Part shown: in pieces, positions 1 through 64,000 of the stretch
Position numbering within the stretch: the stretch's first letter is position 1
Layout of the letters: each line of letters starts with the position of its first letter
Virus record (IMG/VR): IMGVR_UViG_3300026549_000895
Coordinates: 1 to 64,000 of that record
From: a virus
Taxonomy: Duplodnaviria; Caudoviricetes
Reading direction: 5' to 3' (one strand)
DNA: 64,000 nucleotides
Made by a program: the position numbers and the translations under genes
Notes under the pieces: model-generated
The model's input: the letters and a program-made list of their open reading frames with translations, nothing else
Told to the model about the DNA's origin: nothing
Databases searched by the model: none

Positions 1-52
1 AAGGATTGACCAATGATGAAGAGGCAAATCCAACTGTATAAAAAGAAAAAAG

Positions 53-78
53 ATAACCCCACCAATCGGTGGGGTTAT
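53..78. terminator. Bidirectional intrinsic terminator between convergent genes
   Basis: ataaccccacc-aatc-ggtggggttat hairpin flanked by A- and T-tracts. Confidence 0.8.
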
Positions 79-79
79 T

Positions 80-256
80 TTAATCTTCATCAAGCTCAGC
101 AAGAAGATCATCGAGCTTATAAACCCGGTGATTCTTCTCTGCCTCTTCGATGGCTGTTTTGATAGCAATCTTGATGATATCAGTTAATTGCTTTCTTTCA
201 ATAAGAGCCATTGTTATCAATGGATCAAATGATACAATAATGATATTTTCAGTCAT
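80..256 (-). CDS. Small hypothetical protein (58 aa, not in ORF track)
   Basis: Manually read ATG at 256 to TAA at 80 (MTENIIIVSFDPL...LLAELDED); directly downstream of 259..675 and ends at the terminator. Confidence 0.6.
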   Translation of the reverse strand: MTENIIIVSFDPLITMALIERKQLTDIIKIAIKTAIEEAEKNHRVYKLDDLLAELDED

Positions 257-258
257 AT

Positions 259-675
259 TTATTCGCCTTCCTTTCTAATCTCAAGTCCATATTTGTCTTT
301 AAGGACGTTTACGATTTCTGTGGCTGATGCTTTGCCACAATTTCTGAATGCCGCAATTTCTGAATACGAATAATTGGTTAATTCTCTTATAGTTTTTATA
401 CCCGCACGTTTTATGGAGTTATAAGACCTTACTGATATTTGATTAAACAAAGCTTCGATAGATTCATCAATGATATCTTTCTCCTTGATGGAAGGTATGA
501 TACCGGTAATTTTCTCGATCAAGATCGGTAATTCGATCTCGATTTTAGTAACAGTATTGTCTTTCCAAACAATTCTACTTGTTTTCTTTGTCGGCGCATC
601 TACCATCCGTATATCATCTCTGTTGAGAAGATATACTTTACAATCAGCATCCTGAATCATTATCATATTATTCAT
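259..675 (-). CDS. Protein with C-terminal RNA polymerase alpha-CTD-like domain
   Basis: ISVRSYNSIKRAGIKTIREL...FRNCGKASATEI matches the RpoA CTD pattern [20 protein letters not shown]...RNLGRKSLEEV; N-terminus is not RpoA-NTD. Confidence 0.8.
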   Translation of the reverse strand: MNNMIMIQDADCKVYLLNRDDIRMVDAPTKKTSRIVWKDNTVTKIEIELPILIEKITGIIPSIKEKDIIDESIEALFNQISVRSYNSIKRAGIKTIRELTNYSYSEIAAFRNCGKASATEIVNVLKDKYGLEIRKEGE

Positions 676-762
676 AAGATTCCTTTCTTTAGGTCATTGA
701 CCCTACCTGAAATTACGGTTTTCAGTGGACCGTATTTCGAATAGTAATATATTATATTCTAT

Positions 763-787
763 TCATATTAATAATATATATTTGAAA
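763..787 (-). promoter_or_regulatory. Putative early phage promoter
   Basis: Minus strand TTTCAAATATATATTATTAATATGA, same motif as at 39734-39758 and 61922-61945; resembles TATATTA-type early promoters of phiKZ/AR9-like phages. Confidence 0.65.
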
Positions 788-875
788 AGTCAGAATATTA
801 TTTATACAAAAAATATACTTAAAATTATAAGTAAATCATAACCGGGATCGAAATGATTTATGCGAATGGAGTTAA

Positions 876-971
876 TTATCCGCAGAATATAGCGGAATCA
901 TCAACTATTACGGTACCATCAGAGGTACCAGCGGTGTTTGTGTTGCCACTTGTGATAATAATTTCACCCAC
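876..971 (-). CDS. 31-aa peptide MGEIIITSGNTNTAGTSDGTVIVDDSAIFCG (not in ORF track)
   Basis: AAGAAGGTGA RBS, GTG at 971, TAA at 876; downstream of a promoter motif at ~1082-1105. Confidence 0.55.
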   Translation of the reverse strand: MGEIIITSGNTNTAGTSDGTVIVDDSAIFCG

Positions 972-1145
972 AGTATCACCTTCTTTATGTAATAGACTTG
1001 ACCGGTTATGATTATACTTATATGGGAACTGACCTTATCATTGATGGATACTGCTTTATCCATCAATGATAATTCCCATTAACATATTAAATATATAAAT
1101 ATGAAAAGTCAAAATGTCCCTCAATAGCATAGATAATTATAGTCA

Positions 1146-1166
1146 TCCCCCGGATAATCCGGGGGA
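1146..1166. terminator. Intrinsic terminator after the helicase gene
   Basis: tcccccgga-taa-tccggggga hairpin. Confidence 0.7.
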
Positions 1167-1177
1167 CAATATAATTA

Positions 1178-2970
1178 TTATTTTCTCAAATCGGGAAGCA
1201 TCTTGAATTGTTTATGAACACCTGGGAAGTATTGTAAGACTGAACGTCTTTCTCTTCCCCAGTTCTGGAATGTTTTAGCATACTTAACAACATCCATGAC
1301 ATCGACATGATAACACTCGTAACCCCTGTCGCGATTTCTACCAACTATTTGCTCGCTGATGATAGGTGAACTATATTGGTCAAAGTTGATTAATAATGAA
1401 AGATTCTTAACATCAACACCAGTACCAAGAGATTGTGATGTTGATAATATTAATTCTCCTTCATCAAGATTAGCCATCTTTTCAGCTATCTTTAATCTAC
1501 CATCAACCGCAACGATGTGAGTGTTATCGAAGTATGGATCCTTACTCATTTCTTCAATAAGTTTCTCCATTATACGAATCATTGGAACAAGTATAATGGC
1601 TTTCTTATTTCTGACTTCTTCAGGAAGGATAGCTTTCATGCGTTTATACACTGTGAATATATTCGATATAAAAGGAACTCCTCCTTGGTATGCCATAAGA
1701 GCATTGTAATATGTAGGCTTTATCAAGCCCTTTGTTCCATACTTGAAGTATTCATCACATAATTGACGAGGAAGATTGTAGTAACAATCCTGAAGATATA
1801 CATTGATATATTCTTTTTGATATTCAACATATTTGGAAGAACCTACAAATCGTTGTGCATCCAACAAAGATCTATTCAGGATTTTGTCTTCCATTTCATC
1901 AGATCTACCTAACGTAGCTGATAGATACCAATTACGTTTGATATTACAAATGGCATCAAATTTAAGAATGCCTTTAAGATGAAGATGTGCTTCATCTATT
2001 ATCTTTATTCCGAAATCTGCCTGTTTGATAACTTTCATCAAACCGTTCCAGTCGTCTCTCATAGCATTTTCTAATGATGTTATGGTAACAACACAGAACT
2101 TATGAGATGGAGCTTCATAAATATTGTTTGTAATATCTTCCTTTGGAATTCCTTCATTGATGAATTCATCAGTCCATTGTGATTTGAGAAGTGTTGTTGG
2201 AGCAACTATCAAAGGTTTCAATCCAAGTTTGGATATTGAATACAACGCTATGAACGTTTTACCGCGTACGTTCAAACGCCTGGCTATATCATCATCTTGA
2301 TTTGCATCAAGAGCCCACCGCTTCGGGATATAAATCCCTAATGTATTAAATCATACAATAGCCGACGAACTTTACCCTATTCGGGTCTTAGCTGCTGATT
2401 GCTCATTCTTACAGTATTTAGGATTTAACCATGTACCATCCCAATGTTTCTTTCTACTTTCGTCGCATTCACGCTTATGCATATTTCATCATTACGTTGT
2501 AGCACATTGGACATTAGAGTCATCGTCCCAGCAATTCAATGGAGAGTACTTTACACACAGATCACTCTATGCGGGTGCCGGTAATAAGGTTCAACACCAG
2601 GTTTAAGTTCGCATGTTATTTTGTGAGAATTAGAAGTGGTTAATACTTTGATACAATCTTTTTGTAATTCAGAACGAGGTTCTCTCGTTGAACCCAAAGA
2701 GATTGTCTTTCCATTTGATGGAGTTATTTCCTTCTTCCATTTTGTTTCTCTTCTGATAACATCATCTGCAATATTCAGAAATCCCGAAGATATGTATAAG
2801 ACATCTCGTTCATGACCGAATATAGGAGGTCTGTCAGGGTCATTACCCGAGTAGATGAAGAATTCTCTGACGGGTTGTTTCAAAGAGAAGTATTGCAGAA
2901 CCTTCCTTTTGATTTCATCAGAAGGTTCTTTTATAATACATCCTGTAGTTGTCTTCTCTACTTTCATCAC
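1178..2970 (-). CDS. Superfamily 2 (UvsW/XPB-like) helicase, spliced: exon1 2970-2594, exon2 2264-1178, 487 aa
   Basis: Splicing restores Walker A ELKPGVGKT; DEAH (IIDEAH), motif III LSAT, motif V GTGVDV, motif VI QIVGRNRD. Confidence 0.9.
2265..2593 (-). mobile_element. Group I intron, ORF-less, 329 nt
   Basis: Exon ends in U, intron ends in G; IGS UUACCG-GCACC pairs with 5' exon GGUGU (U.G at splice site) and 3' exon CGGUAA; core elements AAUUGCUGGGA, AAUCAGCAG, P7 GGCUA/UAGCC. Confidence 0.92.
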
Positions 2971-2971
2971 A

Positions 2972-5359
2972 TCACATCAACTCCTCACCCTCGTCCGGAA
3001 TATAATCATCCGCGACATTCTTTCCGTCATCCTGTTTGATGAGTTTTTGTTGAGCTGCTCTTTGACGTGCTGTCTTAAGAAGTTCTTCAATCTTCTCAGG
3101 ATCAATACCGGGAATATGTTCAGCGATCAGGAGCTTATAGAACTCACGCGCTGTCTCAGTCATTGAATCACCATCAGCAGCCAATTCTTCCTTGGTCATG
3201 AAGATAGGTCCTAAGAGATCCTTCATACCATTGAAATTGCTGATAAGTTCATTGTTAACAGCAAGAGCCTTCTGCTGTGATGAGTTGAACTTGAATTTCA
3301 AGAATTGTAATATTGTAGGATCAATGTCAGTTGTCCAACGAAGTATCAAACGGTAAGCCTTTGTAACCGAAGGATTCAATTCAATCTTCGCTGAAGATAC
3401 GAATGAATTTACTTTAGTATTTGCCAACTCAACTTCCTTGGCAAATTCCATTTCGGACATAGCACCTTGAATCATTGCAGATGGAATCGGTTGAGCATTG
3501 ATTGCCTCATTCTTGATATTATCCATAAGCTCAGTATTGATCGGAGCGTCAGAACCAGGAATGTTTTCAATCTCAATCGGAGGGATGTCATTGGTACCCA
3601 TTGGCAATGTCAACATTGAGCCGCCTTGTATCTTACCCATCGACTGACGATAGTTGAATATGTCATTTGCAACTACTTTACGAGAAACGAACTTTCTGAT
3701 GATGCTATTGATAGTAGCTTGATAGTTCTGATCCATACCAGATTGACGAACTTTAATAACTCTCAAAGTTCCATTGTTAATCTGGAACAATACGGAATAG
3801 AGCTTCAAGAACATATACATTCTTGCAGAACACAAACATGGCTCGAGCATTGAATGTCCTTTACCCAAACCATCTTTGTTTATACTGAACTGGACAACGT
3901 GCTCAGCAGGTATGAATATAAATCTCAACATTGCCTGTTGGAATTTATGAGCTTCAAGGATAGCAACTATTTCATCATGCAATCCAGCATTATCTCTCAT
4001 GAATTTGAGATCAAAGTTCTCGATAATCTTTGTAGCAAGTCTATCACAGAATAATCTATCTGGTGCAAAAGTATCATAACCCATTGCAGGTGATCTAAGA
4101 GTATAACCACCCAATCCAGAGTTCTTTCTTTGACCAGATTCCTCAGGACGAGTCATATCAGATACATAGTAATATCCTATAATCGTTCTATCAATTCTGA
4201 TAGGAACCATCTTTGTTGAAGGAATCATCTTAAGATATATACCGGGTATGTGAGAGAACTCCTTTGATATTGAATCGGTATTAACAGGGTCTGTTGAATC
4301 ATTCATTACAGATTCAAATATGGTTTCAGCTTTATCAGCCTTTTCATCCTTATATTGTTCTCTGTAAACTGCCTTTAATGCTTCTTCACTTGCTTCAATA
4401 ACAGGAATGGAAACATTCTCTTTTACGCAATGAATATTAGCATTTGCTTCTCTTAAATATCTATCGTAAAGAGGTTTTAAATCTTCCTTTTCTTTTTTAT
4501 CATCAGCAAATGAAAAATCATTATACATGTCATCAAATTCAGCTTCTGTGAATATCGGAACTTCCTTTGTTACCTGAACTTTCTTTCTTGTAACAGGATC
4601 CTCTACTGATTCTTGAACGAATGTAGTATCACCTAAAGATACCTCAACAACGTGTTCTCCATATCCAAAGCCGTTCATAACGGATGAATTATCGTAGTCA
4701 TCCCATCCCAGAGAAGCGTTGTTCTTACCTTTCTTTGATGATTTTCCACTACTCTTGTACTTCCATAAGTCTTCAAATACCTTTGCATACGGAACTGCAT
4801 ACAAGTATGATTCTCCATATAACAAAGCATCATTAACAATATGATTCTTTATGATTTGATGGAGTTCCAAATCCTCTTCGACTTTCTGTATCTTTGACAT
4901 GACAGTGTCCATCTCATTTTCAGATACTTTGGAATGGTCGAATTTTATAGTTCTGGATAATGTGCCATCAACATAATCAGCTTCGCAAATCATATCTCTT
5001 GCGAGTTGCACAGCTGTAAACAATTCAGGAATCTGAGATATAATCAAATCGAGATCTTCACGAAGAGCTATATCAGCCATGGTTGTAACAGGTAAGAAGG
5101 AAGCATCTTTTAATTCATTAGGAATGGAAGCTAATTCATAAGAACCTGTTCCGTCTTTCATTTTAATCTGACCAACCTTCTCAACGAATGTCAGATTGGT
5201 TGATAGATTATACTGATTAAGTGTCTTTGTTATGGTATCCCGTATTTCATGAGTTATATCTTCTTTATCAGCATATTCTGATTTATCAATACCAAGATCA
5301 TCCATCAAGCCATCGATTAATATTCTTTTACTTGATTCTGCTTTTGCCACAATTATCAC
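2972..5359 (-). CDS. Portal protein
   Basis: 795 aa; GHSMLEPC..SARMYMFLKLYSVLFQ...LRVIKV resembles the T4 gp20-type stem/clip; DALLYGESYLY wing motif; structural context. Confidence 0.7.
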   Translation of the reverse strand: MIIVAKAESSKRILIDGLMDDLGIDKSEYADKEDITHEIRDTITKTLNQYNLSTNLTFVEKVGQIKMKDGTGSYELASIPNELKDASFLPVTTMADIALREDLDLIISQIPELFTAVQLARDMICEADYVDGTLSRTIKFDHSKVSENEMDTVMSKIQKVEEDLELHQIIKNHIVNDALLYGESYLYAVPYAKVFEDLWKYKSSGKSSKKGKNNASLGWDDYDNSSVMNGFGYGEHVVEVSLGDTTFVQESVEDPVTRKKVQVTKEVPIFTEAEFDDMYNDFSFADDKKEKEDLKPLYDRYLREANANIHCVKENVSIPVIEASEEALKAVYREQYKDEKADKAETIFESVMNDSTDPVNTDSISKEFSHIPGIYLKMIPSTKMVPIRIDRTIIGYYYVSDMTRPEESGQRKNSGLGGYTLRSPAMGYDTFAPDRLFCDRLATKIIENFDLKFMRDNAGLHDEIVAILEAHKFQQAMLRFIFIPAEHVVQFSINKDGLGKGHSMLEPCLCSARMYMFLKLYSVLFQINNGTLRVIKVRQSGMDQNYQATINSIIRKFVSRKVVANDIFNYRQSMGKIQGGSMLTLPMGTNDIPPIEIENIPGSDAPINTELMDNIKNEAINAQPIPSAMIQGAMSEMEFAKEVELANTKVNSFVSSAKIELNPSVTKAYRLILRWTTDIDPTILQFLKFKFNSSQQKALAVNNELISNFNGMKDLLGPIFMTKEELAADGDSMTETAREFYKLLIAEHIPGIDPEKIEELLKTARQRAAQQKLIKQDDGKNVADDYIPDEGEELM

Positions 5360-5372
5360 TTCCTTTCATAAT

Positions 5373-6983
5373 TTATTTCAAGCTTGCAATTTTATCGGTA
5401 TTCTTTGAATTATTAACAATACCCATATTTGCACGAAGATCCATTAATTCATTCTTTGTTGGCATGAATTTTATATATGGAACATATCGTTTTATATCTC
5501 TACCGATATCAGGACCTACTGCATTTTCCGCCATTACTATATAAGGTGAACCAGTAAACATTCCAGCAGCACCAATGTATTTTGGCATTACTTCATCGGT
5601 CGTATCTTTGATTAAGAAATCTAATGATGATTCCAAATCAGTAGTTTCTGTGAAAGCTTTACCGTATCGATTACAAAGTCCGGCATTATAATTGAACTCT
5701 ATGAATGATCTATTTCGATTTGCCTCTCTGTATTGATAAGCAAACTCGGCAGTTACTTGTAATCCGCCATCACCAGAAATAGGTCCGTTCTTTTCATTTG
5801 GCATTTTCAAAGATACTGAAGTTGGGAATACACCGAAATATTTCTCCCAAGAAATAATTCTTGAACCTGTTTCATCTGTTACTATATTAAATAGAGAACA
5901 AGGATAATCCAATGCTCTATCAAATGGATGATATGTTCCGGTTTTATCATTGCTGAATTTGAACTTATTTCCAGCATTCGGGAAGTAATTCTCGTATTGA
6001 TATCCATTATAAGAAGGAAGCAAATATCCCATGGTGAGCTTGTATTCATACATTATCCACATTCTGATGAATTCATAAACATCCAAGTTACGAGTTTCAT
6101 TAAATGTCAATGATAATGTAGCACCTTTCAAAGATTCCAAAACATTGTTTGGTAATTGAAAAGATGCATTCTCAATAAGGTTCAATTTGTCATCAGTATT
6201 AGACATTCCTTGAACTGCATTACTGAGCAAGAAGTTCCAATTGTGTTGAATGATAGAATCATATCCAACTGTGCCAGTTACATAAACCGGTGACAGTAGC
6301 ATAGAAATGTGCGGCATTCTCATAAATGAGGAAGCAAAATCTTCATCTGATTCACATTGTTGAGATAATTGAACATTTCCATTTTTGGTAGACATTATAT
6401 AGCATTCAGGTCTGGTAAAGAATATATGACGGAAACCCTTACGGAAAGCTATGTTAGCATCCGGAGTTTTGGTTCTATTATATAATCTGAATGAACGAGT
6501 CAAAGCCTCACTGACACCTGAATACAAAAATGGATGTATTGGTGATAAAGGAGGAACTGCTTTATCGTTTCCAAGTTTCTCACGAACCGTTTCAATGTCA
6601 TAAGTATCAAGACCAAAGTTTTGCATGGTCTCAACTGCAGGATCATCCAGAGGATTTCTGTGAGTTGTTGCACCGGAGTAAACAGGCACTTCTGTACCAT
6701 CATCTTTGGTAATCTTTACAGGCAAATCTTCCTGACCTGGAACATTGACATCTCTCGTGAAATGTTCACTGGCGTCTTTTATCAAGAACTCGGGTTTACT
6801 ATTCTCGATAGGTTGATAACCTTTCAACTCCATATGATCTTCAGGAGTCAGTTCTTTATAGTTCTTTGTTCTTTGATACGAAGTGTTACCTATCCAAATA
6901 TTCTCCTTTTGTTGTATAGGTGATACGAACAAAGGTCCATCCGATTTTGGATAACCTGAATCATTATTGTTGTTATTAGCCAT
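5373..6983 (-). CDS. Virion structural protein, tail-tube-like fold (tube initiator/baseplate)
   Basis: HIFFTRP, LSLTFNET...FIRMW, LDYPCSLF...KYFGVFPTSV patterns typical of gp19/gp54-like proteins. Confidence 0.55.
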   Translation of the reverse strand: MANNNNNDSGYPKSDGPLFVSPIQQKENIWIGNTSYQRTKNYKELTPEDHMELKGYQPIENSKPEFLIKDASEHFTRDVNVPGQEDLPVKITKDDGTEVPVYSGATTHRNPLDDPAVETMQNFGLDTYDIETVREKLGNDKAVPPLSPIHPFLYSGVSEALTRSFRLYNRTKTPDANIAFRKGFRHIFFTRPECYIMSTKNGNVQLSQQCESDEDFASSFMRMPHISMLLSPVYVTGTVGYDSIIQHNWNFLLSNAVQGMSNTDDKLNLIENASFQLPNNVLESLKGATLSLTFNETRNLDVYEFIRMWIMYEYKLTMGYLLPSYNGYQYENYFPNAGNKFKFSNDKTGTYHPFDRALDYPCSLFNIVTDETGSRIISWEKYFGVFPTSVSLKMPNEKNGPISGDGGLQVTAEFAYQYREANRNRSFIEFNYNAGLCNRYGKAFTETTDLESSLDFLIKDTTDEVMPKYIGAAGMFTGSPYIVMAENAVGPDIGRDIKRYVPYIKFMPTKNELMDLRANMGIVNNSKNTDKIASLK

Positions 6984-7028
6984 TGAGAATCCTCCTCCTT
7001 TCTTTATTTAATTTGACTTTCATAATCA

Positions 7029-7988
7029 TCATCCTATCGACTGGTTCAACAGTGTCAGAACCGATTTAGTTACATCCTTTACAACTCTATTCAGACCGAA
7101 CTGAGTCAGAGCAGATTTGTAATTTGCCGATGTTACAACGAGGAACAAGTACTGAAGATTTTCTAATGCGAACACAATACTCATTCCACAACAACTATTG
7201 AACATTGAGAGATACTGTGTACTCAGATCTTTATATCTAATAGGATTGATTTTCTTTATCAATTCCAAATATGTCATGAAGTTGTTATCAGGCATTGCCT
7301 TAACTTCTTCAACAACAGTCTTTATCAAAGTAGAATCTATCTTGTCAGCAATGATAGATTTTACAGGCAATGAAGCAGCATCCAAGGAATCCTTACCATC
7401 AATGCAACTGTAGAAATATGCGATTGTATACAGCATTGCCTTTGTGAGATTTTCACCTTTCATGTATAATCTCTGTTCCATAGGCGATGTTGTCATTATG
7501 GTATATACCCAACACATCTTCTGCATGAGAGATCTGTTCATTGTGAACTTGTTAGGATGCTTTACTAAGTTCAGAGCAAGATAACCAGCTTCCATTACAG
7601 TAAGAAGATTTCTATACTCAGAAGATGATGTTATGTTCTTCATAAAGGAAGAAGCAAAAACGAATACCTTCTGGTCATTTCCAACCTTTGTAACAAGGAA
7701 AGGAATTGTAGAAGGAACGCTTTTGATATTGGACTGGAATTCCTTATTGAAATGAATTATGATATCTCCTTTTTCAAAAGCACTGACAACTTTCTTAGCA
7801 AGAGCATCGCCGTTCAGTTTCATCAGAGATAATATCTCCGTAAGAGTTTCCTTTGTAACAAAATGTGATTTGTCTTTGAGAGCCGCTAACACATTTGCTT
7901 TTACAGAAGGCTGCTCATATTGTTTCTTAAATAATGAAGTTTCCGAAAGCTTCGGAAGGGCTTGTTCAGTTACGAACGTAATAGCCAT
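7029..7988 (-). CDS. Hypothetical protein, probably virion-associated
   Basis: Start reassigned to ATG 7988 (MAITFVTEQ) after AAAGGA RBS; first gene of the unit containing portal. Confidence 0.5.
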   Translation of the reverse strand: MAITFVTEQALPKLSETSLFKKQYEQPSVKANVLAALKDKSHFVTKETLTEILSLMKLNGDALAKKVVSAFEKGDIIIHFNKEFQSNIKSVPSTIPFLVTKVGNDQKVFVFASSFMKNITSSSEYRNLLTVMEAGYLALNLVKHPNKFTMNRSLMQKMCWVYTIMTTSPMEQRLYMKGENLTKAMLYTIAYFYSCIDGKDSLDAASLPVKSIIADKIDSTLIKTVVEEVKAMPDNNFMTYLELIKKINPIRYKDLSTQYLSMFNSCCGMSIVFALENLQYLFLVVTSANYKSALTQFGLNRVVKDVTKSVLTLLNQSIG

Positions 7989-8117
7989 AAAATCAGTCCT
8001 TTCAATATAATTTATTTTAATTTCGATCAAATAGTCTATCGAAGATTACTGGTGCGTTTTGAAAATATCCCCGGCGGAAAACCGCCGGTTAACATTTTCA
8101 TAGAAGGTGGTTATAAA

Positions 8118-9383
8118 ATGAGTATAAGTTATTCGACATTATATCGAGTATCAATGTCGATACTAACACCAGGAGAATCCTTTACGGTCACTCCATCAGA
8201 CATTGTCTCGATATCTATTATAAATGAATATGACACGAACACGTATCCTATTGTACGTATTCGATTATATACTGATATATCTACTTATCATACCATGATA
8301 GAGTATCCGCATGATATTTCCATAAACATGAATCTGGATGGCGGTATCTACAAGATGGCTGAACAAACTGATGAAAGCAAGTCTCCTCAACTTGTAAGAG
8401 CCTCAAAAAGTATCAACATCAGTATGCAAGGATATATTGAGAAAAAGAATGCTCCTTCTTCAAAATTCGATGATTACGAAAATGGAATCAAGAAAAATAG
8501 TTCTCTGAATACTTCCGTAAAAGTTCCAATCGAATTATATGGATACAATGAAATGCTGACTCACAAAATGCGACAAAGAGTTCAGAGTGTTTACAAAGAT
8601 TTATCATTACAAACAACTCTTGAGAATTGTTTCCGTAAGAATGACATATTAGATTTTGAAATAGAAACCATTCAGAATGCAAAGAAATGGGATCAAATAT
8701 TAATTCCAAATCTTTCATGTCGTGACGCTGTCATATTTCTTGACACTCAGTATGGTTTATATGATAAAGGCGGTTTGATATTCGGAGATTGGGATGGTAT
8801 TAAAGTTTGTTCATCCAATGTTGATAATGGAAAGAAAACAATACCAATCTATGTTGATTCAAAAGATTCAAATTCCGATATGTCTGGTATGCAAAAATAC
8901 GGTGATACATTCATGATGGTAACACAAGCTCCAAATGTGAATGTATTAACAGAAACTGATATCGAAAGAGTGTTCAATTCATATTATGTTGATGATATAA
9001 ATCTGGATACTCACGAAGTGAATATTGGTACTTTGAAGAAATTGTATTCTTCAGACTATGGTAGTAGACTTGCCATAAGGACGATAGACCGTACTAAAGA
9101 ATTAGCAATACCGGATATTCTTCACAAGAGTTCATCACCATATGTTGTCAATACTTATATTGCAAGATTAATCGAGAATGTTACAAGAGTCGATGTGTCA
9201 GGTGCTGGATTTGATATTACACAATTCACGGTTGATAATCGATTCAATCTAATCTTTAAATCACCAATACGAGGTGTTGATATGAATACTCGATACAGAG
9301 CAAGATATGTTAATCATGTATTGGGAAACATTGATTCTGATTTATTTTCACCAACGACAACATTGTCGTTATGTTCTAATTAA
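8118..9383 (+). CDS. Putative baseplate hub-like virion protein
   Basis: Start at ATG 8118 after GAAGGTGG; beta-rich ~420 aa; function inferred from size, pattern and context only. Confidence 0.4.
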   Translation: MSISYSTLYRVSMSILTPGESFTVTPSDIVSISIINEYDTNTYPIVRIRLYTDISTYHTMIEYPHDISINMNLDGGIYKMAEQTDESKSPQLVRASKSINISMQGYIEKKNAPSSKFDDYENGIKKNSSLNTSVKVPIELYGYNEMLTHKMRQRVQSVYKDLSLQTTLENCFRKNDILDFEIETIQNAKKWDQILIPNLSCRDAVIFLDTQYGLYDKGGLIFGDWDGIKVCSSNVDNGKKTIPIYVDSKDSNSDMSGMQKYGDTFMMVTQAPNVNVLTETDIERVFNSYYVDDINLDTHEVNIGTLKKLYSSDYGSRLAIRTIDRTKELAIPDILHKSSSPYVVNTYIARLIENVTRVDVSGAGFDITQFTVDNRFNLIFKSPIRGVDMNTRYRARYVNHVLGNIDSDLFSPTTTLSLCSN

Positions 9384-9402
9384 CGAAAGGAGTATGATAT
9401 AA

Positions 9403-11328
9403 ATGGAAGGTAATATTGAACGAGCAAAACAAACATTGCTCTCAGTGTCAATTGAAGAATTGACAAAGGACTTACTTGAAGGGATGTTTGCCGCATATTA
9501 TGACAAAGCATCCAAAGAATATAAGGAAAGCAATTATGAAACAACAGATGAAATCATTCTGACAAACAAGGAGTATCCTCATATAAGAGAACCAAAGATT
9601 GAAACAACTCTTGGAACTCTTGCTTTCAATAGACATGTTCTCGAAGGCAGTCATTGTATTCAACATATAGGTTTCCAAAATTATCCTATCGATAAGAAGG
9701 GTCTTAATAAGCTGGATAGAATGATAAACGTTCTTCTCATACAGGATAAGATAACTCCTCAAGAATTAGCTTTGTATATTGATAGACGTGACCAATTTGG
9801 ATTCTGGTTCAATGCATTCAATTCAGCAGCATTGTCTGCATCATTGGTAAGACCGATGGTTGATGTAAACAAAAAGAAAGATATGCTGTTTGAACAGTAC
9901 AAAGAACAACTGAACTCAAACGATTCAGCAGAACAGATTCTTGCTATCAATAAGATAGAAAAAGAATTGATGACCGATGTTCGTAAGAATCTCGAATCCG
10001 ATTATGGATACGACTTATATCGCTCAGGTGATGGTAATCTGGATAACAACTATAAAACCATCAACGTTATGCGTGGTGCAGTTATGAATGAAATCACAGG
10101 TAAATATGATACTGTAAAAGCATCACTCATGGACGGTATCACCAAAGATGATATCCCCGCATTTTCAAATTCAGTTGTTGCAGGTGCATATCCTTCAGCC
10201 GTTGGTACTGCTGAAGCAGGTTATATGTCAAAGATTATTCTTGCAATTCTTCAGTCTATTCATTTGGATACTGATAAGAATTCCGATTGTGGAACTAAAG
10301 CCACGATTCCTTTCACTATTACCAACAAGAATTCTTCTTATGTTCTATTCAGAAATATAGCAGAAGGCGGTAAAGTTGTCATGTTGAATCATGATAACAT
10401 TAGCAAATACATTGGTAAGACTGTAAGAATGTATTCTCCTCAGTGTTGTACTCATAAAGACATATGCGCTAAATGTGCTGGTCACACATTCTTGAATCTT
10501 GGTGTTGACAATGCGGGATTGCTTGTTACCGAGATGACAGATAAACTTCTGAACTTGAAACTTAAATCAAAACACGACTTGTCTCAGAGTGCAAAGATTC
10601 TTTCACCGGAAGAATGTGTTATCAAACCTACTCAGAATCTATATTGTGATGAACATGATAACCACTTCATGAAAAATAAAACAACAATGAGAATGTTCAT
10701 TCCTCGTGTTCTTGAAGAGATATCCGGATTTGTCAATGAAGATTCACTGATAATCACAATGGGATTGTTCCCCATAAAGTTCTATGATAAGAATGATAAT
10801 GTAATAGAAGAAAACTTCCTGACAATTCCTGCGATGGTTACATTCAACAAGTATTCAGTTACACAAGAAGACGAAAACTATTACATTGTATCATATGATC
10901 CCGAGTCTGCTATATGTAAGATGACAATCAACCAGACTTTTGTCAACTGCGAATTCTTCATTAACCAAGTTTACTTATATTCGAAATCTCCTCAGATTCC
11001 GTATAATATGTTAACTGAGTTGATGTTTAAGTGCTTCGATATCAATAAGACAGACTTAAGAACTCCCGCATTGGGTTATGAGTTCTTGGCAAGAAGATTA
11101 TGTCAAACTCCAAATGGTGAACCATTTGCATTTGCATATGGTAAAGATCCCAACATCGATCAGATGTCATACAAAAAATTTGCTTATCGAGAAGCAGTTC
11201 AAAAGTCAGGTGCTCTTCAGGGAATATTATTCCAAGACTTGTCAGCTTCAGCAAACTATGGTCTTGCAGAAACATTACGTGGAAACAAACCAGAACCTAC
11301 ACCTCTTGAATATGTTATCAAAGCATAA
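9403..11328 (+). CDS. RNA polymerase beta' C-terminal subunit (probably virion RNAP)
   Basis: Bridge helix TAEAGYMSK...DCGT, Zn site SPQCC...ICAKCAG, trigger loop LLNLKLKSKH; co-oriented with a structural gene. Confidence 0.9.
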   Translation: MEGNIERAKQTLLSVSIEELTKDLLEGMFAAYYDKASKEYKESNYETTDEIILTNKEYPHIREPKIETTLGTLAFNRHVLEGSHCIQHIGFQNYPIDKKGLNKLDRMINVLLIQDKITPQELALYIDRRDQFGFWFNAFNSAALSASLVRPMVDVNKKKDMLFEQYKEQLNSNDSAEQILAINKIEKELMTDVRKNLESDYGYDLYRSGDGNLDNNYKTINVMRGAVMNEITGKYDTVKASLMDGITKDDIPAFSNSVVAGAYPSAVGTAEAGYMSKIILAILQSIHLDTDKNSDCGTKATIPFTITNKNSSYVLFRNIAEGGKVVMLNHDNISKYIGKTVRMYSPQCCTHKDICAKCAGHTFLNLGVDNAGLLVTEMTDKLLNLKLKSKHDLSQSAKILSPEECVIKPTQNLYCDEHDNHFMKNKTTMRMFIPRVLEEISGFVNEDSLIITMGLFPIKFYDKNDNVIEENFLTIPAMVTFNKYSVTQEDENYYIVSYDPESAICKMTINQTFVNCEFFINQVYLYSKSPQIPYNMLTELMFKCFDINKTDLRTPALGYEFLARRLCQTPNGEPFAFAYGKDPNIDQMSYKKFAYREAVQKSGALQGILFQDLSASANYGLAETLRGNKPEPTPLEYVIKA

Positions 11329-11335
11329 TTATATT

Positions 11336-11358
11336 TCCTCCCCCATTACGGGGGAGGA
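11336..11358. terminator. Bidirectional terminator between convergent RNAP genes
   Basis: tcctccccc-attac-gggggagga. Confidence 0.75.
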
Positions 11359-11365
11359 TAATATT

Positions 11366-13681
11366 TTAATAACGTTTAATTTGTTGCAGTACAGGAATCA
11401 GATGAACAAACAATTCAAACTTTTCACGAATTTGCATTTCATCATATCCTTCGAAGACATTCTTCTCTTCCTTCATCTTCTCAAAGAATTCATCCAAACG
11501 AACAACTGAATTCGTGTATTCACAATAATTCGTATAGAATGAATATATGATGAGAACAATTCTCAAATCAGGAATTGAGATTTCAACTGGAACATTGTTA
11601 ATGTTGACAGTCTCTATGACATCTCGTTCACCTATAGTGTTATATCCATAGATGTCCGGTTCAAGTTTAACACCAATGAACTTCAGAACATTCTTCAGAT
11701 TATCAATCTGAGGGAACTTATTGTATCTCGAAGTATCAACGGATTTACCATTGATATGAGACATAAGTATTGAGTTCTCTTCATACTGACTTCCTCTATA
11801 CCATGTTGAAAGCTTTACATAATCCTTGACTCCAATTGCAGCAAGCATATTATAAGAATCATACTCACCAAATCTAACAGGATTGTCTGAATTTGCTCTG
11901 AGATGTTTTGAGAACTGTTTGGTCTTTACAGGCTGATCATATTTGGTTGTTCTACCTGTAGCATTTGTAGAAAGCTTCTTACCAGCTTCTTGTTTCAATA
12001 CCCAGAAATATTGATAACCAATGACATGCCTATCTTCACTCTTCACCCATCTATGAAGCAGCTTTGTCATAATATGTTCTCTTATGAGAATATCAGGATA
12101 CTTATCTTCAACTGCTATCAGAGCATCTCTGATATTAGTCTTACTGAGAGGATATACAAAGAAATGGAAACCATTCTTGATGATATCCTGGAATGTCAAT
12201 TCAGGATTGTCGATGTATAAATCCCTGACTTTTCTGGCATCATCAGGACTGAAGAATCTAATGAAATCACATGCCTTTCCAATGACTTCATCCTTTGATA
12301 GTTTCTTTTCATTGTAAAGTTTGTATAAGTATTCATGGAATCTTTCCATTTTATTTGTCATAGAAACTTCGTACAATACGAATGGAATGATTCTGTTAAC
12401 AACAGCAAGTCCGTTTGAAATAACATCAATCGGTTTCTCAGTTCCAGGAATGGGGTTTCCATTTTCATCGAACTCACAGGTCTTTGGCATGAGTTCTCTC
12501 TTACGGATATCTGCAATAACTGATTTGTTTCCAACACGTCCAGTTACTTTCTGACCCTTTTGAGGAATCTGTTTATGAACGGTTGTGAAAGTTATCTGAA
12601 TATTTACTCTTCCTTCTTTAGTAACCCATACAGAATCATGCAGATATTTCTGAGCAGCCGAATACATATCAAGAAGGTCAGCATCATCCTGCTCAGGATG
12701 ACCATCTACGATACTTGATACACATGCAAATATGTCAGAATACCATTGCTGAATTTCAGTGAGATATCTGTTACATTGTTCATTTTCTGTCTGTACATTT
12801 GCTTTGATATCTATATCAACAACCATTCCTTTGGTATGAAGATTTTTATCATTCATATGAGGAATAGCTGCTTCTTTCAATAATGAAACGAATGAGTTTT
12901 CTCTCATAGAACATATGATTCCATCCTTGACATATTCTCCCACATCAGGAAAAGCCTTATATTCATTTTCATCTCCATAACGATTCAGAAGGAATGATTC
13001 AGGATCAACTTCAACTTCGACGGTATCTACCATGTTATACGCCATTTTCTCAGCAGCATAATCTGATATTACTAAAGCATCTTCTGTTATATCCGGAATA
13101 ACAGTATACACAGTTCTGAGATTGACACCTGCGCAATAGTTTCCATCAACATATGAAGTTGTACCCATTATAGGTGTATTCTCGGGAAGTATATCACCAA
13201 CGTGTTTATTGGCTATGAAGTTCTGCATACGGAAACCATTTTTCTCTTTAAGATTAATAGCTTCCTGATAGACTGCACAAGTGTATTTGCCAGTCTTTAA
13301 ATCTTTGAAGATATAACATACTGGTGATATCGGTGCATTCTTAAACTTACGAAATGAATTGATTATCTCGTAATCATGTTCTGCTTCCATGTACCACGAA
13401 GATTCTTTTCCGAAAGCAGTTTCAGGACCTGTCTGAATTCTTGCAAGTTCTGGTTTATCCAATACTACTCTTTGTGATGCTTGACGTGTATTCATATTTA
13501 CACGAACCGGTGATGTCTTATCAGGGAATCCCAGAGCAGACACACCAAAGAGCGAAGGATCATTTGCTTCTTCAGCATACATATCAATCGCTGATTTGGA
13601 ATTGATTGGTTTGTAATACTTTCTACGTGGAGTCATACCACTACTGTATGTTTTCTTTTTGCTTTTGATTTTACCAGCCAT
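11366..13681 (-). CDS. RNA polymerase beta C-terminal subunit (probably non-virion RNAP)
   Basis: RVNMNTRQASQ (cf. RALMGANMQRQ), GQKVTGRVGNKSVI (cf. GDKMAGRHGNKGV), PVRFGEYD (cf. GQRFGEME). Confidence 0.92.
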   Translation of the reverse strand: MAGKIKSKKKTYSSGMTPRRKYYKPINSKSAIDMYAEEANDPSLFGVSALGFPDKTSPVRVNMNTRQASQRVVLDKPELARIQTGPETAFGKESSWYMEAEHDYEIINSFRKFKNAPISPVCYIFKDLKTGKYTCAVYQEAINLKEKNGFRMQNFIANKHVGDILPENTPIMGTTSYVDGNYCAGVNLRTVYTVIPDITEDALVISDYAAEKMAYNMVDTVEVEVDPESFLLNRYGDENEYKAFPDVGEYVKDGIICSMRENSFVSLLKEAAIPHMNDKNLHTKGMVVDIDIKANVQTENEQCNRYLTEIQQWYSDIFACVSSIVDGHPEQDDADLLDMYSAAQKYLHDSVWVTKEGRVNIQITFTTVHKQIPQKGQKVTGRVGNKSVIADIRKRELMPKTCEFDENGNPIPGTEKPIDVISNGLAVVNRIIPFVLYEVSMTNKMERFHEYLYKLYNEKKLSKDEVIGKACDFIRFFSPDDARKVRDLYIDNPELTFQDIIKNGFHFFVYPLSKTNIRDALIAVEDKYPDILIREHIMTKLLHRWVKSEDRHVIGYQYFWVLKQEAGKKLSTNATGRTTKYDQPVKTKQFSKHLRANSDNPVRFGEYDSYNMLAAIGVKDYVKLSTWYRGSQYEENSILMSHINGKSVDTSRYNKFPQIDNLKNVLKFIGVKLEPDIYGYNTIGERDVIETVNINNVPVEISIPDLRIVLIIYSFYTNYCEYTNSVVRLDEFFEKMKEEKNVFEGYDEMQIREKFELFVHLIPVLQQIKRY

Positions 13682-13745
13682 CTTCTATCACACTGCCTTT
13701 CGATTATAATAAAATATATCTATGTTGAATACTATATATCTTTTA

Positions 13746-13889
13746 TTAGATATACTCTTCATTTGGACATATATTACACATATCGAAATCATCAATCTCA
13801 TCATCTTGCGAGAAAAGATATAATAAAAAAGATGTGGAAATAGTCATGAACGTAAAAAGAAACATTAGTTTTATTATATTTTTTGCCAT
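13746..13889 (-). CDS. Small membrane protein (47 aa, not in ORF track)
   Basis: GGAG RBS; MAKNIIKLMFLFTFMTISTSFLLYLFSQDDEIDDFDMCNICPNEEYI: one hydrophobic segment and an acidic tail. Confidence 0.5.
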   Translation of the reverse strand: MAKNIIKLMFLFTFMTISTSFLLYLFSQDDEIDDFDMCNICPNEEYI

Positions 13890-13919
13890 AACAATCTTCT
13901 CCAAAATAAGATTTCATAT

Positions 13920-13948
13920 TATCCATCCGGGTCTACCCCGGATGGATA
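13920..13948. terminator. Hairpin terminator after the tubulin operon
   Basis: tatccatccggg-tctac-cccggatggata. Confidence 0.65.
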
Positions 13949-14019
13949 AATGATTCTTCTCTTAATTGTTACGAGGCTAAGAGTAACCCCGAATATTAAA
14001 GGTGTGATTTGAAGATTTC

Positions 14020-14532
14020 TTATCTTAAAGATGTGATGGAGTTTCCTGTAGTATCAACAAACTCAGAACCGATATCTCCAAGAGACTCAACGGAATTTGT
14101 TCCCGATGTCATGAACTGACCAAGAGAAAGTGCGAGTGCTGATATGTCAGGAAGCACATGCTTCACGCTGATAAGAGTTTTGATCGGATCGAGTCTAAGA
14201 CCCTGTAAAATACCGAACATAATGATCTGGTTGACAACCTTCTCGAAATCATCAACTATTTTCTCAGCATCCTTGCCGAAATCTGTAGAGATTTCCTTAC
14301 CACAAGCCTGGCAAACAAGCTTTCCTTCGTTTGTCTTTTTAACTGCGAGCATAGCCTTGCCGGAAGTGTTATCTGTGATAAGATGAACACAGTCTCTCTT
14401 GATCATCTTGGTGGACTCATTTTCATAGTTACCACCAATCTGCGGCTTCACATGTTTATTAGTTTCATATATCTTTGTCATACCATCAACGATGGGTCTG
14501 ATATATTCGTGAACTTCTCTATTTATTTTCAT
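14020..14532 (-). CDS. Hypothetical protein with CxH/CxxC putative zinc site
   Basis: GGAGG RBS; DCVH...CQAC. Confidence 0.6.
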   Translation of the reverse strand: MKINREVHEYIRPIVDGMTKIYETNKHVKPQIGGNYENESTKMIKRDCVHLITDNTSGKAMLAVKKTNEGKLVCQACGKEISTDFGKDAEKIVDDFEKVVNQIIMFGILQGLRLDPIKTLISVKHVLPDISALALSLGQFMTSGTNSVESLGDIGSEFVDTTGNSITSLR

Positions 14533-14547
14533 GATTTATTCCTCCTA

Positions 14548-15486
14548 TTACTTTATGCCATCGAGCAGAATCTTGCTCGCTGTAAGCAGATTTGTATATT
14601 TTGTGCCACAGTCTCTTACGTTGATAAAGAGAACGTCTGCAGTCTTGTCATCCTTCTTGAACTTGGTCTTCTGATAAGTTCCAGCAAGGAAGTCATAACA
14701 CTGATGAGGTGACAGAATGTTGAGCTTATTATAAACCCAACGCTTGAGAGAATCCAGGAACTCCTTCTGATTCTTTGAAGTATACTTTGAATACTTATCC
14801 TTTGACATAAGAAGAGCTGCTCTTACAAGACGAGAAGGATCTCTTACGATATTCGGTGTGAATACATCCGCAGTTACAGGAATATCGGAATCGAGAATAT
14901 TCTCATAAGTCTGCTCGCAATCCATTGCAACAGCTGCAGCAACTGCGAGTATCTGATGTTCATCGAGATTTGTTGTTACATTAGAAATCTCTTCAACGAC
15001 AGGTCCGAGAAGATTCTTTATACAAGCATTGATATGTACAACGCTTTCCTCGATCTGCTCGTTAGCCTTCTTTGTAGCTTCCTTAGTCTCTTTATCAGCC
15101 TTTGTATCAATAGGCTTTCTCTTAGAAAGCTTCTCAGAAAGATATGAAGTAAAGAGTGCTCCAACACAAGCTCTTTGCTCAATTGATTCACCAGAACTTC
15201 TGAAGTACTGTTCTACAACTGATGTGAATGCAGGATCATCTACGTGATTGGACAGAGCATAGTTAAGAGCCTTTGCCGCTGAAGAGTCATCATCTGCATC
15301 GAGAATGAATCTGCACACTCTGCTCAGTCTTCTTACGATTTCGGAATAAAGAGCTTCCTTGCCTCTGGTTTCCTGGAAAATTCTTTCCTTTGGATCTGCA
15401 GATAATCTTATTCCCTGTGTACGAAGAAACGACTCTACGTTTTCAAGAACAACCTTATCCGCATTGGTAATAACGGTTGATGTCAT
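14548..15486 (-). CDS. Hypothetical helical protein downstream of tubulin
   Basis: 312 aa, AAGGAGG RBS. Confidence 0.65.
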   Translation of the reverse strand: MTSTVITNADKVVLENVESFLRTQGIRLSADPKERIFQETRGKEALYSEIVRRLSRVCRFILDADDDSSAAKALNYALSNHVDDPAFTSVVEQYFRSSGESIEQRACVGALFTSYLSEKLSKRKPIDTKADKETKEATKKANEQIEESVVHINACIKNLLGPVVEEISNVTTNLDEHQILAVAAAVAMDCEQTYENILDSDIPVTADVFTPNIVRDPSRLVRAALLMSKDKYSKYTSKNQKEFLDSLKRWVYNKLNILSPHQCYDFLAGTYQKTKFKKDDKTADVLFINVRDCGTKYTNLLTASKILLDGIK

Positions 15487-15569
15487 TTTCTAAATCCTCC
15501 TTATGAATTATTATTTAATATTAAACGGTATGATGTTTCCGTTCTTTTTAAATATATGCATGTGAAAGT

Positions 15570-16664
15570 TTACTTTTTCCAAGTAAACTTCTTGATTGCA
15601 TTACCAGAAGAATCGGTTGCATCAGACACAACGGCTTTCTTCTTATTGATGAACTTAGGACGAATACTCTTCTTAAGATTGTTATCCATCTTTGAAGCTT
15701 CATTGTATTCAGTGTCTATCTCCTTTACTTTGTTTCTGGGAAGACCTGCAACAATGATTGTTGCTTCCATGATTCCGTCATTATCATCCTTGGAAATATT
15801 TCTGTACTGATCGAATACACTGTCCGAAGGAATACGAGTATTGATATCAGAGAACACCGTTCTGAAATCAGTATCAGCAAACGGAGATGACAGAGAGTAT
15901 GCAGTCATCAGAGTATTGTTCTTGATATCAGCAGAATTCCAAGCAGGCTGGAAACCTGAAAGAACCTTTCTTGTGATAGTCTTCTTGAGAGTATCAACAT
16001 CTGATGCTTCTGCTGATACTGCAATGAATCTACCAGGAGTTCCGAGAATAACATCCAGATCGGAATCATCGATAGAATCCAAATCAGTCGGATGATACTT
16101 CTTTCCGAGGATTATTTTGATAGCATCAATGACATCATTATTTACGACGGTATAGTCTGCATCACCCTTACGATTTTCAAATACATCATATGATGCAATG
16201 TCAGCTTCAGCAAGTTCGATGAAGAGATCGTTTGTATTCAGATGATATGCTGTCGGGTCATCTTTATTCGGACAAATGATGAACGGAATAACCTGAAGAT
16301 CGAACTCTGCCATCTTCTTGCAGAAAGGTACAATAGAACCAGAACCTGTACCACCTGCGGCTGATGTAATAGCGATGATAGGCATCTTTGAATTCTTGCA
16401 TGCCTCATAGAGTTCATTCATATGACCCTGTGACTCATGGAAAGAATACATTTCAGCGCCTCTGGTTCTATCACGTCCAGAACCAGATTTCTCATCAGAG
16501 ATTATCGGGATATATGTGATGTCTGAAACATCATCAAGTTTTATAGAATTGAGGATTGAATCAATTGCATAGTATGAAACATTCTCATTGAGTCCCATGT
16601 CCGCGTTTAATGCGCGGACAACATTGGAACCTGCCTGACCAAAACCTATTACGATATTCTTCAT
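15570..16664 (-). CDS. phuZ: Tubulin/FtsZ-family GTPase (PhuZ/TubZ-like)
   Basis: GFGQAGSN, GSGRDR, signature AAGGTGSG, T7-like loop IDDSDL. Confidence 0.9.
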   Translation of the reverse strand: MKNIVIGFGQAGSNVVRALNADMGLNENVSYYAIDSILNSIKLDDVSDITYIPIISDEKSGSGRDRTRGAEMYSFHESQGHMNELYEACKNSKMPIIAITSAAGGTGSGSIVPFCKKMAEFDLQVIPFIICPNKDDPTAYHLNTNDLFIELAEADIASYDVFENRKGDADYTVVNNDVIDAIKIILGKKYHPTDLDSIDDSDLDVILGTPGRFIAVSAEASDVDTLKKTITRKVLSGFQPAWNSADIKNNTLMTAYSLSSPFADTDFRTVFSDINTRIPSDSVFDQYRNISKDDNDGIMEATIIVAGLPRNKVKEIDTEYNEASKMDNNLKKSIRPKFINKKKAVVSDATDSSGNAIKKFTWKK

Positions 16665-16683
16665 GTTAAATCACTTTCCTTTC

Positions 16684-17382
16684 TTAGAACGGTGCGCTTG
16701 TATCACTTTTAACGGTATCAGACTTCAGAGACTGCTTAATCTCAGCAAGAGGTTTGAGAAGTATTGTCTCATCGGGTGCGATACGAATTTCAAATATGTT
16801 ATACATATTTACCGGCTTCTTAGTCTCTCTTGCCACAGTAATACCAGCTGTATATACTGCAGACATGATAGGACACACTGCTGCTGATGTGAATACATCA
16901 ATTCCGAACTCTTCATTCAGATGTGCAAATACGTCAGACTCAACCTTGGATACTGTTTCTGTGAGATTCTCAGTTCTCCAAGTATTATATCTTTCGAGCT
17001 GTTCATCAGCTACCTTGAAACCAGGCTGATGAATGTGATTCTGTTTTACGAAGATAGGAGTTCTCTTATGGAACATCTGAGGAACGATGTTTCTTGACTT
17101 ATCAGACTCTGAATACTCTGTGACATATTCAATAGATACACCACAAGTCTCAAGAGCAAATTCATCATCAGGCTGCTCCTTCAGATACTTCAGGTGATAC
17201 TTCCAACCTATTATGAATACTATCGGGATATCTGCTACATTCTGGAAAAGGATTCCAAACTGATCATTCAACAGATTCTTCGCTATGTTCGGAATCGTGT
17301 CCGTAAGTATTGGTGATCCATTCGCATGTTGCTCGAGATAACGATTACGCATCTCCATCATTTTTGTGAGTTCATTCGCCAT
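16684..17382 (-). CDS. Hypothetical protein, first gene of tubulin operon
   Basis: 232 aa, AAAGGAGG RBS, early-promoter motif at ~17441-17466. Confidence 0.65.
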   Translation of the reverse strand: MANELTKMMEMRNRYLEQHANGSPILTDTIPNIAKNLLNDQFGILFQNVADIPIVFIIGWKYHLKYLKEQPDDEFALETCGVSIEYVTEYSESDKSRNIVPQMFHKRTPIFVKQNHIHQPGFKVADEQLERYNTWRTENLTETVSKVESDVFAHLNEEFGIDVFTSAAVCPIMSAVYTAGITVARETKKPVNMYNIFEIRIAPDETILLKPLAEIKQSLKSDTVKSDTSAPF

Positions 17383-17539
17383 CGATATGGCCTCCTTTAA
17401 TATTATATTTGATATGAGTTTTTCTATAATTCATTCCCATACCATTCAAATGATATAAATACATAAAAATATTTTTATCCATTTATATCATTATTGTGCA
17501 ATGCTAAACAAAGTATTATTAAAATAAATATGAAGGAAA

Positions 17540-20122
17540 GTGATAAACTTGAAAATTGTATATATTAAATTAGAGAACTTCATTGGTGTTTATGCAGCTA
17601 TGAAGAAACGATGTATTGAATTGTCTTTTGAAAATATAGACAAACCAATCATACAAATTTATGGTCCGAACAGAAGTGGAAAGAGTGTGCTTGAACAACA
17701 GCTTCATCCTTTCTCAAATATCAATTTAAATGGAGATGAACGAAATGATCTCCCTCTGATAATAAAAGGCGAAGTCGGAATAAAGAATATAGTATATGAA
17801 GTAAACGGAAAAGTTTACAACATTCTCCATACTTATAGACCAACCGGAAAATCTCATACTGTATCATCATCTGTTGTTTTAGATGGTGAAGAGTTGAATC
17901 CTTCAGGTGGTGTTGGAACAGCCAATGACATTATCGAGAAATCACTGGGTATAAATAGGTATTCGTTCCAGTTCACAATAAACGGAACACAACTCACATC
18001 ATTTGCTCAAATGAATTCCACTCAAAGAAAGAATATAATGAACAAGGCAATGGGTATTGATATTTATGATAAGATTCATAAATTGGCCACAGATGATTAT
18101 CGTTATGCAAATAAATTGATAACATCATTATCCAATACAAAGGAATTCATTCTTTCTCAATATGGTTCATATGAAAATATGATAACGAGATTGAATCAAA
18201 CAAAGGAAGAACATACCAATCTGAACAAGTCTATTCTTACAACTAAATCAATGATTGATAAGTTGTCAGGTAAGCTGTCAATGATTCAACAACAAAACCC
18301 TCGTGAAGAGTTGGATGAAATCAATAGAACATTGTCAGCATACGAAAGTGCTATAGCTGTTAATACATCAATACTTAATGGAGAAGACATTTCATCATTA
18401 TATGATAAACTCGTATCTGAGCAAATGTCTTTGAATAACAAGCTGAATGAATTACGTGGTGAACGATTACTCGTTCGCAAGGATTTGGATATTCTATATG
18501 AAAAGAAAAATAACATCGAATCTTCAATGAGAGCTCAACAGAACTTCCTGAATGATATGGAACGTCTTAAACAAACAAAAGAAAACTTACAGAACAAGAT
18601 AGATTCTATTAAAGTTCAATATGCAATATCTGTTTCATCAGATACTATGAGAAGTATATATTCATTATCTCAAATGATAAATTCAACTTGTAAAGAGATT
18701 GTGATGTGCTTAACAAAAGAACAGCTTGAACTGTTTGCAACAATGATTGAAAACAATGTCGATATCAATGCTTTCATAGCAGAAGAATCTTCTTTATTGT
18801 CAAGAGGAGAAAATGAAAAGAAGATAGTTTCTGATTTGCATTCGTTAGTTAATAATGTTCAAGGTGATTATCCAAACGAGAACAAATGTTATATGGAGAA
18901 TGATTGTATTTACAGACACACTGTCGAAGTCATGAAAGGATTCTTTAAATCCTATCAACAAGCAAATGATGGTGAAAATAAATTCACAACATATGACATC
19001 GAAAATATCTCCTTAGCATACAAAAATCTCCAGTCTATATACAGAATGCTCGAATCAGTTTCAATTCCACCAGAGGTTCAATATCTGTTTGATATCAATT
19101 TGATATTTACAAACTTACGCAATGGCAAGTTTGGTGTTGACTCATATACTATAAAAGATTATATGGAAGAAGCCGCTGTACTTGAAATGCGAGAAAGATA
19201 TATCAAAGAACTTCAAGATGTTGAAAAGACAATTGAAACCATGGAGAATGGTAATGTAAATTCATCATTCGGAAATATGGATATTCAAAGCATTGAAAAT
19301 CAAATATCAGATCTGAGTTCAAGAGATAATAGTTTGACAGAAACTATATCAGCTGTCGAAGAAAATATCAGAAACAACGATAGGAACAGAATGTCTCTTT
19401 CTCAGATAAAGAATGTGAATATCAAAGAATTGTCAAAGCGTAAACAAAAGCTTGTTAAGATGGTTGAATCTTATAATGAGATGAGTTCTCAATACAATGA
19501 ACTTAGTAAAGACATGAATGACATGGTTAATAGATTCAACATTCTTTCCAAAGACCTCGAAACATTAGAACATGCTAATGCTCAATACATATCAACGGAC
19601 GAGGAAATCAAAAAGAATAAAGAATCTGATTATAAGTATAAGATAATAGCAGAAGCAACTTCTTCTACAAAAGGAATGCCAGTTCTTGCAATTCGTGATA
19701 TGATGGATAAATCTAAACGATTGACAAATCGATTGTTGGATGTTATGTATACTGGTGAGATACAGATACTTGATCCGATAATAAATGAATCTGAATTTAC
19801 TATTCCTTTCAGATGTGGAGGAAATGTTTCAAATGATATTCGATATGGCTCTCAATCTGAATCTACATTGATATCTTTAACACTGTCGCTATCATTAGCT
19901 TCATCATTAACAAAATACAACATTCGATTACTTGATGAGATTGATGGTTTTATGGATCAACAATCTGCAGAAGTATTCGTACTTATGTTGAATGAGATGA
20001 TTGGTACTTTGGGAATTGACCAGATGTTTATCATATCTCACAAGATGGCTCCCCATGCTCATGATGAAATTGTTCATGTTCTCGACATCGGAAAGATGTT
20101 TGGATTGAATCTCGATGATTAA
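17540..20122 (+). CDS. sbcC: SbcC/Rad50-like SMC ATPase
   Basis: Walker A GPNRSGKS, long coiled coils, central Cys pair, signature GSQSE, Walker B LLDEID, H-loop IISH. Confidence 0.9.
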   Translation: MINLKIVYIKLENFIGVYAAMKKRCIELSFENIDKPIIQIYGPNRSGKSVLEQQLHPFSNINLNGDERNDLPLIIKGEVGIKNIVYEVNGKVYNILHTYRPTGKSHTVSSSVVLDGEELNPSGGVGTANDIIEKSLGINRYSFQFTINGTQLTSFAQMNSTQRKNIMNKAMGIDIYDKIHKLATDDYRYANKLITSLSNTKEFILSQYGSYENMITRLNQTKEEHTNLNKSILTTKSMIDKLSGKLSMIQQQNPREELDEINRTLSAYESAIAVNTSILNGEDISSLYDKLVSEQMSLNNKLNELRGERLLVRKDLDILYEKKNNIESSMRAQQNFLNDMERLKQTKENLQNKIDSIKVQYAISVSSDTMRSIYSLSQMINSTCKEIVMCLTKEQLELFATMIENNVDINAFIAEESSLLSRGENEKKIVSDLHSLVNNVQGDYPNENKCYMENDCIYRHTVEVMKGFFKSYQQANDGENKFTTYDIENISLAYKNLQSIYRMLESVSIPPEVQYLFDINLIFTNLRNGKFGVDSYTIKDYMEEAAVLEMRERYIKELQDVEKTIETMENGNVNSSFGNMDIQSIENQISDLSSRDNSLTETISAVEENIRNNDRNRMSLSQIKNVNIKELSKRKQKLVKMVESYNEMSSQYNELSKDMNDMVNRFNILSKDLETLEHANAQYISTDEEIKKNKESDYKYKIIAEATSSTKGMPVLAIRDMMDKSKRLTNRLLDVMYTGEIQILDPIINESEFTIPFRCGGNVSNDIRYGSQSESTLISLTLSLSLASSLTKYNIRLLDEIDGFMDQQSAEVFVLMLNEMIGTLGIDQMFIISHKMAPHAHDEIVHVLDIGKMFGLNLDD

Positions 20123-20127
20123 TTATT

Positions 20128-20149
20128 ATCCCCTCCGATTGGAGGGGAT
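20128..20149 (+). terminator. Intrinsic terminator
   Basis: atcccctcc-gatt-ggaggggat followed by T-tract. Confidence 0.8.
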
Positions 20150-20278
20150 TTTTCTTTTTGTTGTTAAGACCTAAAAGTGGAGGAAATTTGTGTATTTTAA
20201 ATATATATTATTAATACGGATGATTCAAAAGATACATAATTTCATCCAAAATATAAAAGAAAAAAGGAGATTCATTTT

Positions 20279-21004
20279 ATGAACAATATGCTTATTTCAG
20301 ACATTTATTTTATGACAGAGGTCATTTATCACGATAAGATGACAGACAGAAGTTTAGAAAAATACGGAATAGTTATATCTGACTACACTACATCAGATAT
20401 TTCTATAGAGAAGGGCTTTGTAATAATAAGCAAATCCTTTGCTCAGAAGATGAGAAAGACTATTCTCAGAAATCTTCCGGGTAGAAAATTGGTTGAAACG
20501 TTTTCGATATTTTGTTATGAAAACGGACTCAACCTAAACAACGACGAATTCAAGGAAGTTGAATTCGAGATGTTCAGAATTCTCATCGGAAATGGTATTA
20601 TAAAATCAATAACACCATTAAAGATGATAAAAGCTTTTAAAGCCATGAAGGTTCATGGCTTTAGAGCTTTACTTGCCGCAGCGGTTAGCGGCGAGTCAAA
20701 ACAAATCAGAGGTTGGCGCTGTTTAACATGCAAGCGTCTTCGCACTGATTCAAAGGGTGTTATGAAGTGTAATGGCTTCTATCACCCCGTACCCGAAGGG
20801 TTGGAAACGACCGAAATCTCGGCATTATACCCAGACAACAAAACTGTTGACGGTATAATGATGTCATCATACCTGCACAGCATTCCCAAGACATGCATGG
20901 TTATTAAACCACGCGTGCCGATTCGACTGACTAAGTCAGTTGTTTATGAGCTGGATGATCAAATTAATATCATTAGAAAAACAATGGATATAGATATCCG
21001 TTGA
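20279..21004 (+). CDS. Hypothetical early protein with Cys cluster
   Basis: AAAGGAG RBS; promoter motif at ~20192-20219; CLTC...C. Confidence 0.6.
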   Translation: MNNMLISDIYFMTEVIYHDKMTDRSLEKYGIVISDYTTSDISIEKGFVIISKSFAQKMRKTILRNLPGRKLVETFSIFCYENGLNLNNDEFKEVEFEMFRILIGNGIIKSITPLKMIKAFKAMKVHGFRALLAAAVSGESKQIRGWRCLTCKRLRTDSKGVMKCNGFYHPVPEGLETTEISALYPDNKTVDGIMMSSYLHSIPKTCMVIKPRVPIRLTKSVVYELDDQINIIRKTMDIDIR

Positions 21005-21167
21005 CGTGTACGAACAGAACCCATCACAAATCAGATTATCGTAAGCAAGATAAATAGATTTGTGATGGAGAGCCAACTTCGCACAAGAAGTGCTCTCGCG
21101 TAGGAATTTGAAATTACAGAGTTGCCGGCGTACAAGCCGGCAACATAAGTAATTTATTTTTTTCTTT

Positions 21168-24100
21168 TTATCGAACATTTCCAACATAGTTGGGAGGGAT
21201 AACATCCAGATTATCAATATTGATGATTAATTTGTATGCTACGGGGGTTTGCGGGTCAGATGATTCTTTTTGTGTTTCAACCAAGTTCGCCACTATTTTT
21301 GTATTAGGTGAAATACCAACTGGAGCCTCATGAGTCAATCTCTTTCCATCATCATACAATACTTCATATCCCAATGACAAAAGCTTTTGATATGTTCCCC
21401 TTAATCTGAACACAGGTTCATCGTGAGCATATGATTCTTCATCAGCCTGAATATCAGAATTATCAAAGTGAGCTATATCATGCAAAGACAATGCATCATG
21501 CGGAATCAATCTCAATGTCATATGAGATATTTCATCATACAATTTGAGCATGTTTGAATTTCCACCATTGTCAAGTATTCCATCAAACATGTATATGAAT
21601 TCTTCTTTAGTGAATTCTACCATGTATGATTTGAAATACGATATTACTTCTTTCAATATCCTGAAATATTCTTCTTGTCCTAAAGAAGCGTAATATAATC
21701 CTGTAAGAGAATTATCAGCATATGTTTCTAATGCTCTAACGAGAGAACGAATCGTGAGGACAACGGAATCTGTATTGTTCTTAATAGAGAATAAGTATTT
21801 GTACAGAGAAGGATTATCTAAGAAAAGAAGAGATTCAAATGTACGAGGACCATCCGAAGAAGCACCAGAATCCAACATGACTTTGTCAATTATGATATTT
21901 GAGAAGTTTGACTTTACTGATGAATTCAACTGAGTAGAAGTCTGTACAGCTGCAATAGTATGCGACTCCATGTACTTTACAAAAGTATCAACAAAGTCTT
22001 GATTGTGGAATGGTTGTTCCTCAGATATAACCAGATCATATGAATACTCATTCAGAATATTATAGAATGAAATAGGATAATTTTTTCCTTCAAATCTGAT
22101 ACGAATATCTTCGTGGTCACGAGTGAAGATATTGTATTTCAGAATGTTCCATTGCGTAATGGATATTCCGAATTGTTCCATAATACTCTTATCGATATCA
22201 AGAGATATTGTATCATACCAATTGCGTTCAGGATCAACCAAGAACAAAGCCTGATATGCATCGGTTACCTGACGATACTGATTTATCTTTGTAGAATCAA
22301 GCAGCTTCTTTTCCAGATATTTGTACAACAAACGAACTTCTTCTAACAATGACGAAGCTATGTTAGAAGTCTTTCTGTCAAGAATGTTATCCAACATTGG
22401 CTTGAATGTTGAAGGTTCTAAGTAATCCATATTCGGAATAGCATTATACCAATCTGGCTTTGTTGTTCTGACATCGTAATCAAATGATGCTACTTGGAAA
22501 GGTATGCCAAGTTTGAAATCCTTTGGAGAACCGTCGGCATTTAATCCGTTGAATAATAAGTCCAAACAAGCTGCTTCTCCATTATAGACTCCATTAGGAA
22601 GATACATATCTCCTCTCATGGTATCGACAATTTCAGTTCCATCTGTATCTGTGAATTTGATTGTGAGATGCCATTGCATTAAAAGAATTAATGACAATAC
22701 AGCATCAAACAAAGATATGTCTGAAGTTCCATTTATTATCATATTTGAATTTATCAGAGTATTCTTTGTTTCATTCTTTTCATCAAGAATACCTCTCAAG
22801 AATATTGTCAAATCCCACCAGATATCCGTAAAGGATAAATGGGTAGATAATTGAATATACTTTGAATTTGATAAAGTGTAATTCATATCCTGAAGCATCT
22901 GTTCCACTTCAGGTGTGTTCCACCATCTTGGGTCTCCTGATGTAATCTCTTCAACAGAATATGTTTTGTTGGAATCCCTGAATTGGAAATATGATGTATT
23001 ATCCTCAGCAGTTCCAAATCTTCTAAAACAAATATACTGCTTCGGAATGTATTGTCCTTCATTCTCAGGATCTTCTACATAGACAGGAATTCCATTTTCA
23101 AACACTTGTTGCTTTACCATTATCAAAGTATAGATATCTGTGTATTCATATCCAATTAAATCTTTGACACGATAACATTTGTTTGTTCCTTTGTCAATAA
23201 GAATCTTTCGGAAATGTTTCAAGAAATCAATCATTCCATTTCCTTCCATTATAACAGAAGGCAAACCGTACAACGAGAAAAAATCATTTGCTGTAACGGT
23301 ATTCATGTGAATCATTGAAGATGATTTATGCATTAATGAATTCATTGTTTGGCCAATAGCCATATAGATTGCTAAGAATCTAATAAATGAATCATAATTA
23401 ACATAAATAGCAGAGAAGTTTCCTCGTAATGTACCGAAGATATACTCTCTTACCTTTGCATAGGTATCAATAAACTCATGAACTATCTGAGCTTCAACAG
23501 TTATGTTTCCGAAGATAGTGTTAGATGAATACAGTTTATGAGTATTGACCTTCATCAATTCGCCATCCTTGGCAGGACGGGAAACATGAATTGGTACGGC
23601 ATAAGAACCTATATGCTTTAAGTATTCCAAATTAGGATGTTCTTCAAGAGTCTTCTGATAATATTCCGAGTTAATAAACATCTCCTGATATTTCTCGGAC
23701 ATCATGTGAATGGGTTCGCCTCTATAGATTTCTCCTTCCATATAATACTGCATATAGAAGTCATCTGGAATCGTTACGACCTCATCAGCTTTGATAGTCT
23801 GAGAACCAGCAAATGGAATTCCTGCAAGTCTTGAATAGTAAGGATTCATTTCAACATAGCTATCAATGTACATTTGTCTATACTTGACTAACAATGTTTG
23901 TTTAACATCAAACGGAATCAATATTGGATTCATGAGAATCTTTGAAATTTGTTCATCTGATAAATTCTTTTTTACCAGTTCAGCAATTATGTCACTCGCT
24001 TGATATTCATAAGATTCGAAAATATCTGTTTTGAGACATGCTCTAACATACATATCTCCAGCTTTCTTGATATCAACGGTTTCATATTTATTTGCTTCAT

Positions 24101-24182
24101 GACGATTTTTGAATTCAGAGTTTGTTACAATCAATTGAATCTTTAACAAATACTCTGACATTGGGTTCATAGCAGATGCCAT
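21168..24182 (-). CDS. Large putative virion structural protein (1004 aa)
   Basis: YVEMNPYYSRLAGIP and FKSY motifs recall large structural proteins of jumbo phages; unverified. Confidence 0.45.
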   Translation of the reverse strand: MASAMNPMSEYLLKIQLIVTNSEFKNRHEANKYETVDIKKAGDMYVRACLKTDIFESYEYQASDIIAELVKKNLSDEQISKILMNPILIPFDVKQTLLVKYRQMYIDSYVEMNPYYSRLAGIPFAGSQTIKADEVVTIPDDFYMQYYMEGEIYRGEPIHMMSEKYQEMFINSEYYQKTLEEHPNLEYLKHIGSYAVPIHVSRPAKDGELMKVNTHKLYSSNTIFGNITVEAQIVHEFIDTYAKVREYIFGTLRGNFSAIYVNYDSFIRFLAIYMAIGQTMNSLMHKSSSMIHMNTVTANDFFSLYGLPSVIMEGNGMIDFLKHFRKILIDKGTNKCYRVKDLIGYEYTDIYTLIMVKQQVFENGIPVYVEDPENEGQYIPKQYICFRRFGTAEDNTSYFQFRDSNKTYSVEEITSGDPRWWNTPEVEQMLQDMNYTLSNSKYIQLSTHLSFTDIWWDLTIFLRGILDEKNETKNTLINSNMIINGTSDISLFDAVLSLILLMQWHLTIKFTDTDGTEIVDTMRGDMYLPNGVYNGEAACLDLLFNGLNADGSPKDFKLGIPFQVASFDYDVRTTKPDWYNAIPNMDYLEPSTFKPMLDNILDRKTSNIASSLLEEVRLLYKYLEKKLLDSTKINQYRQVTDAYQALFLVDPERNWYDTISLDIDKSIMEQFGISITQWNILKYNIFTRDHEDIRIRFEGKNYPISFYNILNEYSYDLVISEEQPFHNQDFVDTFVKYMESHTIAAVQTSTQLNSSVKSNFSNIIIDKVMLDSGASSDGPRTFESLLFLDNPSLYKYLFSIKNNTDSVVLTIRSLVRALETYADNSLTGLYYASLGQEEYFRILKEVISYFKSYMVEFTKEEFIYMFDGILDNGGNSNMLKLYDEISHMTLRLIPHDALSLHDIAHFDNSDIQADEESYAHDEPVFRLRGTYQKLLSLGYEVLYDDGKRLTHEAPVGISPNTKIVANLVETQKESSDPQTPVAYKLIINIDNLDVIPPNYVGNVR

Positions 24183-24239
24183 GATATATTCACCTCTCTA
24201 AAATAAGAAAAAATAATCCCGATTTATCGGGATTATTTC

Positions 24240-25148
24240 TTAATACATATATTTCAAATCATCCATATTATCATCTATCGCGTCTTCATATTCTGTTGGA
24301 ATCACGCCACCTATTTCTTCTTCATATGGAGAACCAAATAAGTTAGATGCTCTGCGATTTAACTTACCTTCAAGAATCTCTCTTAATCTTGATTCAGTAT
24401 AATTTCCGACAGGTAGAGGTTCATTTGGAAATAGCAGTTCATAAGTTCTTCTAAGCTTTTCCCATTTGAGAGTTGCAAGATAAATGGATAAGTTGTTTAA
24501 AAGTCCGTCATCACCTGCCGATCCAGCCATGGCATTAACTACGCCATTTACCAGTTTTCTATCATAACATATTTTTATTGTCTTTTGAGCATTCTTTTTG
24601 TTACCAAAATATCTTTTGTTTCCACGAATATATTGATTATATATTCTATCAAGATATATGATATCAAATCCAAAATATGTTGATAGGTATTCGGCTACAA
24701 TATGACCGAATTCCCATAGAGATTGATAATTTTCATAGACGATTATCATTTCACCATTACCTTTTTCAGGTGGTTGCAATATCATCCATTCATAGATTTT
24801 ATATAATGCATCATCACTTTTTAATGAAGCTACATATCTTTCTTCTGGAGTAGCATCTTTCAAATTCACATTGTCCAGTAAACTTGTTGTATATGCCAAT
24901 GGATCCAACGTTGGGCAATATGAATGAATTTGAACATATGTCGACATTGTGTTGTTGATATATCCTCGTTCATGAACAAGCCTACCTGCTTCATCAAACT
25001 TAACACGATCTGTCAACTTCATAGCGGTTCCTCTTTTTGCTTCGAGAATACTCGAATCAGGAACATAATAAGTTGCCTCAACTAATTCTTTGGTAGATAG
25101 CATTTGTGATAAAACATTCAAGAATGCAATCTTTGAACACAATATCAT
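24240..25148 (-). CDS. Hypothetical protein
   Basis: 302 aa, AAAGGAGG RBS, hairpin at 24212-24237 downstream. Confidence 0.6.
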   Translation of the reverse strand: MILCSKIAFLNVLSQMLSTKELVEATYYVPDSSILEAKRGTAMKLTDRVKFDEAGRLVHERGYINNTMSTYVQIHSYCPTLDPLAYTTSLLDNVNLKDATPEERYVASLKSDDALYKIYEWMILQPPEKGNGEMIIVYENYQSLWEFGHIVAEYLSTYFGFDIIYLDRIYNQYIRGNKRYFGNKKNAQKTIKICYDRKLVNGVVNAMAGSAGDDGLLNNLSIYLATLKWEKLRRTYELLFPNEPLPVGNYTESRLREILEGKLNRRASNLFGSPYEEEIGGVIPTEYEDAIDDNMDDLKYMY

Positions 25149-25205
25149 TCAATTTCCCTCCTTTCATAAATGATGCTCCGGCTATCAAGCCGGAGCTTTA
25201 TATTT

Positions 25206-25730
25206 TCACATTTCATCATATTCATCAGCACACTTAGTGACTTCATCAAAGTCTTCCTCAGTTGTGCTGTTGATTGCTACGGCTATGTATTTTCCTATTG
25301 CTTGCTCTGGATTCTTCATGCAGAACATATAGAACCAATATATCGGATCCATAACATCAGGAAGACAATGATCCTTTACGTAAGCATGAGTATTGAATAT
25401 ATCTTTCGGAATATTCCAAACGAACGGTTGTACCAGTTCAGAATTCAACGGAGTCTCCGAAAAGTATTCATCTTGATATTTCAACATTGTGTTGAGCACT
25501 TCTGTTATCTGATCATCATTCAGCTCAGTGTTTTCGAATCCAGGAGGTGCTTCTTGTGGTTTAAAGTCTTTGAGATATCTAAGGATATTATCCGATATCT
25601 CAGTTACCATTTCATCCTTGTTAGGAATAGTAACCGGTTGAAAAACCGGTTTTGTTTCTTCTTGTGGTGATTTATTCACCGCATAGTTACAATGGTTTTT
25701 AATCATTTGATACCATTTCAATTTTATCAC
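25206..25730 (-). CDS. Hypothetical protein
   Basis: 174 aa in minus-strand operon, hairpin at 25175-25197 downstream. Confidence 0.55.
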   Translation of the reverse strand: MIKLKWYQMIKNHCNYAVNKSPQEETKPVFQPVTIPNKDEMVTEISDNILRYLKDFKPQEAPPGFENTELNDDQITEVLNTMLKYQDEYFSETPLNSELVQPFVWNIPKDIFNTHAYVKDHCLPDVMDPIYWFYMFCMKNPEQAIGKYIAVAINSTTEEDFDEVTKCADEYDEM

Positions 25731-25750
25731 AACCTTTAATTTTTAATACA

Positions 25751-26578
25751 TCAATAAGGATCATCGATTCCTCTTGTGAAGAATTTCTTACTGATGATTG
25801 AATACATAACATCCCAATCGGATAAACCTGAACTATTTCTCATAGCGTACTGATCTGCAACTTCATGAATCTCTTTTGGAGAATGCATTTCAATACCTCT
25901 AACATTCTTGAACAGTTCTATTCTTTGTTCAGTTGAAATTCTGGATCTCAAATCTCTATCAGTATATCGTCTTCCACAATCCTGACATTTATATTCTGCA
26001 TAGGTTTTATTTAATGGCACCATTCTATGAGAACCACAAACACAACCAAACAGATTTAATGAAGCTGGAAAGATATATCCATAATCGATACACTTTGGTT
26101 TTCCGTTACTTAATCCCCAATTGGCATAAGTCTCTGAAACCAATCCGACATCTCCAAGAACATATCCTTCGTCAGTCCATCTTTTCAGAATCTTTACAAT
26201 TTCATCCTGATAGAAATTCATTTCTGTGAATGATGTGAATGCAGGTACATAGGAGGCCACCAACAGGTGGCCTCTTCTGCTTATTTCATGAGCAAACGCT
26301 ACATCTTTCAAAGGCTTACAAATAGCCCACTCCTGCATATTATCTGCCATACCTTCTTCATCGAGAGCAAGCTTGAATGCATACGTATCATATCTAAATA
26401 TGAATCGATTAGTACCAGTACCAATCTCTGTCCAATCAATACCACTTTCGTTCAAAGCTTCTATTGCTTTTTCACGTTTAGTGGAAGCTCTCATTCCATA
26501 TTGATATGGCAATTCACCGAATTTCATTCTTACTTCCAATGGGAGCAAATGTATTCTTGACATATATTCTGCTTTCAT
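25751..26578 (-). CDS. Protein kinase-like fold protein with C-terminal zinc ribbon
   Basis: Gly loop IGTGTNR, AFK lysine, NMQE glutamate, catalytic LGDVG...NWG, IDYG; CxC...CxxC. Confidence 0.75.
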   Translation of the reverse strand: MKAEYMSRIHLLPLEVRMKFGELPYQYGMRASTKREKAIEALNESGIDWTEIGTGTNRFIFRYDTYAFKLALDEEGMADNMQEWAICKPLKDVAFAHEISRRGHLLVASYVPAFTSFTEMNFYQDEIVKILKRWTDEGYVLGDVGLVSETYANWGLSNGKPKCIDYGYIFPASLNLFGCVCGSHRMVPLNKTYAEYKCQDCGRRYTDRDLRSRISTEQRIELFKNVRGIEMHSPKEIHEVADQYAMRNSSGLSDWDVMYSIISKKFFTRGIDDPY

Positions 26579-26601
26579 TACATTTCTCCTATATAGAATA
26601 A

Positions 26602-27327
26602 TTATTTATTCGGAAAATTCTTTTCTGCATATCCTTCCCAGTTTGCATACGGATCATCATTTGACTGAGGAATGGCCGGCTGAAGAGATGATTCGAATGC
26701 CTCTCTTCTGTTGTCGTAAGGATGCTCATACGCATTCTTCCAAGGATTTATCTGAGGAGGAATGGGTCTTTCCTCAACATAAGTATTGTCCCAGTTAGAA
26801 GTCACTGATCTTTCAAAACCAGATATTTCCATACCGAAAGCAGTTCCGTTGTCTGAAACATATGGAGCATATGGATTATTATAAGAATATCCATTTATGC
26901 TTTTCTGCTGAGGATTTTCATAAGAATTGGAGTCATAACCAAACTGGTCACAGCCATTATTGATAGGAAGCTTATCATTCCTTCTGCTTCCATCAAAGTG
27001 ATCAGTGGGTCTGTCATATTTCGTTGTTTCAAAATAGCCGTTCGGATAGCCATTCTGATATCTCATTGGGTCTTCATGCTGAGCCCAAGGATTAGAAGGC
27101 TCATTATCATAAGACTTGTTTCTGTCGAAAGGATTCTCAACAGGTCCGTTATAAACATCAGTTCTATAATTAACATCAGACCTTCTGGAACCTTCGAAGC
27201 CGGAACGATACTGCTGGTTGCTATTATAATTTTCTCCTGAATAGAAGAATGTTTTTTCTTCAGGGTTATCATTGTAACAATACAAATCCTTGAAGTTTCC
27301 TATCGGTGTGTTTTCTGGATAATCCAT
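26602..27327 (-). CDS. Low-complexity N/Y/P/D/S-rich disordered protein
   Basis: 241 aa with very few aliphatic residues; repeated NP[FWY] and GSRR[SN]D. Confidence 0.65.
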   Translation of the reverse strand: MDYPENTPIGNFKDLYCYNDNPEEKTFFYSGENYNSNQQYRSGFEGSRRSDVNYRTDVYNGPVENPFDRNKSYDNEPSNPWAQHEDPMRYQNGYPNGYFETTKYDRPTDHFDGSRRNDKLPINNGCDQFGYDSNSYENPQQKSINGYSYNNPYAPYVSDNGTAFGMEISGFERSVTSNWDNTYVEERPIPPQINPWKNAYEHPYDNRREAFESSLQPAIPQSNDDPYANWEGYAEKNFPNK

Positions 27328-27671
27328 TTAGATTTCCTGACGATTTGTTCTTACCCAAGTACTCCAACGAGTATGACAGTAAGCTATCACCCGGTGTCGA
27401 ATCCGGGCTAATTATGAATTAAATATTAATCGTCTTTTCCTTTTCGTAATATTTTCAACATAATATATTTAATCCATTAAAGCATTTTTAAAATGCTTGA
27501 TGTGAGATTCTCAAATCACAAATTAACTATTCATGGGTATCTTGGTTATCGATTACCAATTAATTTGTGATTGTTATATAGATATATTCTGATTTTTGGA
27601 TGTTATCAAATCAACAATTTTCCTCCTTTTTAAATTTTGTAATAGTATGTATCTTGGTATGGGATAAATAA

Positions 27672-28304
27672 TTATCCCACCAAGAACAGAGTAAGTTGCC
27701 AGTTCATCATTTCGAGAATTTCATCAACGATATTATCCGATACAGTTCTCCACAGAACTCTGAAGATTTCATACTCGGAATTTATCTTCTCAAGCTTGCC
27801 AACGGACTGAGAGAAACCATCAGTTCTCTTTGTAATCTTCTCCTCTAATGACTGAGGTAATCTGAACATCTTCTTTGCAATCTGTTCATCATACTCATTC
27901 ATTCTTCCGGATACATTTGTCTCAATTACGCCGGTATACATGATACCGAGATCCTGAGCAAGTCTGTTCATAACAGAAAGAACAATTCCAAGCTGTCTCT
28001 GGAACTGAGATCTCGGAACGGGAAGTGAGATGAGATAGATTCCATTAGGAACAGTATCAGCTTCAGCCTCTCTGAGGATACAACCTGAGTTTGCGAGAAT
28101 AGGACGACAAGCACTGTCGAGCTGTTTCATTCTTTCAGCTCCGCATCTTGCGTTCATATATCCCTCATCCTGCATGAGAATCTTCACGCTCATGAAACGC
28201 TCTCTGAACGCTGTCGGGGGATAAGCTCTTTCTGTAAGGGCTGCATATGGAACGTCTTCCGAAGGACCCAATACATGATTCTGTAATGATGTGATGTTTA
28301 CCAT
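27672..28304 (-). CDS. Hypothetical protein
   Basis: Start reassigned to ATG 28304 after AAGGAGG; promoter motif at ~28378-28402. Confidence 0.6.
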   Translation of the reverse strand: MVNITSLQNHVLGPSEDVPYAALTERAYPPTAFRERFMSVKILMQDEGYMNARCGAERMKQLDSACRPILANSGCILREAEADTVPNGIYLISLPVPRSQFQRQLGIVLSVMNRLAQDLGIMYTGVIETNVSGRMNEYDEQIAKKMFRLPQSLEEKITKRTDGFSQSVGKLEKINSEYEIFRVLWRTVSDNIVDEILEMMNWQLTLFLVG

Positions 28305-28419
28305 TGTTTTTTCCTCCTTGTGTGGAATTATAATAAATATATTTATTATGGCATGAATGTGCATTATTCACTCATGCCACATAAATGATATAAATACAAA
28401 TATAAATTTTATTTTTATT

Positions 28420-29937
28420 TTATATATTTGCATTTGCAAGAAACGATGCATTCTGTTTACCCATATAAACCGGGATTGATAGTGAAGTGTTCTCATTGAT
28501 ATCTGGTTGAAGTGCAAAGCCACCCATTGTTGAAAAAGGATGTCGAATTATTGTGACCATTCTATTTTGATCATTTGCATTCTTATCTTTTCGGACATCC
28601 CTTCGTTTAACTGCTTTAATCATCAACATTCGTTGATTACCATCATTCTCAATATGAATAACCGCAATAAAGTCTGCCGCTTCTTGAATGTCCCATGCGT
28701 TCGAGATATTAGAACTTCCAAGAACAGTTGAAGTTTTATCAAAACTACCTTTAGCCATCAATGCATCTACCTGTGCCGCTGCTTCTCTGTTCAGCTGATG
28801 TGCAGTAATTACAGGTATCTCATACTTAGCAGCAATTGCTTTGAACTCATTCATTATTGAACCAAGCTCAAGTTTCTCAGAATTTCTTATTTGAGAATCA
28901 GAACGTGCTGAACGAATTCTCTTAAGATAGTCGAAGAACAATGCTACGACATGCTGATCATCATTGTTGAGAGACGAAATGATTGCATCAATATCATCTG
29001 TTGATTTTGTTCGATATCCATAATACAGAATAACAGCTTTGCATCCATTTTTATTCAATTCATTTTGAATCATCTCAGATGCTTCTTGTGGAGTGAACAT
29101 TGTTATGTCTGCATTCGGGAACAGTATGCTCCACAATCTTCCGATGGTTTGCGACATAGTATTCTCCATAGTTATATACAAAGCTATCGGAGTCTTACCA
29201 TTACACATCATCTTCAGATTTGGATTAAATCTACAAGTATCAACCATCGATGTTAACAGCATTCCTGATTTGAAGTTGCCCGGAATACCTGCATAAACAT
29301 AGACACATCCAGGAAGATATCCGGGTGATAACAAAGTATTCAGAGCACGAATACCCGTGATGATTGCATTCTTGTCATCATTATATGTCTGCGTCTGAGC
29401 TACTACTGAATTCATCTGGTCAATATTCGAAGTATCGAAAGTATTTGATGTCGAATTAACCTGAATAGAATTGTAGTCATTTGCTATCTGTGTAGATATC
29501 TTGTACATAGTATCAACGGTTTCTTTGATATTATTACAGTCTACATCATCGGTTATCAAATCAAGAGCTTGGATGAAGGATTGTTTGGATGTTAATATCT
29601 TATGATACTTAACATAGTCACCAATTATTTCAAGTAATTGTTTGGCTTCAGACTCAGTTTTTATTGTTAACTGTTCACTTCTCTTTTTGACATTGTCAAT
29701 GATTTCACGTTCTTCATTTTCATCTTCCATCATTTCGATTATCAGATTTAATGAGAACACATTTCTCTCAATATAATGAATCATTCTATTGATTGAAAGA
29801 CAATCGATTCCTCTCTGAGGATAGACAGTAACTGCTTTCTTTATTATGTTGACATATACCGAAGAACGAAAACTTCTTTCTGGGTTACAGAGAATAGAGA
29901 GCATGTCTTTATAAAGATTTGGTCTTAATGTTTTCAC
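28420..29937 (-). CDS. dnaB: DnaB-like replicative helicase
   Basis: Walker A GIPGNFKS, H1a ITMEN, H2 FFDYL, H3 ITAHQLNR, H4 IQEAADF. Confidence 0.88.
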   Translation of the reverse strand: MKTLRPNLYKDMLSILCNPERSFRSSVYVNIIKKAVTVYPQRGIDCLSINRMIHYIERNVFSLNLIIEMMEDENEEREIIDNVKKRSEQLTIKTESEAKQLLEIIGDYVKYHKILTSKQSFIQALDLITDDVDCNNIKETVDTMYKISTQIANDYNSIQVNSTSNTFDTSNIDQMNSVVAQTQTYNDDKNAIITGIRALNTLLSPGYLPGCVYVYAGIPGNFKSGMLLTSMVDTCRFNPNLKMMCNGKTPIALYITMENTMSQTIGRLWSILFPNADITMFTPQEASEMIQNELNKNGCKAVILYYGYRTKSTDDIDAIISSLNNDDQHVVALFFDYLKRIRSARSDSQIRNSEKLELGSIMNEFKAIAAKYEIPVITAHQLNREAAAQVDALMAKGSFDKTSTVLGSSNISNAWDIQEAADFIAVIHIENDGNQRMLMIKAVKRRDVRKDKNANDQNRMVTIIRHPFSTMGGFALQPDINENTSLSIPVYMGKQNASFLANANI

Positions 29938-29990
29938 ATATATTCACACCCATTTCAATATTAAATTTTAAAAAGTATTATTCAGTATTG

Positions 29991-31787
29991 TCATTGGGGA
30001 ATATATCCATTCGGAAGTTGTTTGGGTGTAAGACCAGCATCAAATATGAATGCCTTTGTTGTTAAGAGATACTTAACAATTGATATGGAAGCTCTGAGAA
30101 CTTCAAGATCATACTGAGTTGATGTGCAGAACTTTGATGAAGTAGACACGTCATCCTTTATAACATCATATGAAACATAATATGTATCAAGAGTACATAT
30201 CAAAGTATTATAGTCTTCCAGATTAAAGTCAGAACCGTATTTCGATGTGTAAATGATTTCAACCATCTTTCTTAATGATGTATAGAACACTTCGAGAACC
30301 TGTTCAAATTTCTCATCATCTTTGTTATGATCTTTGAAATCAAGAATACGACGAACTCCATACTGAAATGAGTTTGGAACTGTTCCGAAATCGAAAGCTG
30401 ATTCTATGATATGAACACAGTCATCTATCTTGTCAGCGATGAACTTAGATTCCAGATAGGACTCACAAGTTACTGTTACCAGAGTATCCTCATGCTCAAA
30501 ACGTAAATCAGATATACGCTTCTCATATTCTTTTCTACCTGCAGGAGTCAGAGTTTCATCATTTCTGAGATCAGCTTCAAGCTGTTTGATATAATCCTTC
30601 GGAGGTTCCTTCAGGTCATAGAAACATAAGCATTTCTCATCATATACTGAAACAATGGCTTCAGGAAGTTCTTCATGTTTAATAGTATATGCTGCATTAA
30701 GAGGATGATCTTCTGTTTTGAGAATGGCTGCCAAATCCTCGATATCAGTCTTTGCATGATAAGAAGTTGTGCAAGCAAAGAACATTGTAGCATCTTTCTT
30801 AACCAATGCCATCTGCTTCAGATATGTCAAGTAATCCTCATCCATGAATTCCTTTGTATAGCTTCTTGCAATAACAAGAGTTGGAGTCTCTCTGTCGTAA
30901 TCCTTATACAAATTCATCCAATCAGAATGATTGAATTTATGATTATACAGAATTATTCTCATCTTTGATTTACCAGCTAAAGCCAGAGCAAAGTCTTCTG
31001 CCATGGATATGGATATTCTATAATCACCCGGAAGGTAATCTATTGTATACATATCCACACCCATCTTAGAAGAATCAGTCTTCTGGTTTGTTATGATAGA
31101 TCTGATAGATGTAACATTTCCGTTTTCATCGAACTTCGGATCAAAAGCCTTCGATAAGATATTCATCATTTCATCATCATAGTTTGAAGCTACTCCGATG
31201 ATAGAATTAAAGTTATCTTTGTTGAGAGGAGTAATCAGGGCGTTTTCCTTATCAAACTCTGAAGAATCAGATACAAGATACTTCTCAACCTTGTTCAGAT
31301 AATTGAACATATTTCTCTTGTCATCAGGAGTTATGCATAACTCACGAAGACGCTTATACAGTTCATTTGCAAGTAAGATACAAGTTGTTGTACCATCACC
31401 AACATTTGAATTTACTCTCTCACATATCTTCTTGATTGTAAGATATACAAGTCTCTGATAAGGGTTCGAGAAATGCAAACTCTCAACAGTTTTGAAACCA
31501 TCCTTCGTTGTAGAGTTATCACTCATTTCGGATATCATAACCTGTGAGCCGTAAGGACCATAAGTGCATCTGAGAGCCTGACACATTGTTTCGAAGGTTT
31601 CTAATACCAAAGCATTGAAATCCTCTTCAGGAATCATATTAATGTTTTTCTCTCTGGAATATCTCGTAAAGTCCATTGGTTGATTGGGTATGGGTAAGTT
31701 TGGTCTTTTGTATTCTGATGAAACTTCCGTGTTCGGGTGAATTACCTCGCTTTCATTCTTTTTCTTTTTGTGTTTGAACCAACTCAT
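29991..31787 (-). CDS. groEL: GroEL-like phage chaperonin
   Basis: TYGPYG, TKDG, GDGTTT ATP-binding motifs; 598 aa. Confidence 0.9.
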   Translation of the reverse strand: MSWFKHKKKKNESEVIHPNTEVSSEYKRPNLPIPNQPMDFTRYSREKNINMIPEEDFNALVLETFETMCQALRCTYGPYGSQVMISEMSDNSTTKDGFKTVESLHFSNPYQRLVYLTIKKICERVNSNVGDGTTTCILLANELYKRLRELCITPDDKRNMFNYLNKVEKYLVSDSSEFDKENALITPLNKDNFNSIIGVASNYDDEMMNILSKAFDPKFDENGNVTSIRSIITNQKTDSSKMGVDMYTIDYLPGDYRISISMAEDFALALAGKSKMRIILYNHKFNHSDWMNLYKDYDRETPTLVIARSYTKEFMDEDYLTYLKQMALVKKDATMFFACTTSYHAKTDIEDLAAILKTEDHPLNAAYTIKHEELPEAIVSVYDEKCLCFYDLKEPPKDYIKQLEADLRNDETLTPAGRKEYEKRISDLRFEHEDTLVTVTCESYLESKFIADKIDDCVHIIESAFDFGTVPNSFQYGVRRILDFKDHNKDDEKFEQVLEVFYTSLRKMVEIIYTSKYGSDFNLEDYNTLICTLDTYYVSYDVIKDDVSTSSKFCTSTQYDLEVLRASISIVKYLLTTKAFIFDAGLTPKQLPNGYIPQ

Positions 31788-32443
31788 TTTTCTTTTCTTC
31801 CTTTCTGGATATTATTTATTTTATCTGATTTTGCATCAGATGAATTCATTTGTTTTAAAATATCTTCCTTTTTCAATGAACCATTAAAAGATACTTTCAT
31901 TTTGGGAAGTTCAGAGCTTCTGTAATATTCTTCTATGATGTCGACACCAGCTTCCATCCGAGCCATATCATATGTCAAAAGTATGAAAGCTCTGTGAGCA
32001 ATAGTACAAATAGCCATTGCATGATTATACATGATATTGGTATATACTTTCATAACCTCTTGATTTACTTCAGGCGGTAAGTAAGGAATATCTTCACATT
32101 CATTCAGCGGCGGTGGCAAGTTCTTGATGAATGCTCGTCTCACATCTTTATACCCCATAATCGAACAATGTATGTTTTCACATTTGGTGATTATGTCCGT
32201 TCCTGACAAGATTTCAGATGGCTTGGCAAATCTGTGATTTACATATACGCGCATATACTCATGTAACTGATTATTCAGCATTATCATTAAATCATCAAAT
32301 TCTGGCGCATTATAATTAGCATCTCTTAACATAGACTCAATGTTCCTTACTATTTGCAATGTGCCTCTGACAATCCTCAAGAATGAGTCAAGGTCTCTCT
32401 TGTCTTGTCGTCGATGAATCAATCGTTTTAACTTGTTTGACAT
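31784..32443 (-). CDS. Hypothetical protein coupled to chaperonin
   Basis: 219 aa, stop overlaps chaperonin start (ATGA). Confidence 0.6.
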   Translation of the reverse strand: MSNKLKRLIHRRQDKRDLDSFLRIVRGTLQIVRNIESMLRDANYNAPEFDDLMIMLNNQLHEYMRVYVNHRFAKPSEILSGTDIITKCENIHCSIMGYKDVRRAFIKNLPPPLNECEDIPYLPPEVNQEVMKVYTNIMYNHAMAICTIAHRAFILLTYDMARMEAGVDIIEEYYRSSELPKMKVSFNGSLKKEDILKQMNSSDAKSDKINNIQKGRKEK

Positions 32444-32479
32444 ATTATCACATCCTTTCGTCTTAGCAATATATATACG

Positions 32480-33550
32480 TCAAATCTCTATTATCCTGAG
32501 AAAAACTGTGTTCTTTATTAATGAATATCTATATCTAATATCTAACGATATATTCTGATCATAAACAAATGTGGTATCTCTAAATCTATGGAAAACTGCA
32601 TCTTCCACTGATATCATATTCGCTGGATTTACATTTGTCCCAGCATACAATTTTGACGTCTGTTCATATGTTATATTGAACCTTTGAACCAATTGACAGT
32701 TATGCATTCTGAATAATGGTATGTCACCAACGTTGTTGTCAAGAGTCATAATCGTTCCAGTATGAAAATTACTTTCACCAGGTTGATTTCCTTTATAAGA
32801 CATTGAAGATCTTTTATCTGTAATAATAAACTTTTGGTTTTTCTTCAATGGGGAATTGCGTTGTTTATCATTTACTTCTTTGAGAATAACTGGATTGTTG
32901 GTTATGTGCTGAGTCATGTCCATACGTCCATAACTTCTTTTAGCTAACTTTATTTTTGTTATTCCACATTTAAATCTCTTTTCTATTCCACGAGATTCAA
33001 CACCGTACAATCTTCGTGAATAAGCAGTCATCCAATTTTGTTTGGATAATGAATCTGTTATTGTTGGATATACAGAGAATGGAAAACCTCCAACATCAAA
33101 CGGATCTGAAACAACAAAGACTTTGCAAGTTACCTGTTTCAGAATCTCATCAAGATACTCATATTCAATCAGCTGAGCATTGTTAATTACGATTACATCA
33201 ACTCCAAAGAATTTTTCTTTATCAAGAACCTTTGAAACATACTGTTGTACAGGATCAAAATTAGGAGCAAATGTATCTGTAGATGATAGAGTTATTAAAT
33301 CAAAAAACAAGTCTCGATAATAAAGATATCGAATAGGTTTATTTCTGTTCAAAACGACATTGTCTTGACACCCATCTATGAACATAATTTCTTTAGTTGC
33401 ATCCTGAGCAAGTAATGCAGCTCGTGCAACATATCTGAATATGTCTGTTCCAACAATTCCACCACAATAGAAAACTTGTTCATTATCATTACAAGCGAAA
33501 TCTTGTAAATTTTCAATCATTTCAGGTATCTCAATTATGTTATATTTCAT
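32480..33550 (-). CDS. Degenerate SF1B (Dda/RecD-like) helicase homolog
   Basis: Start reassigned to ATG 33550; GGIVGTDIF, VIVINNAQLI, FVVSDPFD, ANMISVEDA, YRYSLIKN fall in the order of SF1 motifs I, II, III, V, VI but lack catalytic residues. Confidence 0.6.
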   Translation of the reverse strand: MKYNIIEIPEMIENLQDFACNDNEQVFYCGGIVGTDIFRYVARAALLAQDATKEIMFIDGCQDNVVLNRNKPIRYLYYRDLFFDLITLSSTDTFAPNFDPVQQYVSKVLDKEKFFGVDVIVINNAQLIEYEYLDEILKQVTCKVFVVSDPFDVGGFPFSVYPTITDSLSKQNWMTAYSRRLYGVESRGIEKRFKCGITKIKLAKRSYGRMDMTQHITNNPVILKEVNDKQRNSPLKKNQKFIITDKRSSMSYKGNQPGESNFHTGTIMTLDNNVGDIPLFRMHNCQLVQRFNITYEQTSKLYAGTNVNPANMISVEDAVFHRFRDTTFVYDQNISLDIRYRYSLIKNTVFLRIIEI

Positions 33551-33635
33551 ATAATCACATCCATTTGGGAAGAAAGTTTTAAGTTGGGTCGGGGGCTTTC
33601 GCCCCCGCACCTTCTACATTGGGAGTAGTTAATGA

Positions 33636-34268
33636 TTAAAGATTGTAAAGCACATCGAGTGAAACAGGCTGACGTGTTTCTCCTTCATGGCTGATTACAG
33701 GGAACCACATGAAGTCGTTCTCATCATGTCCGAATACATTGGAATACGGAATACAGAAGTCTCCGTCAATCTTTCCTGTTGCAGGATCCTCGAGCATCTG
33801 CTCAATAATCTTCTCAGGACGAAGGAAACCGATGTGATATGGATAACCGTCTACAGGATTGATCTCTGTAAACTTGATGATTGCGTCGAGTGCACGCATA
33901 TCGATTCCTCTCTCCCACAGCTGAGCCAGAACCTCATAAGACTGCTTTGCCTGAGCAATGTTCTTCGGGAACATGAAAGGCCTGAGAAGATTAATTACAT
34001 CCTTATCATAATCACGGAACATACTCTCCTGAGCAAGCAGCTTATCTACAGCATTCTTAGGATTCTGATTTATCAGAATATTCTTAGAATGAATGGAGAT
34101 TCTGATTACTGCATATGAGCCAACGCCGTTTGGTGAATTCCACTTACGAACATCGAGTCCGTGAAGTTTGAATCCGAGTACATCATCCTCGAGATATCTC
34201 CTGATGTCAGCACATGTGATAGGATAAATATCCTTTTTGATTCTTTCGATATTTGCACGATTTGCCAT
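33636..34268 (-). CDS. Hypothetical protein
   Basis: 210 aa, AAGGAGG RBS, hairpin at 33591-33606 downstream. Confidence 0.65.
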   Translation of the reverse strand: MANRANIERIKKDIYPITCADIRRYLEDDVLGFKLHGLDVRKWNSPNGVGSYAVIRISIHSKNILINQNPKNAVDKLLAQESMFRDYDKDVINLLRPFMFPKNIAQAKQSYEVLAQLWERGIDMRALDAIIKFTEINPVDGYPYHIGFLRPEKIIEQMLEDPATGKIDGDFCIPYSNVFGHDENDFMWFPVISHEGETRQPVSLDVLYNL

Positions 34269-34291
34269 GGAATAAATCCTCCTTATGAAAT

Positions 34292-34663
34292 TTATATTTG
34301 TAATATGATGTAGATGGCGAGCACTTTAATAATATTCTTTTGCTGTGCTGACAGTTCATCATATTTTACACCGTATATTCCGGATGAAAGACGGTTAATC
34401 AATTCATCCGGAATTTCATCATCTACCGTTTTCTTATGAAGCTCAGCACTGAGTTCATCTTCGGTAAAGTTCTCAAGATATGCAGTGACATATGTGACTT
34501 TCATATTACCAAGTCTATTTTTCTTGGCTGATAAATCATTGATAATATTACTTGTAATAGACAGTATTTTCGGATTTGTTATCATTGTCGAATCCGTTGT
34601 TGGAGATACTTCCATATCAAGTGTGATATTATCACAGAACTGCTGGAAAGTCATGTCCTTCAT
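34292..34663 (-). CDS. Hypothetical protein
   Basis: 123 aa, overlaps the stop of the upstream gene. Confidence 0.6.
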   Translation of the reverse strand: MKDMTFQQFCDNITLDMEVSPTTDSTMITNPKILSITSNIINDLSAKKNRLGNMKVTYVTAYLENFTEDELSAELHKKTVDDEIPDELINRLSSGIYGVKYDELSAQQKNIIKVLAIYIILQI

Positions 34664-35235
34664 CTATATCCGCCTCCATATCCAAAGCCATCATCAGGAA
34701 ATGCATAATTCCTTTCGTCATATTCAGAACGATAAGGATTCTGCTGTTGTGGTTGTGCCTGATACTGTGACTGTGAAGAATATCCTCCCATACCATATGA
34801 CGCAGAAGAGTTTCCGCCATTTGTATTATAATTTACAGCATTATTCACTCTGCGTGTCTGTTGCTGAGGTGCATATCCACCATTACGATACGCCGGCGCT
34901 GATCTCTGCTGAGATCTGTTGCTGTACGGAACCGGATCACTTGCATATCCATATCCATAAGAATAAGGATTGGTATTCTGCGGTCTATTATTGTATCCGC
35001 GATTTGGTCCTGCCTGATAAGGCTCTGATGCATAACCAACATCATTTCTACGTGAAGTTGGATCGCATGACTGTGCACTTCTCTGAGATCTCCTGTTATC
35101 ACTAACTGGAGTATCGAACAAAGAATCCATATCAGGTGATTCTACTCTTCTGGCTTCAGATGCCATGTCAATACCAGCTTTCGCCATGCCTGACAGAAGA
35201 TCAAATACCTGATCAGCTGAAATGTTTCTGTCCAT
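34660..35235 (-). CDS. Prion-like Y/G/Q/N/R/S-rich disordered protein
   Basis: AAAGGAG RBS; short N-terminal helix followed by low-complexity tail. Confidence 0.7.
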   Translation of the reverse strand: MDRNISADQVFDLLSGMAKAGIDMASEARRVESPDMDSLFDTPVSDNRRSQRSAQSCDPTSRRNDVGYASEPYQAGPNRGYNNRPQNTNPYSYGYGYASDPVPYSNRSQQRSAPAYRNGGYAPQQQTRRVNNAVNYNTNGGNSSASYGMGGYSSQSQYQAQPQQQNPYRSEYDERNYAFPDDGFGYGGGYR

Positions 35236-35324
35236 TGTGTATCACTCCTTTAAATATTAAATTTATATTTCATCATTCTTCGATTAATGATAATCATAAG
35301 TTATCCTCTCTGAATGATTAAATA

Positions 35325-36185
35325 TCATATTACATTTCCAACATAATTCTCAGGAATATATGTTGTTTCTGTTCCATTCTCGAGTTCTTTACGACGTCTA
35401 TTGATATCGTAATCTATCTCGGGAGTTGTTACTCGGGAATATCCATGATCTTCTTCCCAGATATATTTGTCAAGGCTTTCGATATAATCATCTGACCACA
35501 TATCTCGTTCTTTATCAACAAGAAGGTCCTTGTACGCTCTGGAAGCATCAGATTCTTCCTTTGTATAACCATATGCATCTACATATTGATTATTATTCCA
35601 ATAATCATTTTGTGGATAAGATGAGAGCACAGGCTGGTCATATGATGAGAATGGATTCAGATTTGCATATGGAGGATGATGGTGTAATATATTTTCATCC
35701 ACTAAAGGTGTGTCATCATACCTTCTTCCAAACATATCAAATCTATGGTTGGATAAATCCGGATTGAACATCGGTCCATAAAGAGTTCCATATCCATGAT
35801 AAGGATCTGAATAGATATCATAATTCTGATATCTCGGATCATTTATAATATCAGGATTTACGCGATAAAGATTCTTTAAGAAAGCTGCTGAATCACTAAC
35901 CTTTACCTGTGTCGGAGGATAAGATGTATATCCATATCCGTATGATTCATTGTTATACGTATACGGATTTCTTTCCGGAGTCGGAGCCGGATCAAGAGGC
36001 GTTGGTCCTCTCGAATCATTCATTATTCCATCTCTATTTGTGATGGGTTCGTACGTATGAGAATCTATAACAGTCCACTCACGTGTGAATATCTTAAATA
36101 TTCCACCAAAGATTCCCTTGAAGATTGCTTTAATTCCTCTGCCTATGAAACAGAAGAAATTACCTATAGCATTAAAAAATCCCAT
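35325..36185 (-). CDS. Protein with N-terminal amphipathic helix and Y/P/D/N-rich disordered region
   Basis: MGFFNAIGNFFCFIGRGIKAIFKGIFGGIFKIF; AAAGGA RBS; promoter motif at ~36254-36278. Confidence 0.65.
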   Translation of the reverse strand: MGFFNAIGNFFCFIGRGIKAIFKGIFGGIFKIFTREWTVIDSHTYEPITNRDGIMNDSRGPTPLDPAPTPERNPYTYNNESYGYGYTSYPPTQVKVSDSAAFLKNLYRVNPDIINDPRYQNYDIYSDPYHGYGTLYGPMFNPDLSNHRFDMFGRRYDDTPLVDENILHHHPPYANLNPFSSYDQPVLSSYPQNDYWNNNQYVDAYGYTKEESDASRAYKDLLVDKERDMWSDDYIESLDKYIWEEDHGYSRVTTPEIDYDINRRRKELENGTETTYIPENYVGNVI

Positions 36186-36335
36186 GAGATTATATTCCTT
36201 TCTATTTAATTTATCAATATTGATTTTATTAAATGAGACAATTCCTTATCCCATCCATCTAAAGTATATACATATATAAAATATATTATTCCCCGGGATT
36301 AACCCGGGGAATATTTAACATACTTTCTTTTGTTT

Positions 36336-37262
36336 TTATTCATTATTTAATTTAGACACGGCAAAATCCGAAGTCTTTTTATATGTTGATTTGATATATT
36401 GAGAAGCCGGAGCATGATAAACATCAATTTGATATACTTTATATTCTTCATTGTCATCAAATATGTGGATGTCCATTATGTTGGTTTCATCCTGAGATAG
36501 GAATATGAACAAATCATCATTCTGTTCTGGTGCATCCTGAGAGTCCATCAATTCACAAGGAATTAGTAATCTTGATACTGCTTCGGATACTTTCTCACAC
36601 AATACACAATCAGGATGAAAACTGATAAGAGTTTTCATTATTTCTGACGGATTGCTATTCTCGCTACTTTCACTTACTAACATATCAACGAAGTTGGTAT
36701 GTAAACCTATACTCAAGCATTTCTGGATATTTTGTTTTTCCATATCTCGAGCAAAAGCCTCAGCGTCAAAGTCTGCGTTCTCATCAAGTCCGACAGTATT
36801 AAAGGCTTCTCCTTTTGGAGTAGTTAACCTTATGAATTCATTCGCAACCTTTTCGATGCTCGTGATGATTGAAGGTATTTCTTTTCTCATTATAGGTTGA
36901 GTTAATTCATAGATTGTCGCGATTGCTTCTGCAACTGAAACTTGAACATTGCATGTCCATCTTTTACCTTCATCAAGATATCTGGACAAGCAATTACGGT
37001 TTTCTGTCATTCTGTAAATTGAATTTCTGACATACTTGAAAGCTATCATTTCTTTTAATGTCATTTTGATTCCCACGCTGAAAAATACCTTCTCTTCAAG
37101 CATTGGACATCTCTGTTGCATCTCCAATATTTTCTGAAGATTCTTTATAGGGTCTTTAAATAATGGATATAAATCATGTGTGGTTATTATTTTTAAACCT
37201 TCGCCTGGAACTGAAATGATTCCATCTTTAACGAGACCTTTAACTTCCATAATTTTATACAC
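36336..37262 (-). CDS. Hypothetical early protein
   Basis: 308 aa; promoter motif at ~37318-37342, hairpin at 36289-36311. Confidence 0.6.
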   Translation of the reverse strand: MYKIMEVKGLVKDGIISVPGEGLKIITTHDLYPLFKDPIKNLQKILEMQQRCPMLEEKVFFSVGIKMTLKEMIAFKYVRNSIYRMTENRNCLSRYLDEGKRWTCNVQVSVAEAIATIYELTQPIMRKEIPSIITSIEKVANEFIRLTTPKGEAFNTVGLDENADFDAEAFARDMEKQNIQKCLSIGLHTNFVDMLVSESSENSNPSEIMKTLISFHPDCVLCEKVSEAVSRLLIPCELMDSQDAPEQNDDLFIFLSQDETNIMDIHIFDDNEEYKVYQIDVYHAPASQYIKSTYKKTSDFAVSKLNNE

Positions 37263-37373
37263 TCCTTTTATTATTTGACGAATTCATAATCCCAAATACA
37301 TACTCGTATGGGTTGATTTCATATTAAATATGTATATACAAAATAATTTTCTTTATAGAAAGGAGAAAAAATA

Positions 37374-39164
37374 ATGGCGAAGAATAAGTATATTCTCCCG
37401 GGTGTTGGGGAACAGATTGAATCTGAAGATGGTACTAACAGCATGTACCAATCCACACCTTTATTACACGATTATTCAACTCGCTTATTTGGAGCTCCAC
37501 CACAATTAACTCGTTTAAATGATATGAGACTTCTTTCTTCAACAGAAGATTCCGAAGGTGCTGTTGGAGATTATTATTTGGAAAGAGTTCTTCGTACTGC
37601 TCAGGTTGCAAACTTCTGTGTTGGTAGAGCAATCTTCACAGGTGGTATGTCATCACTTGCAAACGTTATCAGAGTATGTGGTCAATATGCATATGCTTTA
37701 TCCAAGTATGACATTTATGGTCAAAACGGTGCTGCCAAAACTGGAGGTGCTGCAAAAGCTGCTCAACAAATGAATTCTTTACAGGCATATCAAAATGCTT
37801 TAAATGCCGACGATAATTTCAAAACAACATTCAAATTCACAACGTCGGGTTCTAAATTGGGACTTGATGTTGATGAGGGTGCTGGTGTATATGATATCTC
37901 CGGAATAGGAGCCGATTCATTTATCAAGTCAATCGCTGACAGTATAGACAGTGGTAGTGGTGGAGGAGCAGCCTGGAGTTCTGGTGATGGTAAAGTTACT
38001 GGAACAATCATGTCCGCATTGTTAACTTCATTCTCCGTTCAACAGCCATTCTACACATTCTCTTCTGACTGGTCAACATATATCAACAATGTTAAGATGA
38101 TGATAAACACCGCAGTTATTATGCTCGGTTTACAGAACGCATGTGTTCGAATAGGTGATTACTATTATCCCATTGCATTGAATGTAAAAGAAACCAAGGA
38201 AGATGATTGTTGGGCTAACTACAGATATATTACGCCAACTGCTCAACTGGGTGATGTAACTGCAGCAGATGGACAAAAAGGAGACACTCAACAATATGTT
38301 TCCTTCATGGTAAACAACCCTACTGGTATTCAAGAATCATACACAAATAGTGTTGGGGATTCAATGATATATTCTAACTTCATCAATCAGGGTACACAAT
38401 ACGGAAATGAAATTGCATTCATCACAAATTCATCTGTAAATAAAATTGATGATTCGGTAATAAACCTGATGGGAAAAGCTACAAACGTTGCTGAAAGTAT
38501 TCTGTCAAGTTTGTCTGGAGGTGCCGGTAGATTCACTGCAGCTATACTCGGTTCAATGTCTCGTTCATTTACAGGTGATCATACAATCTATCCCCAAGTA
38601 TTCCAGAGTCATACAACTCAATCATCTGTAACTATTCCGATTACATTAACAGCTTCAAACGGAGGAGCATATGCTTATCTGACTGAGATACTTGTTCCTA
38701 TGTTCTTCTTAATGGGTATGGCATTGCCTCGCTTATCAAAAAATAATGCTGCGGCATATGCATATCCTCCCGTTGTACAATGTTCAATTCCTGGCACATG
38801 GGGAACTCGTCTGGGAATGGTAACTCAGTTATCTATTAATAAGAATCCAAATGGTGATACTCGTTCTATTAATGGATGGCCTACTCAAGTTACCATTTCT
38901 CTCACAGTAACAGATTTAGAGCATACATTAGTTACTTCACCAATGAATGAAGTTGCTACATTCTTGAACAACAATACGATGTTCGATTACATTGCTCAAT
39001 GTGCCGCTGTTGACAAGTACAGAGTAAATGGTGCTGTTAGACTTGTTTCAAAGTTAACACTTGCATCTTCTGCTATGAACAACTTCCTCCAGAATCTCGG
39101 AGATGGTATTGCAACAGACTGGCATATGCTCGGAAACAGAATCACTGGAAATTATCTCGTATAA
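37374..39164 (+). CDS. Putative baseplate/tail virion protein
   Basis: LFGAPPQ, IYPQVF, AYPPVVQC...LGMVTQLSINK...PTQVTISLTVTDL resemble tube-fold baseplate proteins. Confidence 0.5.
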   Translation: MAKNKYILPGVGEQIESEDGTNSMYQSTPLLHDYSTRLFGAPPQLTRLNDMRLLSSTEDSEGAVGDYYLERVLRTAQVANFCVGRAIFTGGMSSLANVIRVCGQYAYALSKYDIYGQNGAAKTGGAAKAAQQMNSLQAYQNALNADDNFKTTFKFTTSGSKLGLDVDEGAGVYDISGIGADSFIKSIADSIDSGSGGGAAWSSGDGKVTGTIMSALLTSFSVQQPFYTFSSDWSTYINNVKMMINTAVIMLGLQNACVRIGDYYYPIALNVKETKEDDCWANYRYITPTAQLGDVTAADGQKGDTQQYVSFMVNNPTGIQESYTNSVGDSMIYSNFINQGTQYGNEIAFITNSSVNKIDDSVINLMGKATNVAESILSSLSGGAGRFTAAILGSMSRSFTGDHTIYPQVFQSHTTQSSVTIPITLTASNGGAYAYLTEILVPMFFLMGMALPRLSKNNAAAYAYPPVVQCSIPGTWGTRLGMVTQLSINKNPNGDTRSINGWPTQVTISLTVTDLEHTLVTSPMNEVATFLNNNTMFDYIAQCAAVDKYRVNGAVRLVSKLTLASSAMNNFLQNLGDGIATDWHMLGNRITGNYLV

Positions 39165-39173
39165 AAGAAAAAA

Positions 39174-39201
39174 GAAAACCCCGCCAATCGGCGGGGTTTC
39201 T
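39174..39201. terminator. Bidirectional terminator
   Basis: aaaccccgcc-aatc-ggcggggttt between convergent genes. Confidence 0.8.
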
Positions 39202-39202
39202 C

Positions 39203-39580
39203 TTACCATTCATAATTCGAATGGTAGCATCTTGCATCTGGTCGCATGATAATGAGCTGCTGGCCAGCGCCAGGCCACTCTCCGACTTTTACTTTCCAAC
39301 CGAAACTTTTGATTCTTTCGACTGCCTTCATTGAAAGATCATCACCTTTTATAAAGTCAATGTTCGGTTTTCTGCAACCAAACCACGGATCGATGAATTC
39401 GCTTTTCGGCTTTTCATATCGATAGCAAAGATAGGTTGCAATTTTCTTTGGGTCATTCCAATGCTTCTCGAGTTTGTGTTCAAAGAATTTATCATGGTCG
39501 CACATTAACTTCAGTGCATCACCAAATGATCTGAACGCGTTGATCATATGCATTGTATCTGTAGTAGTGTTGTTATTCAT
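39203..39580 (-). CDS. Hypothetical early protein
   Basis: AAGGAGG RBS; own promoter motif at 39734-39758. Confidence 0.6.
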   Translation of the reverse strand: MNNNTTTDTMHMINAFRSFGDALKLMCDHDKFFEHKLEKHWNDPKKIATYLCYRYEKPKSEFIDPWFGCRKPNIDFIKGDDLSMKAVERIKSFGWKVKVGEWPGAGQQLIIMRPDARCYHSNYEW

Positions 39581-39829
39581 ATTTTAGCCCCTCCTTAAGG
39601 CTCATGGTCTTATTGTGGTAGACCAAACCATTTTAGATATTTGGATGTTCATCCCGGTTATACATCTACCACCAAGGTTATTACCCCGGTAGGACTCATC
39701 CCGTAGATGATGATATAAGTATTTATTCTTATATCATATTAATAATATATATTTAAAAAGGCAAAAAATTTATTCTTCTTTTTGTTAGCATAGATAATTC
39801 CCCTCCATACGGAGGGGAATATAATCTAC

Positions 39830-40369
39830 TTAGCTTCGTAATTCGTTTAAAGCACTCAATGACAAATTGACAACATCAAGAGTCTTTAAGGTTTCATACA
39901 TTGCAACAGCATCTTCAAGAGGAATAACAATACGAGCTCCTCTGCCATCATCCAATTCCATTCCTGGAAATGTTTCCTGAGATGGAGAAACATATAAGGC
40001 TGGTAAAATTGTGATATTCATTGAAGACTGAGCTTTCTCAGCTTTGAATCTTTCAAGAACTCTTTCAGACATTTCGAAATCTGGTGAACCAACATTCGGA
40101 AATAATTCAAATAGATTTTCCGATATTAATTTTATCGAATTCTTTAATAATGCTTTGAAAGCTCCGAACTGTCTATCAGTAACGAAGAATCCTTTTTCTC
40201 CAGATCCCGCATTTATTGATAATGCATATGAAAGATTAATAGCTCCCCAATTTTTACCAGATCTATATGTTCTATATTTTGACTCTGGATCATCAATGTA
40301 TGTATAAACAAACTGACATTCCAATTTCCTACATATAAATCCATTGTAAATATTGATATAAACCTTCAT
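39830..40369 (-). CDS. Hypothetical protein downstream of RNAP beta
   Basis: 179 aa, GGAG RBS, hairpin at 39797-39820. Confidence 0.6.
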   Translation of the reverse strand: MKVYINIYNGFICRKLECQFVYTYIDDPESKYRTYRSGKNWGAINLSYALSINAGSGEKGFFVTDRQFGAFKALLKNSIKLISENLFELFPNVGSPDFEMSERVLERFKAEKAQSSMNITILPALYVSPSQETFPGMELDDGRGARIVIPLEDAVAMYETLKTLDVVNLSLSALNELRS

Positions 40370-40383
40370 TCCAATTCTCCAAT

Positions 40384-43258
40384 TTACTTATTTCTCTTCT
40401 GAGCTTTACGCTTCTTTTCCTGAGCTTTCTCCTCAAGCTCATCTTGTGTGGTTACAGATATCTCCTTAGGTACCTTGTAATTCAAGTTGATATAAGCATG
40501 TGTAACCATGTTATCGAGAATAAGATTGAATTCTTTGATATTGGTAGCATTGAATCTGACGGATCTTGCATTAGGAAATTCTTCATTAATGAACTTATAA
40601 AGTTCGAATTTGATAGATGGATATTTGTTTACATCCGAATGGTTCATCTCGTAAAGATTTGCATATGGAGAAATCATACCAGTCTGACCAACATCCTTCG
40701 ATGTTGCATATACATCAATCTTTCCGAGCATGGAAGGTGTAAGTTGCTTGTGAGCATGTGAGATCTTGTGCTTGTCATTATGTCCAAGTGAATTTGGCAG
40801 TATGTTCACGTGAATTGCAAGTTCACGCAGTTCTCTTATGAACTTCTTCGGCTTTCGCCGAATGCTCAGACTATATCTTTCAATGCTTGTTATCTCAACA
40901 ATCATTGACATTTCGTTTCGATTTAAATAGGAATTACATGGTAATTGCCCAACACCTATACCACATAAGCTTTGGCTCTACTCTACTCCATTTATATTTT
41001 TCCAAATACAATCAGTTTCGATAGTCGTTGAACGCGTATCTATGGTCTTTTATAAATTTAATTCTGTCAACGAATATATCGGGTATATCCAATTGACAAC
41101 AAATTTCTTCAGATGTTTTATTTTTATCAATCAAATCAAGTATTTTTGGAGTATATTTCCAATAATCAATATCTGATTCTCTGATAATATACATTGATGA
41201 TATTTGCTCCCATTTATGTCGCTTTTTAATATCATATACCGTCGTAGGTGTAACTCCTGTAAAGAAAGCTATATTGCCCAAAGTCAAACCCTGTTCAAGT
41301 AATTCACAAACGTGTTTTATTTGAGAATAACTATACTTATTAGCAGGATTATCAGTTCCATATCTTGGCTTACACAGACCTGTTTTCCAAGCATGCTCAA
41401 TATTTTCTTTATGAGTAACCCACTCGAGGTTCGATACATCATTATCGGTTTTATCACCGTTTTTATGATTTACATAATCTCTGGTCAAATCATCATTTGG
41501 TATATAAGCTTTTGCGACAAGTCGATGAACTTGATAGGTTTTTGAAGTCTTTGATATTGGATCATGTAAATCTATCAATAAGTAGCCAGATGGATTTGGA
41601 TATGGTTTGAGAAATCTTTTTGATATTTCACTATATATTCTTCCATCTCGAGTTACTAAGTATGGGTATTTTATACCATCACATTCAATTCTTGCTATCC
41701 TATTATTATTTTCATCATAATATACGATATAACATCACCTTCTTTCTTTCAGTATTTTTAATTCCCGATATTCATAGATACTTCGCTGCGGATTGACCAT
41801 ATATCTCATGACCTTAATTACTATACAATCGGCATTACCCGATTCCGCCATATTCTTGCAAATATGGTTTAGTAGTCAGAGCTCTTAGGCATCCAGATTA
41901 AATCCAGATAGTGATTTCGGCAATCACTCTTCCCCGTCAATTTAGAAACATTTGGCCGCCAGTTGACCATTTGTGGTATACTTAAGATTCTCATAATAAT
42001 CCAGATCATTTGCAAAATCTATAGACTGAACAAGTTCTGTCTTATACAGATTCTTTATAACCTGGAAAGCATTCATCTTCATTTTTGGTTCAGCATCATC
42101 CATCTTCAATAATGTTCCATACTTAAACAAAGATTTCAGCTTGGCAGATATCTCAGCAGTTACAATTGTAGATATAGCTTCATTCATTCTGAATCTCTTA
42201 TTTGAGAAATTGAATATATCAACATCTTTGAATTCTGTCTGGAGAATATATCTTAAGAAAGTACACATGTTACGTTTATCACATTCAGGAATAGGAAGAT
42301 TTAAAGCTGTTGCAGTATCAAGCATTCTTCCAACATATACCTGATGACATGCTCCTCTGTGATCAAGAGTTCCAGGATACTCAGATAACTTCCAAATCCA
42401 CCAGTTCGGATTCGACAGATTCTCATAAGTTTCTACTTCATAATCACGTATCATCTTACATGCCATTACCAGAATATTACGAACATATTTGAAGTCCGGT
42501 CTATCTAAAGCTTTACGATATGCCTTGATATAAATCTCATATTCTGGTTCAGGTTTGAAGTATTCAAACTTATCTGTGTCATCCCCTACCCCCTGACAAA
42601 ACTGTAAAATCGGGAAAACTTCGAGATATGACAGTACACAAGGGATGTGCATGAATGATGCCAATGTCAACTCAAACTGTTTGAACACCTGTACGTTTAC
42701 AACGTTTGCATCCGAAACAATGTAACCATTCAGAGAAGTTTCAGTTGTCGGAATTCTTTCTATCGTAATAGGAAGCAATGATTTGAAAACTGAACCATTG
42801 TTCTTTGCGGGATATAACAGTTTATCTACGAGCTGATACTGAGTATACTTTATGTCATCCAACAGATATCTACCATGTTTATCTTCTATCGGAATATACA
42901 TCTTGGAAGGAATAACCTTTCTAACAAGGTTATCAAATTTATCTCTTGCACCGAGATAAATATCAAAGTATAAGATGCCAATTCTCGATGGTTTGGTAGA
43001 CTTGGTTTTTATCTTTGTACCTGTTTCTCTACGTCTATCCTGTATCTCATCTATCGAAGGATGAGGATCCCATCTGAAATTAATTAAATGGATGAACGGC
43101 GTTACGCCGTCATCTATTTTGTATAAGTTCAGAATATTCAATATTTCGATGTCTTGTAAAGCTTTCTTTACATAAACCCATAATGGAATATCTTCACCGA
43201 GTTTAACGCTGACTTTTCCAAAAGGATTATCCAGATTTTTGACTATATAATCTTTCAT
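40384..43258 (-). CDS. RNA polymerase beta N-terminal subunit, spliced: exon1 43258-41966, exon2 40797-40384
   Basis: Spliced KYTTNG|PNSLG...LTPSMLGKIDVYATSKDVGQTGMISP aligns with RpoB fork-loop region ALGPGGL...[32 protein letters not shown] corresponds to NRRIR. Confidence 0.85.
40798..41965 (-). mobile_element. Group I intron (1168 nt) with HNH homing endonuclease
   Basis: Exon ends GGU, intron ends CUG; P AAUUGACGGGGAA, Q AAUCCGCAGC, R GUUCAACGACUA, S AAGAUAUAGUC; UGGU/GCCA P1. Confidence 0.9.
41012..41728 (-). CDS. Intron-encoded NUMOD4-HNH homing endonuclease
   Basis: YLVTRDGRIYS...GYLLIDL...VHRLVAKAYIPN...VNHKNGDKTDNDVSNLEWVT; frame is open 50 codons upstream of the track start, to an ATC after AGAAGGTGA. 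Confidence 0.85.
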   Translation of the reverse strand: MVYYDENNNRIARIECDGIKYPYLVTRDGRIYSEISKRFLKPYPNPSGYLLIDLHDPISKTSKTYQVHRLVAKAYIPNDDLTRDYVNHKNGDKTDNDVSNLEWVTHKENIEHAWKTGLCKPRYGTDNPANKYSYSQIKHVCELLEQGLTLGNIAFFTGVTPTTVYDIKKRHKWEQISSMYIIRESDIDYWKYTPKILDLIDKNKTSEEICCQLDIPDIFVDRIKFIKDHRYAFNDYRN

Positions 43259-43331
43259 CTTCTAATCACACTCCGATCAAAAATTTAGTATAGATAGGTG
43301 TATTTCCATCCATCGAAAAAATTATATAAAT

Positions 43332-46300
43332 ATGAAAGAAGGGAATGTCTTGAAAAGAAAGTATCCCATAACGACTCCGGATACTCTAAGAAGAGTTCTT
43401 CATACCAACAAAGCTTTCTTTGATACTCATGTAAAAAAGAATGAAGGCTATGTTGATACCAACGGTTCTGTTTATAATGGAACGGTTGAAAACTTTGGTG
43501 GAGAGCTTTTGTTAGAATCCAGAAAGTTATTATTGAATAAACCAAGCATTGACAAAATCAAAGTATCATCTGAATTTCTTCAATATTTTGATATTAAATA
43601 TGCTGGCGATGTTAGTACATATGAACAGCAGAATCTGATTATATGTACTTTGAAAGAAGACGTCTTCACAGATAATCATACATGGCAAATTAAGTTACCA
43701 TGTGACTCTCGACCTATACCGAGATCATTAACCGATACCATCGACTTAGGAATGATTCATTCATTGAGTAAATCGGATTCAATGATAAGTAGAGAGAATT
43801 TCTATCAGACTAATAAAGATGTTGTCATCGTAAAAGACGGTGTTGATATTCCTTTGAAGTTTTCAGAGATTGGCAACAATACAATCTATGCAAGATATTG
43901 GTATTGCGATAAGCAAATGTATACTGATATTCCGGCTCCAGATGATCCCGAAAATAATCACATTATCGGAATCAAATCAATGAATAATATGACTAATTCT
44001 GAATGGAAGAATCAGGTAATGTTTTATATTCAGAATGATACATTGAATACAGTTCCTTACGTTGGTATCGATGCAAGTGCATATGATGATTTTCCGTTGT
44101 TAAGATATGGAGCAAATGGACATGATAATTCATTCGTATTTCCGGGTATGGAACCCGGAACATATGGAATTTATACCGACACTGGAAACTTACCAGAACC
44201 TATCAGAGTTCCAGATGATCCCGAAAGAGTTGATGGAGATTGGTTCATCGAATTAATTCCAGCCAGAGGATATTCCTTTAAGAATGTTGATGGATTATAT
44301 GACAAATCAAATGATTATGTAGTAATTGATAAAGTTGTGTACTATCGAGCTGATAGTTACGATGGTACTCGTACTGCGGAATATGAATATGATATTCCTT
44401 CGGATTACGTTCATCATTTCCCATGCAATAATATCAATGGATTTATGAATGATGGAAAGATGTATACAACACGATCATTCTCAACTCTAATAAATCCGGA
44501 CAATACTCATATCTATTATGATCGTATACAACATAAATACTATACTTGGAATGGTATTATCTATAAAGAAATCCTTTCAGGTCAAGGTATCCAATACTAT
44601 ACAGATGAAAACGAAGTTGTTCATGGATATGCAGCATTTGATAATTACCGATATAACTATAGAAAAGATGAAGCCGATAAGTGGGTTATCACTGCTTTGT
44701 TGAGAGCAGAATATCAAACTTCCGCTTTATACAATTATGAATATTTAAAAGGCGATGCGGTTTCTGGTATTCATATCAATTCAACTTCAATGCATTCTGA
44801 CAATGGTATTATTGAAAAGAATGGTATAACTCACAACATGTGTGATTTCGATGGTCTTCCTTCTTACTTCCATAATTTCTATAACAATAGAAATGTATGT
44901 TTCTCTCGTTCAATTATATATGCAATTCGTGATGATATCAATCATGAAAATCAATCCCCAACTGATAAGCCAACTGCTGGATTGATTGTTGATTCTGGTT
45001 ATCCTATCACACAAGTCAAGTATTCATATGACATGGAATCAGATATTCATTATGTCGATCCGGATGCATATGAAGGCGATGGTGAATATTCATCCACAAC
45101 GAATTATCTTTCTGATATTGCATATGTTGACGATGATGAATTCGCTGATACACATTTAACAGGTGAGAATGTTCGCTATCGTTTTATTTATCACGGTAAT
45201 CATTTCTTCTCAACCGATATTGTTGAATTCGACCCAGATATGAACTATGGTCGTGTATATTACGTTGGTAATGATCCTGCCGTATTCACATCAAATTTAG
45301 ATGGACATTTACCCGGAAGAACATTAGCCAGAATTTGTGATATTCCGACTTCATTTACTCAATTACAGAATATACATGATTATGCTCCAACATACGTTGT
45401 TGATGTTGAATATAATAGAACAGAATCTCCATACGAAGAAGATGAACAATTAAAAGTATGGGATGAATATGTTCCAGAGTGGGTTCGTTCCAATAATGGA
45501 GTAATCTTCCCGAAGTATTATCGGTATTATGATTTTTGGAGAGATTATTTAACCAGCGGAAATCCCCATTGTGTATACGATAATCTGAATTGTTATATTA
45601 CAATTCCTTCTGCTGATAATACAATAACTATCAACAATGCCGGTACTGGTTATGACATTGATGATGAATTTTCTATTCAAATTGGTGGCCAAACCATCAA
45701 TGGTGTTGTTACAGATGCGAACAATGGTGAAGTTATATCTATCGAAATAGATGGCTCCTTCAATATTCATTATACTTTCTTATCACAATTAACAACATTT
45801 ACAACCACAACAAAAGTTGGTTCTGGTACTGGATTAACTTTGGATATCAATGTTCCAGATTACAATTCATATCTGAGACAGCTGAAAGGTTATCCAGAAG
45901 ACATGTTCGTTCTGATGTTTGATAGCATAGATAATTTGTGGATATACAATGCTACAAATAGTGAATTCACAAAAGAATGCAAATTGACAGGTGTCAATCA
46001 TCCTGATAATCCATATGTTGATGAATCAATTGAAATGAATGATGCTTTCATTAATGATTTAAAGAATAAGAATATCTTTGTTCCAAACAATTATCTGCAT
46101 AAGAAAATAAATGATGAAATAAAGATTCCCGTCAATCAGAATTCTCCTTCAATTACAACTGATATTCTTCCTTTGGATATTCCTATTGATACTCCTGAAG
46201 ACTTATCTGCTTATCTTGAATTGATATATCAAAATGAACAGAACTCAATGTTCTTCATTTACAAAAATTCATATGAGGATCATTATAGAACATATAAGAT

Positions 46301-47138
46301 TGAAACATATCCCGATTCAGAAGTGAATGAAGTTGTATTACCAAAGAATCATCAACTCAATCTGAAAAGGTATTCGAACATGAGTTGTGCTTTCTCATAT
46401 ACAGGACGTGATAAGAGTCAAATGGATATGTGTATCTTCAATCCTTCTAAGACAACAATTTCTTCTTATGAATGGAAGAGTTCTGGAACATATGTGAATG
46501 AAACAGTACCTAATGCTCCAAAGGTTGTTGCTGATTCAGGACCTACATACATTTCAGAAGCCGTTCACGATGAATCATATGTAACACGTGGAAATATTTA
46601 CATGTCTGCATCGGATCATTATAACGGTTGGGTTGAGAATTTACAATCAACACTGGAAGAAATGAGTCGTGATGAATTGTTACAATATATCGAAGATACT
46701 TTCAAGAATGAACATTGTGAACCCTTGGAAGCTGAAAGAGCATATATCGAAACTATCGATGAAGATCTTCCTTTCTACAGATATTCCAAGGAAGACTTGA
46801 TAACATACATCATAGCCAACAGTGTTGATGAAGTCAACAAAGTAGATGGTGTACATCTTGTTCAAACTATTAATACAAGAATGGACTCTGATGAATATCA
46901 TGCTACCGGTGATTGGCAATTGATTGATGTTGAAACATATGATCCAAATGCAATTGTTAATACAAATGAACGGAGACCAAATGAGATTTGTTATGTATTC
47001 AAGTTTGATTCTTTGATAGCAGATTTTGATCAGTTCAGAATGTTCGATGCTGATGGAGTAGATATATCAGATAAATGCTTACTCATCTATGATGGTAATG
47101 CTTGGTATTTCAGCAACAATAGATGGGTTCGTAAATAA
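43332..47138 (+). CDS. Large virion protein (tail fibre/baseplate appendage), paralog of 47156..50524
   Basis: 1268 aa, D/N/Y/T-rich; shared block YGRVYYVGNDPA...RTLARICDIPTS; GTGY..DD and GSGTG motifs. Confidence 0.55.
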   Translation: MKEGNVLKRKYPITTPDTLRRVLHTNKAFFDTHVKKNEGYVDTNGSVYNGTVENFGGELLLESRKLLLNKPSIDKIKVSSEFLQYFDIKYAGDVSTYEQQNLIICTLKEDVFTDNHTWQIKLPCDSRPIPRSLTDTIDLGMIHSLSKSDSMISRENFYQTNKDVVIVKDGVDIPLKFSEIGNNTIYARYWYCDKQMYTDIPAPDDPENNHIIGIKSMNNMTNSEWKNQVMFYIQNDTLNTVPYVGIDASAYDDFPLLRYGANGHDNSFVFPGMEPGTYGIYTDTGNLPEPIRVPDDPERVDGDWFIELIPARGYSFKNVDGLYDKSNDYVVIDKVVYYRADSYDGTRTAEYEYDIPSDYVHHFPCNNINGFMNDGKMYTTRSFSTLINPDNTHIYYDRIQHKYYTWNGIIYKEILSGQGIQYYTDENEVVHGYAAFDNYRYNYRKDEADKWVITALLRAEYQTSALYNYEYLKGDAVSGIHINSTSMHSDNGIIEKNGITHNMCDFDGLPSYFHNFYNNRNVCFSRSIIYAIRDDINHENQSPTDKPTAGLIVDSGYPITQVKYSYDMESDIHYVDPDAYEGDGEYSSTTNYLSDIAYVDDDEFADTHLTGENVRYRFIYHGNHFFSTDIVEFDPDMNYGRVYYVGNDPAVFTSNLDGHLPGRTLARICDIPTSFTQLQNIHDYAPTYVVDVEYNRTESPYEEDEQLKVWDEYVPEWVRSNNGVIFPKYYRYYDFWRDYLTSGNPHCVYDNLNCYITIPSADNTITINNAGTGYDIDDEFSIQIGGQTINGVVTDANNGEVISIEIDGSFNIHYTFLSQLTTFTTTTKVGSGTGLTLDINVPDYNSYLRQLKGYPEDMFVLMFDSIDNLWIYNATNSEFTKECKLTGVNHPDNPYVDESIEMNDAFINDLKNKNIFVPNNYLHKKINDEIKIPVNQNSPSITTDILPLDIPIDTPEDLSAYLELIYQNEQNSMFFIYKNSYEDHYRTYKIETYPDSEVNEVVLPKNHQLNLKRYSNMSCAFSYTGRDKSQMDMCIFNPSKTTISSYEWKSSGTYVNETVPNAPKVVADSGPTYISEAVHDESYVTRGNIYMSASDHYNGWVENLQSTLEEMSRDELLQYIEDTFKNEHCEPLEAERAYIETIDEDLPFYRYSKEDLITYIIANSVDEVNKVDGVHLVQTINTRMDSDEYHATGDWQLIDVETYDPNAIVNTNERRPNEICYVFKFDSLIADFDQFRMFDADGVDISDKCLLIYDGNAWYFSNNRWVRK

Positions 47139-47155
47139 AGAAAGAAGGTAATATA

Positions 47156-50100
47156 ATGGCTGATAAAAATTTCTTATATTCAGGAGCCAATACCATGAGA
47201 ATACTCATGGATCAAGAACGAAAGCATTGGTTGCTAAAGACAGATAAATCAAAAACATTACAGGACAAAGAAACCGGTGATATGTTTAAATCGGTTATCG
47301 ACAATAACGGTGGAGAGATTGTTCTCTCCACCGAGAAACTTACTGATTCCAACGATTTCTTTCAGACATTGAAATTCAATGTTGCAACTTCATCAGGTAG
47401 TGACATTCTGGAATTTCAATCTTCGGCTTTCACTTATTGTCCTGAAGTGAATGGTTTGACATTCGCTCGTGTTAAAGCTTCAAAGTATCCATATTCATAT
47501 GGAGGAAGTGTACAATATTTCAATTACAAAGTCAAATTTGAAAACTGTGAAATTGTTACTTTGTTATTTGGAACATCAAAGAATTCTTCAAATGTAATTC
47601 CTACAAAATGGATCAAAACCTCAACTGTTCCAAAGGTTGTTGTAATCAATACGGCTGATTCAAATAATGTAATTGTCGAACAATCTTTGGCATTTGATTC
47701 CAATATAACAAATCCGGTTTGGTATTATCCATTAACGGAATCTTTACAGCCTTTTGCTTTGACAGAAACCGCGGCTAATGAATACACAACTTCATTGGTA
47801 GTTTCAGATAATAACATTGGATATCCAATGTATTGGTTCACTTGTGATAATTCAAACATTGGACCGAATGTGACAATAACCGATGCTGGTAATGTCAATA
47901 ACAACGGTGACACAATTATCTATTTCGGTTCGGAAGGTAATGGTTCTCGGTATAATGTTCTTGGATATGTCGGTATAGATGGAAATGAAGATGCTACTCC
48001 AACATGCGATTCAACATCCAATTTCTTTATACTCGTACATCCAAAGGATCCCAACGTAACATTCTCCGGAAACATACTTACTGACAGGCATATCGATTTG
48101 TCAAGAAATATAGTTTTCCGAGATGATACTGATCTTACAGAGCACACGATTCCGATTGTATTCTCTTCAGATGAAGGTAGTACAATATTGATGAATACAG
48201 ATGATTGTGTTTGGAATTATGAAGATAACACAACATATTCTATTCAGATGAATACATTTGATAGAAACTGCATGAATACCGGAACAACAATAAGCAATCT
48301 GCTTCCATTCATAAAAATACATCTTGATGAATCAGTTCCATTCGAAGTTGATGATACTGACTATGGAATGGCTGGTGTGTATATGTCATCCATGAATCCA
48401 AAGGATGATATTCAAACAGGTTATCCTTTTGATATTTCTAACTTTGATGGCTTGCCGACATGGATGACAACGGATGAACCAGATCGTCAAAGACTTGCTA
48501 TGTATGCAATTCATAACACTCCGTTCTATGCTGAAAGCGATCCTATGTCACGCCAAGTATCAGGATTGTTATTCGATCTTGGTGAAACAGTTCCTGATTC
48601 AGATGAATCATTGTCTTCTAATCAGTATGGAAGAATCTATTACGTAGGTAATGACCCAGCTGAATACGAAAACAACGCAACTTCAGAACATCCAAAACCT
48701 GCGAGAACATTGGCAAGAATTTGTGATATACCAACCTCTGTTGTTCAGTTATCAAACATATCCGGTTTGGCACCTTCTTCAATTGTTGATAAGAAATATG
48801 TTCGTACAGAAGCTTCTTATACAGAAGAAGAAAAAGATAGAGTATGGAATATTCTGTCATCAAGATGGGTTCGCCCTTCAAATGTAGATGAAGATAATAA
48901 TCCTATTTATTCAGAAGGACAAACAATGGTATTCAATTCCGAAGAAGATTTGAATCGTGTTGATTTGATTTCCCACAATGATTTCCGTTATCGTTTGAAT
49001 CTCAATCCCAAAGTTGATACTGATGATGTTTATATTTCATCAATTACAGAAAAGGGATCTGGATATGCTTTCAATGATAACATTCTTCTCGTTGTCGGAG
49101 GTTTCTCATTCAATATTCAAGTATTGACAGTTGATGCAGATGGTGGAGTATTGACAGCCGGTATTGGTGCTGCAGAAGCTTCCGAAATCAATCTTTCTAA
49201 CTTCAATATGAATTCTTCAGGTTCCGGTAATACAGAAGAATATTCGACATCTCCTCGAAATGGTTCTGGTTCTGGTTTCAAATGCATTCTTGGAATTAGA
49301 AATTATTCTCAATATCAACCGAAAAAGGGTGGAATCTTTGAAGACTTGTTTGCAGTTGTTCATCTTTCTGATGGAATATACTTCTATCAATATAAGATAA
49401 ATCATCCTTCAAAGGAAACTCTGTTGACTGGTCATTGGGAGAAAGGTCAAAAGATATCTTCATTGGTTGATTCTTCTCAAATAACTGCGGATGGAAATCT
49501 ATCTGTTGAAGACGCTTACACTGTCGGAAATATTCCTCATTACAGAGGTATCAATGTTCAACGTAATATTGATGATTCTCCGACATTGACAATTGTTGGA
49601 ATGAAAACAAATAACTGTATAAACATTCCTTCATCAAGTGTTATCACACCGCTCAATTCCGATATAAATAAATTCTATTCAAATGGAGAAACTCTGAGTG
49701 CTACTGCAACAATGAGAACTCCATATGGAGTATCAAAGGCATTACATAACATTTCGAAATTGTATTATGATTCATATATCATTTGGAGATGGAAAACAAA
49801 TTCCTCAACAGATTTGAATTTCGAATATGCAATCATTCGTCGTTCTTTGAACAATTACATTTCGACTGATGTTACCAATTACTTACCTCCGAACGATTTG
49901 TATGTGAAGGATTATCTCCACACAAACGATGCAACTACAATCGTATGGAATACACCTGACAATCAAACATTTATATTTGTATTTGATGCTGAATATCAAA
50001 AGCACGAATCATATCAATATATCAACAATGGATTCCAAATCCAAACAAAGGATTTCTCATTTGATGATATTGATATAAAGACTGCAGCTTCTTATATAGC

Positions 50101-50524
50101 TCCTGTTTTGTTTGATGGAGATGGTCCTCTGGGTAAACTTGCTTGGAACATCATGACAACATCACCAACACTCGTGCATGCCAATGGAGCAATTCGTATT
50201 GATAACGATGTTGTTACATTCTCAGATTGGGAGATTGGCATTCAAAGACAAAACATCACACACGTTCCCATTGGTGGATGGCGTTGTATAATGCCAAAAC
50301 AAACAAAGTTCCGGTTCATCAATGGAACCACACAAGTTGTTCCAATTCAAATGGATGTGATTCGTCGTTCAGCAACAGCTTCTCAACAAACGGTCAGATT
50401 TGTTAAAGATTCAAATGCTGTTGATGTATCAGATCATACTTTGATTATTGATACAAATACATCTACGAATGAAACACATCTGAAAGTTTACAATCCTTCA
50501 ATTGACCAGTTCCAAGAATTATAA
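47156..50524 (+). CDS. Large virion protein (tail fibre/baseplate appendage), paralog of 43332..47138
   Basis: 1122 aa; YGRIYYVGNDPA...RTLARICDIPTS; GSGY..ND, GSGSG. Confidence 0.55.
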   Translation: MADKNFLYSGANTMRILMDQERKHWLLKTDKSKTLQDKETGDMFKSVIDNNGGEIVLSTEKLTDSNDFFQTLKFNVATSSGSDILEFQSSAFTYCPEVNGLTFARVKASKYPYSYGGSVQYFNYKVKFENCEIVTLLFGTSKNSSNVIPTKWIKTSTVPKVVVINTADSNNVIVEQSLAFDSNITNPVWYYPLTESLQPFALTETAANEYTTSLVVSDNNIGYPMYWFTCDNSNIGPNVTITDAGNVNNNGDTIIYFGSEGNGSRYNVLGYVGIDGNEDATPTCDSTSNFFILVHPKDPNVTFSGNILTDRHIDLSRNIVFRDDTDLTEHTIPIVFSSDEGSTILMNTDDCVWNYEDNTTYSIQMNTFDRNCMNTGTTISNLLPFIKIHLDESVPFEVDDTDYGMAGVYMSSMNPKDDIQTGYPFDISNFDGLPTWMTTDEPDRQRLAMYAIHNTPFYAESDPMSRQVSGLLFDLGETVPDSDESLSSNQYGRIYYVGNDPAEYENNATSEHPKPARTLARICDIPTSVVQLSNISGLAPSSIVDKKYVRTEASYTEEEKDRVWNILSSRWVRPSNVDEDNNPIYSEGQTMVFNSEEDLNRVDLISHNDFRYRLNLNPKVDTDDVYISSITEKGSGYAFNDNILLVVGGFSFNIQVLTVDADGGVLTAGIGAAEASEINLSNFNMNSSGSGNTEEYSTSPRNGSGSGFKCILGIRNYSQYQPKKGGIFEDLFAVVHLSDGIYFYQYKINHPSKETLLTGHWEKGQKISSLVDSSQITADGNLSVEDAYTVGNIPHYRGINVQRNIDDSPTLTIVGMKTNNCINIPSSSVITPLNSDINKFYSNGETLSATATMRTPYGVSKALHNISKLYYDSYIIWRWKTNSSTDLNFEYAIIRRSLNNYISTDVTNYLPPNDLYVKDYLHTNDATTIVWNTPDNQTFIFVFDAEYQKHESYQYINNGFQIQTKDFSFDDIDIKTAASYIAPVLFDGDGPLGKLAWNIMTTSPTLVHANGAIRIDNDVVTFSDWEIGIQRQNITHVPIGGWRCIMPKQTKFRFINGTTQVVPIQMDVIRRSATASQQTVRFVKDSNAVDVSDHTLIIDTNTSTNETHLKVYNPSIDQFQEL

Positions 50525-50532
50525 AAAAGAAA

Positions 50533-50555
50533 ATGCCCCGGGAATCCCGGGGCAT
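50533..50555. terminator. Bidirectional terminator
   Basis: atgccccggg-aat-cccggggcat. Confidence 0.8.
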
Positions 50556-50560
50556 ACTTT

Positions 50561-51568
50561 TTAAGATACAATTCCGAGTTCAATCTTATCGGGAGCAACA
50601 CCACAATCTTTGTCAATCATATTTTTGAATACTTTGACTCTGTAAAAACACTTTCTGTATTTCTTGATTTGTTTCTCAATATTGGTATAATCGTCATCAC
50701 AAATGATATTTACTTCAACAGATTCACCAAACAAACCTCTACCTATCAACCATTCAAATCCAGAAGAATACATTCTTCCCATGACAGCTATGAAGACATC
50801 ATTCATTTCAGTGAAATCAGATTCATCAACAGATTGTTCCAATTTGTTTTGCATTCCGATGACATCCATAACACCTTCACCCATCCATACTCTTATTACT
50901 CTTCCGGATAGATTGAATAAGTTTCCTATTACATAAATATTCTTTTCATGTTCTCGTTTGTTTGAAATGACCATCCATCTTTCACCTTTTCCAGATACTA
51001 ATCTTCCAACAACACTTCCATTTCTCATTCTGAACCAGATTCTATTATTCAAAATGATATGAGGATCGGTTACTTGTTTATATCCGATATCAATAAGATA
51101 CTTTTTGATGTTTGATACAACACACCATTCCAACATTTTATTTGTATCAATTGATTTAATATCGAAACGCTTCTTCATATATTCAATGATGTTGTTATCA
51201 TATCTATCATTGATTAAGTATTCTTTCAGATTACATTCAACATCACCATTTGAACTTTTGATTTGTTTACGATAACCTGAACTATTTCCTCTGATGATTT
51301 GGTCAAGTTCATTAACATCTCCATCATGAAAACTTCCAATACCTAATTTATCCAGAAATGTTGAATTGACAACTCCACTTTCTTGACAAATAAAACAATG
51401 ATAAAGCATTGGAGTATCATCATCTAATATCATTTTGATATAACATTTTCCTTTTCTTTCTCCACACCAAGGACAATAACAAATGCATTCTTGATCGTTT
51501 TGTCTTTTTAATAAACCACTATCAAGAATTCTCATTTTCCAATCTAACAATTTTCCATTGTTTCCCAT
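50561..51568 (-). CDS. DNA primase (DnaG/T4 gp61-like)
   Basis: N-terminal Zn finger CPWC...CFIC; Toprim EGVMD and DDD; KDCG. Confidence 0.85.
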   Translation of the reverse strand: MGNNGKLLDWKMRILDSGLLKRQNDQECICYCPWCGERKGKCYIKMILDDDTPMLYHCFICQESGVVNSTFLDKLGIGSFHDGDVNELDQIIRGNSSGYRKQIKSSNGDVECNLKEYLINDRYDNNIIEYMKKRFDIKSIDTNKMLEWCVVSNIKKYLIDIGYKQVTDPHIILNNRIWFRMRNGSVVGRLVSGKGERWMVISNKREHEKNIYVIGNLFNLSGRVIRVWMGEGVMDVIGMQNKLEQSVDESDFTEMNDVFIAVMGRMYSSGFEWLIGRGLFGESVEVNIICDDDYTNIEKQIKKYRKCFYRVKVFKNMIDKDCGVAPDKIELGIVS

Positions 51569-51639
51569 TAATTAAAAACCTCCTTTTGAATTTGATTGGT
51601 GTTATTCATTAAAATGATATATTTACATTAAATATTATT

Positions 51640-52240
51640 TCTCTCAAATAAGCCCGAAGGCGGAAGTTTTTATATTTGGCTCCGCCTGAAATTATCTGCG
51701 AATAGTATTTCTATTTATAGCAGTTTGACAAAATAGATGTCGATACTGATAAGCGACAAATTATTCAAATATAGATACTTCCTTGAGAAGTATCTATATT
51801 TAGTAGCCTGAATAGTAGAAGACCGAGTTGGTTATTGAAAAAGAAAAGTTGGAAAAATTATCTTCAATTTTGCAGATGATTTCAATGTTTATTTGAACGA
51901 AGGAAATCATACGAACGAAGTGAGTATGATGACTGAGTGAAAATTGGAACATTGAAATCTATCACTCTCCGCAGGAGAGTTACTTGAAGCTGCAAAATTG
52001 AGAACAAATTCTTTCAAATTAGAAAAAGAAAAATAATTAATAGTCTTGTGAAATCATATATTTTTATTCAAATTTTTGAATAATTGTGCGTTTTTACATA
52101 ACTACATAGTAATTTATTTTCTATTATATTTTATTATATGATATAATATATAATAAGATAATAAGCAAATATTATTTAACAATATATTCTTGTAGTTATT
52201 ACATCACCTTTTATATACCCCCGCGAGAATTTTCATATCT
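51640..52240. other. Long AT-rich non-coding region with nested inverted repeats; candidate replication origin or structured nucleic acid
   Basis: 15-bp hairpin 51767-51801; branched structure 51864-52001; very AT-rich tract ~52050-52200; adjacent to primase. Confidence 0.5.
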
Positions 52241-52291
52241 CGCGGAAAAGAAAAAAGAATATCCCCCGGTTTAACCGGGGGATATTAAAAC

Positions 52292-53059
52292 TTAATTGAT
52301 TACCAAATCAATCTGCTTCACCATCATTGCGAGACGCATTGCCGATCCCTTCAAGTGCTGAATATTTTCTTTATCTTCTTCATTGAGATCTGACATTGCT
52401 CCAATATTTACAAAGTTCCGGCTATTATTAATTTGAAGCATACAAGTGTCTTTGAGGCTCATAAGCTGTTCATTGTTAAAGGTATTCAGAGTATACTCAT
52501 CTACTACATCTACCAAATGATCCATGATTGTTGTGGTTCCTTTAATAATATCTGAAAAGGACATATCATCCTTTTCGTTATTGACTTTTGATATCTCGGT
52601 AGTTATATCAATATATTTATTTAGACGAGATTCTGTATTATTAAATTCCTCAAGACATTTTCTGACCTCAATGGGAATATTGTTAATTTCAACGAATTCC
52701 TCATACTTCATTTGTTGAACAGCTTTTTCGTTTACATATGTGAATGAACTTTTAAGAAATGATATCATTTCTATTTTGAATATGTTCCAAACCTCGGAAC
52801 TGTGATCGTACATCTCAGGCTTTGAGGAAGTGAAGAATTCATTCACGAACTCACTGAATGAATTTAAGACTGCCTTCGTTTCCTCAATGAAAGCTTTTGA
52901 TAAAGAAACGAATTCGTCGGGAGAAAGATGTTCATCAATTGAAATACATCTTCCCTTTTCTATTGTTTCATACTCAGCACCAAGTATGAATTTTCCGTAT
53001 TTTTCAGTAATGCGGAAATGATCTTTTTTGAGATTTGAAATGATGATGTTATTATTCAT
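52292..53059 (-). CDS. Hypothetical early protein
   Basis: 255 aa; promoter motif ~53112-53136; hairpin at 52259-52285. Confidence 0.6.
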   Translation of the reverse strand: MNNNIIISNLKKDHFRITEKYGKFILGAEYETIEKGRCISIDEHLSPDEFVSLSKAFIEETKAVLNSFSEFVNEFFTSSKPEMYDHSSEVWNIFKIEMISFLKSSFTYVNEKAVQQMKYEEFVEINNIPIEVRKCLEEFNNTESRLNKYIDITTEISKVNNEKDDMSFSDIIKGTTTIMDHLVDVVDEYTLNTFNNEQLMSLKDTCMLQINNSRNFVNIGAMSDLNEEDKENIQHLKGSAMRLAMMVKQIDLVIN

Positions 53060-53195
53060 AATAATTTCCTTTCTGATATCACTTATAGGCAGATATCATT
53101 TCCTTATTTTATCATATTAAAGATATACATATGAAATGATGAAATAATATTTTGAACTCGGAAATAATGTCTCAATATTGAAATGAGGTGATTAT

Positions 53196-53540
53196 ATGGA
53201 AATAACCGATGAGACAATCATTCAGCATATTGGAGAACTTATGACAAAGCTTCGGAAGGATAAAGAACTTCAGACTCTTGCAAGAGAAAATGGAATTGAT
53301 GTTCAAAACACCATGGACCTCACTGAAGATACAATTGAAATTTATGTGATCAGTGTTGTGTCACTGCTGTTGGCAAAACGTTCCGGCGATCCTAATTACA
53401 AAACAATGTGTTCTCTTGGACTCCAGAAACGATCTTTGAAAGCTGAACTTATTAACACTTACAAAGATCAGGCAATGCAGTTGATCAATGCTTGGAAAAT
53501 GAAATATCTAAGCAATCAACCAACAACAACTTTAGCTTGA
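53196..53540 (+). CDS. Small putative virion protein
   Basis: 114 aa, GAGGTGA RBS, start of plus-strand head-protein cluster. Confidence 0.5.
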   Translation: MEITDETIIQHIGELMTKLRKDKELQTLARENGIDVQNTMDLTEDTIEIYVISVVSLLLAKRSGDPNYKTMCSLGLQKRSLKAELINTYKDQAMQLINAWKMKYLSNQPTTTLA

Positions 53541-53678
53541 TAATATTTATAATTATACTATTATAAATATTACATAATTACCATTCATTAATTTACCGAC
53601 TTTATGAGTTACATCAGGGGGCTCTTGTAATAAGTGAATTCGAGTAAAAATATTATAACAAAGGAGCTAATGAAAAAT

Positions 53679-54707
53679 ATGGCTATGAAATACTCAGATC
53701 TCATGCTTGACTTCGAGACTGGCGACGCTTCATTTGAAGATATGTATGTCCAGGAAGCAGTCGGCAAGATAAATGTTGCATCTGCAATATTTGATAATGA
53801 ATATAGAATTGCTGAGACTCCCGAGGGTGTTAATGCATCTTATGTTCAGGAAGCTGCTGATGCAGGTCTTCCGGCTACTCAGGATTCTGCTAAGAGTGCA
53901 GCAACTCAGGCAGTAGGCCAGCAGCTTATTGCTACATATGACCTCGTTCTTTCTTCTGCAAGAAAGATCAAGGAATCTACAGGAAAGGCTCTTAAGAGCA
54001 TCTATACAATCGGCAAGTCTTATGGACTTTCTAAGGACAGCGAGGCTGCTGACTTCGCTAAGAAGCTTGCTCAGCTTATCGTTACTGATAACGGCTCTTC
54101 TAAGCTCGTTCAGGTTAAGCACCTTCCTGGTTCTAAGGTAGTTCAGATCAACGGCAAACACTTCCTCAAGGGCGGCAAGGCTTCATCTCTCGCAGAGAAG
54201 TTCGCTAAGGGTTACAATGCTGCATCTGCTGCATTCGGTCTCGACATCTCCAAGATCTATGACGATGCTTCTATTGTTTCATTCCTTGGTAAGAGTGCAA
54301 CAAGCGTTCCCAGTGGTGCTGGTACTCTCACTGATGTAGCTGACCTTCTTTCCACATTCGGAACAATGCTCAGCTCTGAGGCTAAGCTCAGTGGCGAAGG
54401 TTCTTTTACAGATACTCTTTCTACAAGAGATCTCGAGAACGTATTCCTCGCTGTATATTCAATCAATAAGATCGCAAGCGCAGTAGCTATCGAGCTCGGC
54501 AACTCTTCTAACAAGAGTGGTGCTAAGTCTGCTATCTCTGACGTAATCTCTAAGACAGATGCTGGAAGTAAGTCTGTTACTAAGGCATGCGCTAAGATTG
54601 GTCAGAACGCTAAGGCTTGGGCTGATTCTGCTGTTAAGTACGCAGATGCAGTATCTAAGGGATTCTGTGATTCTGTATATGCTATCTCTGGTAGCATCAA
54701 TCGATAA
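53679..54707 (+). CDS. Abundant internal head protein (A/S/K-rich) with acidic propeptide
   Basis: Strong codon bias; YVQE|A twice in acidic N-terminus; start approximate (ATG 53670 or 53679 after AAGGAG). Confidence 0.6.
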   Translation: MAMKYSDLMLDFETGDASFEDMYVQEAVGKINVASAIFDNEYRIAETPEGVNASYVQEAADAGLPATQDSAKSAATQAVGQQLIATYDLVLSSARKIKESTGKALKSIYTIGKSYGLSKDSEAADFAKKLAQLIVTDNGSSKLVQVKHLPGSKVVQINGKHFLKGGKASSLAEKFAKGYNAASAAFGLDISKIYDDASIVSFLGKSATSVPSGAGTLTDVADLLSTFGTMLSSEAKLSGEGSFTDTLSTRDLENVFLAVYSINKIASAVAIELGNSSNKSGAKSAISDVISKTDAGSKSVTKACAKIGQNAKAWADSAVKYADAVSKGFCDSVYAISGSINR

Positions 54708-54725
54708 GAAAGGAGATAATGTAAA

Positions 54726-55838
54726 ATGAGTTACACATACAACGATTTCGTTATGGAAGCTGCAATGGTTGAAGCAACCAATGATACAGAAGTATCAGAC
54801 ATTCAGATGGAACAGTGGAATGCGGAGTTCAATGTAGCATGTGCTGCATTTGATGCACTCAGAAAATATTCTCTGATCGCTGAGTATGCTCAGTGTGACG
54901 TTGAAGAGTTCGTTCAGGAATCTCTTGATGACAAGATCAACAAGGTTGATGACTGGAAGAACAGCGGTGGTAAGATGAAGAAGGTTCTTGGAACTATTGT
55001 TTCAGGTCTTCTCAAGGCTTTCCGTGCAGTAGCGAAATTCTTCAAGAACCTTTTCTCAAAGGAGAATAATCCTTTTGCAAAGGCTGCTCGTTTCATTAAG
55101 AAATATAAGGAAGGCAAACATGATCGTGAGATCAAGAAGGGTGTCCGCAAAATAGAGAAGGAAGCAACATCTAATAAGGGTCTTGCTAACACAGTTGCAG
55201 ACATGTCCGGTGAAATGGATGCAAAGGATAAGAAAATCGCATATCTCGAAAGAAAATGTGATAATCTTGTTAAGCAGGCTAAGCACTGGGCATCTGTTGC
55301 AAGAGGATACGCTACTGAGTATGATAAGCTCGTGACATATGTAGGTGAACTCAAGAATGCACTCAAGAAATCAAATTCTGAGAAGGATAGACTGCAGGGT
55401 GTAATCATCGAAAAGTGCAATATGATTGACCGTTGCTGTGAAAATATCTTTAAGCAGCAGGGTATGCATAATAAAGCACAGGGCAAGAAATACAGCGAGG
55501 AAGGCAGAGAAATACTCAGAGAGAATGAGTATAAAGATTTTGCTGATCAAATGCCTACTCTTGATACTGCTGAAAAAGCATATGAGAGTGCTGCTAACGA
55601 TACTGCCAAAGCAACTGCGTCCGCCGAAAAGGTTGTTTCTGTAATGGAAGATCTCCAGGAATCTATTGCAAATGGTGAGTTCGGAACTGAAGCAATGAAT
55701 GCTATCAAAAATACAGCAGGAAATCTCAACAAGGTTGTTCAGGATTCAAATAACTTTGGAAAGGCTGCACAGAAGCTTACTGTATCAGAAGCAGGTGCTG
55801 CAGCTAAGCAGGGTCTTCCTTCTGAATACTTTGTGTGA
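54726..55838 (+). CDS. Internal head/ejection protein with propeptide, amphipathic helix and coiled coil
   Basis: FVME|A, FVQE|S, then VLGTIVSGLLKAFRAVAKFFKNLF. Confidence 0.6.
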   Translation: MSYTYNDFVMEAAMVEATNDTEVSDIQMEQWNAEFNVACAAFDALRKYSLIAEYAQCDVEEFVQESLDDKINKVDDWKNSGGKMKKVLGTIVSGLLKAFRAVAKFFKNLFSKENNPFAKAARFIKKYKEGKHDREIKKGVRKIEKEATSNKGLANTVADMSGEMDAKDKKIAYLERKCDNLVKQAKHWASVARGYATEYDKLVTYVGELKNALKKSNSEKDRLQGVIIEKCNMIDRCCENIFKQQGMHNKAQGKKYSEEGREILRENEYKDFADQMPTLDTAEKAYESAANDTAKATASAEKVVSVMEDLQESIANGEFGTEAMNAIKNTAGNLNKVVQDSNNFGKAAQKLTVSEAGAAAKQGLPSEYFV

Positions 55839-55858
55839 GTCAACTTTGAAACAATAAA

Positions 55859-56143
55859 ATGCTGACGGCGGTTATCCTTTCTAAAGACGAAGCGTTTCCT
55901 GTTGCAAGAACATCGAAATGTGACGTTGTATCAAAAGGAACAATAAAGGATGGGGATACCATTGAAGTGGTATCACCCATCTTTTCATCAGTCAACTTCA
56001 AAGAGAAATCTTTGAAAACTTCTTCAACAATATCAGTTCCAGCTAAGATTGTTTCAAATAACGATGGTTATGTAAATGATCCAGAAGTAGGAAGATTGAT
56101 ATGTGAGGACTCCGACGTGGATAGTATGTTTGTTGAGTTATAA
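55859..56143 (+). CDS. Hypothetical protein
   Basis: 94 aa in operon. Confidence 0.5.
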   Translation: MLTAVILSKDEAFPVARTSKCDVVSKGTIKDGDTIEVVSPIFSSVNFKEKSLKTSSTISVPAKIVSNNDGYVNDPEVGRLICEDSDVDSMFVEL

Positions 56144-56168
56144 TAAATGAAAAGGATGGTGATTATAA

Positions 56169-56579
56169 ATGGACTCAGAAACAAAAACTCTGTTACCCTC
56201 GTTGCTAAGTTATATAAATTCTGATCTGTTTTCTTTCTCATCCATTTCGACATCGATGGAATTCAACAAAGCTGATGATGTGGATCCAACACTGATTGAC
56301 AAATGGGCGGCTGTGATATCATATCTCCCATTAAAGTTTTATCAGGTAATTGAATCGTATCCAGATATGATTCAATGGGAAGAATTCGATAAAAAGTATT
56401 CAAGGAATCCAAAAATGTTTGCATACGAAAAGTATGGTTCAACAAACATGTGGGCTCCTATCATGATACTTAATCGATGTCCATCTATCATTGACTTTGA
56501 TTTCGAGTTCATAAGATGCTATAATATACAGACATTTTCGAAAGTCCTGTCGGTACTAATTTCGAGAGTTAGTGGGTGA
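56169..56579 (+). CDS. Baseplate wedge protein, T4 gp53/LysM-like
   Basis: NPKMFAYEKYGSTNMWAPIMILN fits the gp53 pattern (P..lA...YG....W.il..N). Confidence 0.6.
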   Translation: MDSETKTLLPSLLSYINSDLFSFSSISTSMEFNKADDVDPTLIDKWAAVISYLPLKFYQVIESYPDMIQWEEFDKKYSRNPKMFAYEKYGSTNMWAPIMILNRCPSIIDFDFEFIRCYNIQTFSKVLSVLISRVSG

Positions 56580-57952
56580 TAATCTTGACAGATACGGAAG
56601 AGATAAAAAATCATCCAAATAATCGGAATGATAATAACTTCAATGAGGGAAAGACTAATTTGAATATCCGCGATACTGCAATGACATATCAATACGGCGG
56701 TTACTCACCGGATACAATGGCACGACAAATGTCGTTGTCTATTGCATGCCAATCCGGAACAGATGTGGTTCACTCTGTTGGAAATGTTACAGCTATTCTG
56801 ATGCAATTCATATTGGATCAGTTTCCATCTGGCACGTTTAAAACGGCGATTCCGTCAACTAAACTTGCACACAGACAGTTGAAGCAAACTCCAAAACAGA
56901 TAAGGACACAACCATATCCAATGTGTATTGTCAATCCACGTGTTTCGTTAATAGCGAACGATGATCGTTTTGGTGCAAATACATTCGCCGCAACGACATA
57001 CTTTTCTGCTTCGGATCGATATCAGAATCGCTCCGAGATGGCTCTTCTATTAAAGGACCCTCGGATTGGTATTGAATGGAGAGGAAAAATCAATCGACTT
57101 GTGTTGAATTTGGACTTTGTACTGGCGTTCAAATCAATCGCTGAACAAACGCGTTGGGCTTCATATTTGGCAAACAAGATACCAGTTGAGAATGGTTTCT
57201 TACCGGATATTGAAACGGCGTTAGAGTTGGCATTACCGGATGGATTCTTACAGGCTACTTCGGAATACATTGGAATCCCCGTAAAGGATAAGAATGGTTC
57301 AGTAGTACCTTTCATTGATTATTTGAATATGCATTCTGTATATCCAATATCATACAGATTCTCATCTGGTAGGCACAAAGATGCTTTCTATGCAAACTAC
57401 TCAGCACCTCTCTTATGCAGTATTTCTGGTTTCAATTATACGAATACTACTCGGACCGGTCAGGTAGAATCCGATTGTCCTATTACGTTCACGCTGCGAT
57501 GTGAATACACAACAATTGGTTTGTTTGAGTTGGCTCATCCAAACCCGGGTATGATCAGGATTCTTCCTTCTGAAGAGAGTGGTGTTGTGATACCGATTTT
57601 CTCCGACAATTTCAATGAAAAGGACTTCCCTTTGGAGTACGGGTGGGTCATCCACGCCAGGCCAATTTGTCAGATGGATTGGGGAGAACATGAGGTATCA
57701 TTCGAACCTATTTTGGGAGATGGAATAAATAAAGTCCTTGATTTTCATTTAAAACATCACTTGAAACCCGAACTCTTCATATCTATAAAGCTCCGAGAAA
57801 ATCATATACTGATAGATGATGGATATTATATCGATTGGGAAAACAAGAAGATTGTATTCACAACTATCTCGTATACACATACATACAGGGTCATCATAGC
57901 AGTCAACAAACTGTATATTCAAGATAACCTGATAAGTATGTATGGAAAATAA
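56576..57952 (+). CDS. Putative virion (neck/tail completion-like) protein
   Basis: 458 aa, coupled to gp53-like gene; context only. Confidence 0.4.
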   Translation: MIILTDTEEIKNHPNNRNDNNFNEGKTNLNIRDTAMTYQYGGYSPDTMARQMSLSIACQSGTDVVHSVGNVTAILMQFILDQFPSGTFKTAIPSTKLAHRQLKQTPKQIRTQPYPMCIVNPRVSLIANDDRFGANTFAATTYFSASDRYQNRSEMALLLKDPRIGIEWRGKINRLVLNLDFVLAFKSIAEQTRWASYLANKIPVENGFLPDIETALELALPDGFLQATSEYIGIPVKDKNGSVVPFIDYLNMHSVYPISYRFSSGRHKDAFYANYSAPLLCSISGFNYTNTTRTGQVESDCPITFTLRCEYTTIGLFELAHPNPGMIRILPSEESGVVIPIFSDNFNEKDFPLEYGWVIHARPICQMDWGEHEVSFEPILGDGINKVLDFHLKHHLKPELFISIKLRENHILIDDGYYIDWENKKIVFTTISYTHTYRVIIAVNKLYIQDNLISMYGK

Positions 57953-57979
57953 ATTCAATACTTGAAAGGAGTATTCATC

Positions 57980-58231
57980 ATGTTTGGAATGAACTTTGAC
58001 ATTGATGAGGTTGCTGTTCAGGAAGCTTCCTATGATGCAGCTTCATCCTCATACAAGGATCTCTTTGAGGATAAGTTCACATCTTTCAATCCTGAGAACA
58101 TCGTAAGCTCTGGCAACAACAAGCTCAGAACTGATATGTACGATATGGAAATCGAAGATTCTGATCTTGCAATCGGCTATAAGAACGATCCCCCTGCAAC
58201 TGACCCTAAGATCGGTCGTTGGATGGACTAA
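57980..58231 (+). CDS. Small acidic head protein
   Basis: ATG after AAAGGAG; AVQE|A motif; hairpin at 58242-58264. Confidence 0.55.
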   Translation: MFGMNFDIDEVAVQEASYDAASSSYKDLFEDKFTSFNPENIVSSGNNKLRTDMYDMEIEDSDLAIGYKNDPPATDPKIGRWMD

Positions 58232-58294
58232 TCTGTTGAATACCACCCCGGTCTCCGGGGTGGTGTTTAATTTATTTAGAAAGGAATTTTTATT

Positions 58295-58822
58295 ATGGAA
58301 AAAGAAATTGGGATTTCATTTCCTGGTTCTTCTTTGAGTGATTCGGCTTTCTATAACGAACATTTAGAAAACTCTTCAAATGAGGGACAATTCACACAGG
58401 AAGGATACTTTATTGATAATATCATAGACACTTTTCCACAAGACTTCTTGATAGCAATGGGAGGACCTATTGGCGCCGCAATATCTATCGCATGTGGTAA
58501 TACGTTTGGTATTGATCATTTGGAAAAAGCCTTCAAATGTGCAAAAAATAAAGATGAAAAAGGCTTCAGAAAACAAATGCGCAGAGCTGCTCAATCTTTT
58601 AAGAGAGCTTCGATTACAAAAATTATAAATAAGGAAAAGGTTGCAAAAGTTCAAACTCTTGGATCATTCTGTGATATTATGGCAGATGGTGTATATAACG
58701 ATCTTCCGTATAAGAAAGACATTGAGGATTTGTTCGGCAAAATTCTCAAAGATGTTTGTAACATGGATGTTCCAAACAAAGAACAACAGCCGAATAGCGC
58801 TACTGATACCGATGTTGATTAA
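58295..58822 (+). CDS. Putative head-packaged protein
   Basis: FTQE|G after an acidic leader; hairpin at 58827-58848. Confidence 0.5.
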   Translation: MEKEIGISFPGSSLSDSAFYNEHLENSSNEGQFTQEGYFIDNIIDTFPQDFLIAMGGPIGAAISIACGNTFGIDHLEKAFKCAKNKDEKGFRKQMRRAAQSFKRASITKIINKEKVAKVQTLGSFCDIMADGVYNDLPYKKDIEDLFGKILKDVCNMDVPNKEQQPNSATDTDVD

Positions 58823-58907
58823 AGATAAGCCCCCTTATTAGGGGGCTTTCCTTTTGACGTTTTGATAATTTCTACTACTGTATTATTTAATAAGGAGGAT
58901 TATCGAA

Positions 58908-61898
58908 ATGGAATATATTTTCGAAGCTAAAATAAATACTGAAGATAGAAACAAATTACCAGATTCAGCATTTGGTATTCCATCAAAAAGGAAATATCCA
59001 TTGACTGATGAAAACCATGTTCTTCAAGCTGTTCGTTTCTTCAACAAAGCACCTGAAGAAGATAAATCCGAATTAGCACATAACATCGTAAAACGTGCTA
59101 AAGAACTTAATATGGATTGGGAAAAATGGGATGTCTTAAAACCATATCTTGATAAACCTATTGAGGAAGCATATACTAAGGATTTACATTCTACACCAGA
59201 AGCAGATAAGATATGTGCATACTTATGTAAGTCTGTGGAATACGATAATGCTTCGCCTAAAACATGGAGACTTAAATCTCCTGACGAACTTACAGATCAT
59301 AACAAGGGTAATTGTCATGATACCGCTTGGTATGTCTTCAATAACTTGGATGCTTATGCAAAGCACCCGGTTGACAAAGGTATTCTTTTCTTTATTGAAT
59401 ATAAAGAAGGAAAGACGGAAGGTGGTCAAACACATTCTGTTTGTTATGAAAAGATACCTGATGGAATCTGTATCATAGAATGCTCATGGCAAGGTATGCG
59501 TGGTACATTTCCATATAACGACATCAATGAATATATCTCTGTTGTTAAAAACAATTGGGAATTCACAGGTGATAATGATAAACTTTATGCAACTGAAATA
59601 AAGCATACATCTCAAATTCATCCCGGTATGACTCTGGGTGAATATGTATCCGTTGCAATGAAGAATAAAGAAATCATTACGGAATCATATGTACCACATC
59701 CTGATGATGACTACACATCAGGTACATCAGATTTCAATCACGATGACGATGATCCTGATGATTGTTACTGTGAATCTGACAAAGAACGTGTTAACGATAA
59801 AGGAGAAATAGTACCAGATAAATGTACTAAATGTGATTCTCCTATTGAAATATATCTTAAGGGTGAACCCGTTTATTTATGTTCTAATAAGAAATGTGGT
59901 AAGTACTATGGTACTGTTCCATGCAACATAAATGAATCGCATCAAATGTCAGAAACACAAGCGTTCTACAAACGTTGGTTTGATTCTAAAGCCAAAGAAG
60001 ATTTAGATAAAGCAAAGAATATTGCTAAACAGATACATGAAAAATATGAATCTGATAAGCAACCTCCATGCGGAAACCAAAATTGTATGCTGTGTACTAT
60101 GTGTGCCGAAGCACAATTTAGAGGAATTAATATTCTTCCACGACCAGTATATTCACCACGTGATCCGGTATTGAAAATACTTGGTGAATCGATCGTTAAG
60201 AATCCAATACATAAATCAATCAAATCAGGTTTCGATGATATGCTTGATTTAGCAACAGAACCCAGAGATGCCAGATGGTATTGTCATGTAAAATGGAAGA
60301 ATGGAAATGGTGGTCATGAATTTCTTCTTCTTAACATTAATCAGCATCTTTATGTTATGGATGCTCAACAAGGAATCGTTACTCTGAATATAGAATCAGA
60401 ATACTTCAAAGATGTTGATTATTCGGAATCATATATTTGTCGTCTTGATAACTGTGAATTGAATGAATCTTTATTGAATGAAATGAATGATCCAAAGAAC
60501 ACTCTACCTTGGAATGCTACATTGGATATTCCATTTATGCTCAAGGAAGGAATGTTAACAGAGGAAGAAGCTGAAGAGTATTGGCAGGAACATCCTGATG
60601 AAAGACCAGTTCAAGAATCTAAAATGATTCTGAATTCAAATGATTCAAGAATTCCCAAACTAATGTGTGAAGGATGGAAGATAGCTGGTACTACTATAAA
60701 CAATGAATATATTCTCATCCAAGAAGGCTATGATGATATATCGTTGCATGTATCATTGGTTCCTGCCACAATGTCAGATGTTCCCAATATGGAAGCTTGG
60801 GAATATGAATGTATGAAAGATGCATATCCTAACAGAGAAATACCTGAATCCGAAGTTGATAAACTGAAAGCCGAACTTCATCAGGATGCAATTGATTCAG
60901 TTCATAAAACAAGAATGATTCAATATGATGGTCAAACAATCGGTATGCTAACTGCATACAACGTTCTTGATGATCAATATTGGTACATTGCCGAAATATA
61001 TTTGATTGAAGAATACAGAGGTAAAGGTATTGCCAAATATATTCTCAAGAATGAGATTGATCAGCATGATAAGTTGATTCTGAATGTATATCAGAATAAT
61101 AAACACGCCATTGAGTTATATAAATCATTGGGATTTGAAATAACTCAGGATGGCGATGGTCGTTTTATAATGGAACTTGATAAAACGAAACATAAAACAA
61201 AATACCAACCTTCCAATGTATTCACTCTGGATGAATATAAAAGAGCTAACAAGTATCGTTCGGTAATAGTTGGAGAAATACATAATTCTTCAATGTTGAA
61301 ATACTATGATAAACTTCTATCGGAAAGAAAACCCGAATACTTCATATCCGAGTTTGCTCACGAAGATAGAGTGTTATCTTTACCTGAACTGAAACAGAAA
61401 CTTGATATGGCTACGAATGGTGAATTCAAACCCGGTATTCCTGATTATCAAGATAATTATGCAATTTACAAACTTGCATATGATCATGGTTGTAAATTGA
61501 TTGGTTGTGACTTGAATAATGGAAAGCATTATAATCGTATGCATGATGAAGATCATGAACGTGAAGCATATATGTTGAAGGTATTAGAAGAGTTTGAAAA
61601 TACCAACTTCGTTTGTCAACTCGGAGATCATCATCTTAGAAGTATTCCAATAACCAAGGAATTCCTTGATTATTGTGGTGATACAAAAGATGACAGAGGA
61701 ATTGTTTCCGATTTAACTGTTGACAATGCTTCTCCTATATGGGTATATTTTACTCATGAGCCAAAGGATGTTGCAATACTTCGTGAACCCAATGAATTGA
61801 AGAATGAATTGGATTTCATAAATCAACAAACAATTCAGGAAGAATATTGGCAGGACATCAAGAATGGAGTTAATCCGAAATCGAAAGATGATGAATGA
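58908..61898 (+). CDS. Multi-enzyme polyprotein: small helical domain, two papain/transglutaminase-like domains, Zn ribbon, GNAT acetyltransferase, EreA/ChaN/TIKI-like domain
   Basis: GNCHD...THS...IE; CTKC...CSNKKC; NQNCMLC...GGHEF...MDAQ; EEYRGKGIA...NKHAIELYKSLGF; IVGEIH...RE..M...LGDHHL. Confidence 0.75.
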   Translation: MEYIFEAKINTEDRNKLPDSAFGIPSKRKYPLTDENHVLQAVRFFNKAPEEDKSELAHNIVKRAKELNMDWEKWDVLKPYLDKPIEEAYTKDLHSTPEADKICAYLCKSVEYDNASPKTWRLKSPDELTDHNKGNCHDTAWYVFNNLDAYAKHPVDKGILFFIEYKEGKTEGGQTHSVCYEKIPDGICIIECSWQGMRGTFPYNDINEYISVVKNNWEFTGDNDKLYATEIKHTSQIHPGMTLGEYVSVAMKNKEIITESYVPHPDDDYTSGTSDFNHDDDDPDDCYCESDKERVNDKGEIVPDKCTKCDSPIEIYLKGEPVYLCSNKKCGKYYGTVPCNINESHQMSETQAFYKRWFDSKAKEDLDKAKNIAKQIHEKYESDKQPPCGNQNCMLCTMCAEAQFRGINILPRPVYSPRDPVLKILGESIVKNPIHKSIKSGFDDMLDLATEPRDARWYCHVKWKNGNGGHEFLLLNINQHLYVMDAQQGIVTLNIESEYFKDVDYSESYICRLDNCELNESLLNEMNDPKNTLPWNATLDIPFMLKEGMLTEEEAEEYWQEHPDERPVQESKMILNSNDSRIPKLMCEGWKIAGTTINNEYILIQEGYDDISLHVSLVPATMSDVPNMEAWEYECMKDAYPNREIPESEVDKLKAELHQDAIDSVHKTRMIQYDGQTIGMLTAYNVLDDQYWYIAEIYLIEEYRGKGIAKYILKNEIDQHDKLILNVYQNNKHAIELYKSLGFEITQDGDGRFIMELDKTKHKTKYQPSNVFTLDEYKRANKYRSVIVGEIHNSSMLKYYDKLLSERKPEYFISEFAHEDRVLSLPELKQKLDMATNGEFKPGIPDYQDNYAIYKLAYDHGCKLIGCDLNNGKHYNRMHDEDHEREAYMLKVLEEFENTNFVCQLGDHHLRSIPITKEFLDYCGDTKDDRGIVSDLTVDNASPIWVYFTHEPKDVAILREPNELKNELDFINQQTIQEEYWQDIKNGVNPKSKDDE

Positions 61899-61994
61899 CT
61901 ATTTTCCTATAATGCTTCCTTTTGGATATATATTATTAATATGAGAAAGAAGAAAATATCTTTCTCATATTAATATATGAAAGGAGTTGCCTTT

Positions 61995-62177
61995 ATGAGA
62001 ATTCTTACAGATGAAGAAAGGAAATCATATCCATACTGTTTAGCGGATGACTTTGTCATTATCGAAATCGGAAAATACACATGTACATGTTCACGCATGT
62101 GTGACGAAACATGTGTATATTCCATCACACCCGAACCCGATGAAGAGGGTTTAGAGCTTATAAGGAACTCTCAGTGA
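61995..62177 (+). CDS. Small Cys-containing early protein
   Basis: ATG after AAAGGAG; promoter motif 61922-61945; terminator 62165-62192. Confidence 0.5.
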   Translation: MRILTDEERKSYPYCLADDFVIIEIGKYTCTCSRMCDETCVYSITPEPDEEGLELIRNSQ

Positions 62178-62214
62178 TGGGAGTTCTTTTTTTATTTGAA
62201 AGGAGCTGTATATA

Positions 62215-63507
62215 ATGGACGCTGACGAAATCATTATAGAATACCGAACTAACAAAGAAAATGAACTTAAAGACATGCAGGCGTGGAAAAGATTTTTACA
62301 AGAAATCAAATATGACCCTAAAACTGCTACAGCAGAATATATTGACAACAATGGAAAGAAATCACGTGTTGCATTTAGAATTGGTCGTGGGTTATATGAC
62401 GGGTCGAAGAGAATTGAAAATGATAGATCGGATCATAATGCATATGATCCTTTATCTAAAGCTTCAAGAATCACAATGATTCCTCATAAAGGATATAAAG
62501 TAGGAGATTATTTACAAACGTTCAAACATGAAGCTTCTCATGTAAATCAATGGGCTGCTGGTGACACCGGAGGTCACATGGATTTATCTAAGTTACATTC
62601 TCAGAAGATGCTAAATTATACAAAAGAATTTATTAAAAATCACCCAGAACTCAATGATCATGACTGCGAACCGAAAGAACTACTTGCTGATTTGAGTGCC
62701 GTTATTACTCAAGGATCTAAGAGTTGGAAACGTACAATGTTAAAGGCGATTAAAGAGGGCCCGTCATATGCAAAAAATCAAGGTAAATTATCCGGTAAAA
62801 GATTTAATGAAGACAAACGAAAAGTCATGGATACATATGATATCTTATTAACGGCTCTCGATTTTTCAATAGATAATAGAAAAACCAATAAGGCCAAAGC
62901 AGAAGGGACGGCTTTCATGTATGGAATACAAAGGAAATATGAAAAATTCTATAAAGATATAATGTATCAATTGGATCATACAGATCTTAAAAATGATCGA
63001 AGCAAATGGTCTAATGAATTACAAAAGCTCGATTCAAATATAAGAAAGTCCATTGAAAGATTGATGGAAATTCTTAGTGATACATCAAAAACAATTCCGA
63101 TTAATAACAAAGAAAATCTCAAAAAGAAGGGGGTATATGACAGAGTTGATTACAGAGATCTCAGACATAAAAAAGAATTAATCCGAGAAATAAATATCAT
63201 TCGCAAAAATGCAAATGCTATGATGACAATTGTCATGAAACACGGAGGATATGGCTTTGATCCAAATAACTATAAAAGAAATTATCAAGATTCATACAGA
63301 GCGAGAATTAAATTCGTTGAACAAGCTTTAAAGGATAAGCCATGGCAAGAATCATACACAGACGATAACAGCATAGAAAATATGTACTGTGAATGTTTAC
63401 TTGAAGAACTTGATTATGACGATGATGAAATATTCATAGAAGAATTCATTGATGAATATATTTCATTATTCGAAGCATATTCTGAAGATATTGAAATAAC
63501 ATGGTAA
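62215..63507 (+). CDS. Zincin-like metallopeptidase domain protein with basic helical C-terminal region
   Basis: FKHEASHV (HExxH) with downstream ELLAD glutamate; IIE|Y and WQE|S motifs bracket the basic core. Confidence 0.65.
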   Translation: MDADEIIIEYRTNKENELKDMQAWKRFLQEIKYDPKTATAEYIDNNGKKSRVAFRIGRGLYDGSKRIENDRSDHNAYDPLSKASRITMIPHKGYKVGDYLQTFKHEASHVNQWAAGDTGGHMDLSKLHSQKMLNYTKEFIKNHPELNDHDCEPKELLADLSAVITQGSKSWKRTMLKAIKEGPSYAKNQGKLSGKRFNEDKRKVMDTYDILLTALDFSIDNRKTNKAKAEGTAFMYGIQRKYEKFYKDIMYQLDHTDLKNDRSKWSNELQKLDSNIRKSIERLMEILSDTSKTIPINNKENLKKKGVYDRVDYRDLRHKKELIREINIIRKNANAMMTIVMKHGGYGFDPNNYKRNYQDSYRARIKFVEQALKDKPWQESYTDDNSIENMYCECLLEELDYDDDEIFIEEFIDEYISLFEAYSEDIEITW

Positions 63508-63524
63508 GAAAGGAATGAATTTAA

Positions 63525-64000
63525 ATGAGTTATAAAAATAAATTTTATCTGGAAGCTGAGTTAGAGGATGACGATACTGAGCTTGAAGAAGATGAAGATA
63601 TCGAGAAAGGACTCGATGAAGATGATGACGACAATTATGATGACGAGAATGGCTATGATGCTGATGGTGATGACGATGAGTCTGAAAATGACGAATTTGA
63701 TATTGAAGATCCGGACGAAGAAGATGAACCTCGTCCGATGACATATGATGATCTCGATGAATATGATGATACATCTGAAGATGAAGAGGATGATATGTCA
63801 GATTTCGGATCTGATGATTCTGATATCAACAATGACTATGATCCGAAAGATGCTGATGCATTGAACAAACTCATATCGTCAGAGGCTTCTGCAGTCCAGG
63901 AGTATCTTGATGCTAATATGGAAACATCAAATGATAATCTTCGTAGGTTATATGTTGATATTGCCAATGAGGAAAGATTCCATATCGAGCAATTAATGTA
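63525..64000 (+). CDS. Acidic-tract protein with ferritin-like (rubrerythrin/Flp-type) domain, truncated by window end
   Basis: Manually read MSYKNKFYLE|A, ~95 aa D/E tract, then LNKLISSEASAVQEY...IANEERFHIEQL (E...Y...ExxH di-iron pattern). Confidence 0.7.
   Translation, partial: MSYKNKFYLEAELEDDDTELEEDEDIEKGLDEDDDDNYDDENGYDADGDDDESENDEFDIEDPDEEDEPRPMTYDDLDEYDDTSEDEEDDMSDFGSDDSDINNDYDPKDADALNKLISSEASAVQEYLDANMETSNDNLRRLYVDIANEERFHIEQLM

Follow-up and report, generated by a model that had tools for sequence, protein, structure and literature searches.

Condensates built from phage-encoded proteins during infection have been described for ChmC of the jumbo-phage family Chimalliviridae (bioRxiv 10.1101/2023.09.22.559000) and for SPO1 Gp27 (PMC13401047). 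Disordered regions that are Asn/Gly-rich or modular drive the formation of these condensates, and each protein also carries a folded domain that binds nucleic acid or polymerase; in both cases demixing has been shown (bioRxiv 10.1101/2023.09.22.559000; PMC13401047). In the viral-factory scaffolds of Nucleocytoviricota, a 'grammar' of disordered regions, consisting of charge patterning, is kept without sequence homology (PMC12415211).

Here we describe three genes, S1, S2 and S3, from an uncultured 240-kb rumen/gut-type giant (jumbo) phage whose genome is 89% complete. All coordinates refer to the window, the 64,000-nucleotide stretch of this genome that was analysed. We found no published description of this trio in the literature. 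The reading that we favor, with moderate confidence, is that the three products constitute a multivalent network of disordered proteins, encoded in one conserved operon and linked through shared short linear motifs.

Three aromatic-rich proteins in a conserved operon

S1, S2 and S3 are real genes, and at least 22 relatives retain them. Specifically, 22 metagenomic jumbo-phage loci share the gene order S3-S2-p123-p210-p376-p219-GroEL-like-DnaB-like-p230-S1-kinase, and all three S slots remain syntenic even where the kinases are only about 45-50% identical. The initial annotation placed DnaB and GroEL in the same minus-strand block and also named a tubulin, and profile matches agree (PF20307; PF00118 and phrog_5725; PF00091 for the tubulin gene at 15570-16664). 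Its label of 'dead helicase' for p376 finds no support by sequence, as Pfam, PHROG and a PDB search with a 20-sequence profile all returned no match.

Table 1. Coordinates of the trio, its motifs and neighboring features in the window.
Feature	Position	Strand	Description
NYVGNVR at C-terminus of 1004-aa protein	21171..21191	(-)	conserved protein 21168-24182, no function assigned
Terminator-like hairpin	25175..25196	(-)	downstream of 174-aa gene; probable downstream boundary of unit
Kinase-fold protein	25751..26578	(-)	275 aa; minimal RIO/Bud32-like; C-terminal Zn ribbon; model pLDDT 85
S1	26602..27327	(-)	241-aa disordered Y/N/P-rich protein (predicted)
S1 C-terminal amphipathic helix, NWEGYAEKNF	26614..26643	(-)	family motif NWxxIAxxNW
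S1 motif 2, SRRND	26974..26988	(-)	residues 114-118; extended form G[FL]Nx[LF]x[ED]SRRN in relatives
S1 motif 1, SRRSD	27175..27189	(-)	residues 47-51; family consensus [DEG]-S-R-R-N
DnaB-like helicase, divergent	28420..29937	(-)	PF20307, E 7e-32
GroEL-like chaperonin	29991..31787	(-)	PF00118; phrog_5725, E 8e-49
p376	32480..33610	(-)	conserved 376-aa protein
p123	34292..34663	(-)	conserved 123-aa protein, no family assigned; translationally coupled to S2
S2	34660..35235	(-)	191 aa; N-terminal helical segment, then disordered Y/G/S/Q/N-rich tail (predicted)
S2 YGYGY motif	34945..34959	(-)	residues 93-97; kept in most S2 orthologues, YPWA instead in one clade
S2 SRRND motif	35041..35055	(-)	residues 61-65
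S3	35325..36185	(-)	286 aa; N-terminal membrane helix, then Y/D/P/N-rich region
S3 C-terminal motif NYVGNVI	35328..35348	(-)	same motif ends 1004-aa protein
S3 YGYGY motif	35928..35942	(-)	residues 82-86
S3 N-terminal amphipathic cationic helix	36087..36185	(-)	residues 1-33; muH 0.65, net +4
Terminator-like hairpin	36287..36313	(-)	upstream of S3; probable upstream boundary of transcription unit

The three minus-strand open reading frames are Tyr-rich and of low complexity, as first described. Among the 175 phage proteins that have at least 100 aa, S1, S2 and S3 rank 3, 4 and 1 for Tyr (10.0%, 9.9% and 10.1%; the background level in the proteome is 5.1%), 2, 1 and 6 for N+Q+S+G+Y+P content, and 175, 174 and 172, the lowest end, for hydrophobic fraction. 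The disorder ascribed to the trio is also predicted for S1 and S2 (FoldIndex ranks 1 and 6 of 175). The AF2 model of S1 has a mean pLDDT of 49.8 and a pTM of 0.16, and the sole confidently predicted structure in this protein is its C-terminal helix (residues 230-237, pLDDT about 83). The three families lack detectable homology to one another, and no DNA tandem repeats were found that could underlie their sequences.

The proposed FUS-type sticker composition holds in part. Aromatic residues in the window copy of S1 are spaced more evenly than in shuffled sequences (z -2.99), as they are in 21/21 S1 sequences (mean z -1.70; the mean for 80 control proteins of this genome is -0.28), a pattern typical of sticker-spacer low-complexity domains. 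S2 follows this pattern more weakly, and in S3 it is not seen (mean z -0.62). Arg drops to 1-3% of residues in most relatives. The window copies of S1 and S3 carry net charges of -16 and -17, whereas their relatives are nearly uncharged.

An amphipathic, probably membrane-binding N-terminal helix had been noted in one protein, and S3 residues 1-33, a strongly amphipathic cationic helix, bear this out. The S3 slot in relatives is filled by a membrane-anchored low-complexity protein; an amphipathic or transmembrane helix is present in 15/20 S3 copies, namely those that are not cut by the end of the locus, and other lineages have a plain hydrophobic transmembrane helix in its place. The window S3 has few relatives, and its dN/dS of 0.20 is like that of a folded protein.

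The kinase-fold gene does lie immediately downstream of a trio member, S1, which ends 23 nt before it. This adjacency recurs for the S1 family in 21/22 related loci, and the window S1 is the positional orthologue. Although 25751-26578 matches no Pfam kinase model, a structure search with the predicted fold returns only kinases as top matches (Z 9-10), and GTGTNRF, K69, E83, D143, N153 and D165 are invariant. The structural matches also include RNA and small-molecule kinases.

Shared motifs that change together

The initial annotation listed three SRR[SN]D sites in the trio. All three exist, with GSRRSDV and GSRRNDK both residing in S1 and TSRRNDV in S2, but the motif is absent from S3. NP[YFW] does occur in all three proteins (four times in S1 and twice each in S2 and S3), YGYGY in S2 and S3, and DNRR in S1 and S2. 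Within the whole proteome, SRR[NS]D (3/3), YGYGY (2/2) and DNRR (2/2) are confined to the trio, and each motif has P<=2e-4 in composition-preserving shuffles, for patterns that were chosen after the fact.

In relatives (33 in databases for S1, 16 for S2), [DE]SRRN is nearly invariant in both families, but DNRR is not conserved. At 36 S1 sites the Ser is kept in 33 and the Arg pair in all 36; the corresponding counts for 17 S2 sites are 16 and 17. The codons nonetheless vary: TCN and AGY are both used for Ser, as are AGR and CGN for Arg. These sequence comparisons support the view that the shared motifs are under protein-level selection. When the S1 and S2 profiles are compared with each other, the alignment covers no more than the six residues SRRNxx, so the two families share a motif and are not paralogues.

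S1 and S2 agree in motif class in 17/17 loci that have both genes. The class is canonical in both proteins in 13; the others are SRAN in S1 and none in S2 (L003), ARR and PRR, respectively (L011 and L016), and none in either (L019). Thus, [DE]SRRN has been changed or lost jointly, in only three or four independent lineages. Likewise, in one clade (L005, L010, L014 and L017) S2 and S3 jointly swap YGYGY for YPW[AG]. A scan for columns in neighbor proteins that co-vary with motif class yielded a single column, in p376, where the change (M-to-F/L/I) is conservative. Since Ala or Pro replaces Ser in some lineages, this Ser is probably not an obligatory phospho-acceptor.

A proposed motif-based network and its alternatives

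The shared motifs point to a common docking or self-association network. In this arrangement, three unrelated disordered families rich in aromatic and polar residues would be co-expressed with a DnaB-like helicase, a GroEL-like chaperonin and a minimal kinase. The candidate connections are [DE]SRRN, twice in S1 and once in S2, YGYGY or [YN]PW[AG] in S2 and S3, NPW in S1 and NPxYG in S2. Through these motifs, all three proteins could dock on one common folded partner or modifying enzyme, or the motifs could bind each other. The N-terminal helix of S3 would anchor the network on the cytoplasmic side of the membrane. For S2, the helical N-terminus is the probable point of attachment to p123, and S1, with its C-terminal amphipathic helix, would be the best candidate for a client or regulator of the kinase next to it. 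The genes, their synteny, the disorder, the conservation and co-variation of the motifs, the membrane helix and the kinase fold come directly from the analysis, whereas any binding, membrane localization or phosphorylation in this network is inferred, as is its possible demixing into a condensate.

What is conserved most strongly is a set of discrete short motifs that co-vary between proteins, and a specific network for docking or modification accounts for this no less well than a generic condensate does. The model first proposed for this locus, a membrane-tethered, phase-separated replication factory that is chimallin-independent, kinase-tuned and tubulin-positioned, is in our estimation unlikely. 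It draws on the aromatic/polar composition and low hydrophobicity of the trio, the evenly spaced stickers of S1 and to a lesser extent S2, the predicted disorder of both, the membrane helix of S3, the operon shared with DnaB-like, GroEL-like and kinase genes, the nearby tubulin gene, and the phage precedents ChmC (bioRxiv 10.1101/2023.09.22.559000) and SPO1 Gp27 (PMC13401047). The initial annotation recognized no chimallin in the window, and PF25677 and phrog_4795 detect none in the 89%-complete genome, although these are sequence HMMs only. However, conservation is focused on discrete motifs more than on bulk composition, Arg is scarce in most relatives, S3 departs from even aromatic spacing, and the link to replication is operon membership.

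Two further readings appear improbable. The trio might be host-directed decoys or hijackers whose motifs mimic host short linear motifs to sequester or redirect a membrane machine, such as Tat/TatC, the divisome or a cell-wall factor. Tat signal peptides carry the motif S/T-R-R-x-F-L-K, whose twin-arginine core is recognized by TatC, and many copies of the shared motif resemble it in having S-R-R-x-[F/M/I/V] (DSRRNF, ESRRF, TSRRF). S3 is probably membrane-anchored, and the proteins diverge rapidly (dN to the nearest relative 0.41-0.51), as is common in host-interaction proteins. Yet the motif is internal, with 45-130 residues between it and the N-terminus. No copy precedes a hydrophobic h-region, and Asp takes the Tat-Phe position in 12/36 S1 sites and in 3/3 window sites.

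Alternatively, and with similarly low probability, the trio could be virion-associated or ejected proteins (internal head or early-injected), with disorder easing packaging and ejection and NY[VY]GN serving as a packaging or docking signal. The 1004-aa protein ends with this peptide in the window and in 11 further loci, 12 in all, and several lineages have it in S3 as well. With a dN/dS of 0.07, the gene for the 1004-aa protein is more conserved than any other in the block. Its product was taken for a virion protein in the initial annotation, but that role is a guess. Moreover, the operon of the trio also encodes replication and chaperone functions and lies apart from the head-gene cluster at 53-64 kb, and no PHROG structural family was matched.

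Finally, the notion that these frames are artefacts of composition, or filler that decays fast and has no specific function, prompted by the lack of Pfam and PHROG matches for the trio and a 206-aa antisense frame (34485-35105, +) open opposite S2, has almost no probability left and is already contradicted by the conservation data: the frames stay intact in the same slots on the operon strand in 22 loci, S2 has a strong RBS and a stop codon that overlaps the p123 start (ATGA), the motifs are invariant while codons vary, and database homologues have E values as low as 1e-77.

Comparison with known systems

The kinase-fold protein resembles RIO1/RIO2 and Bud32/PRPK in its small bilobal fold (about 130-155 aligned residues, Z 9-10) and its invariant Gly-rich loop, Lys, Glu, Asp, Asn and Asp. 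It differs in that the invariant Asn lies 10 residues past the putative catalytic Asp, rather than 5, and in the Zn ribbon (CxC...CxxC) that follows the kinase core.

Like the prion-like domains of FUS and hnRNPA1, the trio combines many Tyr/Phe/Trp and G/S/Q/N/P residues with few aliphatic ones and is predicted to be disordered, and the aromatics of S1 are spaced more evenly than chance. There is no sequence homology, however, and the proteins considered here belong to bacterial viruses, span 100-700 aa and, in the window copies, carry many Asp/Glu. Their most conserved elements are the co-varying motifs SRRN, YGYGY, PWA and NWxxIAxxNW. Unlike ChmC and Gp27, S1 and S2 have no folded domain and the trio has no nucleic-acid-binding fold, and chimallin is not detectable in this phage. 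As with the Nucleocytoviricota scaffolds, function would be preserved by a grammar of disorder, and the slots are conserved while sequences diverge beyond recognition. Most members of the trio families are nearly uncharged, however, and aromatic spacing and short motifs are conserved in place of charge patterning.

The gene block and its relatives

The proteins S1, S2 and S3 constitute a trio of conserved disordered phage proteins, as far as we found previously undescribed, that are linked by co-varying short motifs, with one predicted to be membrane-anchored and one tied to a minimal kinase. Their source is a single 239,830-bp contig (36% G+C; the window is its first 64 kb) from a virus record with a completeness of ~89%. 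The genome encodes a tubulin (PF00091) and a split RNA polymerase beta, and a Pfam/PHROG search finds both a divergent DnaB and a GroEL-like chaperonin in the block that carries the trio, as the initial annotation had proposed. The assignment of a dead helicase in this same block is not supported at the level of sequence. The 376-aa protein in question (p376) has no Pfam or PHROG match, its 20-sequence profile finds no PDB helicase, and none of its homologues matches a helicase Pfam when similarity to SF1B Dda/RecD is sought.

No close relative was found among GenBank phages by megablast of the region or by tblastn of the kinase and of a 1004-aa protein of the block (p1004), and scanning viral contigs with the GroEL-like protein alone gave no match. 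The relatives are instead metagenome contigs of ~225-295 kb, many with rumen-style sample names. The kinase-like neighbor of S1 has >230 homologues, and 22 loci surrounding such homologues (L001 through L022) were retrieved; IMG/VR supplied 17 of them and an exact look-up the other 5. Every fetched locus that spans the whole block has the identical gene order (S3, S2, p123, p210, p376, p219, GroEL-like, DnaB-like, p230, S1, kinase, p174, ..., p302, p1004, where numbers give product lengths in residues), and this order is retained even when the kinase is at 45-50% identity. The S1, S2 and S3 slots always hold a protein rich in Q, N, P, Y and G with a hydrophobic fraction of ~0.17-0.35.

Profile searches enlarged the S1 family by 33 proteins and the S2 family by 16. 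S3 diverges fastest, and phmmer against 1.8 billion representatives returned only one other 50%-identity cluster plus fragments. The S2 gene, which has a strong ribosome binding site (RBS), ends in an ATGA where its stop codon and the start codon of p123 overlap. When S1 and S2 were compared with their nearest fetched relatives by dN/dS, synonymous sites were saturated. S1, S2 and S3 are real genes. An antisense open reading frame of 206 aa, longer than S2 itself, would mislead a gene caller that relies on length. Given the conservation of S2, its RBS, its coupling to p123 and the hairpins around the block, this frame is a low-complexity artefact.

Coordinates of the genes and other features of the block
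Feature	Position	Strand	Remark
Terminator-like hairpin	36313-36287	-	one end of block
Sigma-70-like promoter	36217-36189		treated as spurious
S3	35325-36185	-	286 aa
[IV]PxNY[VY]GN of S3	35328-35348		at or near C-terminus
S2	34660-35235	-	191 aa
Antisense frame over S2	34485-35105	+	206 aa
p123	34292-34663	-	
p376	32480-33610	-	376 aa
GroEL-like	29991-31787	-	
DnaB-like	28420-29937	-	uninterrupted
caiA RNA match	28302-28385	-	sub-threshold
p230-S1 gap	27328-27671		344 nt
S1	26602-27327	-	241 aa
Kinase	25751-26578	-	275 aa
Terminator-like hairpin	25196-25175	-	other end of block
p1004	21168-24182	-	1004 aa
[IV]PxNY[VY]GN of p1004	21171-21191		C-terminal

Several additional features of the block were noted. 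The sigma-70-like promoter was discounted on finding that it runs into the S3 RBS and stops 4 nt short of the S3 start codon; shuffled sequence has promoter-like sites at least as often. A search of 20-38 kb with Rfam yielded nothing above threshold. The sub-threshold match to caiA RNA (39.7 bits and E 0.001, below the gathering score of 55.5), which spans the DnaB/p230 junction, is probably due to chance. The gap between p230 and S1 is far longer than the about 20-50 nt seen in relatives, and carries a strong AAAGGAGG, after which comes a three-codon open reading frame, and a CCCGG...CCGGG hairpin ~60 nt before the S1 start. This gap has no Rfam match. Eight relatives (L003, L004, L008, L009, L013, L015, L017 and L022; ~6500-8600 in each locus) have a DnaB-like gene split into pieces of ~420 aa and ~80 aa separated by 250-1100 nt, and in L009, L013 and L015 an extra open reading frame of 162-258 aa lies between them. 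This split is probably the result of an intron or homing-endonuclease insertion. Finally, L003 through L005 and other relatives carry a PF18909 (dGTP_diPhyd_N) gene between the kinase block and p302, a position at which the window genome has no gene.

Composition, predicted disorder and terminal segments

The three minus-strand open reading frames translate as first described, and they are indeed rich in Tyr (~10%, versus a background of 5.1%), ranking 3 (S1), 4 (S2) and 1 (S3) among the 175 proteins of at least 100 aa. In the same set, S1, S2 and S3 rank 2, 1 and 6 for combined N, Q, S, G, Y and P content, and 175, 174 and 172 for hydrophobic fraction. Charged residues make up about 5-10% of the relatives, and 24-25% of S1 and S3 from the window, whose net charges are -16 and -17. 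DNA tandem repeats are not the source of the low complexity.

Disorder, as originally suspected, is predicted over most of each chain. FoldIndex is negative over 98% of S1, 84% of S2 and 78% of S3, placing S1 1st and S2 6th of 175 for disorder, while the first 30 residues of S2 and the first 44 of S3 look ordered. S1, the one member of the trio folded with AF2 (using a 21-sequence S1 alignment), has a mean pLDDT of 49.8 and a pTM of 0.16, and its only predicted helices span residues 12-16 and 230-237.

An amphipathic N-terminal helix had been recognized in one of these proteins. It is a cationic helix of S3 (muH ~0.65, net charge +3 to +4) that occurs in the window, L001 and L002. S3 starts with a plain hydrophobic helix (KD19 >1.6) in most other lineages, and the copies without an N-terminal helix are those truncated by the end of the locus. 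These sequence features suggest that S3 is membrane-anchored. The C-terminal helix of S1 and the N-terminal segment of S2 are amphipathic and neutral or acidic, and therefore are predicted to bind protein more likely than lipid.

At the opposite end of S3, the peptide NY[VY]GN is held in common with p1004 in many loci. The longer form [IV]PxNY[VY]GN ends p1004 in the window and in 11 of the fetched loci, 12 in all, and is found at or near the end of S3 in the window, L001, L002 and L011/L016, with degenerate versions in L018 through L020. S3 and p1004 are otherwise unrelated, and the peptide looks like a candidate docking signal that they share at their C-termini. No family could be recognized for p1004, and an ESM Atlas feature search gave unnamed clusters only.

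Short motifs in three unrelated families

The shared motifs are the strongest signal in the trio. In a proteome of ~75,000 residues, all three copies of SRR[NS]D and both copies each of YGYGY and DNRR are confined to these proteins, and NP[YFW] occurs 8 times in their 718 residues where 1.0 is expected. Such sharing has P<=2e-4 against composition-preserving shuffles, for patterns that were picked post hoc. SRR[SN]D had been listed in three forms, and the three copies do exist; on closer inspection, both copies preceded by Gly belong to S1 and S3 has none. DNRR is present twice as reported, but it is kept solely in the closest S1 relative and is absent from S2 relatives, and it was rejected as a family motif because conservation does not extend past that nearest relative.

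When motif conservation was examined in related phages, SRRN proved near-invariant across S1 and S2 relatives. Both Arg residues are invariant among 36 S1 and 17 S2 sites, and the Ser is kept in 49 of the 53. Its codons include both TCN and AGY, and those of Arg both AGR and CGN, and therefore selection acts on the peptide rather than on the DNA. S1 relatives display the ordered elements NPDYP...FYYNG, [DE]SRRN, QPFxxYPP, G[FL]Nx[LF]x[ED]SRRN, NPWA, FDKK..W and NWxxIAxxNW. The S2 family proceeds from a helical lDxiFnGa segment through SRRN, YGYGY (or YPWA) and GYPGfxNPxYG to a Gly-rich aromatic C-terminus. Paralogy of S1, S2 and S3 was rejected because pairwise BLASTP is not significant (E >=0.026), and hhalign agrees, aligning S1 with S2 over the six columns of SRRNxx and no more.

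The motifs also appear to vary together. Wherever S1 has a canonical SRR so does S2 (13 of 13 loci), and the four non-canonical loci deviate in both proteins: L003 has SRAN in S1 and no motif in S2, L011 and L016 have ARR and PRR, and L019 has neither. A large L003-like subfamily in the database likewise combines DSRAN in S1 with an S2 that is without SRR. Similarly, YGYGY is replaced by YPW[AG] in both S2 and S3 of the clade formed by L005, L010, L014 and L017. We consider this co-variation of sequence between S1 and S2 and between S2 and S3 to be suggestive, because it reflects just three or four independent events.

Other explanations for the SRR motifs were tried and set aside. A prohead-protease site at [DE]|SRR was rejected, since the preceding residue is as often Asp as Glu, and the window copies have Gly or Thr there. 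A Tat signal peptide does not fit motifs at residues 42-135 that are followed by polar sequence, with no N-terminal position or h-region. Columns of neighboring proteins that track the SRRN class initially numbered two in p376, were reduced to one conservative change when all loci were included, and offered no usable lead. An ESM Atlas feature search with S1 gave no usable match.

The kinase-fold neighbor and the possible role of the trio

The kinase-fold gene reported beside S1 is borne out by structure prediction. Its AF2 model (pLDDT 85, pTM 0.80) has a bilobal, RIO/Bud32-like fold, matching ROCK, RIO2 and PRPK in Foldseek with probability 1.00, and CDKL1, Rio1/2, Bud32, PRPK and ULK1 in VIA with Z of 9.0-9.9. 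The top structural matches are all kinases, annotated viral kinases match likewise (BFVD), and the structural neighbors include RNA and small-molecule kinases as well. All 25 homologues keep the residues G53-T-G-T-N-R-F59, K69, E83, D143, N153 and D165. Thus the Gly-rich loop, beta3 Lys, alphaC Glu, catalytic Asp/Asn and metal-binding Asp are all conserved, with roles assigned by order along the predicted secondary structure and with an atypical Asp-Asn spacing. A CxC...CxxC ribbon follows the core. The protein matches no Pfam family at E<=0.01 and no PDB sequence, and its single sequence-family match, phrog_4301, has no assigned function.

The closest viral structural matches (BFVD, TM 0.6) are uncharacterised proteins of 608-751 aa from uncultured Myoviridae, and therefore this core is found in fusion with large additional domains as well. 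Most kinase relatives carry a low-confidence C-terminal tail with NPDxPDPY that ends in Trp, resembling NPDYP at the start of S1 relatives. The window kinase is without NPDxPDPY and ends in DDPY, which also occurs near the S1 C-terminus.

What might these proteins do together? We favor a network for docking or self-association through the shared motifs, which is a reasonably probable reading. The initial proposal went further, to a membrane-tethered, kinase-regulated condensate factory possibly positioned by the phage tubulin, and in full this model is unlikely. The likelihood that these two readings leave goes to roles as host-directed decoys or as virion proteins. Predicted complexes of the kinase with S1 scored 0.00 in both runs, which is evidence neither for nor against binding. 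As reported for the window, no chimallin is recognizable in the full contig: PF25677 and phrog_4795, models that do recognize phiKZ gp54, match nothing in six frames of the 239,830-bp contig. The genome is ~89% complete and the family highly divergent, and this result is weak negative evidence.

To our knowledge, how replication is organized in chimallin-less jumbo phages is not known. One rather speculative hypothesis, on which we would place somewhat less weight than on the factory model, is that those encoding tubulin replicate in a membrane-tethered condensate built by co-evolving sticker motifs of the trio (SRRN, YGYGY/PWA) and switched by the dedicated minimal kinase. If true, such a condensate would be a second solution to phage genome compartmentalisation, one with a non-proteinaceous shell. 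Even without a condensate, three unrelated disordered families whose common motifs appear to change in step are unusual; they offer a clean example in nature of motifs co-evolving, as well as a means of finding the putative partner. Phage and host are both uncultured, which sets a practical limit, and the clade supplies three small motif-defined disordered proteins and a dedicated kinase that are directly testable.

The description of phage-encoded condensate or scaffold proteins has barely begun, with ChmC (bioRxiv 10.1101/2023.09.22.559000) and SPO1 Gp27 (PMC13401047) as recent precedents for phage condensates. In giant-virus factories, a 'grammar without homology' is conserved (PMC12415211).

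A further comparison comes from the patterning of Tyr, Phe and Trp relative to 300-500 shuffles. Aromatic spacing in S1 is more even than random in 21 of 21 sequences (all z<0, mean z -1.70), and the window S1 (z -2.99) falls below all 80 control proteins of the same genome (mean z -0.28). Evenness is weaker in S2 (mean z -1.17), and S3 gives no clear signal (mean z -0.62). Even aromatic spacing is reportedly the pattern of hnRNPA1/FUS-type domains, a likeness that S3 does not share, that S2 shows weakly and that S1 matches.

Follow-up and report, generated by a model that had tools for sequence, protein, structure and literature searches.

Predicted prohead-protease sites at the domain joints of a candidate cargo polyprotein from an uncultured jumbo phage

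Results

Locus and domain organization of P0001

The window, the 64,000-nucleotide stretch of DNA that was analyzed, comes from the ~240-kb genome of an uncultured jumbo phage and contains an ATG-initiated ORF (58908-61898, plus strand) encoding a 996-residue protein, P0001. A Shine-Dalgarno sequence, AAGGAGG (58892..58898, plus strand), is located 9 nt before the ATG codon; AAAGGAGG-type words are the most enriched 8-mers upstream of the ORFs of this genome. Two terminator-like hairpins bound a transcription unit specific to P0001. The first (58827..58848, plus strand; 9-bp stem, 6 GC pairs, T tail) ends the upstream gene, and the second (62162..62189, plus strand) closes the unit after a 66-aa ORF (61977-62177). 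Comparison of promoter words identified a TATTTAAT-like word upstream of P0001, of one head-block operon, and also of the primase gene; a sigma-70 scan gave results no better than those obtained with shuffled sequences. The P0001 gene is located between the primase gene and, further on, the DNA ligase gene, ~127 kb from the block of protease and capsid genes (head-gene block at about 175-206 kb of the genome).

A sequence-only reading of this DNA had proposed that one 996-aa ORF joins unrelated domains. This ORF was confirmed, as was each of the six domain assignments (DUF6582, transglutaminase-like, Zn ribbon, papain-fold toxin, GNAT, and EreA/ChaN/RRSP-like). P0001 starts with a leader, MEYIFE↓A (residues 1-6; 58908..58925, plus strand, as for all modules of P0001; arrows indicate predicted cut sites), whose residues 1-5 have a pLDDT below 50 in the AlphaFold model. 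The N-terminal leaders of relatives comprise 6 to 17 residues. The leader is followed by a DUF6582-like alpha+beta module (residues 7-87; 58926..59168) ending in IEE87↓A. This assignment is based on Pfam (residues 12-54, E = 7e-4) and on an Atlas structure (TM of 0.88 to the DUF6582 cluster), and the module is N-terminal in almost all relatives. The next module is transglutaminase/papain-like (residues 88-259; 59169..59684) and ends in ITE259↓S. The match to Transglut_core (PF01841; residues 93-140) is marginal, with 23.5 bits for a cut-off of 23; the C136/H176/E191 triad is invariant in all aligned relatives. An Asp-rich disordered spacer (residues 260-289; 59685..59774; pLDDT below 50 over residues 258-291), ending in YCE289↓S, leads to a Zn ribbon cassette (residues 290-343; 59775..59936) ending in INE343↓S. 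The Zn ribbon was recognized by its four cysteines (CxxC...CxxxxC, with C306 and C309 invariant in relatives) and by tblastn, which matched it to Lak megaphages.

The papain-fold toxin/Gln_amidase-like module (residues 344-570; 59937..60617), ending in PVQE570↓S, is the most widespread module of the polyprotein family. In P0001, the match to Gln_amidase (papain fold toxin 1, PF15644; residues 391-489, E = 2.3e-4) scored 22.7 bits for a cut-off of 24.1. The same model also detected this module in 19 of 36 relatives, with E values down to 2e-7, and the C393/H470/D485 triad is invariant in all aligned relatives. A small spacer element (residues 571-606; 60618..60725; pLDDT below 50 at 606-609) harboring the sites MCE588↓G and IQE606↓G separates this module from a GNAT acetyltransferase (residues 607-765; 60726..61202). 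The latter assignment is based on Pfam (PF00583 on residues 651-743, E = 4e-12, 46.9 bits for a cut-off of 20.7). The acetyl-CoA motif, R-G-K-G-I-A, corresponds to residues 703-708, and GNAT was the only domain of P0001 matched by phmmer among PDB sequences. The search of P0001 for metallopeptidase families of Pfam gave no match.

The C-terminal domain (residues 766-978; 61203..61841), which ends in IQE978↓E, has no Pfam sequence match. Since this domain was poor in the full-length AlphaFold run, it was modeled separately, and a pLDDT of 95.8 was obtained when it was folded alone with its own alignment. Foldseek retrieved RRSP (E = 1.5e-5, probability of 1.00), ChaN (E = 1e-3), HopBA1, and EreC, with TM values of about 0.41-0.45. 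The GExH, E, RE, and GDxHLR motifs are invariant (G24, H27, E50, R120, E121, G141, and H144 in the domain alignment). Based on the fold of the model and on these motifs, the domain is a member of the EreA/ChaN/TIKI superfamily. It appears to have been inserted between the end of GNAT and the IQE↓ site, as judged from relatives that read ...ELDKTKHKT-IQE↓G. Residues 979-996 and the stop codon (61842..61898) correspond to the initial 18 residues of another module (WxDIKNGVNPxSKK...), which is truncated in P0001. P0003, a relative displaying 88% identity, carries this module on for another 200 aa, and no trace of the rest of the module was detected by tblastn elsewhere in the genome.

A Glu motif is enriched at the domain joints

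The eight hydrophobic-x-Glu sites quoted in the sequence-only reading all exist in P0001, the last one, IQE near residue 978, being followed at P1' by Glu in P0001 and by Gly in relatives. E588 is an additional conserved site. The motif [ILVMFYWC]-x-E-[ASG] was observed 15 times in P0001 for 4.4 expected occurrences (Poisson 6e-5; 15 reached in 1 of 20000 shuffles), a larger excess than in any other of the 200 genome ORFs compared. Observed-to-expected ratios were 3.4 for P0001, 2.2 for 36 relatives, and 1.15 for the remaining proteome, with a value of 1.2 for the Asp control. Both the Asp-for-Glu and the reversed motif were near expectation, indicating that the excess is specific for Glu. A small residue at P3, as found in phiKZ and SPN3US, was not observed ([ASG]-x-E-[ASG], 0 for 1.8 expected), the P3 residues of the P0001 sites being Ile, Val, Phe, or Tyr rather than Ser, Ala, or Gly.

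Enrichment of the motif at domain boundaries had been put forward as a test of the dicing of P0001, and enrichment was detected at both linkers and breakpoints. Sites E6, E87, E259, E289, E343, E570, E588, E606, and E978 are located at AlphaFold linkers or homology breakpoints. Before residue 650, the model contains five low-confidence inter-domain linkers (1-5, 84-92, 258-291, 339-358, and 606-609), each with a site at its edge. Homology breakpoints at positions 89, 254/263, 288, 348, 571, and 602/614 each have a motif site no more than 5-8 residues away; those at 365, 761-775, and 812 have no motif. In the family as a whole, 153 breakpoints were found at 3 aa or less from a site for 73 expected, a value reached in none of 1000 random placements, and only ~30% of the BLAST-defined breakpoints were at 6 aa or less from the strict motif. 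As the earlier reading had noticed, no site is present between GNAT and the C-terminal domain, and these two domains probably stay fused. The possibility that all 15 copies of the motif are cut was rejected, five of them being unconserved in-domain copies and a further one lying in a buried-looking helix. E401 is conserved, but it is located within the helix that follows the catalytic Cys.

The junction Glu is conserved in relatives with shuffled modules

The same modules recur in shuffled arrangements in at least 306 relatives, on contigs that reach 270 kb. Comparison of domain order, which the sequence-only reading had called for, revealed that the joints keep Glu beside any neighboring module. 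The junction Glu was kept in 46/46, 39/44, 26/27, 33/33, and 14/14 aligned relatives at E6, E87, E259, E289, and E343, respectively, and in 61/66, 21/21, 26/29, and 13/13 aligned relatives at E570, E588, E606, and E978, respectively. At E289, the complete motif was present in 33/33 relatives. The in-domain copies E167, E427, E507, E520, and E547 were poorly conserved (Glu kept in 17/25, 23/78, 25/83, and 24/76 relatives for four of the five; full motif at E427 in only 13/76) and look like chance occurrences.

The same conclusion emerged for individual modules. In each of its 28 distinct flank contexts, the Zn ribbon has Glu at, or at most 2 residues from, both edges, with an offset of one or two residues at 4 of 56 edges. 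The right edge of the N module reads [VI]KE↓[AS] and precedes at least six different modules among relatives. Among the matches listed for the WxDIKNGVNP module, [IVY]QE was present directly before the module or within one residue in 39 of 39 cases. Glu is kept at a given joint although residues P3, P2, and P1' vary (VKE↓A, IKE↓S, ITE↓S, YCE↓S, VQE↓S, MSE↓S). This suggests a constraint acting at the protein level, and a fixed DNA recombination joint is unlikely.

No match to P0001 was obtained by megablast or in a pattern scan of viral contigs. In cultured phages, the only parts of P0001 matched by tblastn were the Zn ribbon (in Lak phages) and the N module, and the phage collection contained no cultured relative. 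No description of such a polyprotein was found in the literature searched.

The prohead protease and the VQE motif

The prohead protease gene (genome positions 188636-189493) encodes a Peptidase_S80 (PF20034, E = 1.5e-8, 34.5 bits for a cut-off of 23.4) that also belongs to phrog_3014, head maturation protease, and is of the phiKZ gp175 type. Its identity to proteins of cultured phages is only about 25%. The major head protein of the genome belongs to phrog_20655, and models for the T4-type protease (PF03420), capsid (PF07068), and portal (PF07230) had no match in the genome. Characterized S80 and T4 proteases cut after Glu, favor Ser at P1', and shed their own C-terminal propeptide (PMC10052503, PMC5694885). 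Genome-wide, VQE[AS] was observed 12 times for 1.1 expected occurrences, on both flanks of the protease core, at residue 121 of the capsid protein, in other large ORFs of the head block, in three neighbors of P0001, and at E570. The RPVQE↓S sequence at E570 closely resembles KPVQE207↓S of the protease itself. The sites of the protease and of the capsid protein were conserved in 29 and 14 relatives, respectively, unlike chance copies of the motif in the capsid protein.

The neighbors harboring the motif are a 357-aa ORF (53634..54707, plus strand; YVQE41↓A and YVQE73↓A), which belongs to no Pfam or PHROG family, a 370-aa ORF (54726..55838, plus strand; FVME11↓A and FVQE65↓S), and an 89-aa ORF (57962..58231, plus strand; AVQE21↓A). 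The three products are predicted co-substrates. The sequence-only reading had placed the motif in propeptides of neighboring head proteins. VQE↓A/S is indeed found near the N-termini of the neighbors, but nothing independent marks them as head proteins. Paralogy among the neighbors of P0001 was sought and not found. Since the motif was only weakly enriched in the first 25 residues of proteins genome-wide (29 sites for about 20 expected), it does not establish a general targeting-tag signature.

Downstream from P0001, an ORF at 62215-63507 contains one HEASH motif and has no Pfam match. It is followed by the start of a 570-aa gene (63525..64000, plus strand; continuing to genome position 65237), whose product matches Coat_F (PF07875), contains a polyacidic tract, and is homologous to the C-terminal module of ~480 aa of longer polyproteins. 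The leader of this product, KFYLE10↓AELEDD, is a match to an internal joint of the fused forms, QMILE↓AEAEEN. Here, a separate gene encodes what is a fused module in relatives, and the joint motif is retained as its N-terminal leader.

Discussion

The presence of the Glu motif at nearly every joint of P0001, and on the capsid protein and the head protease, points to probable cleavage of P0001, within the capsid, into individual enzymes. The sequence data support cutting by the head protease well, and such cutting would in turn imply packaging of P0001. The dicing model of the sequence-only reading holds for the joints as candidate Glu-specific prohead-protease sites, based on enrichment, location at linkers and breakpoints, conservation, and occurrence of an S80 enzyme bearing the same motif. 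From these comparisons we infer cleavage at the sites, the identity of S80 as the cutting enzyme, and packaging of P0001; ejection of the fragments and their action on host targets are conjectural. On balance, we favor, with moderate confidence, the proposal that P0001 is a jumbo-phage cargo polyprotein that is packed in the prohead and cut after Glu by Peptidase_S80, the products being ejected onto host proteins. P0001 would be taken into the assembling prohead, possibly via its short N-terminal leader or the DUF6582 module, and would be cut there after Glu in hydrophobic-x-Glu↓Ala/Ser/Gly. The predicted products are the 6-aa leader, the DUF6582 module (7-87), the transglutaminase-like Cys enzyme (88-259), the acidic spacer (260-289), the Zn ribbon (290-343), the papain-fold toxin-like enzyme (344-570), two 18-aa spacer peptides (571-588 and 589-606), GNAT fused to the EreA/ChaN/RRSP-like hydrolase (607-978), and an 18-aa tail (979-996). 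It is most likely that the folded products would exit together with the DNA and would act, at an early stage of infection, on proteins of the host.

Several observations could be accounted for by other mechanisms. P0001 may function uncut, packaged or not, the motif resulting from linker composition or from short joints that ease recombinational swapping of modules. Mosaicism is extensive, the linkers are acid-rich, some joints lack the motif, and the virion RNA polymerase of phage N4 is packaged unprocessed (PMC5512222). We nevertheless consider this explanation unlikely because the Asp-for-Glu and reversed controls were near expectation, Glu is kept at joints at which P3, P2, and P1' vary, and the motif is also found at the N-terminus of the stand-alone 570-aa gene product, in the capsid protein, and in the protease. 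Alternatively, the modules may be freed by the transglutaminase-like or papain-fold domain of P0001 itself, in the cytoplasm or after delivery. Both domains have invariant Cys-His-acid triads, the papain-fold module is the most widespread of the family, and release in cis, by a zincin MPTase, has been proposed for polyvalent proteins (PMC5512222). Release of this kind is an established property of the cysteine protease domain of MARTX toxins. However, the motif is conserved on the capsid propeptide, on both flanks of S80, and on other ORFs without such domains, a Glu residue at P1 typifies proteases of the S80/T4 class, and PF15644 is a named toxin/deamidase family rather than a processing peptidase, making self-cleavage improbable.

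The fate of the fragments should also be considered. T4 and giant phages lose most cleaved core fragments and propeptides from the head, P0001 contains acidic spacers, and the related 570-aa gene encodes a polyacidic tract. The pieces of P0001 could accordingly be a scaffold-like or space-filling core, expelled or retained, rather than injected effectors. Such a role is difficult to reconcile with the invariance of the catalytic residues of four enzyme-like modules across relatives, and the papain-fold toxin, GNAT, and the RRSP/HopBA1-like fold are typical of protein-modifying effectors. We regard a purely filling role as highly improbable.

The proposed cargo role has its closest counterpart in phage T4, which loads enzymes via short N-terminal tags ending in a protease site (PMC9026906). 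Like P0001, T4 IPI, IPII, IPIII, and Alt have a short N-terminal leader ending in hydrophobic-x-Glu, and both genomes encode a Glu-specific prohead protease (the specificity being predicted in the present case). The MEYIFE↓A leader is comparable to the T4 capsid-targeting sequence (PMC9026906), for which a leader of about 7-19 aa is expected, and the P3 preference of P0001 (Ile/Val/Phe/Tyr) resembles the Leu/Ile-x-Glu of T4. In contrast, T4 cargo proteins are single units that shed only terminal peptides, whereas about nine conserved internal sites would separate the six domains of P0001. As proposed here for the enzymes of P0001, the enzyme Alt is loaded in the head and ejected; it is trimmed at both ends (PMC9026906). 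The protease of the present genome is of the S80 family, unlike T4 gp21 (no match to PF03420), and the P0001 gene family is mosaic.

The ejection and inner-body proteins of phiKZ, 201phi2-1, and SPN3US are substrates of S80 proteases (gp175, gp245) that cleave after Glu, as predicted here, favor Ser at P1', and process many head proteins. The C-terminal propeptide of the protease comprises 64 aa in SPN3US gp245 and a predicted 78 aa here, after PVQE207↓S. The phiKZ and SPN3US motifs are Ala-x-Glu or Ser/Ala/Gly-x-Glu, in contrast to P0001, in which the small-P3 variant is not enriched. All SPN3US cleavages except that of the protease itself remove N-terminal propeptides and do not separate one enzyme from another. 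Dicing of a precursor into several retained enzymes is thus without measured precedent.

Polyvalent proteins are, like P0001, single phage polypeptides with many unrelated conflict-type domains, including GNAT (PMC5512222). Two to fifteen such domains are expected in a polyvalent protein, for six in P0001. Packaging, delivery along with the DNA, and a requirement for proteolytic release have been predicted for these proteins (PMC5512222), as proposed here for P0001, although release was attributed to an in-cis zincin MPTase and not to the prohead protease. The terms 'transglutaminase' and 'papain' do not occur in that paper (PMC5512222). A location beside virion or packaging genes, as expected for polyvalent proteins, was not observed for the P0001 gene, which is not beside head genes.

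MARTX toxins, which bacteria secrete and which act in eukaryotic cells, use a cysteine protease domain of their own. They work in a similar manner: variable effector cassettes are joined in one polypeptide, from which they are released by site-specific cuts at the cassette boundaries. The fold of the C-terminal module of P0001 is also that of the MARTX effector RRSP (Foldseek E = 1.5e-5), with no sequence relationship beyond this one fold. A more general view, which we hold to be as plausible as not, is that the prohead-protease site is the universal cassette boundary across a large clade whose members are uncultured jumbo phages with genomes of ~240-270 kb. One targeting end would load a changeable cocktail of enzymes into the capsid, which would be freed by the shell-maturing S80 protease of new P3 specificity, as a capsid-delivered counterpart of MARTX or polymorphic toxins. 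Any hydrophobic-x-Glu↓small joint could then serve for fusing, splitting off, reordering, or inserting effector modules.

If the predicted cuts are real, head maturation proteases also process true polyproteins, beyond the trimming of structural proteins, a strategy that has so far been associated with RNA viruses and secreted toxins. Such processing would account for the loading of many enzymes by jumbo phages on a single address tag and for the strong mosaicism of these genes. The papain-fold toxin-like, transglutaminase-like, GNAT, and RRSP/TIKI-like hydrolase modules are candidates for new activities in host takeover or anti-defense. The succession of a module, hydrophobic-x-Glu, and another module provides a simple sequence rule for finding injected phage effectors in metagenomes, which may also be used for the design of cargo in phage-based protein delivery.

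Genetic context and domains of the polyprotein

The gene encoding the 996-residue polyprotein P0001 (58908-61898, plus strand) belongs to a virus record of 239,830 bp with an estimated completeness of 89% (IMG/VR), whose initial 64 kb make up the window. It is preceded by a strong Shine-Dalgarno sequence and sits between the primase and ligase genes, remote from the head block that includes the protease and major capsid protein genes. A ligase gene is also found downstream in relatives of P0001. The presence of terminator-like hairpins on both sides (58827-58848 and 62162-62189) indicates that P0001 and a 66-aa ORF form their own transcription unit. The upstream regions of about 20 genes share a TATTTAAT-like word, among them those of P0001 and of one operon in the head block.

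The six domains called in P0001 by the sequence-only reading were all upheld by Pfam, an Atlas model, Foldseek, and the relatives. DUF6582 was matched in Pfam by residues 12-54, and the Atlas model of residues 7-83 superposed on a DUF6582 cluster with a TM of 0.88. The score of Transglut_core (residues 93-140) reached the cut-off, that of Gln_amidase (papain fold toxin 1; residues 391-489) was slightly under it in P0001, with matches in 19 of 36 relatives (best E-value of 2e-7), and the GNAT match (residues 651-743) was clear. The Zn ribbon (residues 290-343; CxxC...CxxxxC) also occurs in Lak megaphages. The proposed triads, C136/H176/E191 and C393/H470/D485, were invariant in all aligned relatives. 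Residues 766-978, folded with their own 38-sequence alignment, gave a pLDDT of 95.8, and this C-terminal domain model retrieved in Foldseek the MARTX effector RRSP (E-value of 1.5e-5), then ChaN, HopBA1, the C1 domain of the Pasteurella toxin, and EreC. The GExH, E, RE, and GDxHLR residues were invariant in the alignment. In P0141 and P0144, which are stand-alone relatives of this domain, a 'GILGQKWGVRRF'-like or related motif is present both before and after it.

Enrichment and conservation of a Glu motif at domain junctions

The motif [ILVMFYWC]-x-E-[ASG], with a predicted cut after Glu (P1), was found 15 times in P0001 versus 4.4 expected given its composition (Poisson, 6e-5), an excess greater than in any other of 200 ORFs from this genome; one of 20000 shuffles of P0001 reached this count. 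The observed-to-expected ratio was 3.4 for P0001, 2.2 for 36 diverse relatives, and 1.15 for the remaining proteome. The excess is Glu-specific, since the ratio was 1.2 for a control with Asp at P1. The variant with a small residue at P3, following the phiKZ/SPN3US rule, was not enriched in P0001.

In the full-length AlphaFold model, low-confidence segments were 1-5, 84-92, 258-291, 339-358, 606-609, and 761-795. The first five are edged by E6, by E87, by E259 and E289, by E343, and by E606, respectively, and E570 is in a coil. No motif site was found in segment 761-795, as had been remarked for the junction between GNAT and the C-terminal domain. Among aligned relatives, the junction Glu was kept in 46/46 (E6), 39/44 (E87), 26/27 (E259), 33/33 (E289), 14/14 (E343), and 61/66 (E570) sequences, and also at E588 (21/21), a further conserved site missing from the original list, E606 (26/29), and E978 (13/13), where the relatives read IQE|G. 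Glu was retained within domains in 17/25 (E167), 23/78 (E507), 25/83 (E520), and 24/76 (E547) sequences. At E427, Glu was frequent (65/76), but the full motif was found in no more than 13/76. E401, although conserved, is within a confident helix directly after the catalytic Cys, and E647 is conserved in close relatives, yet inside the GNAT fold. Because junction sites are conserved and in-domain copies poorly kept, about nine sites look functional as predicted cut sites.

Module shuffling in the polyprotein family

A search of 5.8 billion proteins revealed at least 306 relatives of P0001 (600-1728 aa; contigs up to 270 kb), sharing from 18% to 100% of the query length. BLAST comparisons delineated discrete modules that may be missing or duplicated and whose order varies: the N module (residues 1-87), the transglutaminase-like module (88-259), an acidic spacer between the latter and the Zn ribbon (290-343), the papain-fold core (366-555), GNAT, and the C-terminal domain. 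Some relatives have the Zn ribbon ahead of the spacer or behind GNAT; others have GNAT ahead of the papain-fold module. Breakpoints clustered at P0001 residues 89, 254/263, 288, 348, 365, 571, 602/614, 761/775, and 812; six clusters were within 5-8 residues of a motif site and some others had no motif. In 71 non-redundant relatives, 153 breakpoints were at most 3 residues from a site versus 73 expected (0 of 1000 random placements reached this number), a comparison to be read with the mutual dependence of breakpoints and the imprecision of BLAST ends in mind.

The module flanks are more telling than these counts. Glu was at, or at most 2 residues from, both edges of the Zn ribbon in 28/28 distinct contexts (offset by one or two residues at 4/56 edges), as in CYCE|S, PVKE|S, DINE|S, VYQE|N, and LSTE|S on the left and NINE|S, DIQE|Q/S, NFQE|A, and NVQE|G on the right. 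Regardless of what follows it, the N module is closed by [VI]KE|[AS]. A module beginning WxDIKNGVNP comes after [IVY]QE, directly or with an offset of at most 1 residue, behind four different upstream modules. P0001 stops 18 residues into this module and an 88%-identical relative runs 200 residues longer, indicating that P0001 is a truncated form. In relatives lacking the C-terminal domain, the sequence reads ELDKTKHKT-IQE|G. Thus, the EreA/ChaN-like domain is an insertion upstream of the IQE site, which accounts for the lack of a cut motif at its N-terminal edge; it would accordingly be expected to stay fused to GNAT. Together, the excess over chance, the location of sites at linkers and breakpoints, and the conservation of the junction Glu bear out the claim that the motif marks most domain junctions.

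In Prevotella phage Lak-B5, an 878-aa ORF (L036:3860-6496; TAG read as Gln) contains the same Zn-ribbon cassette close to its N-terminus, between KLQE|S and HLGE|S, so that the cassette with its Glu edges extends to a very different megaphage. Likeness to Prevotella Lak phages is confined to this cassette. The gene located at 63525-64000 of the window and extending to genome position 65237 (L005:11525-13237; 570 aa) encodes a stand-alone homologue of the ~480-aa C-terminal module of longer relatives. Its leader, KFYLE|AELEDD, matches the internal joint of fused forms, QMILE|AEAEEN, so the motif is retained in fused and free modules alike. This protein matches Coat_F (PF07875) at residues 109-150 and contains a polyacidic stretch of about 95 residues. 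Upstream 8-mers are dominated genome-wide by AAAGGAGG-type ribosome-binding sites; these strong sites and the Coat_F domain point to a Firmicute-like host.

Between P0001 and this gene, a 430-aa basic ORF (62215-63507) has a single HEASH motif and an acidic tail behind KPWQE379|S; it matched no Pfam or PHROG family and none of 120 listed polyprotein relatives. Two adjacent giant paralogues (43332-47138, 1268 aa; 47156-50524, 1122 aa; 34% identity over about 250 aa) had no Pfam or PHROG match. ORFs of 394-404 aa at genome positions 91350-92564 and 100554-101738 are 84.5% identical and stem from a recent duplication in this phage.

Occurrence of the motif in the head protease and capsid protein

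The head block encodes a 285-aa protease (genome 188636-189493; Peptidase_S80 PF20034, E-value of 1.5e-8, above the cut-off; phrog_3014, head maturation protease) and a 698-aa capsid protein (193070-195166) matching a major-head-protein PHROG. The closest cultured proteases, from Yersinia phage phiR1-37 and Ralstonia phage RSL2, are about 25% identical. In agreement with the background given in the sequence-only reading, phiKZ gp175, the type enzyme of family S80, cuts after Glu, as do T4 gp21 and SPN3US gp245; the latter favours Ser at P1' and cleaves off its own 64-residue C-terminal propeptide (PMC5694885, PMC10052503).

A sharper form of the motif, VQE[AS], occurs 12 times in the genome versus 1.1 expected: at protease residues 19 and 207, bracketing the S80 core, at capsid protein residue 121, in a 983-aa ORF between these two genes, in a 1057-aa head-block ORF, in three ORFs closely upstream of P0001, and at E570 of P0001 (RPVQE|S, close to KPVQE|S in the protease). 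In 29 protease and 14 capsid protein relatives (45-61% identical), CF[VI]QE|[AS] was conserved in 30/30 and F[LIV][IV]QE|SYN-type sites in 15/15 sequences; chance copies of the motif in the capsid protein were not kept.

Directly upstream of the protease gene, a 1030-aa ORF (genome 185522-188614; L002) contains a ClpP/crotonase-like stretch (phrog_1128) that is the C-terminal module of the relative P0096, and a 246-aa head-block ORF (183711-184451; L002) matches the N-terminal module of the relative P0091. Head-block genes and the polyprotein family therefore have modules in common.

Proposed processing and role of the polyprotein

The simplest account of these sequences is that the S80 protease of this clade recognises hydrophobic-x-Glu|small and that P0001 is one of its substrates, in which case P0001 would have to be inside the prohead. 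The leader of P0001 (6 aa; 6-17 aa in relatives, always Glu-ended) resembles the capsid-targeting sequences by which T4 packages IPI-III and the enzyme Alt, and which gp21 then cuts off (PMC9026906). The P3 preference of characterised S80 enzymes differs from the P0001 sites. In SPN3US, every substrate cut removes an N-terminal propeptide, whereas several retained enzymes are predicted for P0001; such dicing is without measured precedent. Less probably, P0001 may be cleaved by its own two Cys-enzyme domains, may not be cleaved at all, or may serve purely in assembly.

Searches of the literature on polyproteins, prohead protease, and giant or jumbo phages revealed no description of a protease-jointed effector polyprotein. 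In the paper on polyvalent proteins, an in-cis zincin peptidase is the proposed means of release, and the words 'transglutaminase' and 'papain' do not occur (PMC5512222). The proposed processing of P0001 by the S80 protease would join the 'polyvalent protein' concept to targeting and processing of the T4 type, both of them known ideas. Based on the domain types (papain-fold toxin, transglutaminase-like, GNAT, and RRSP/HopBA1-like) and the strict conservation of catalytic residues, we infer that the products of P0001 would be delivered to the host, where they may act on host or defence proteins.
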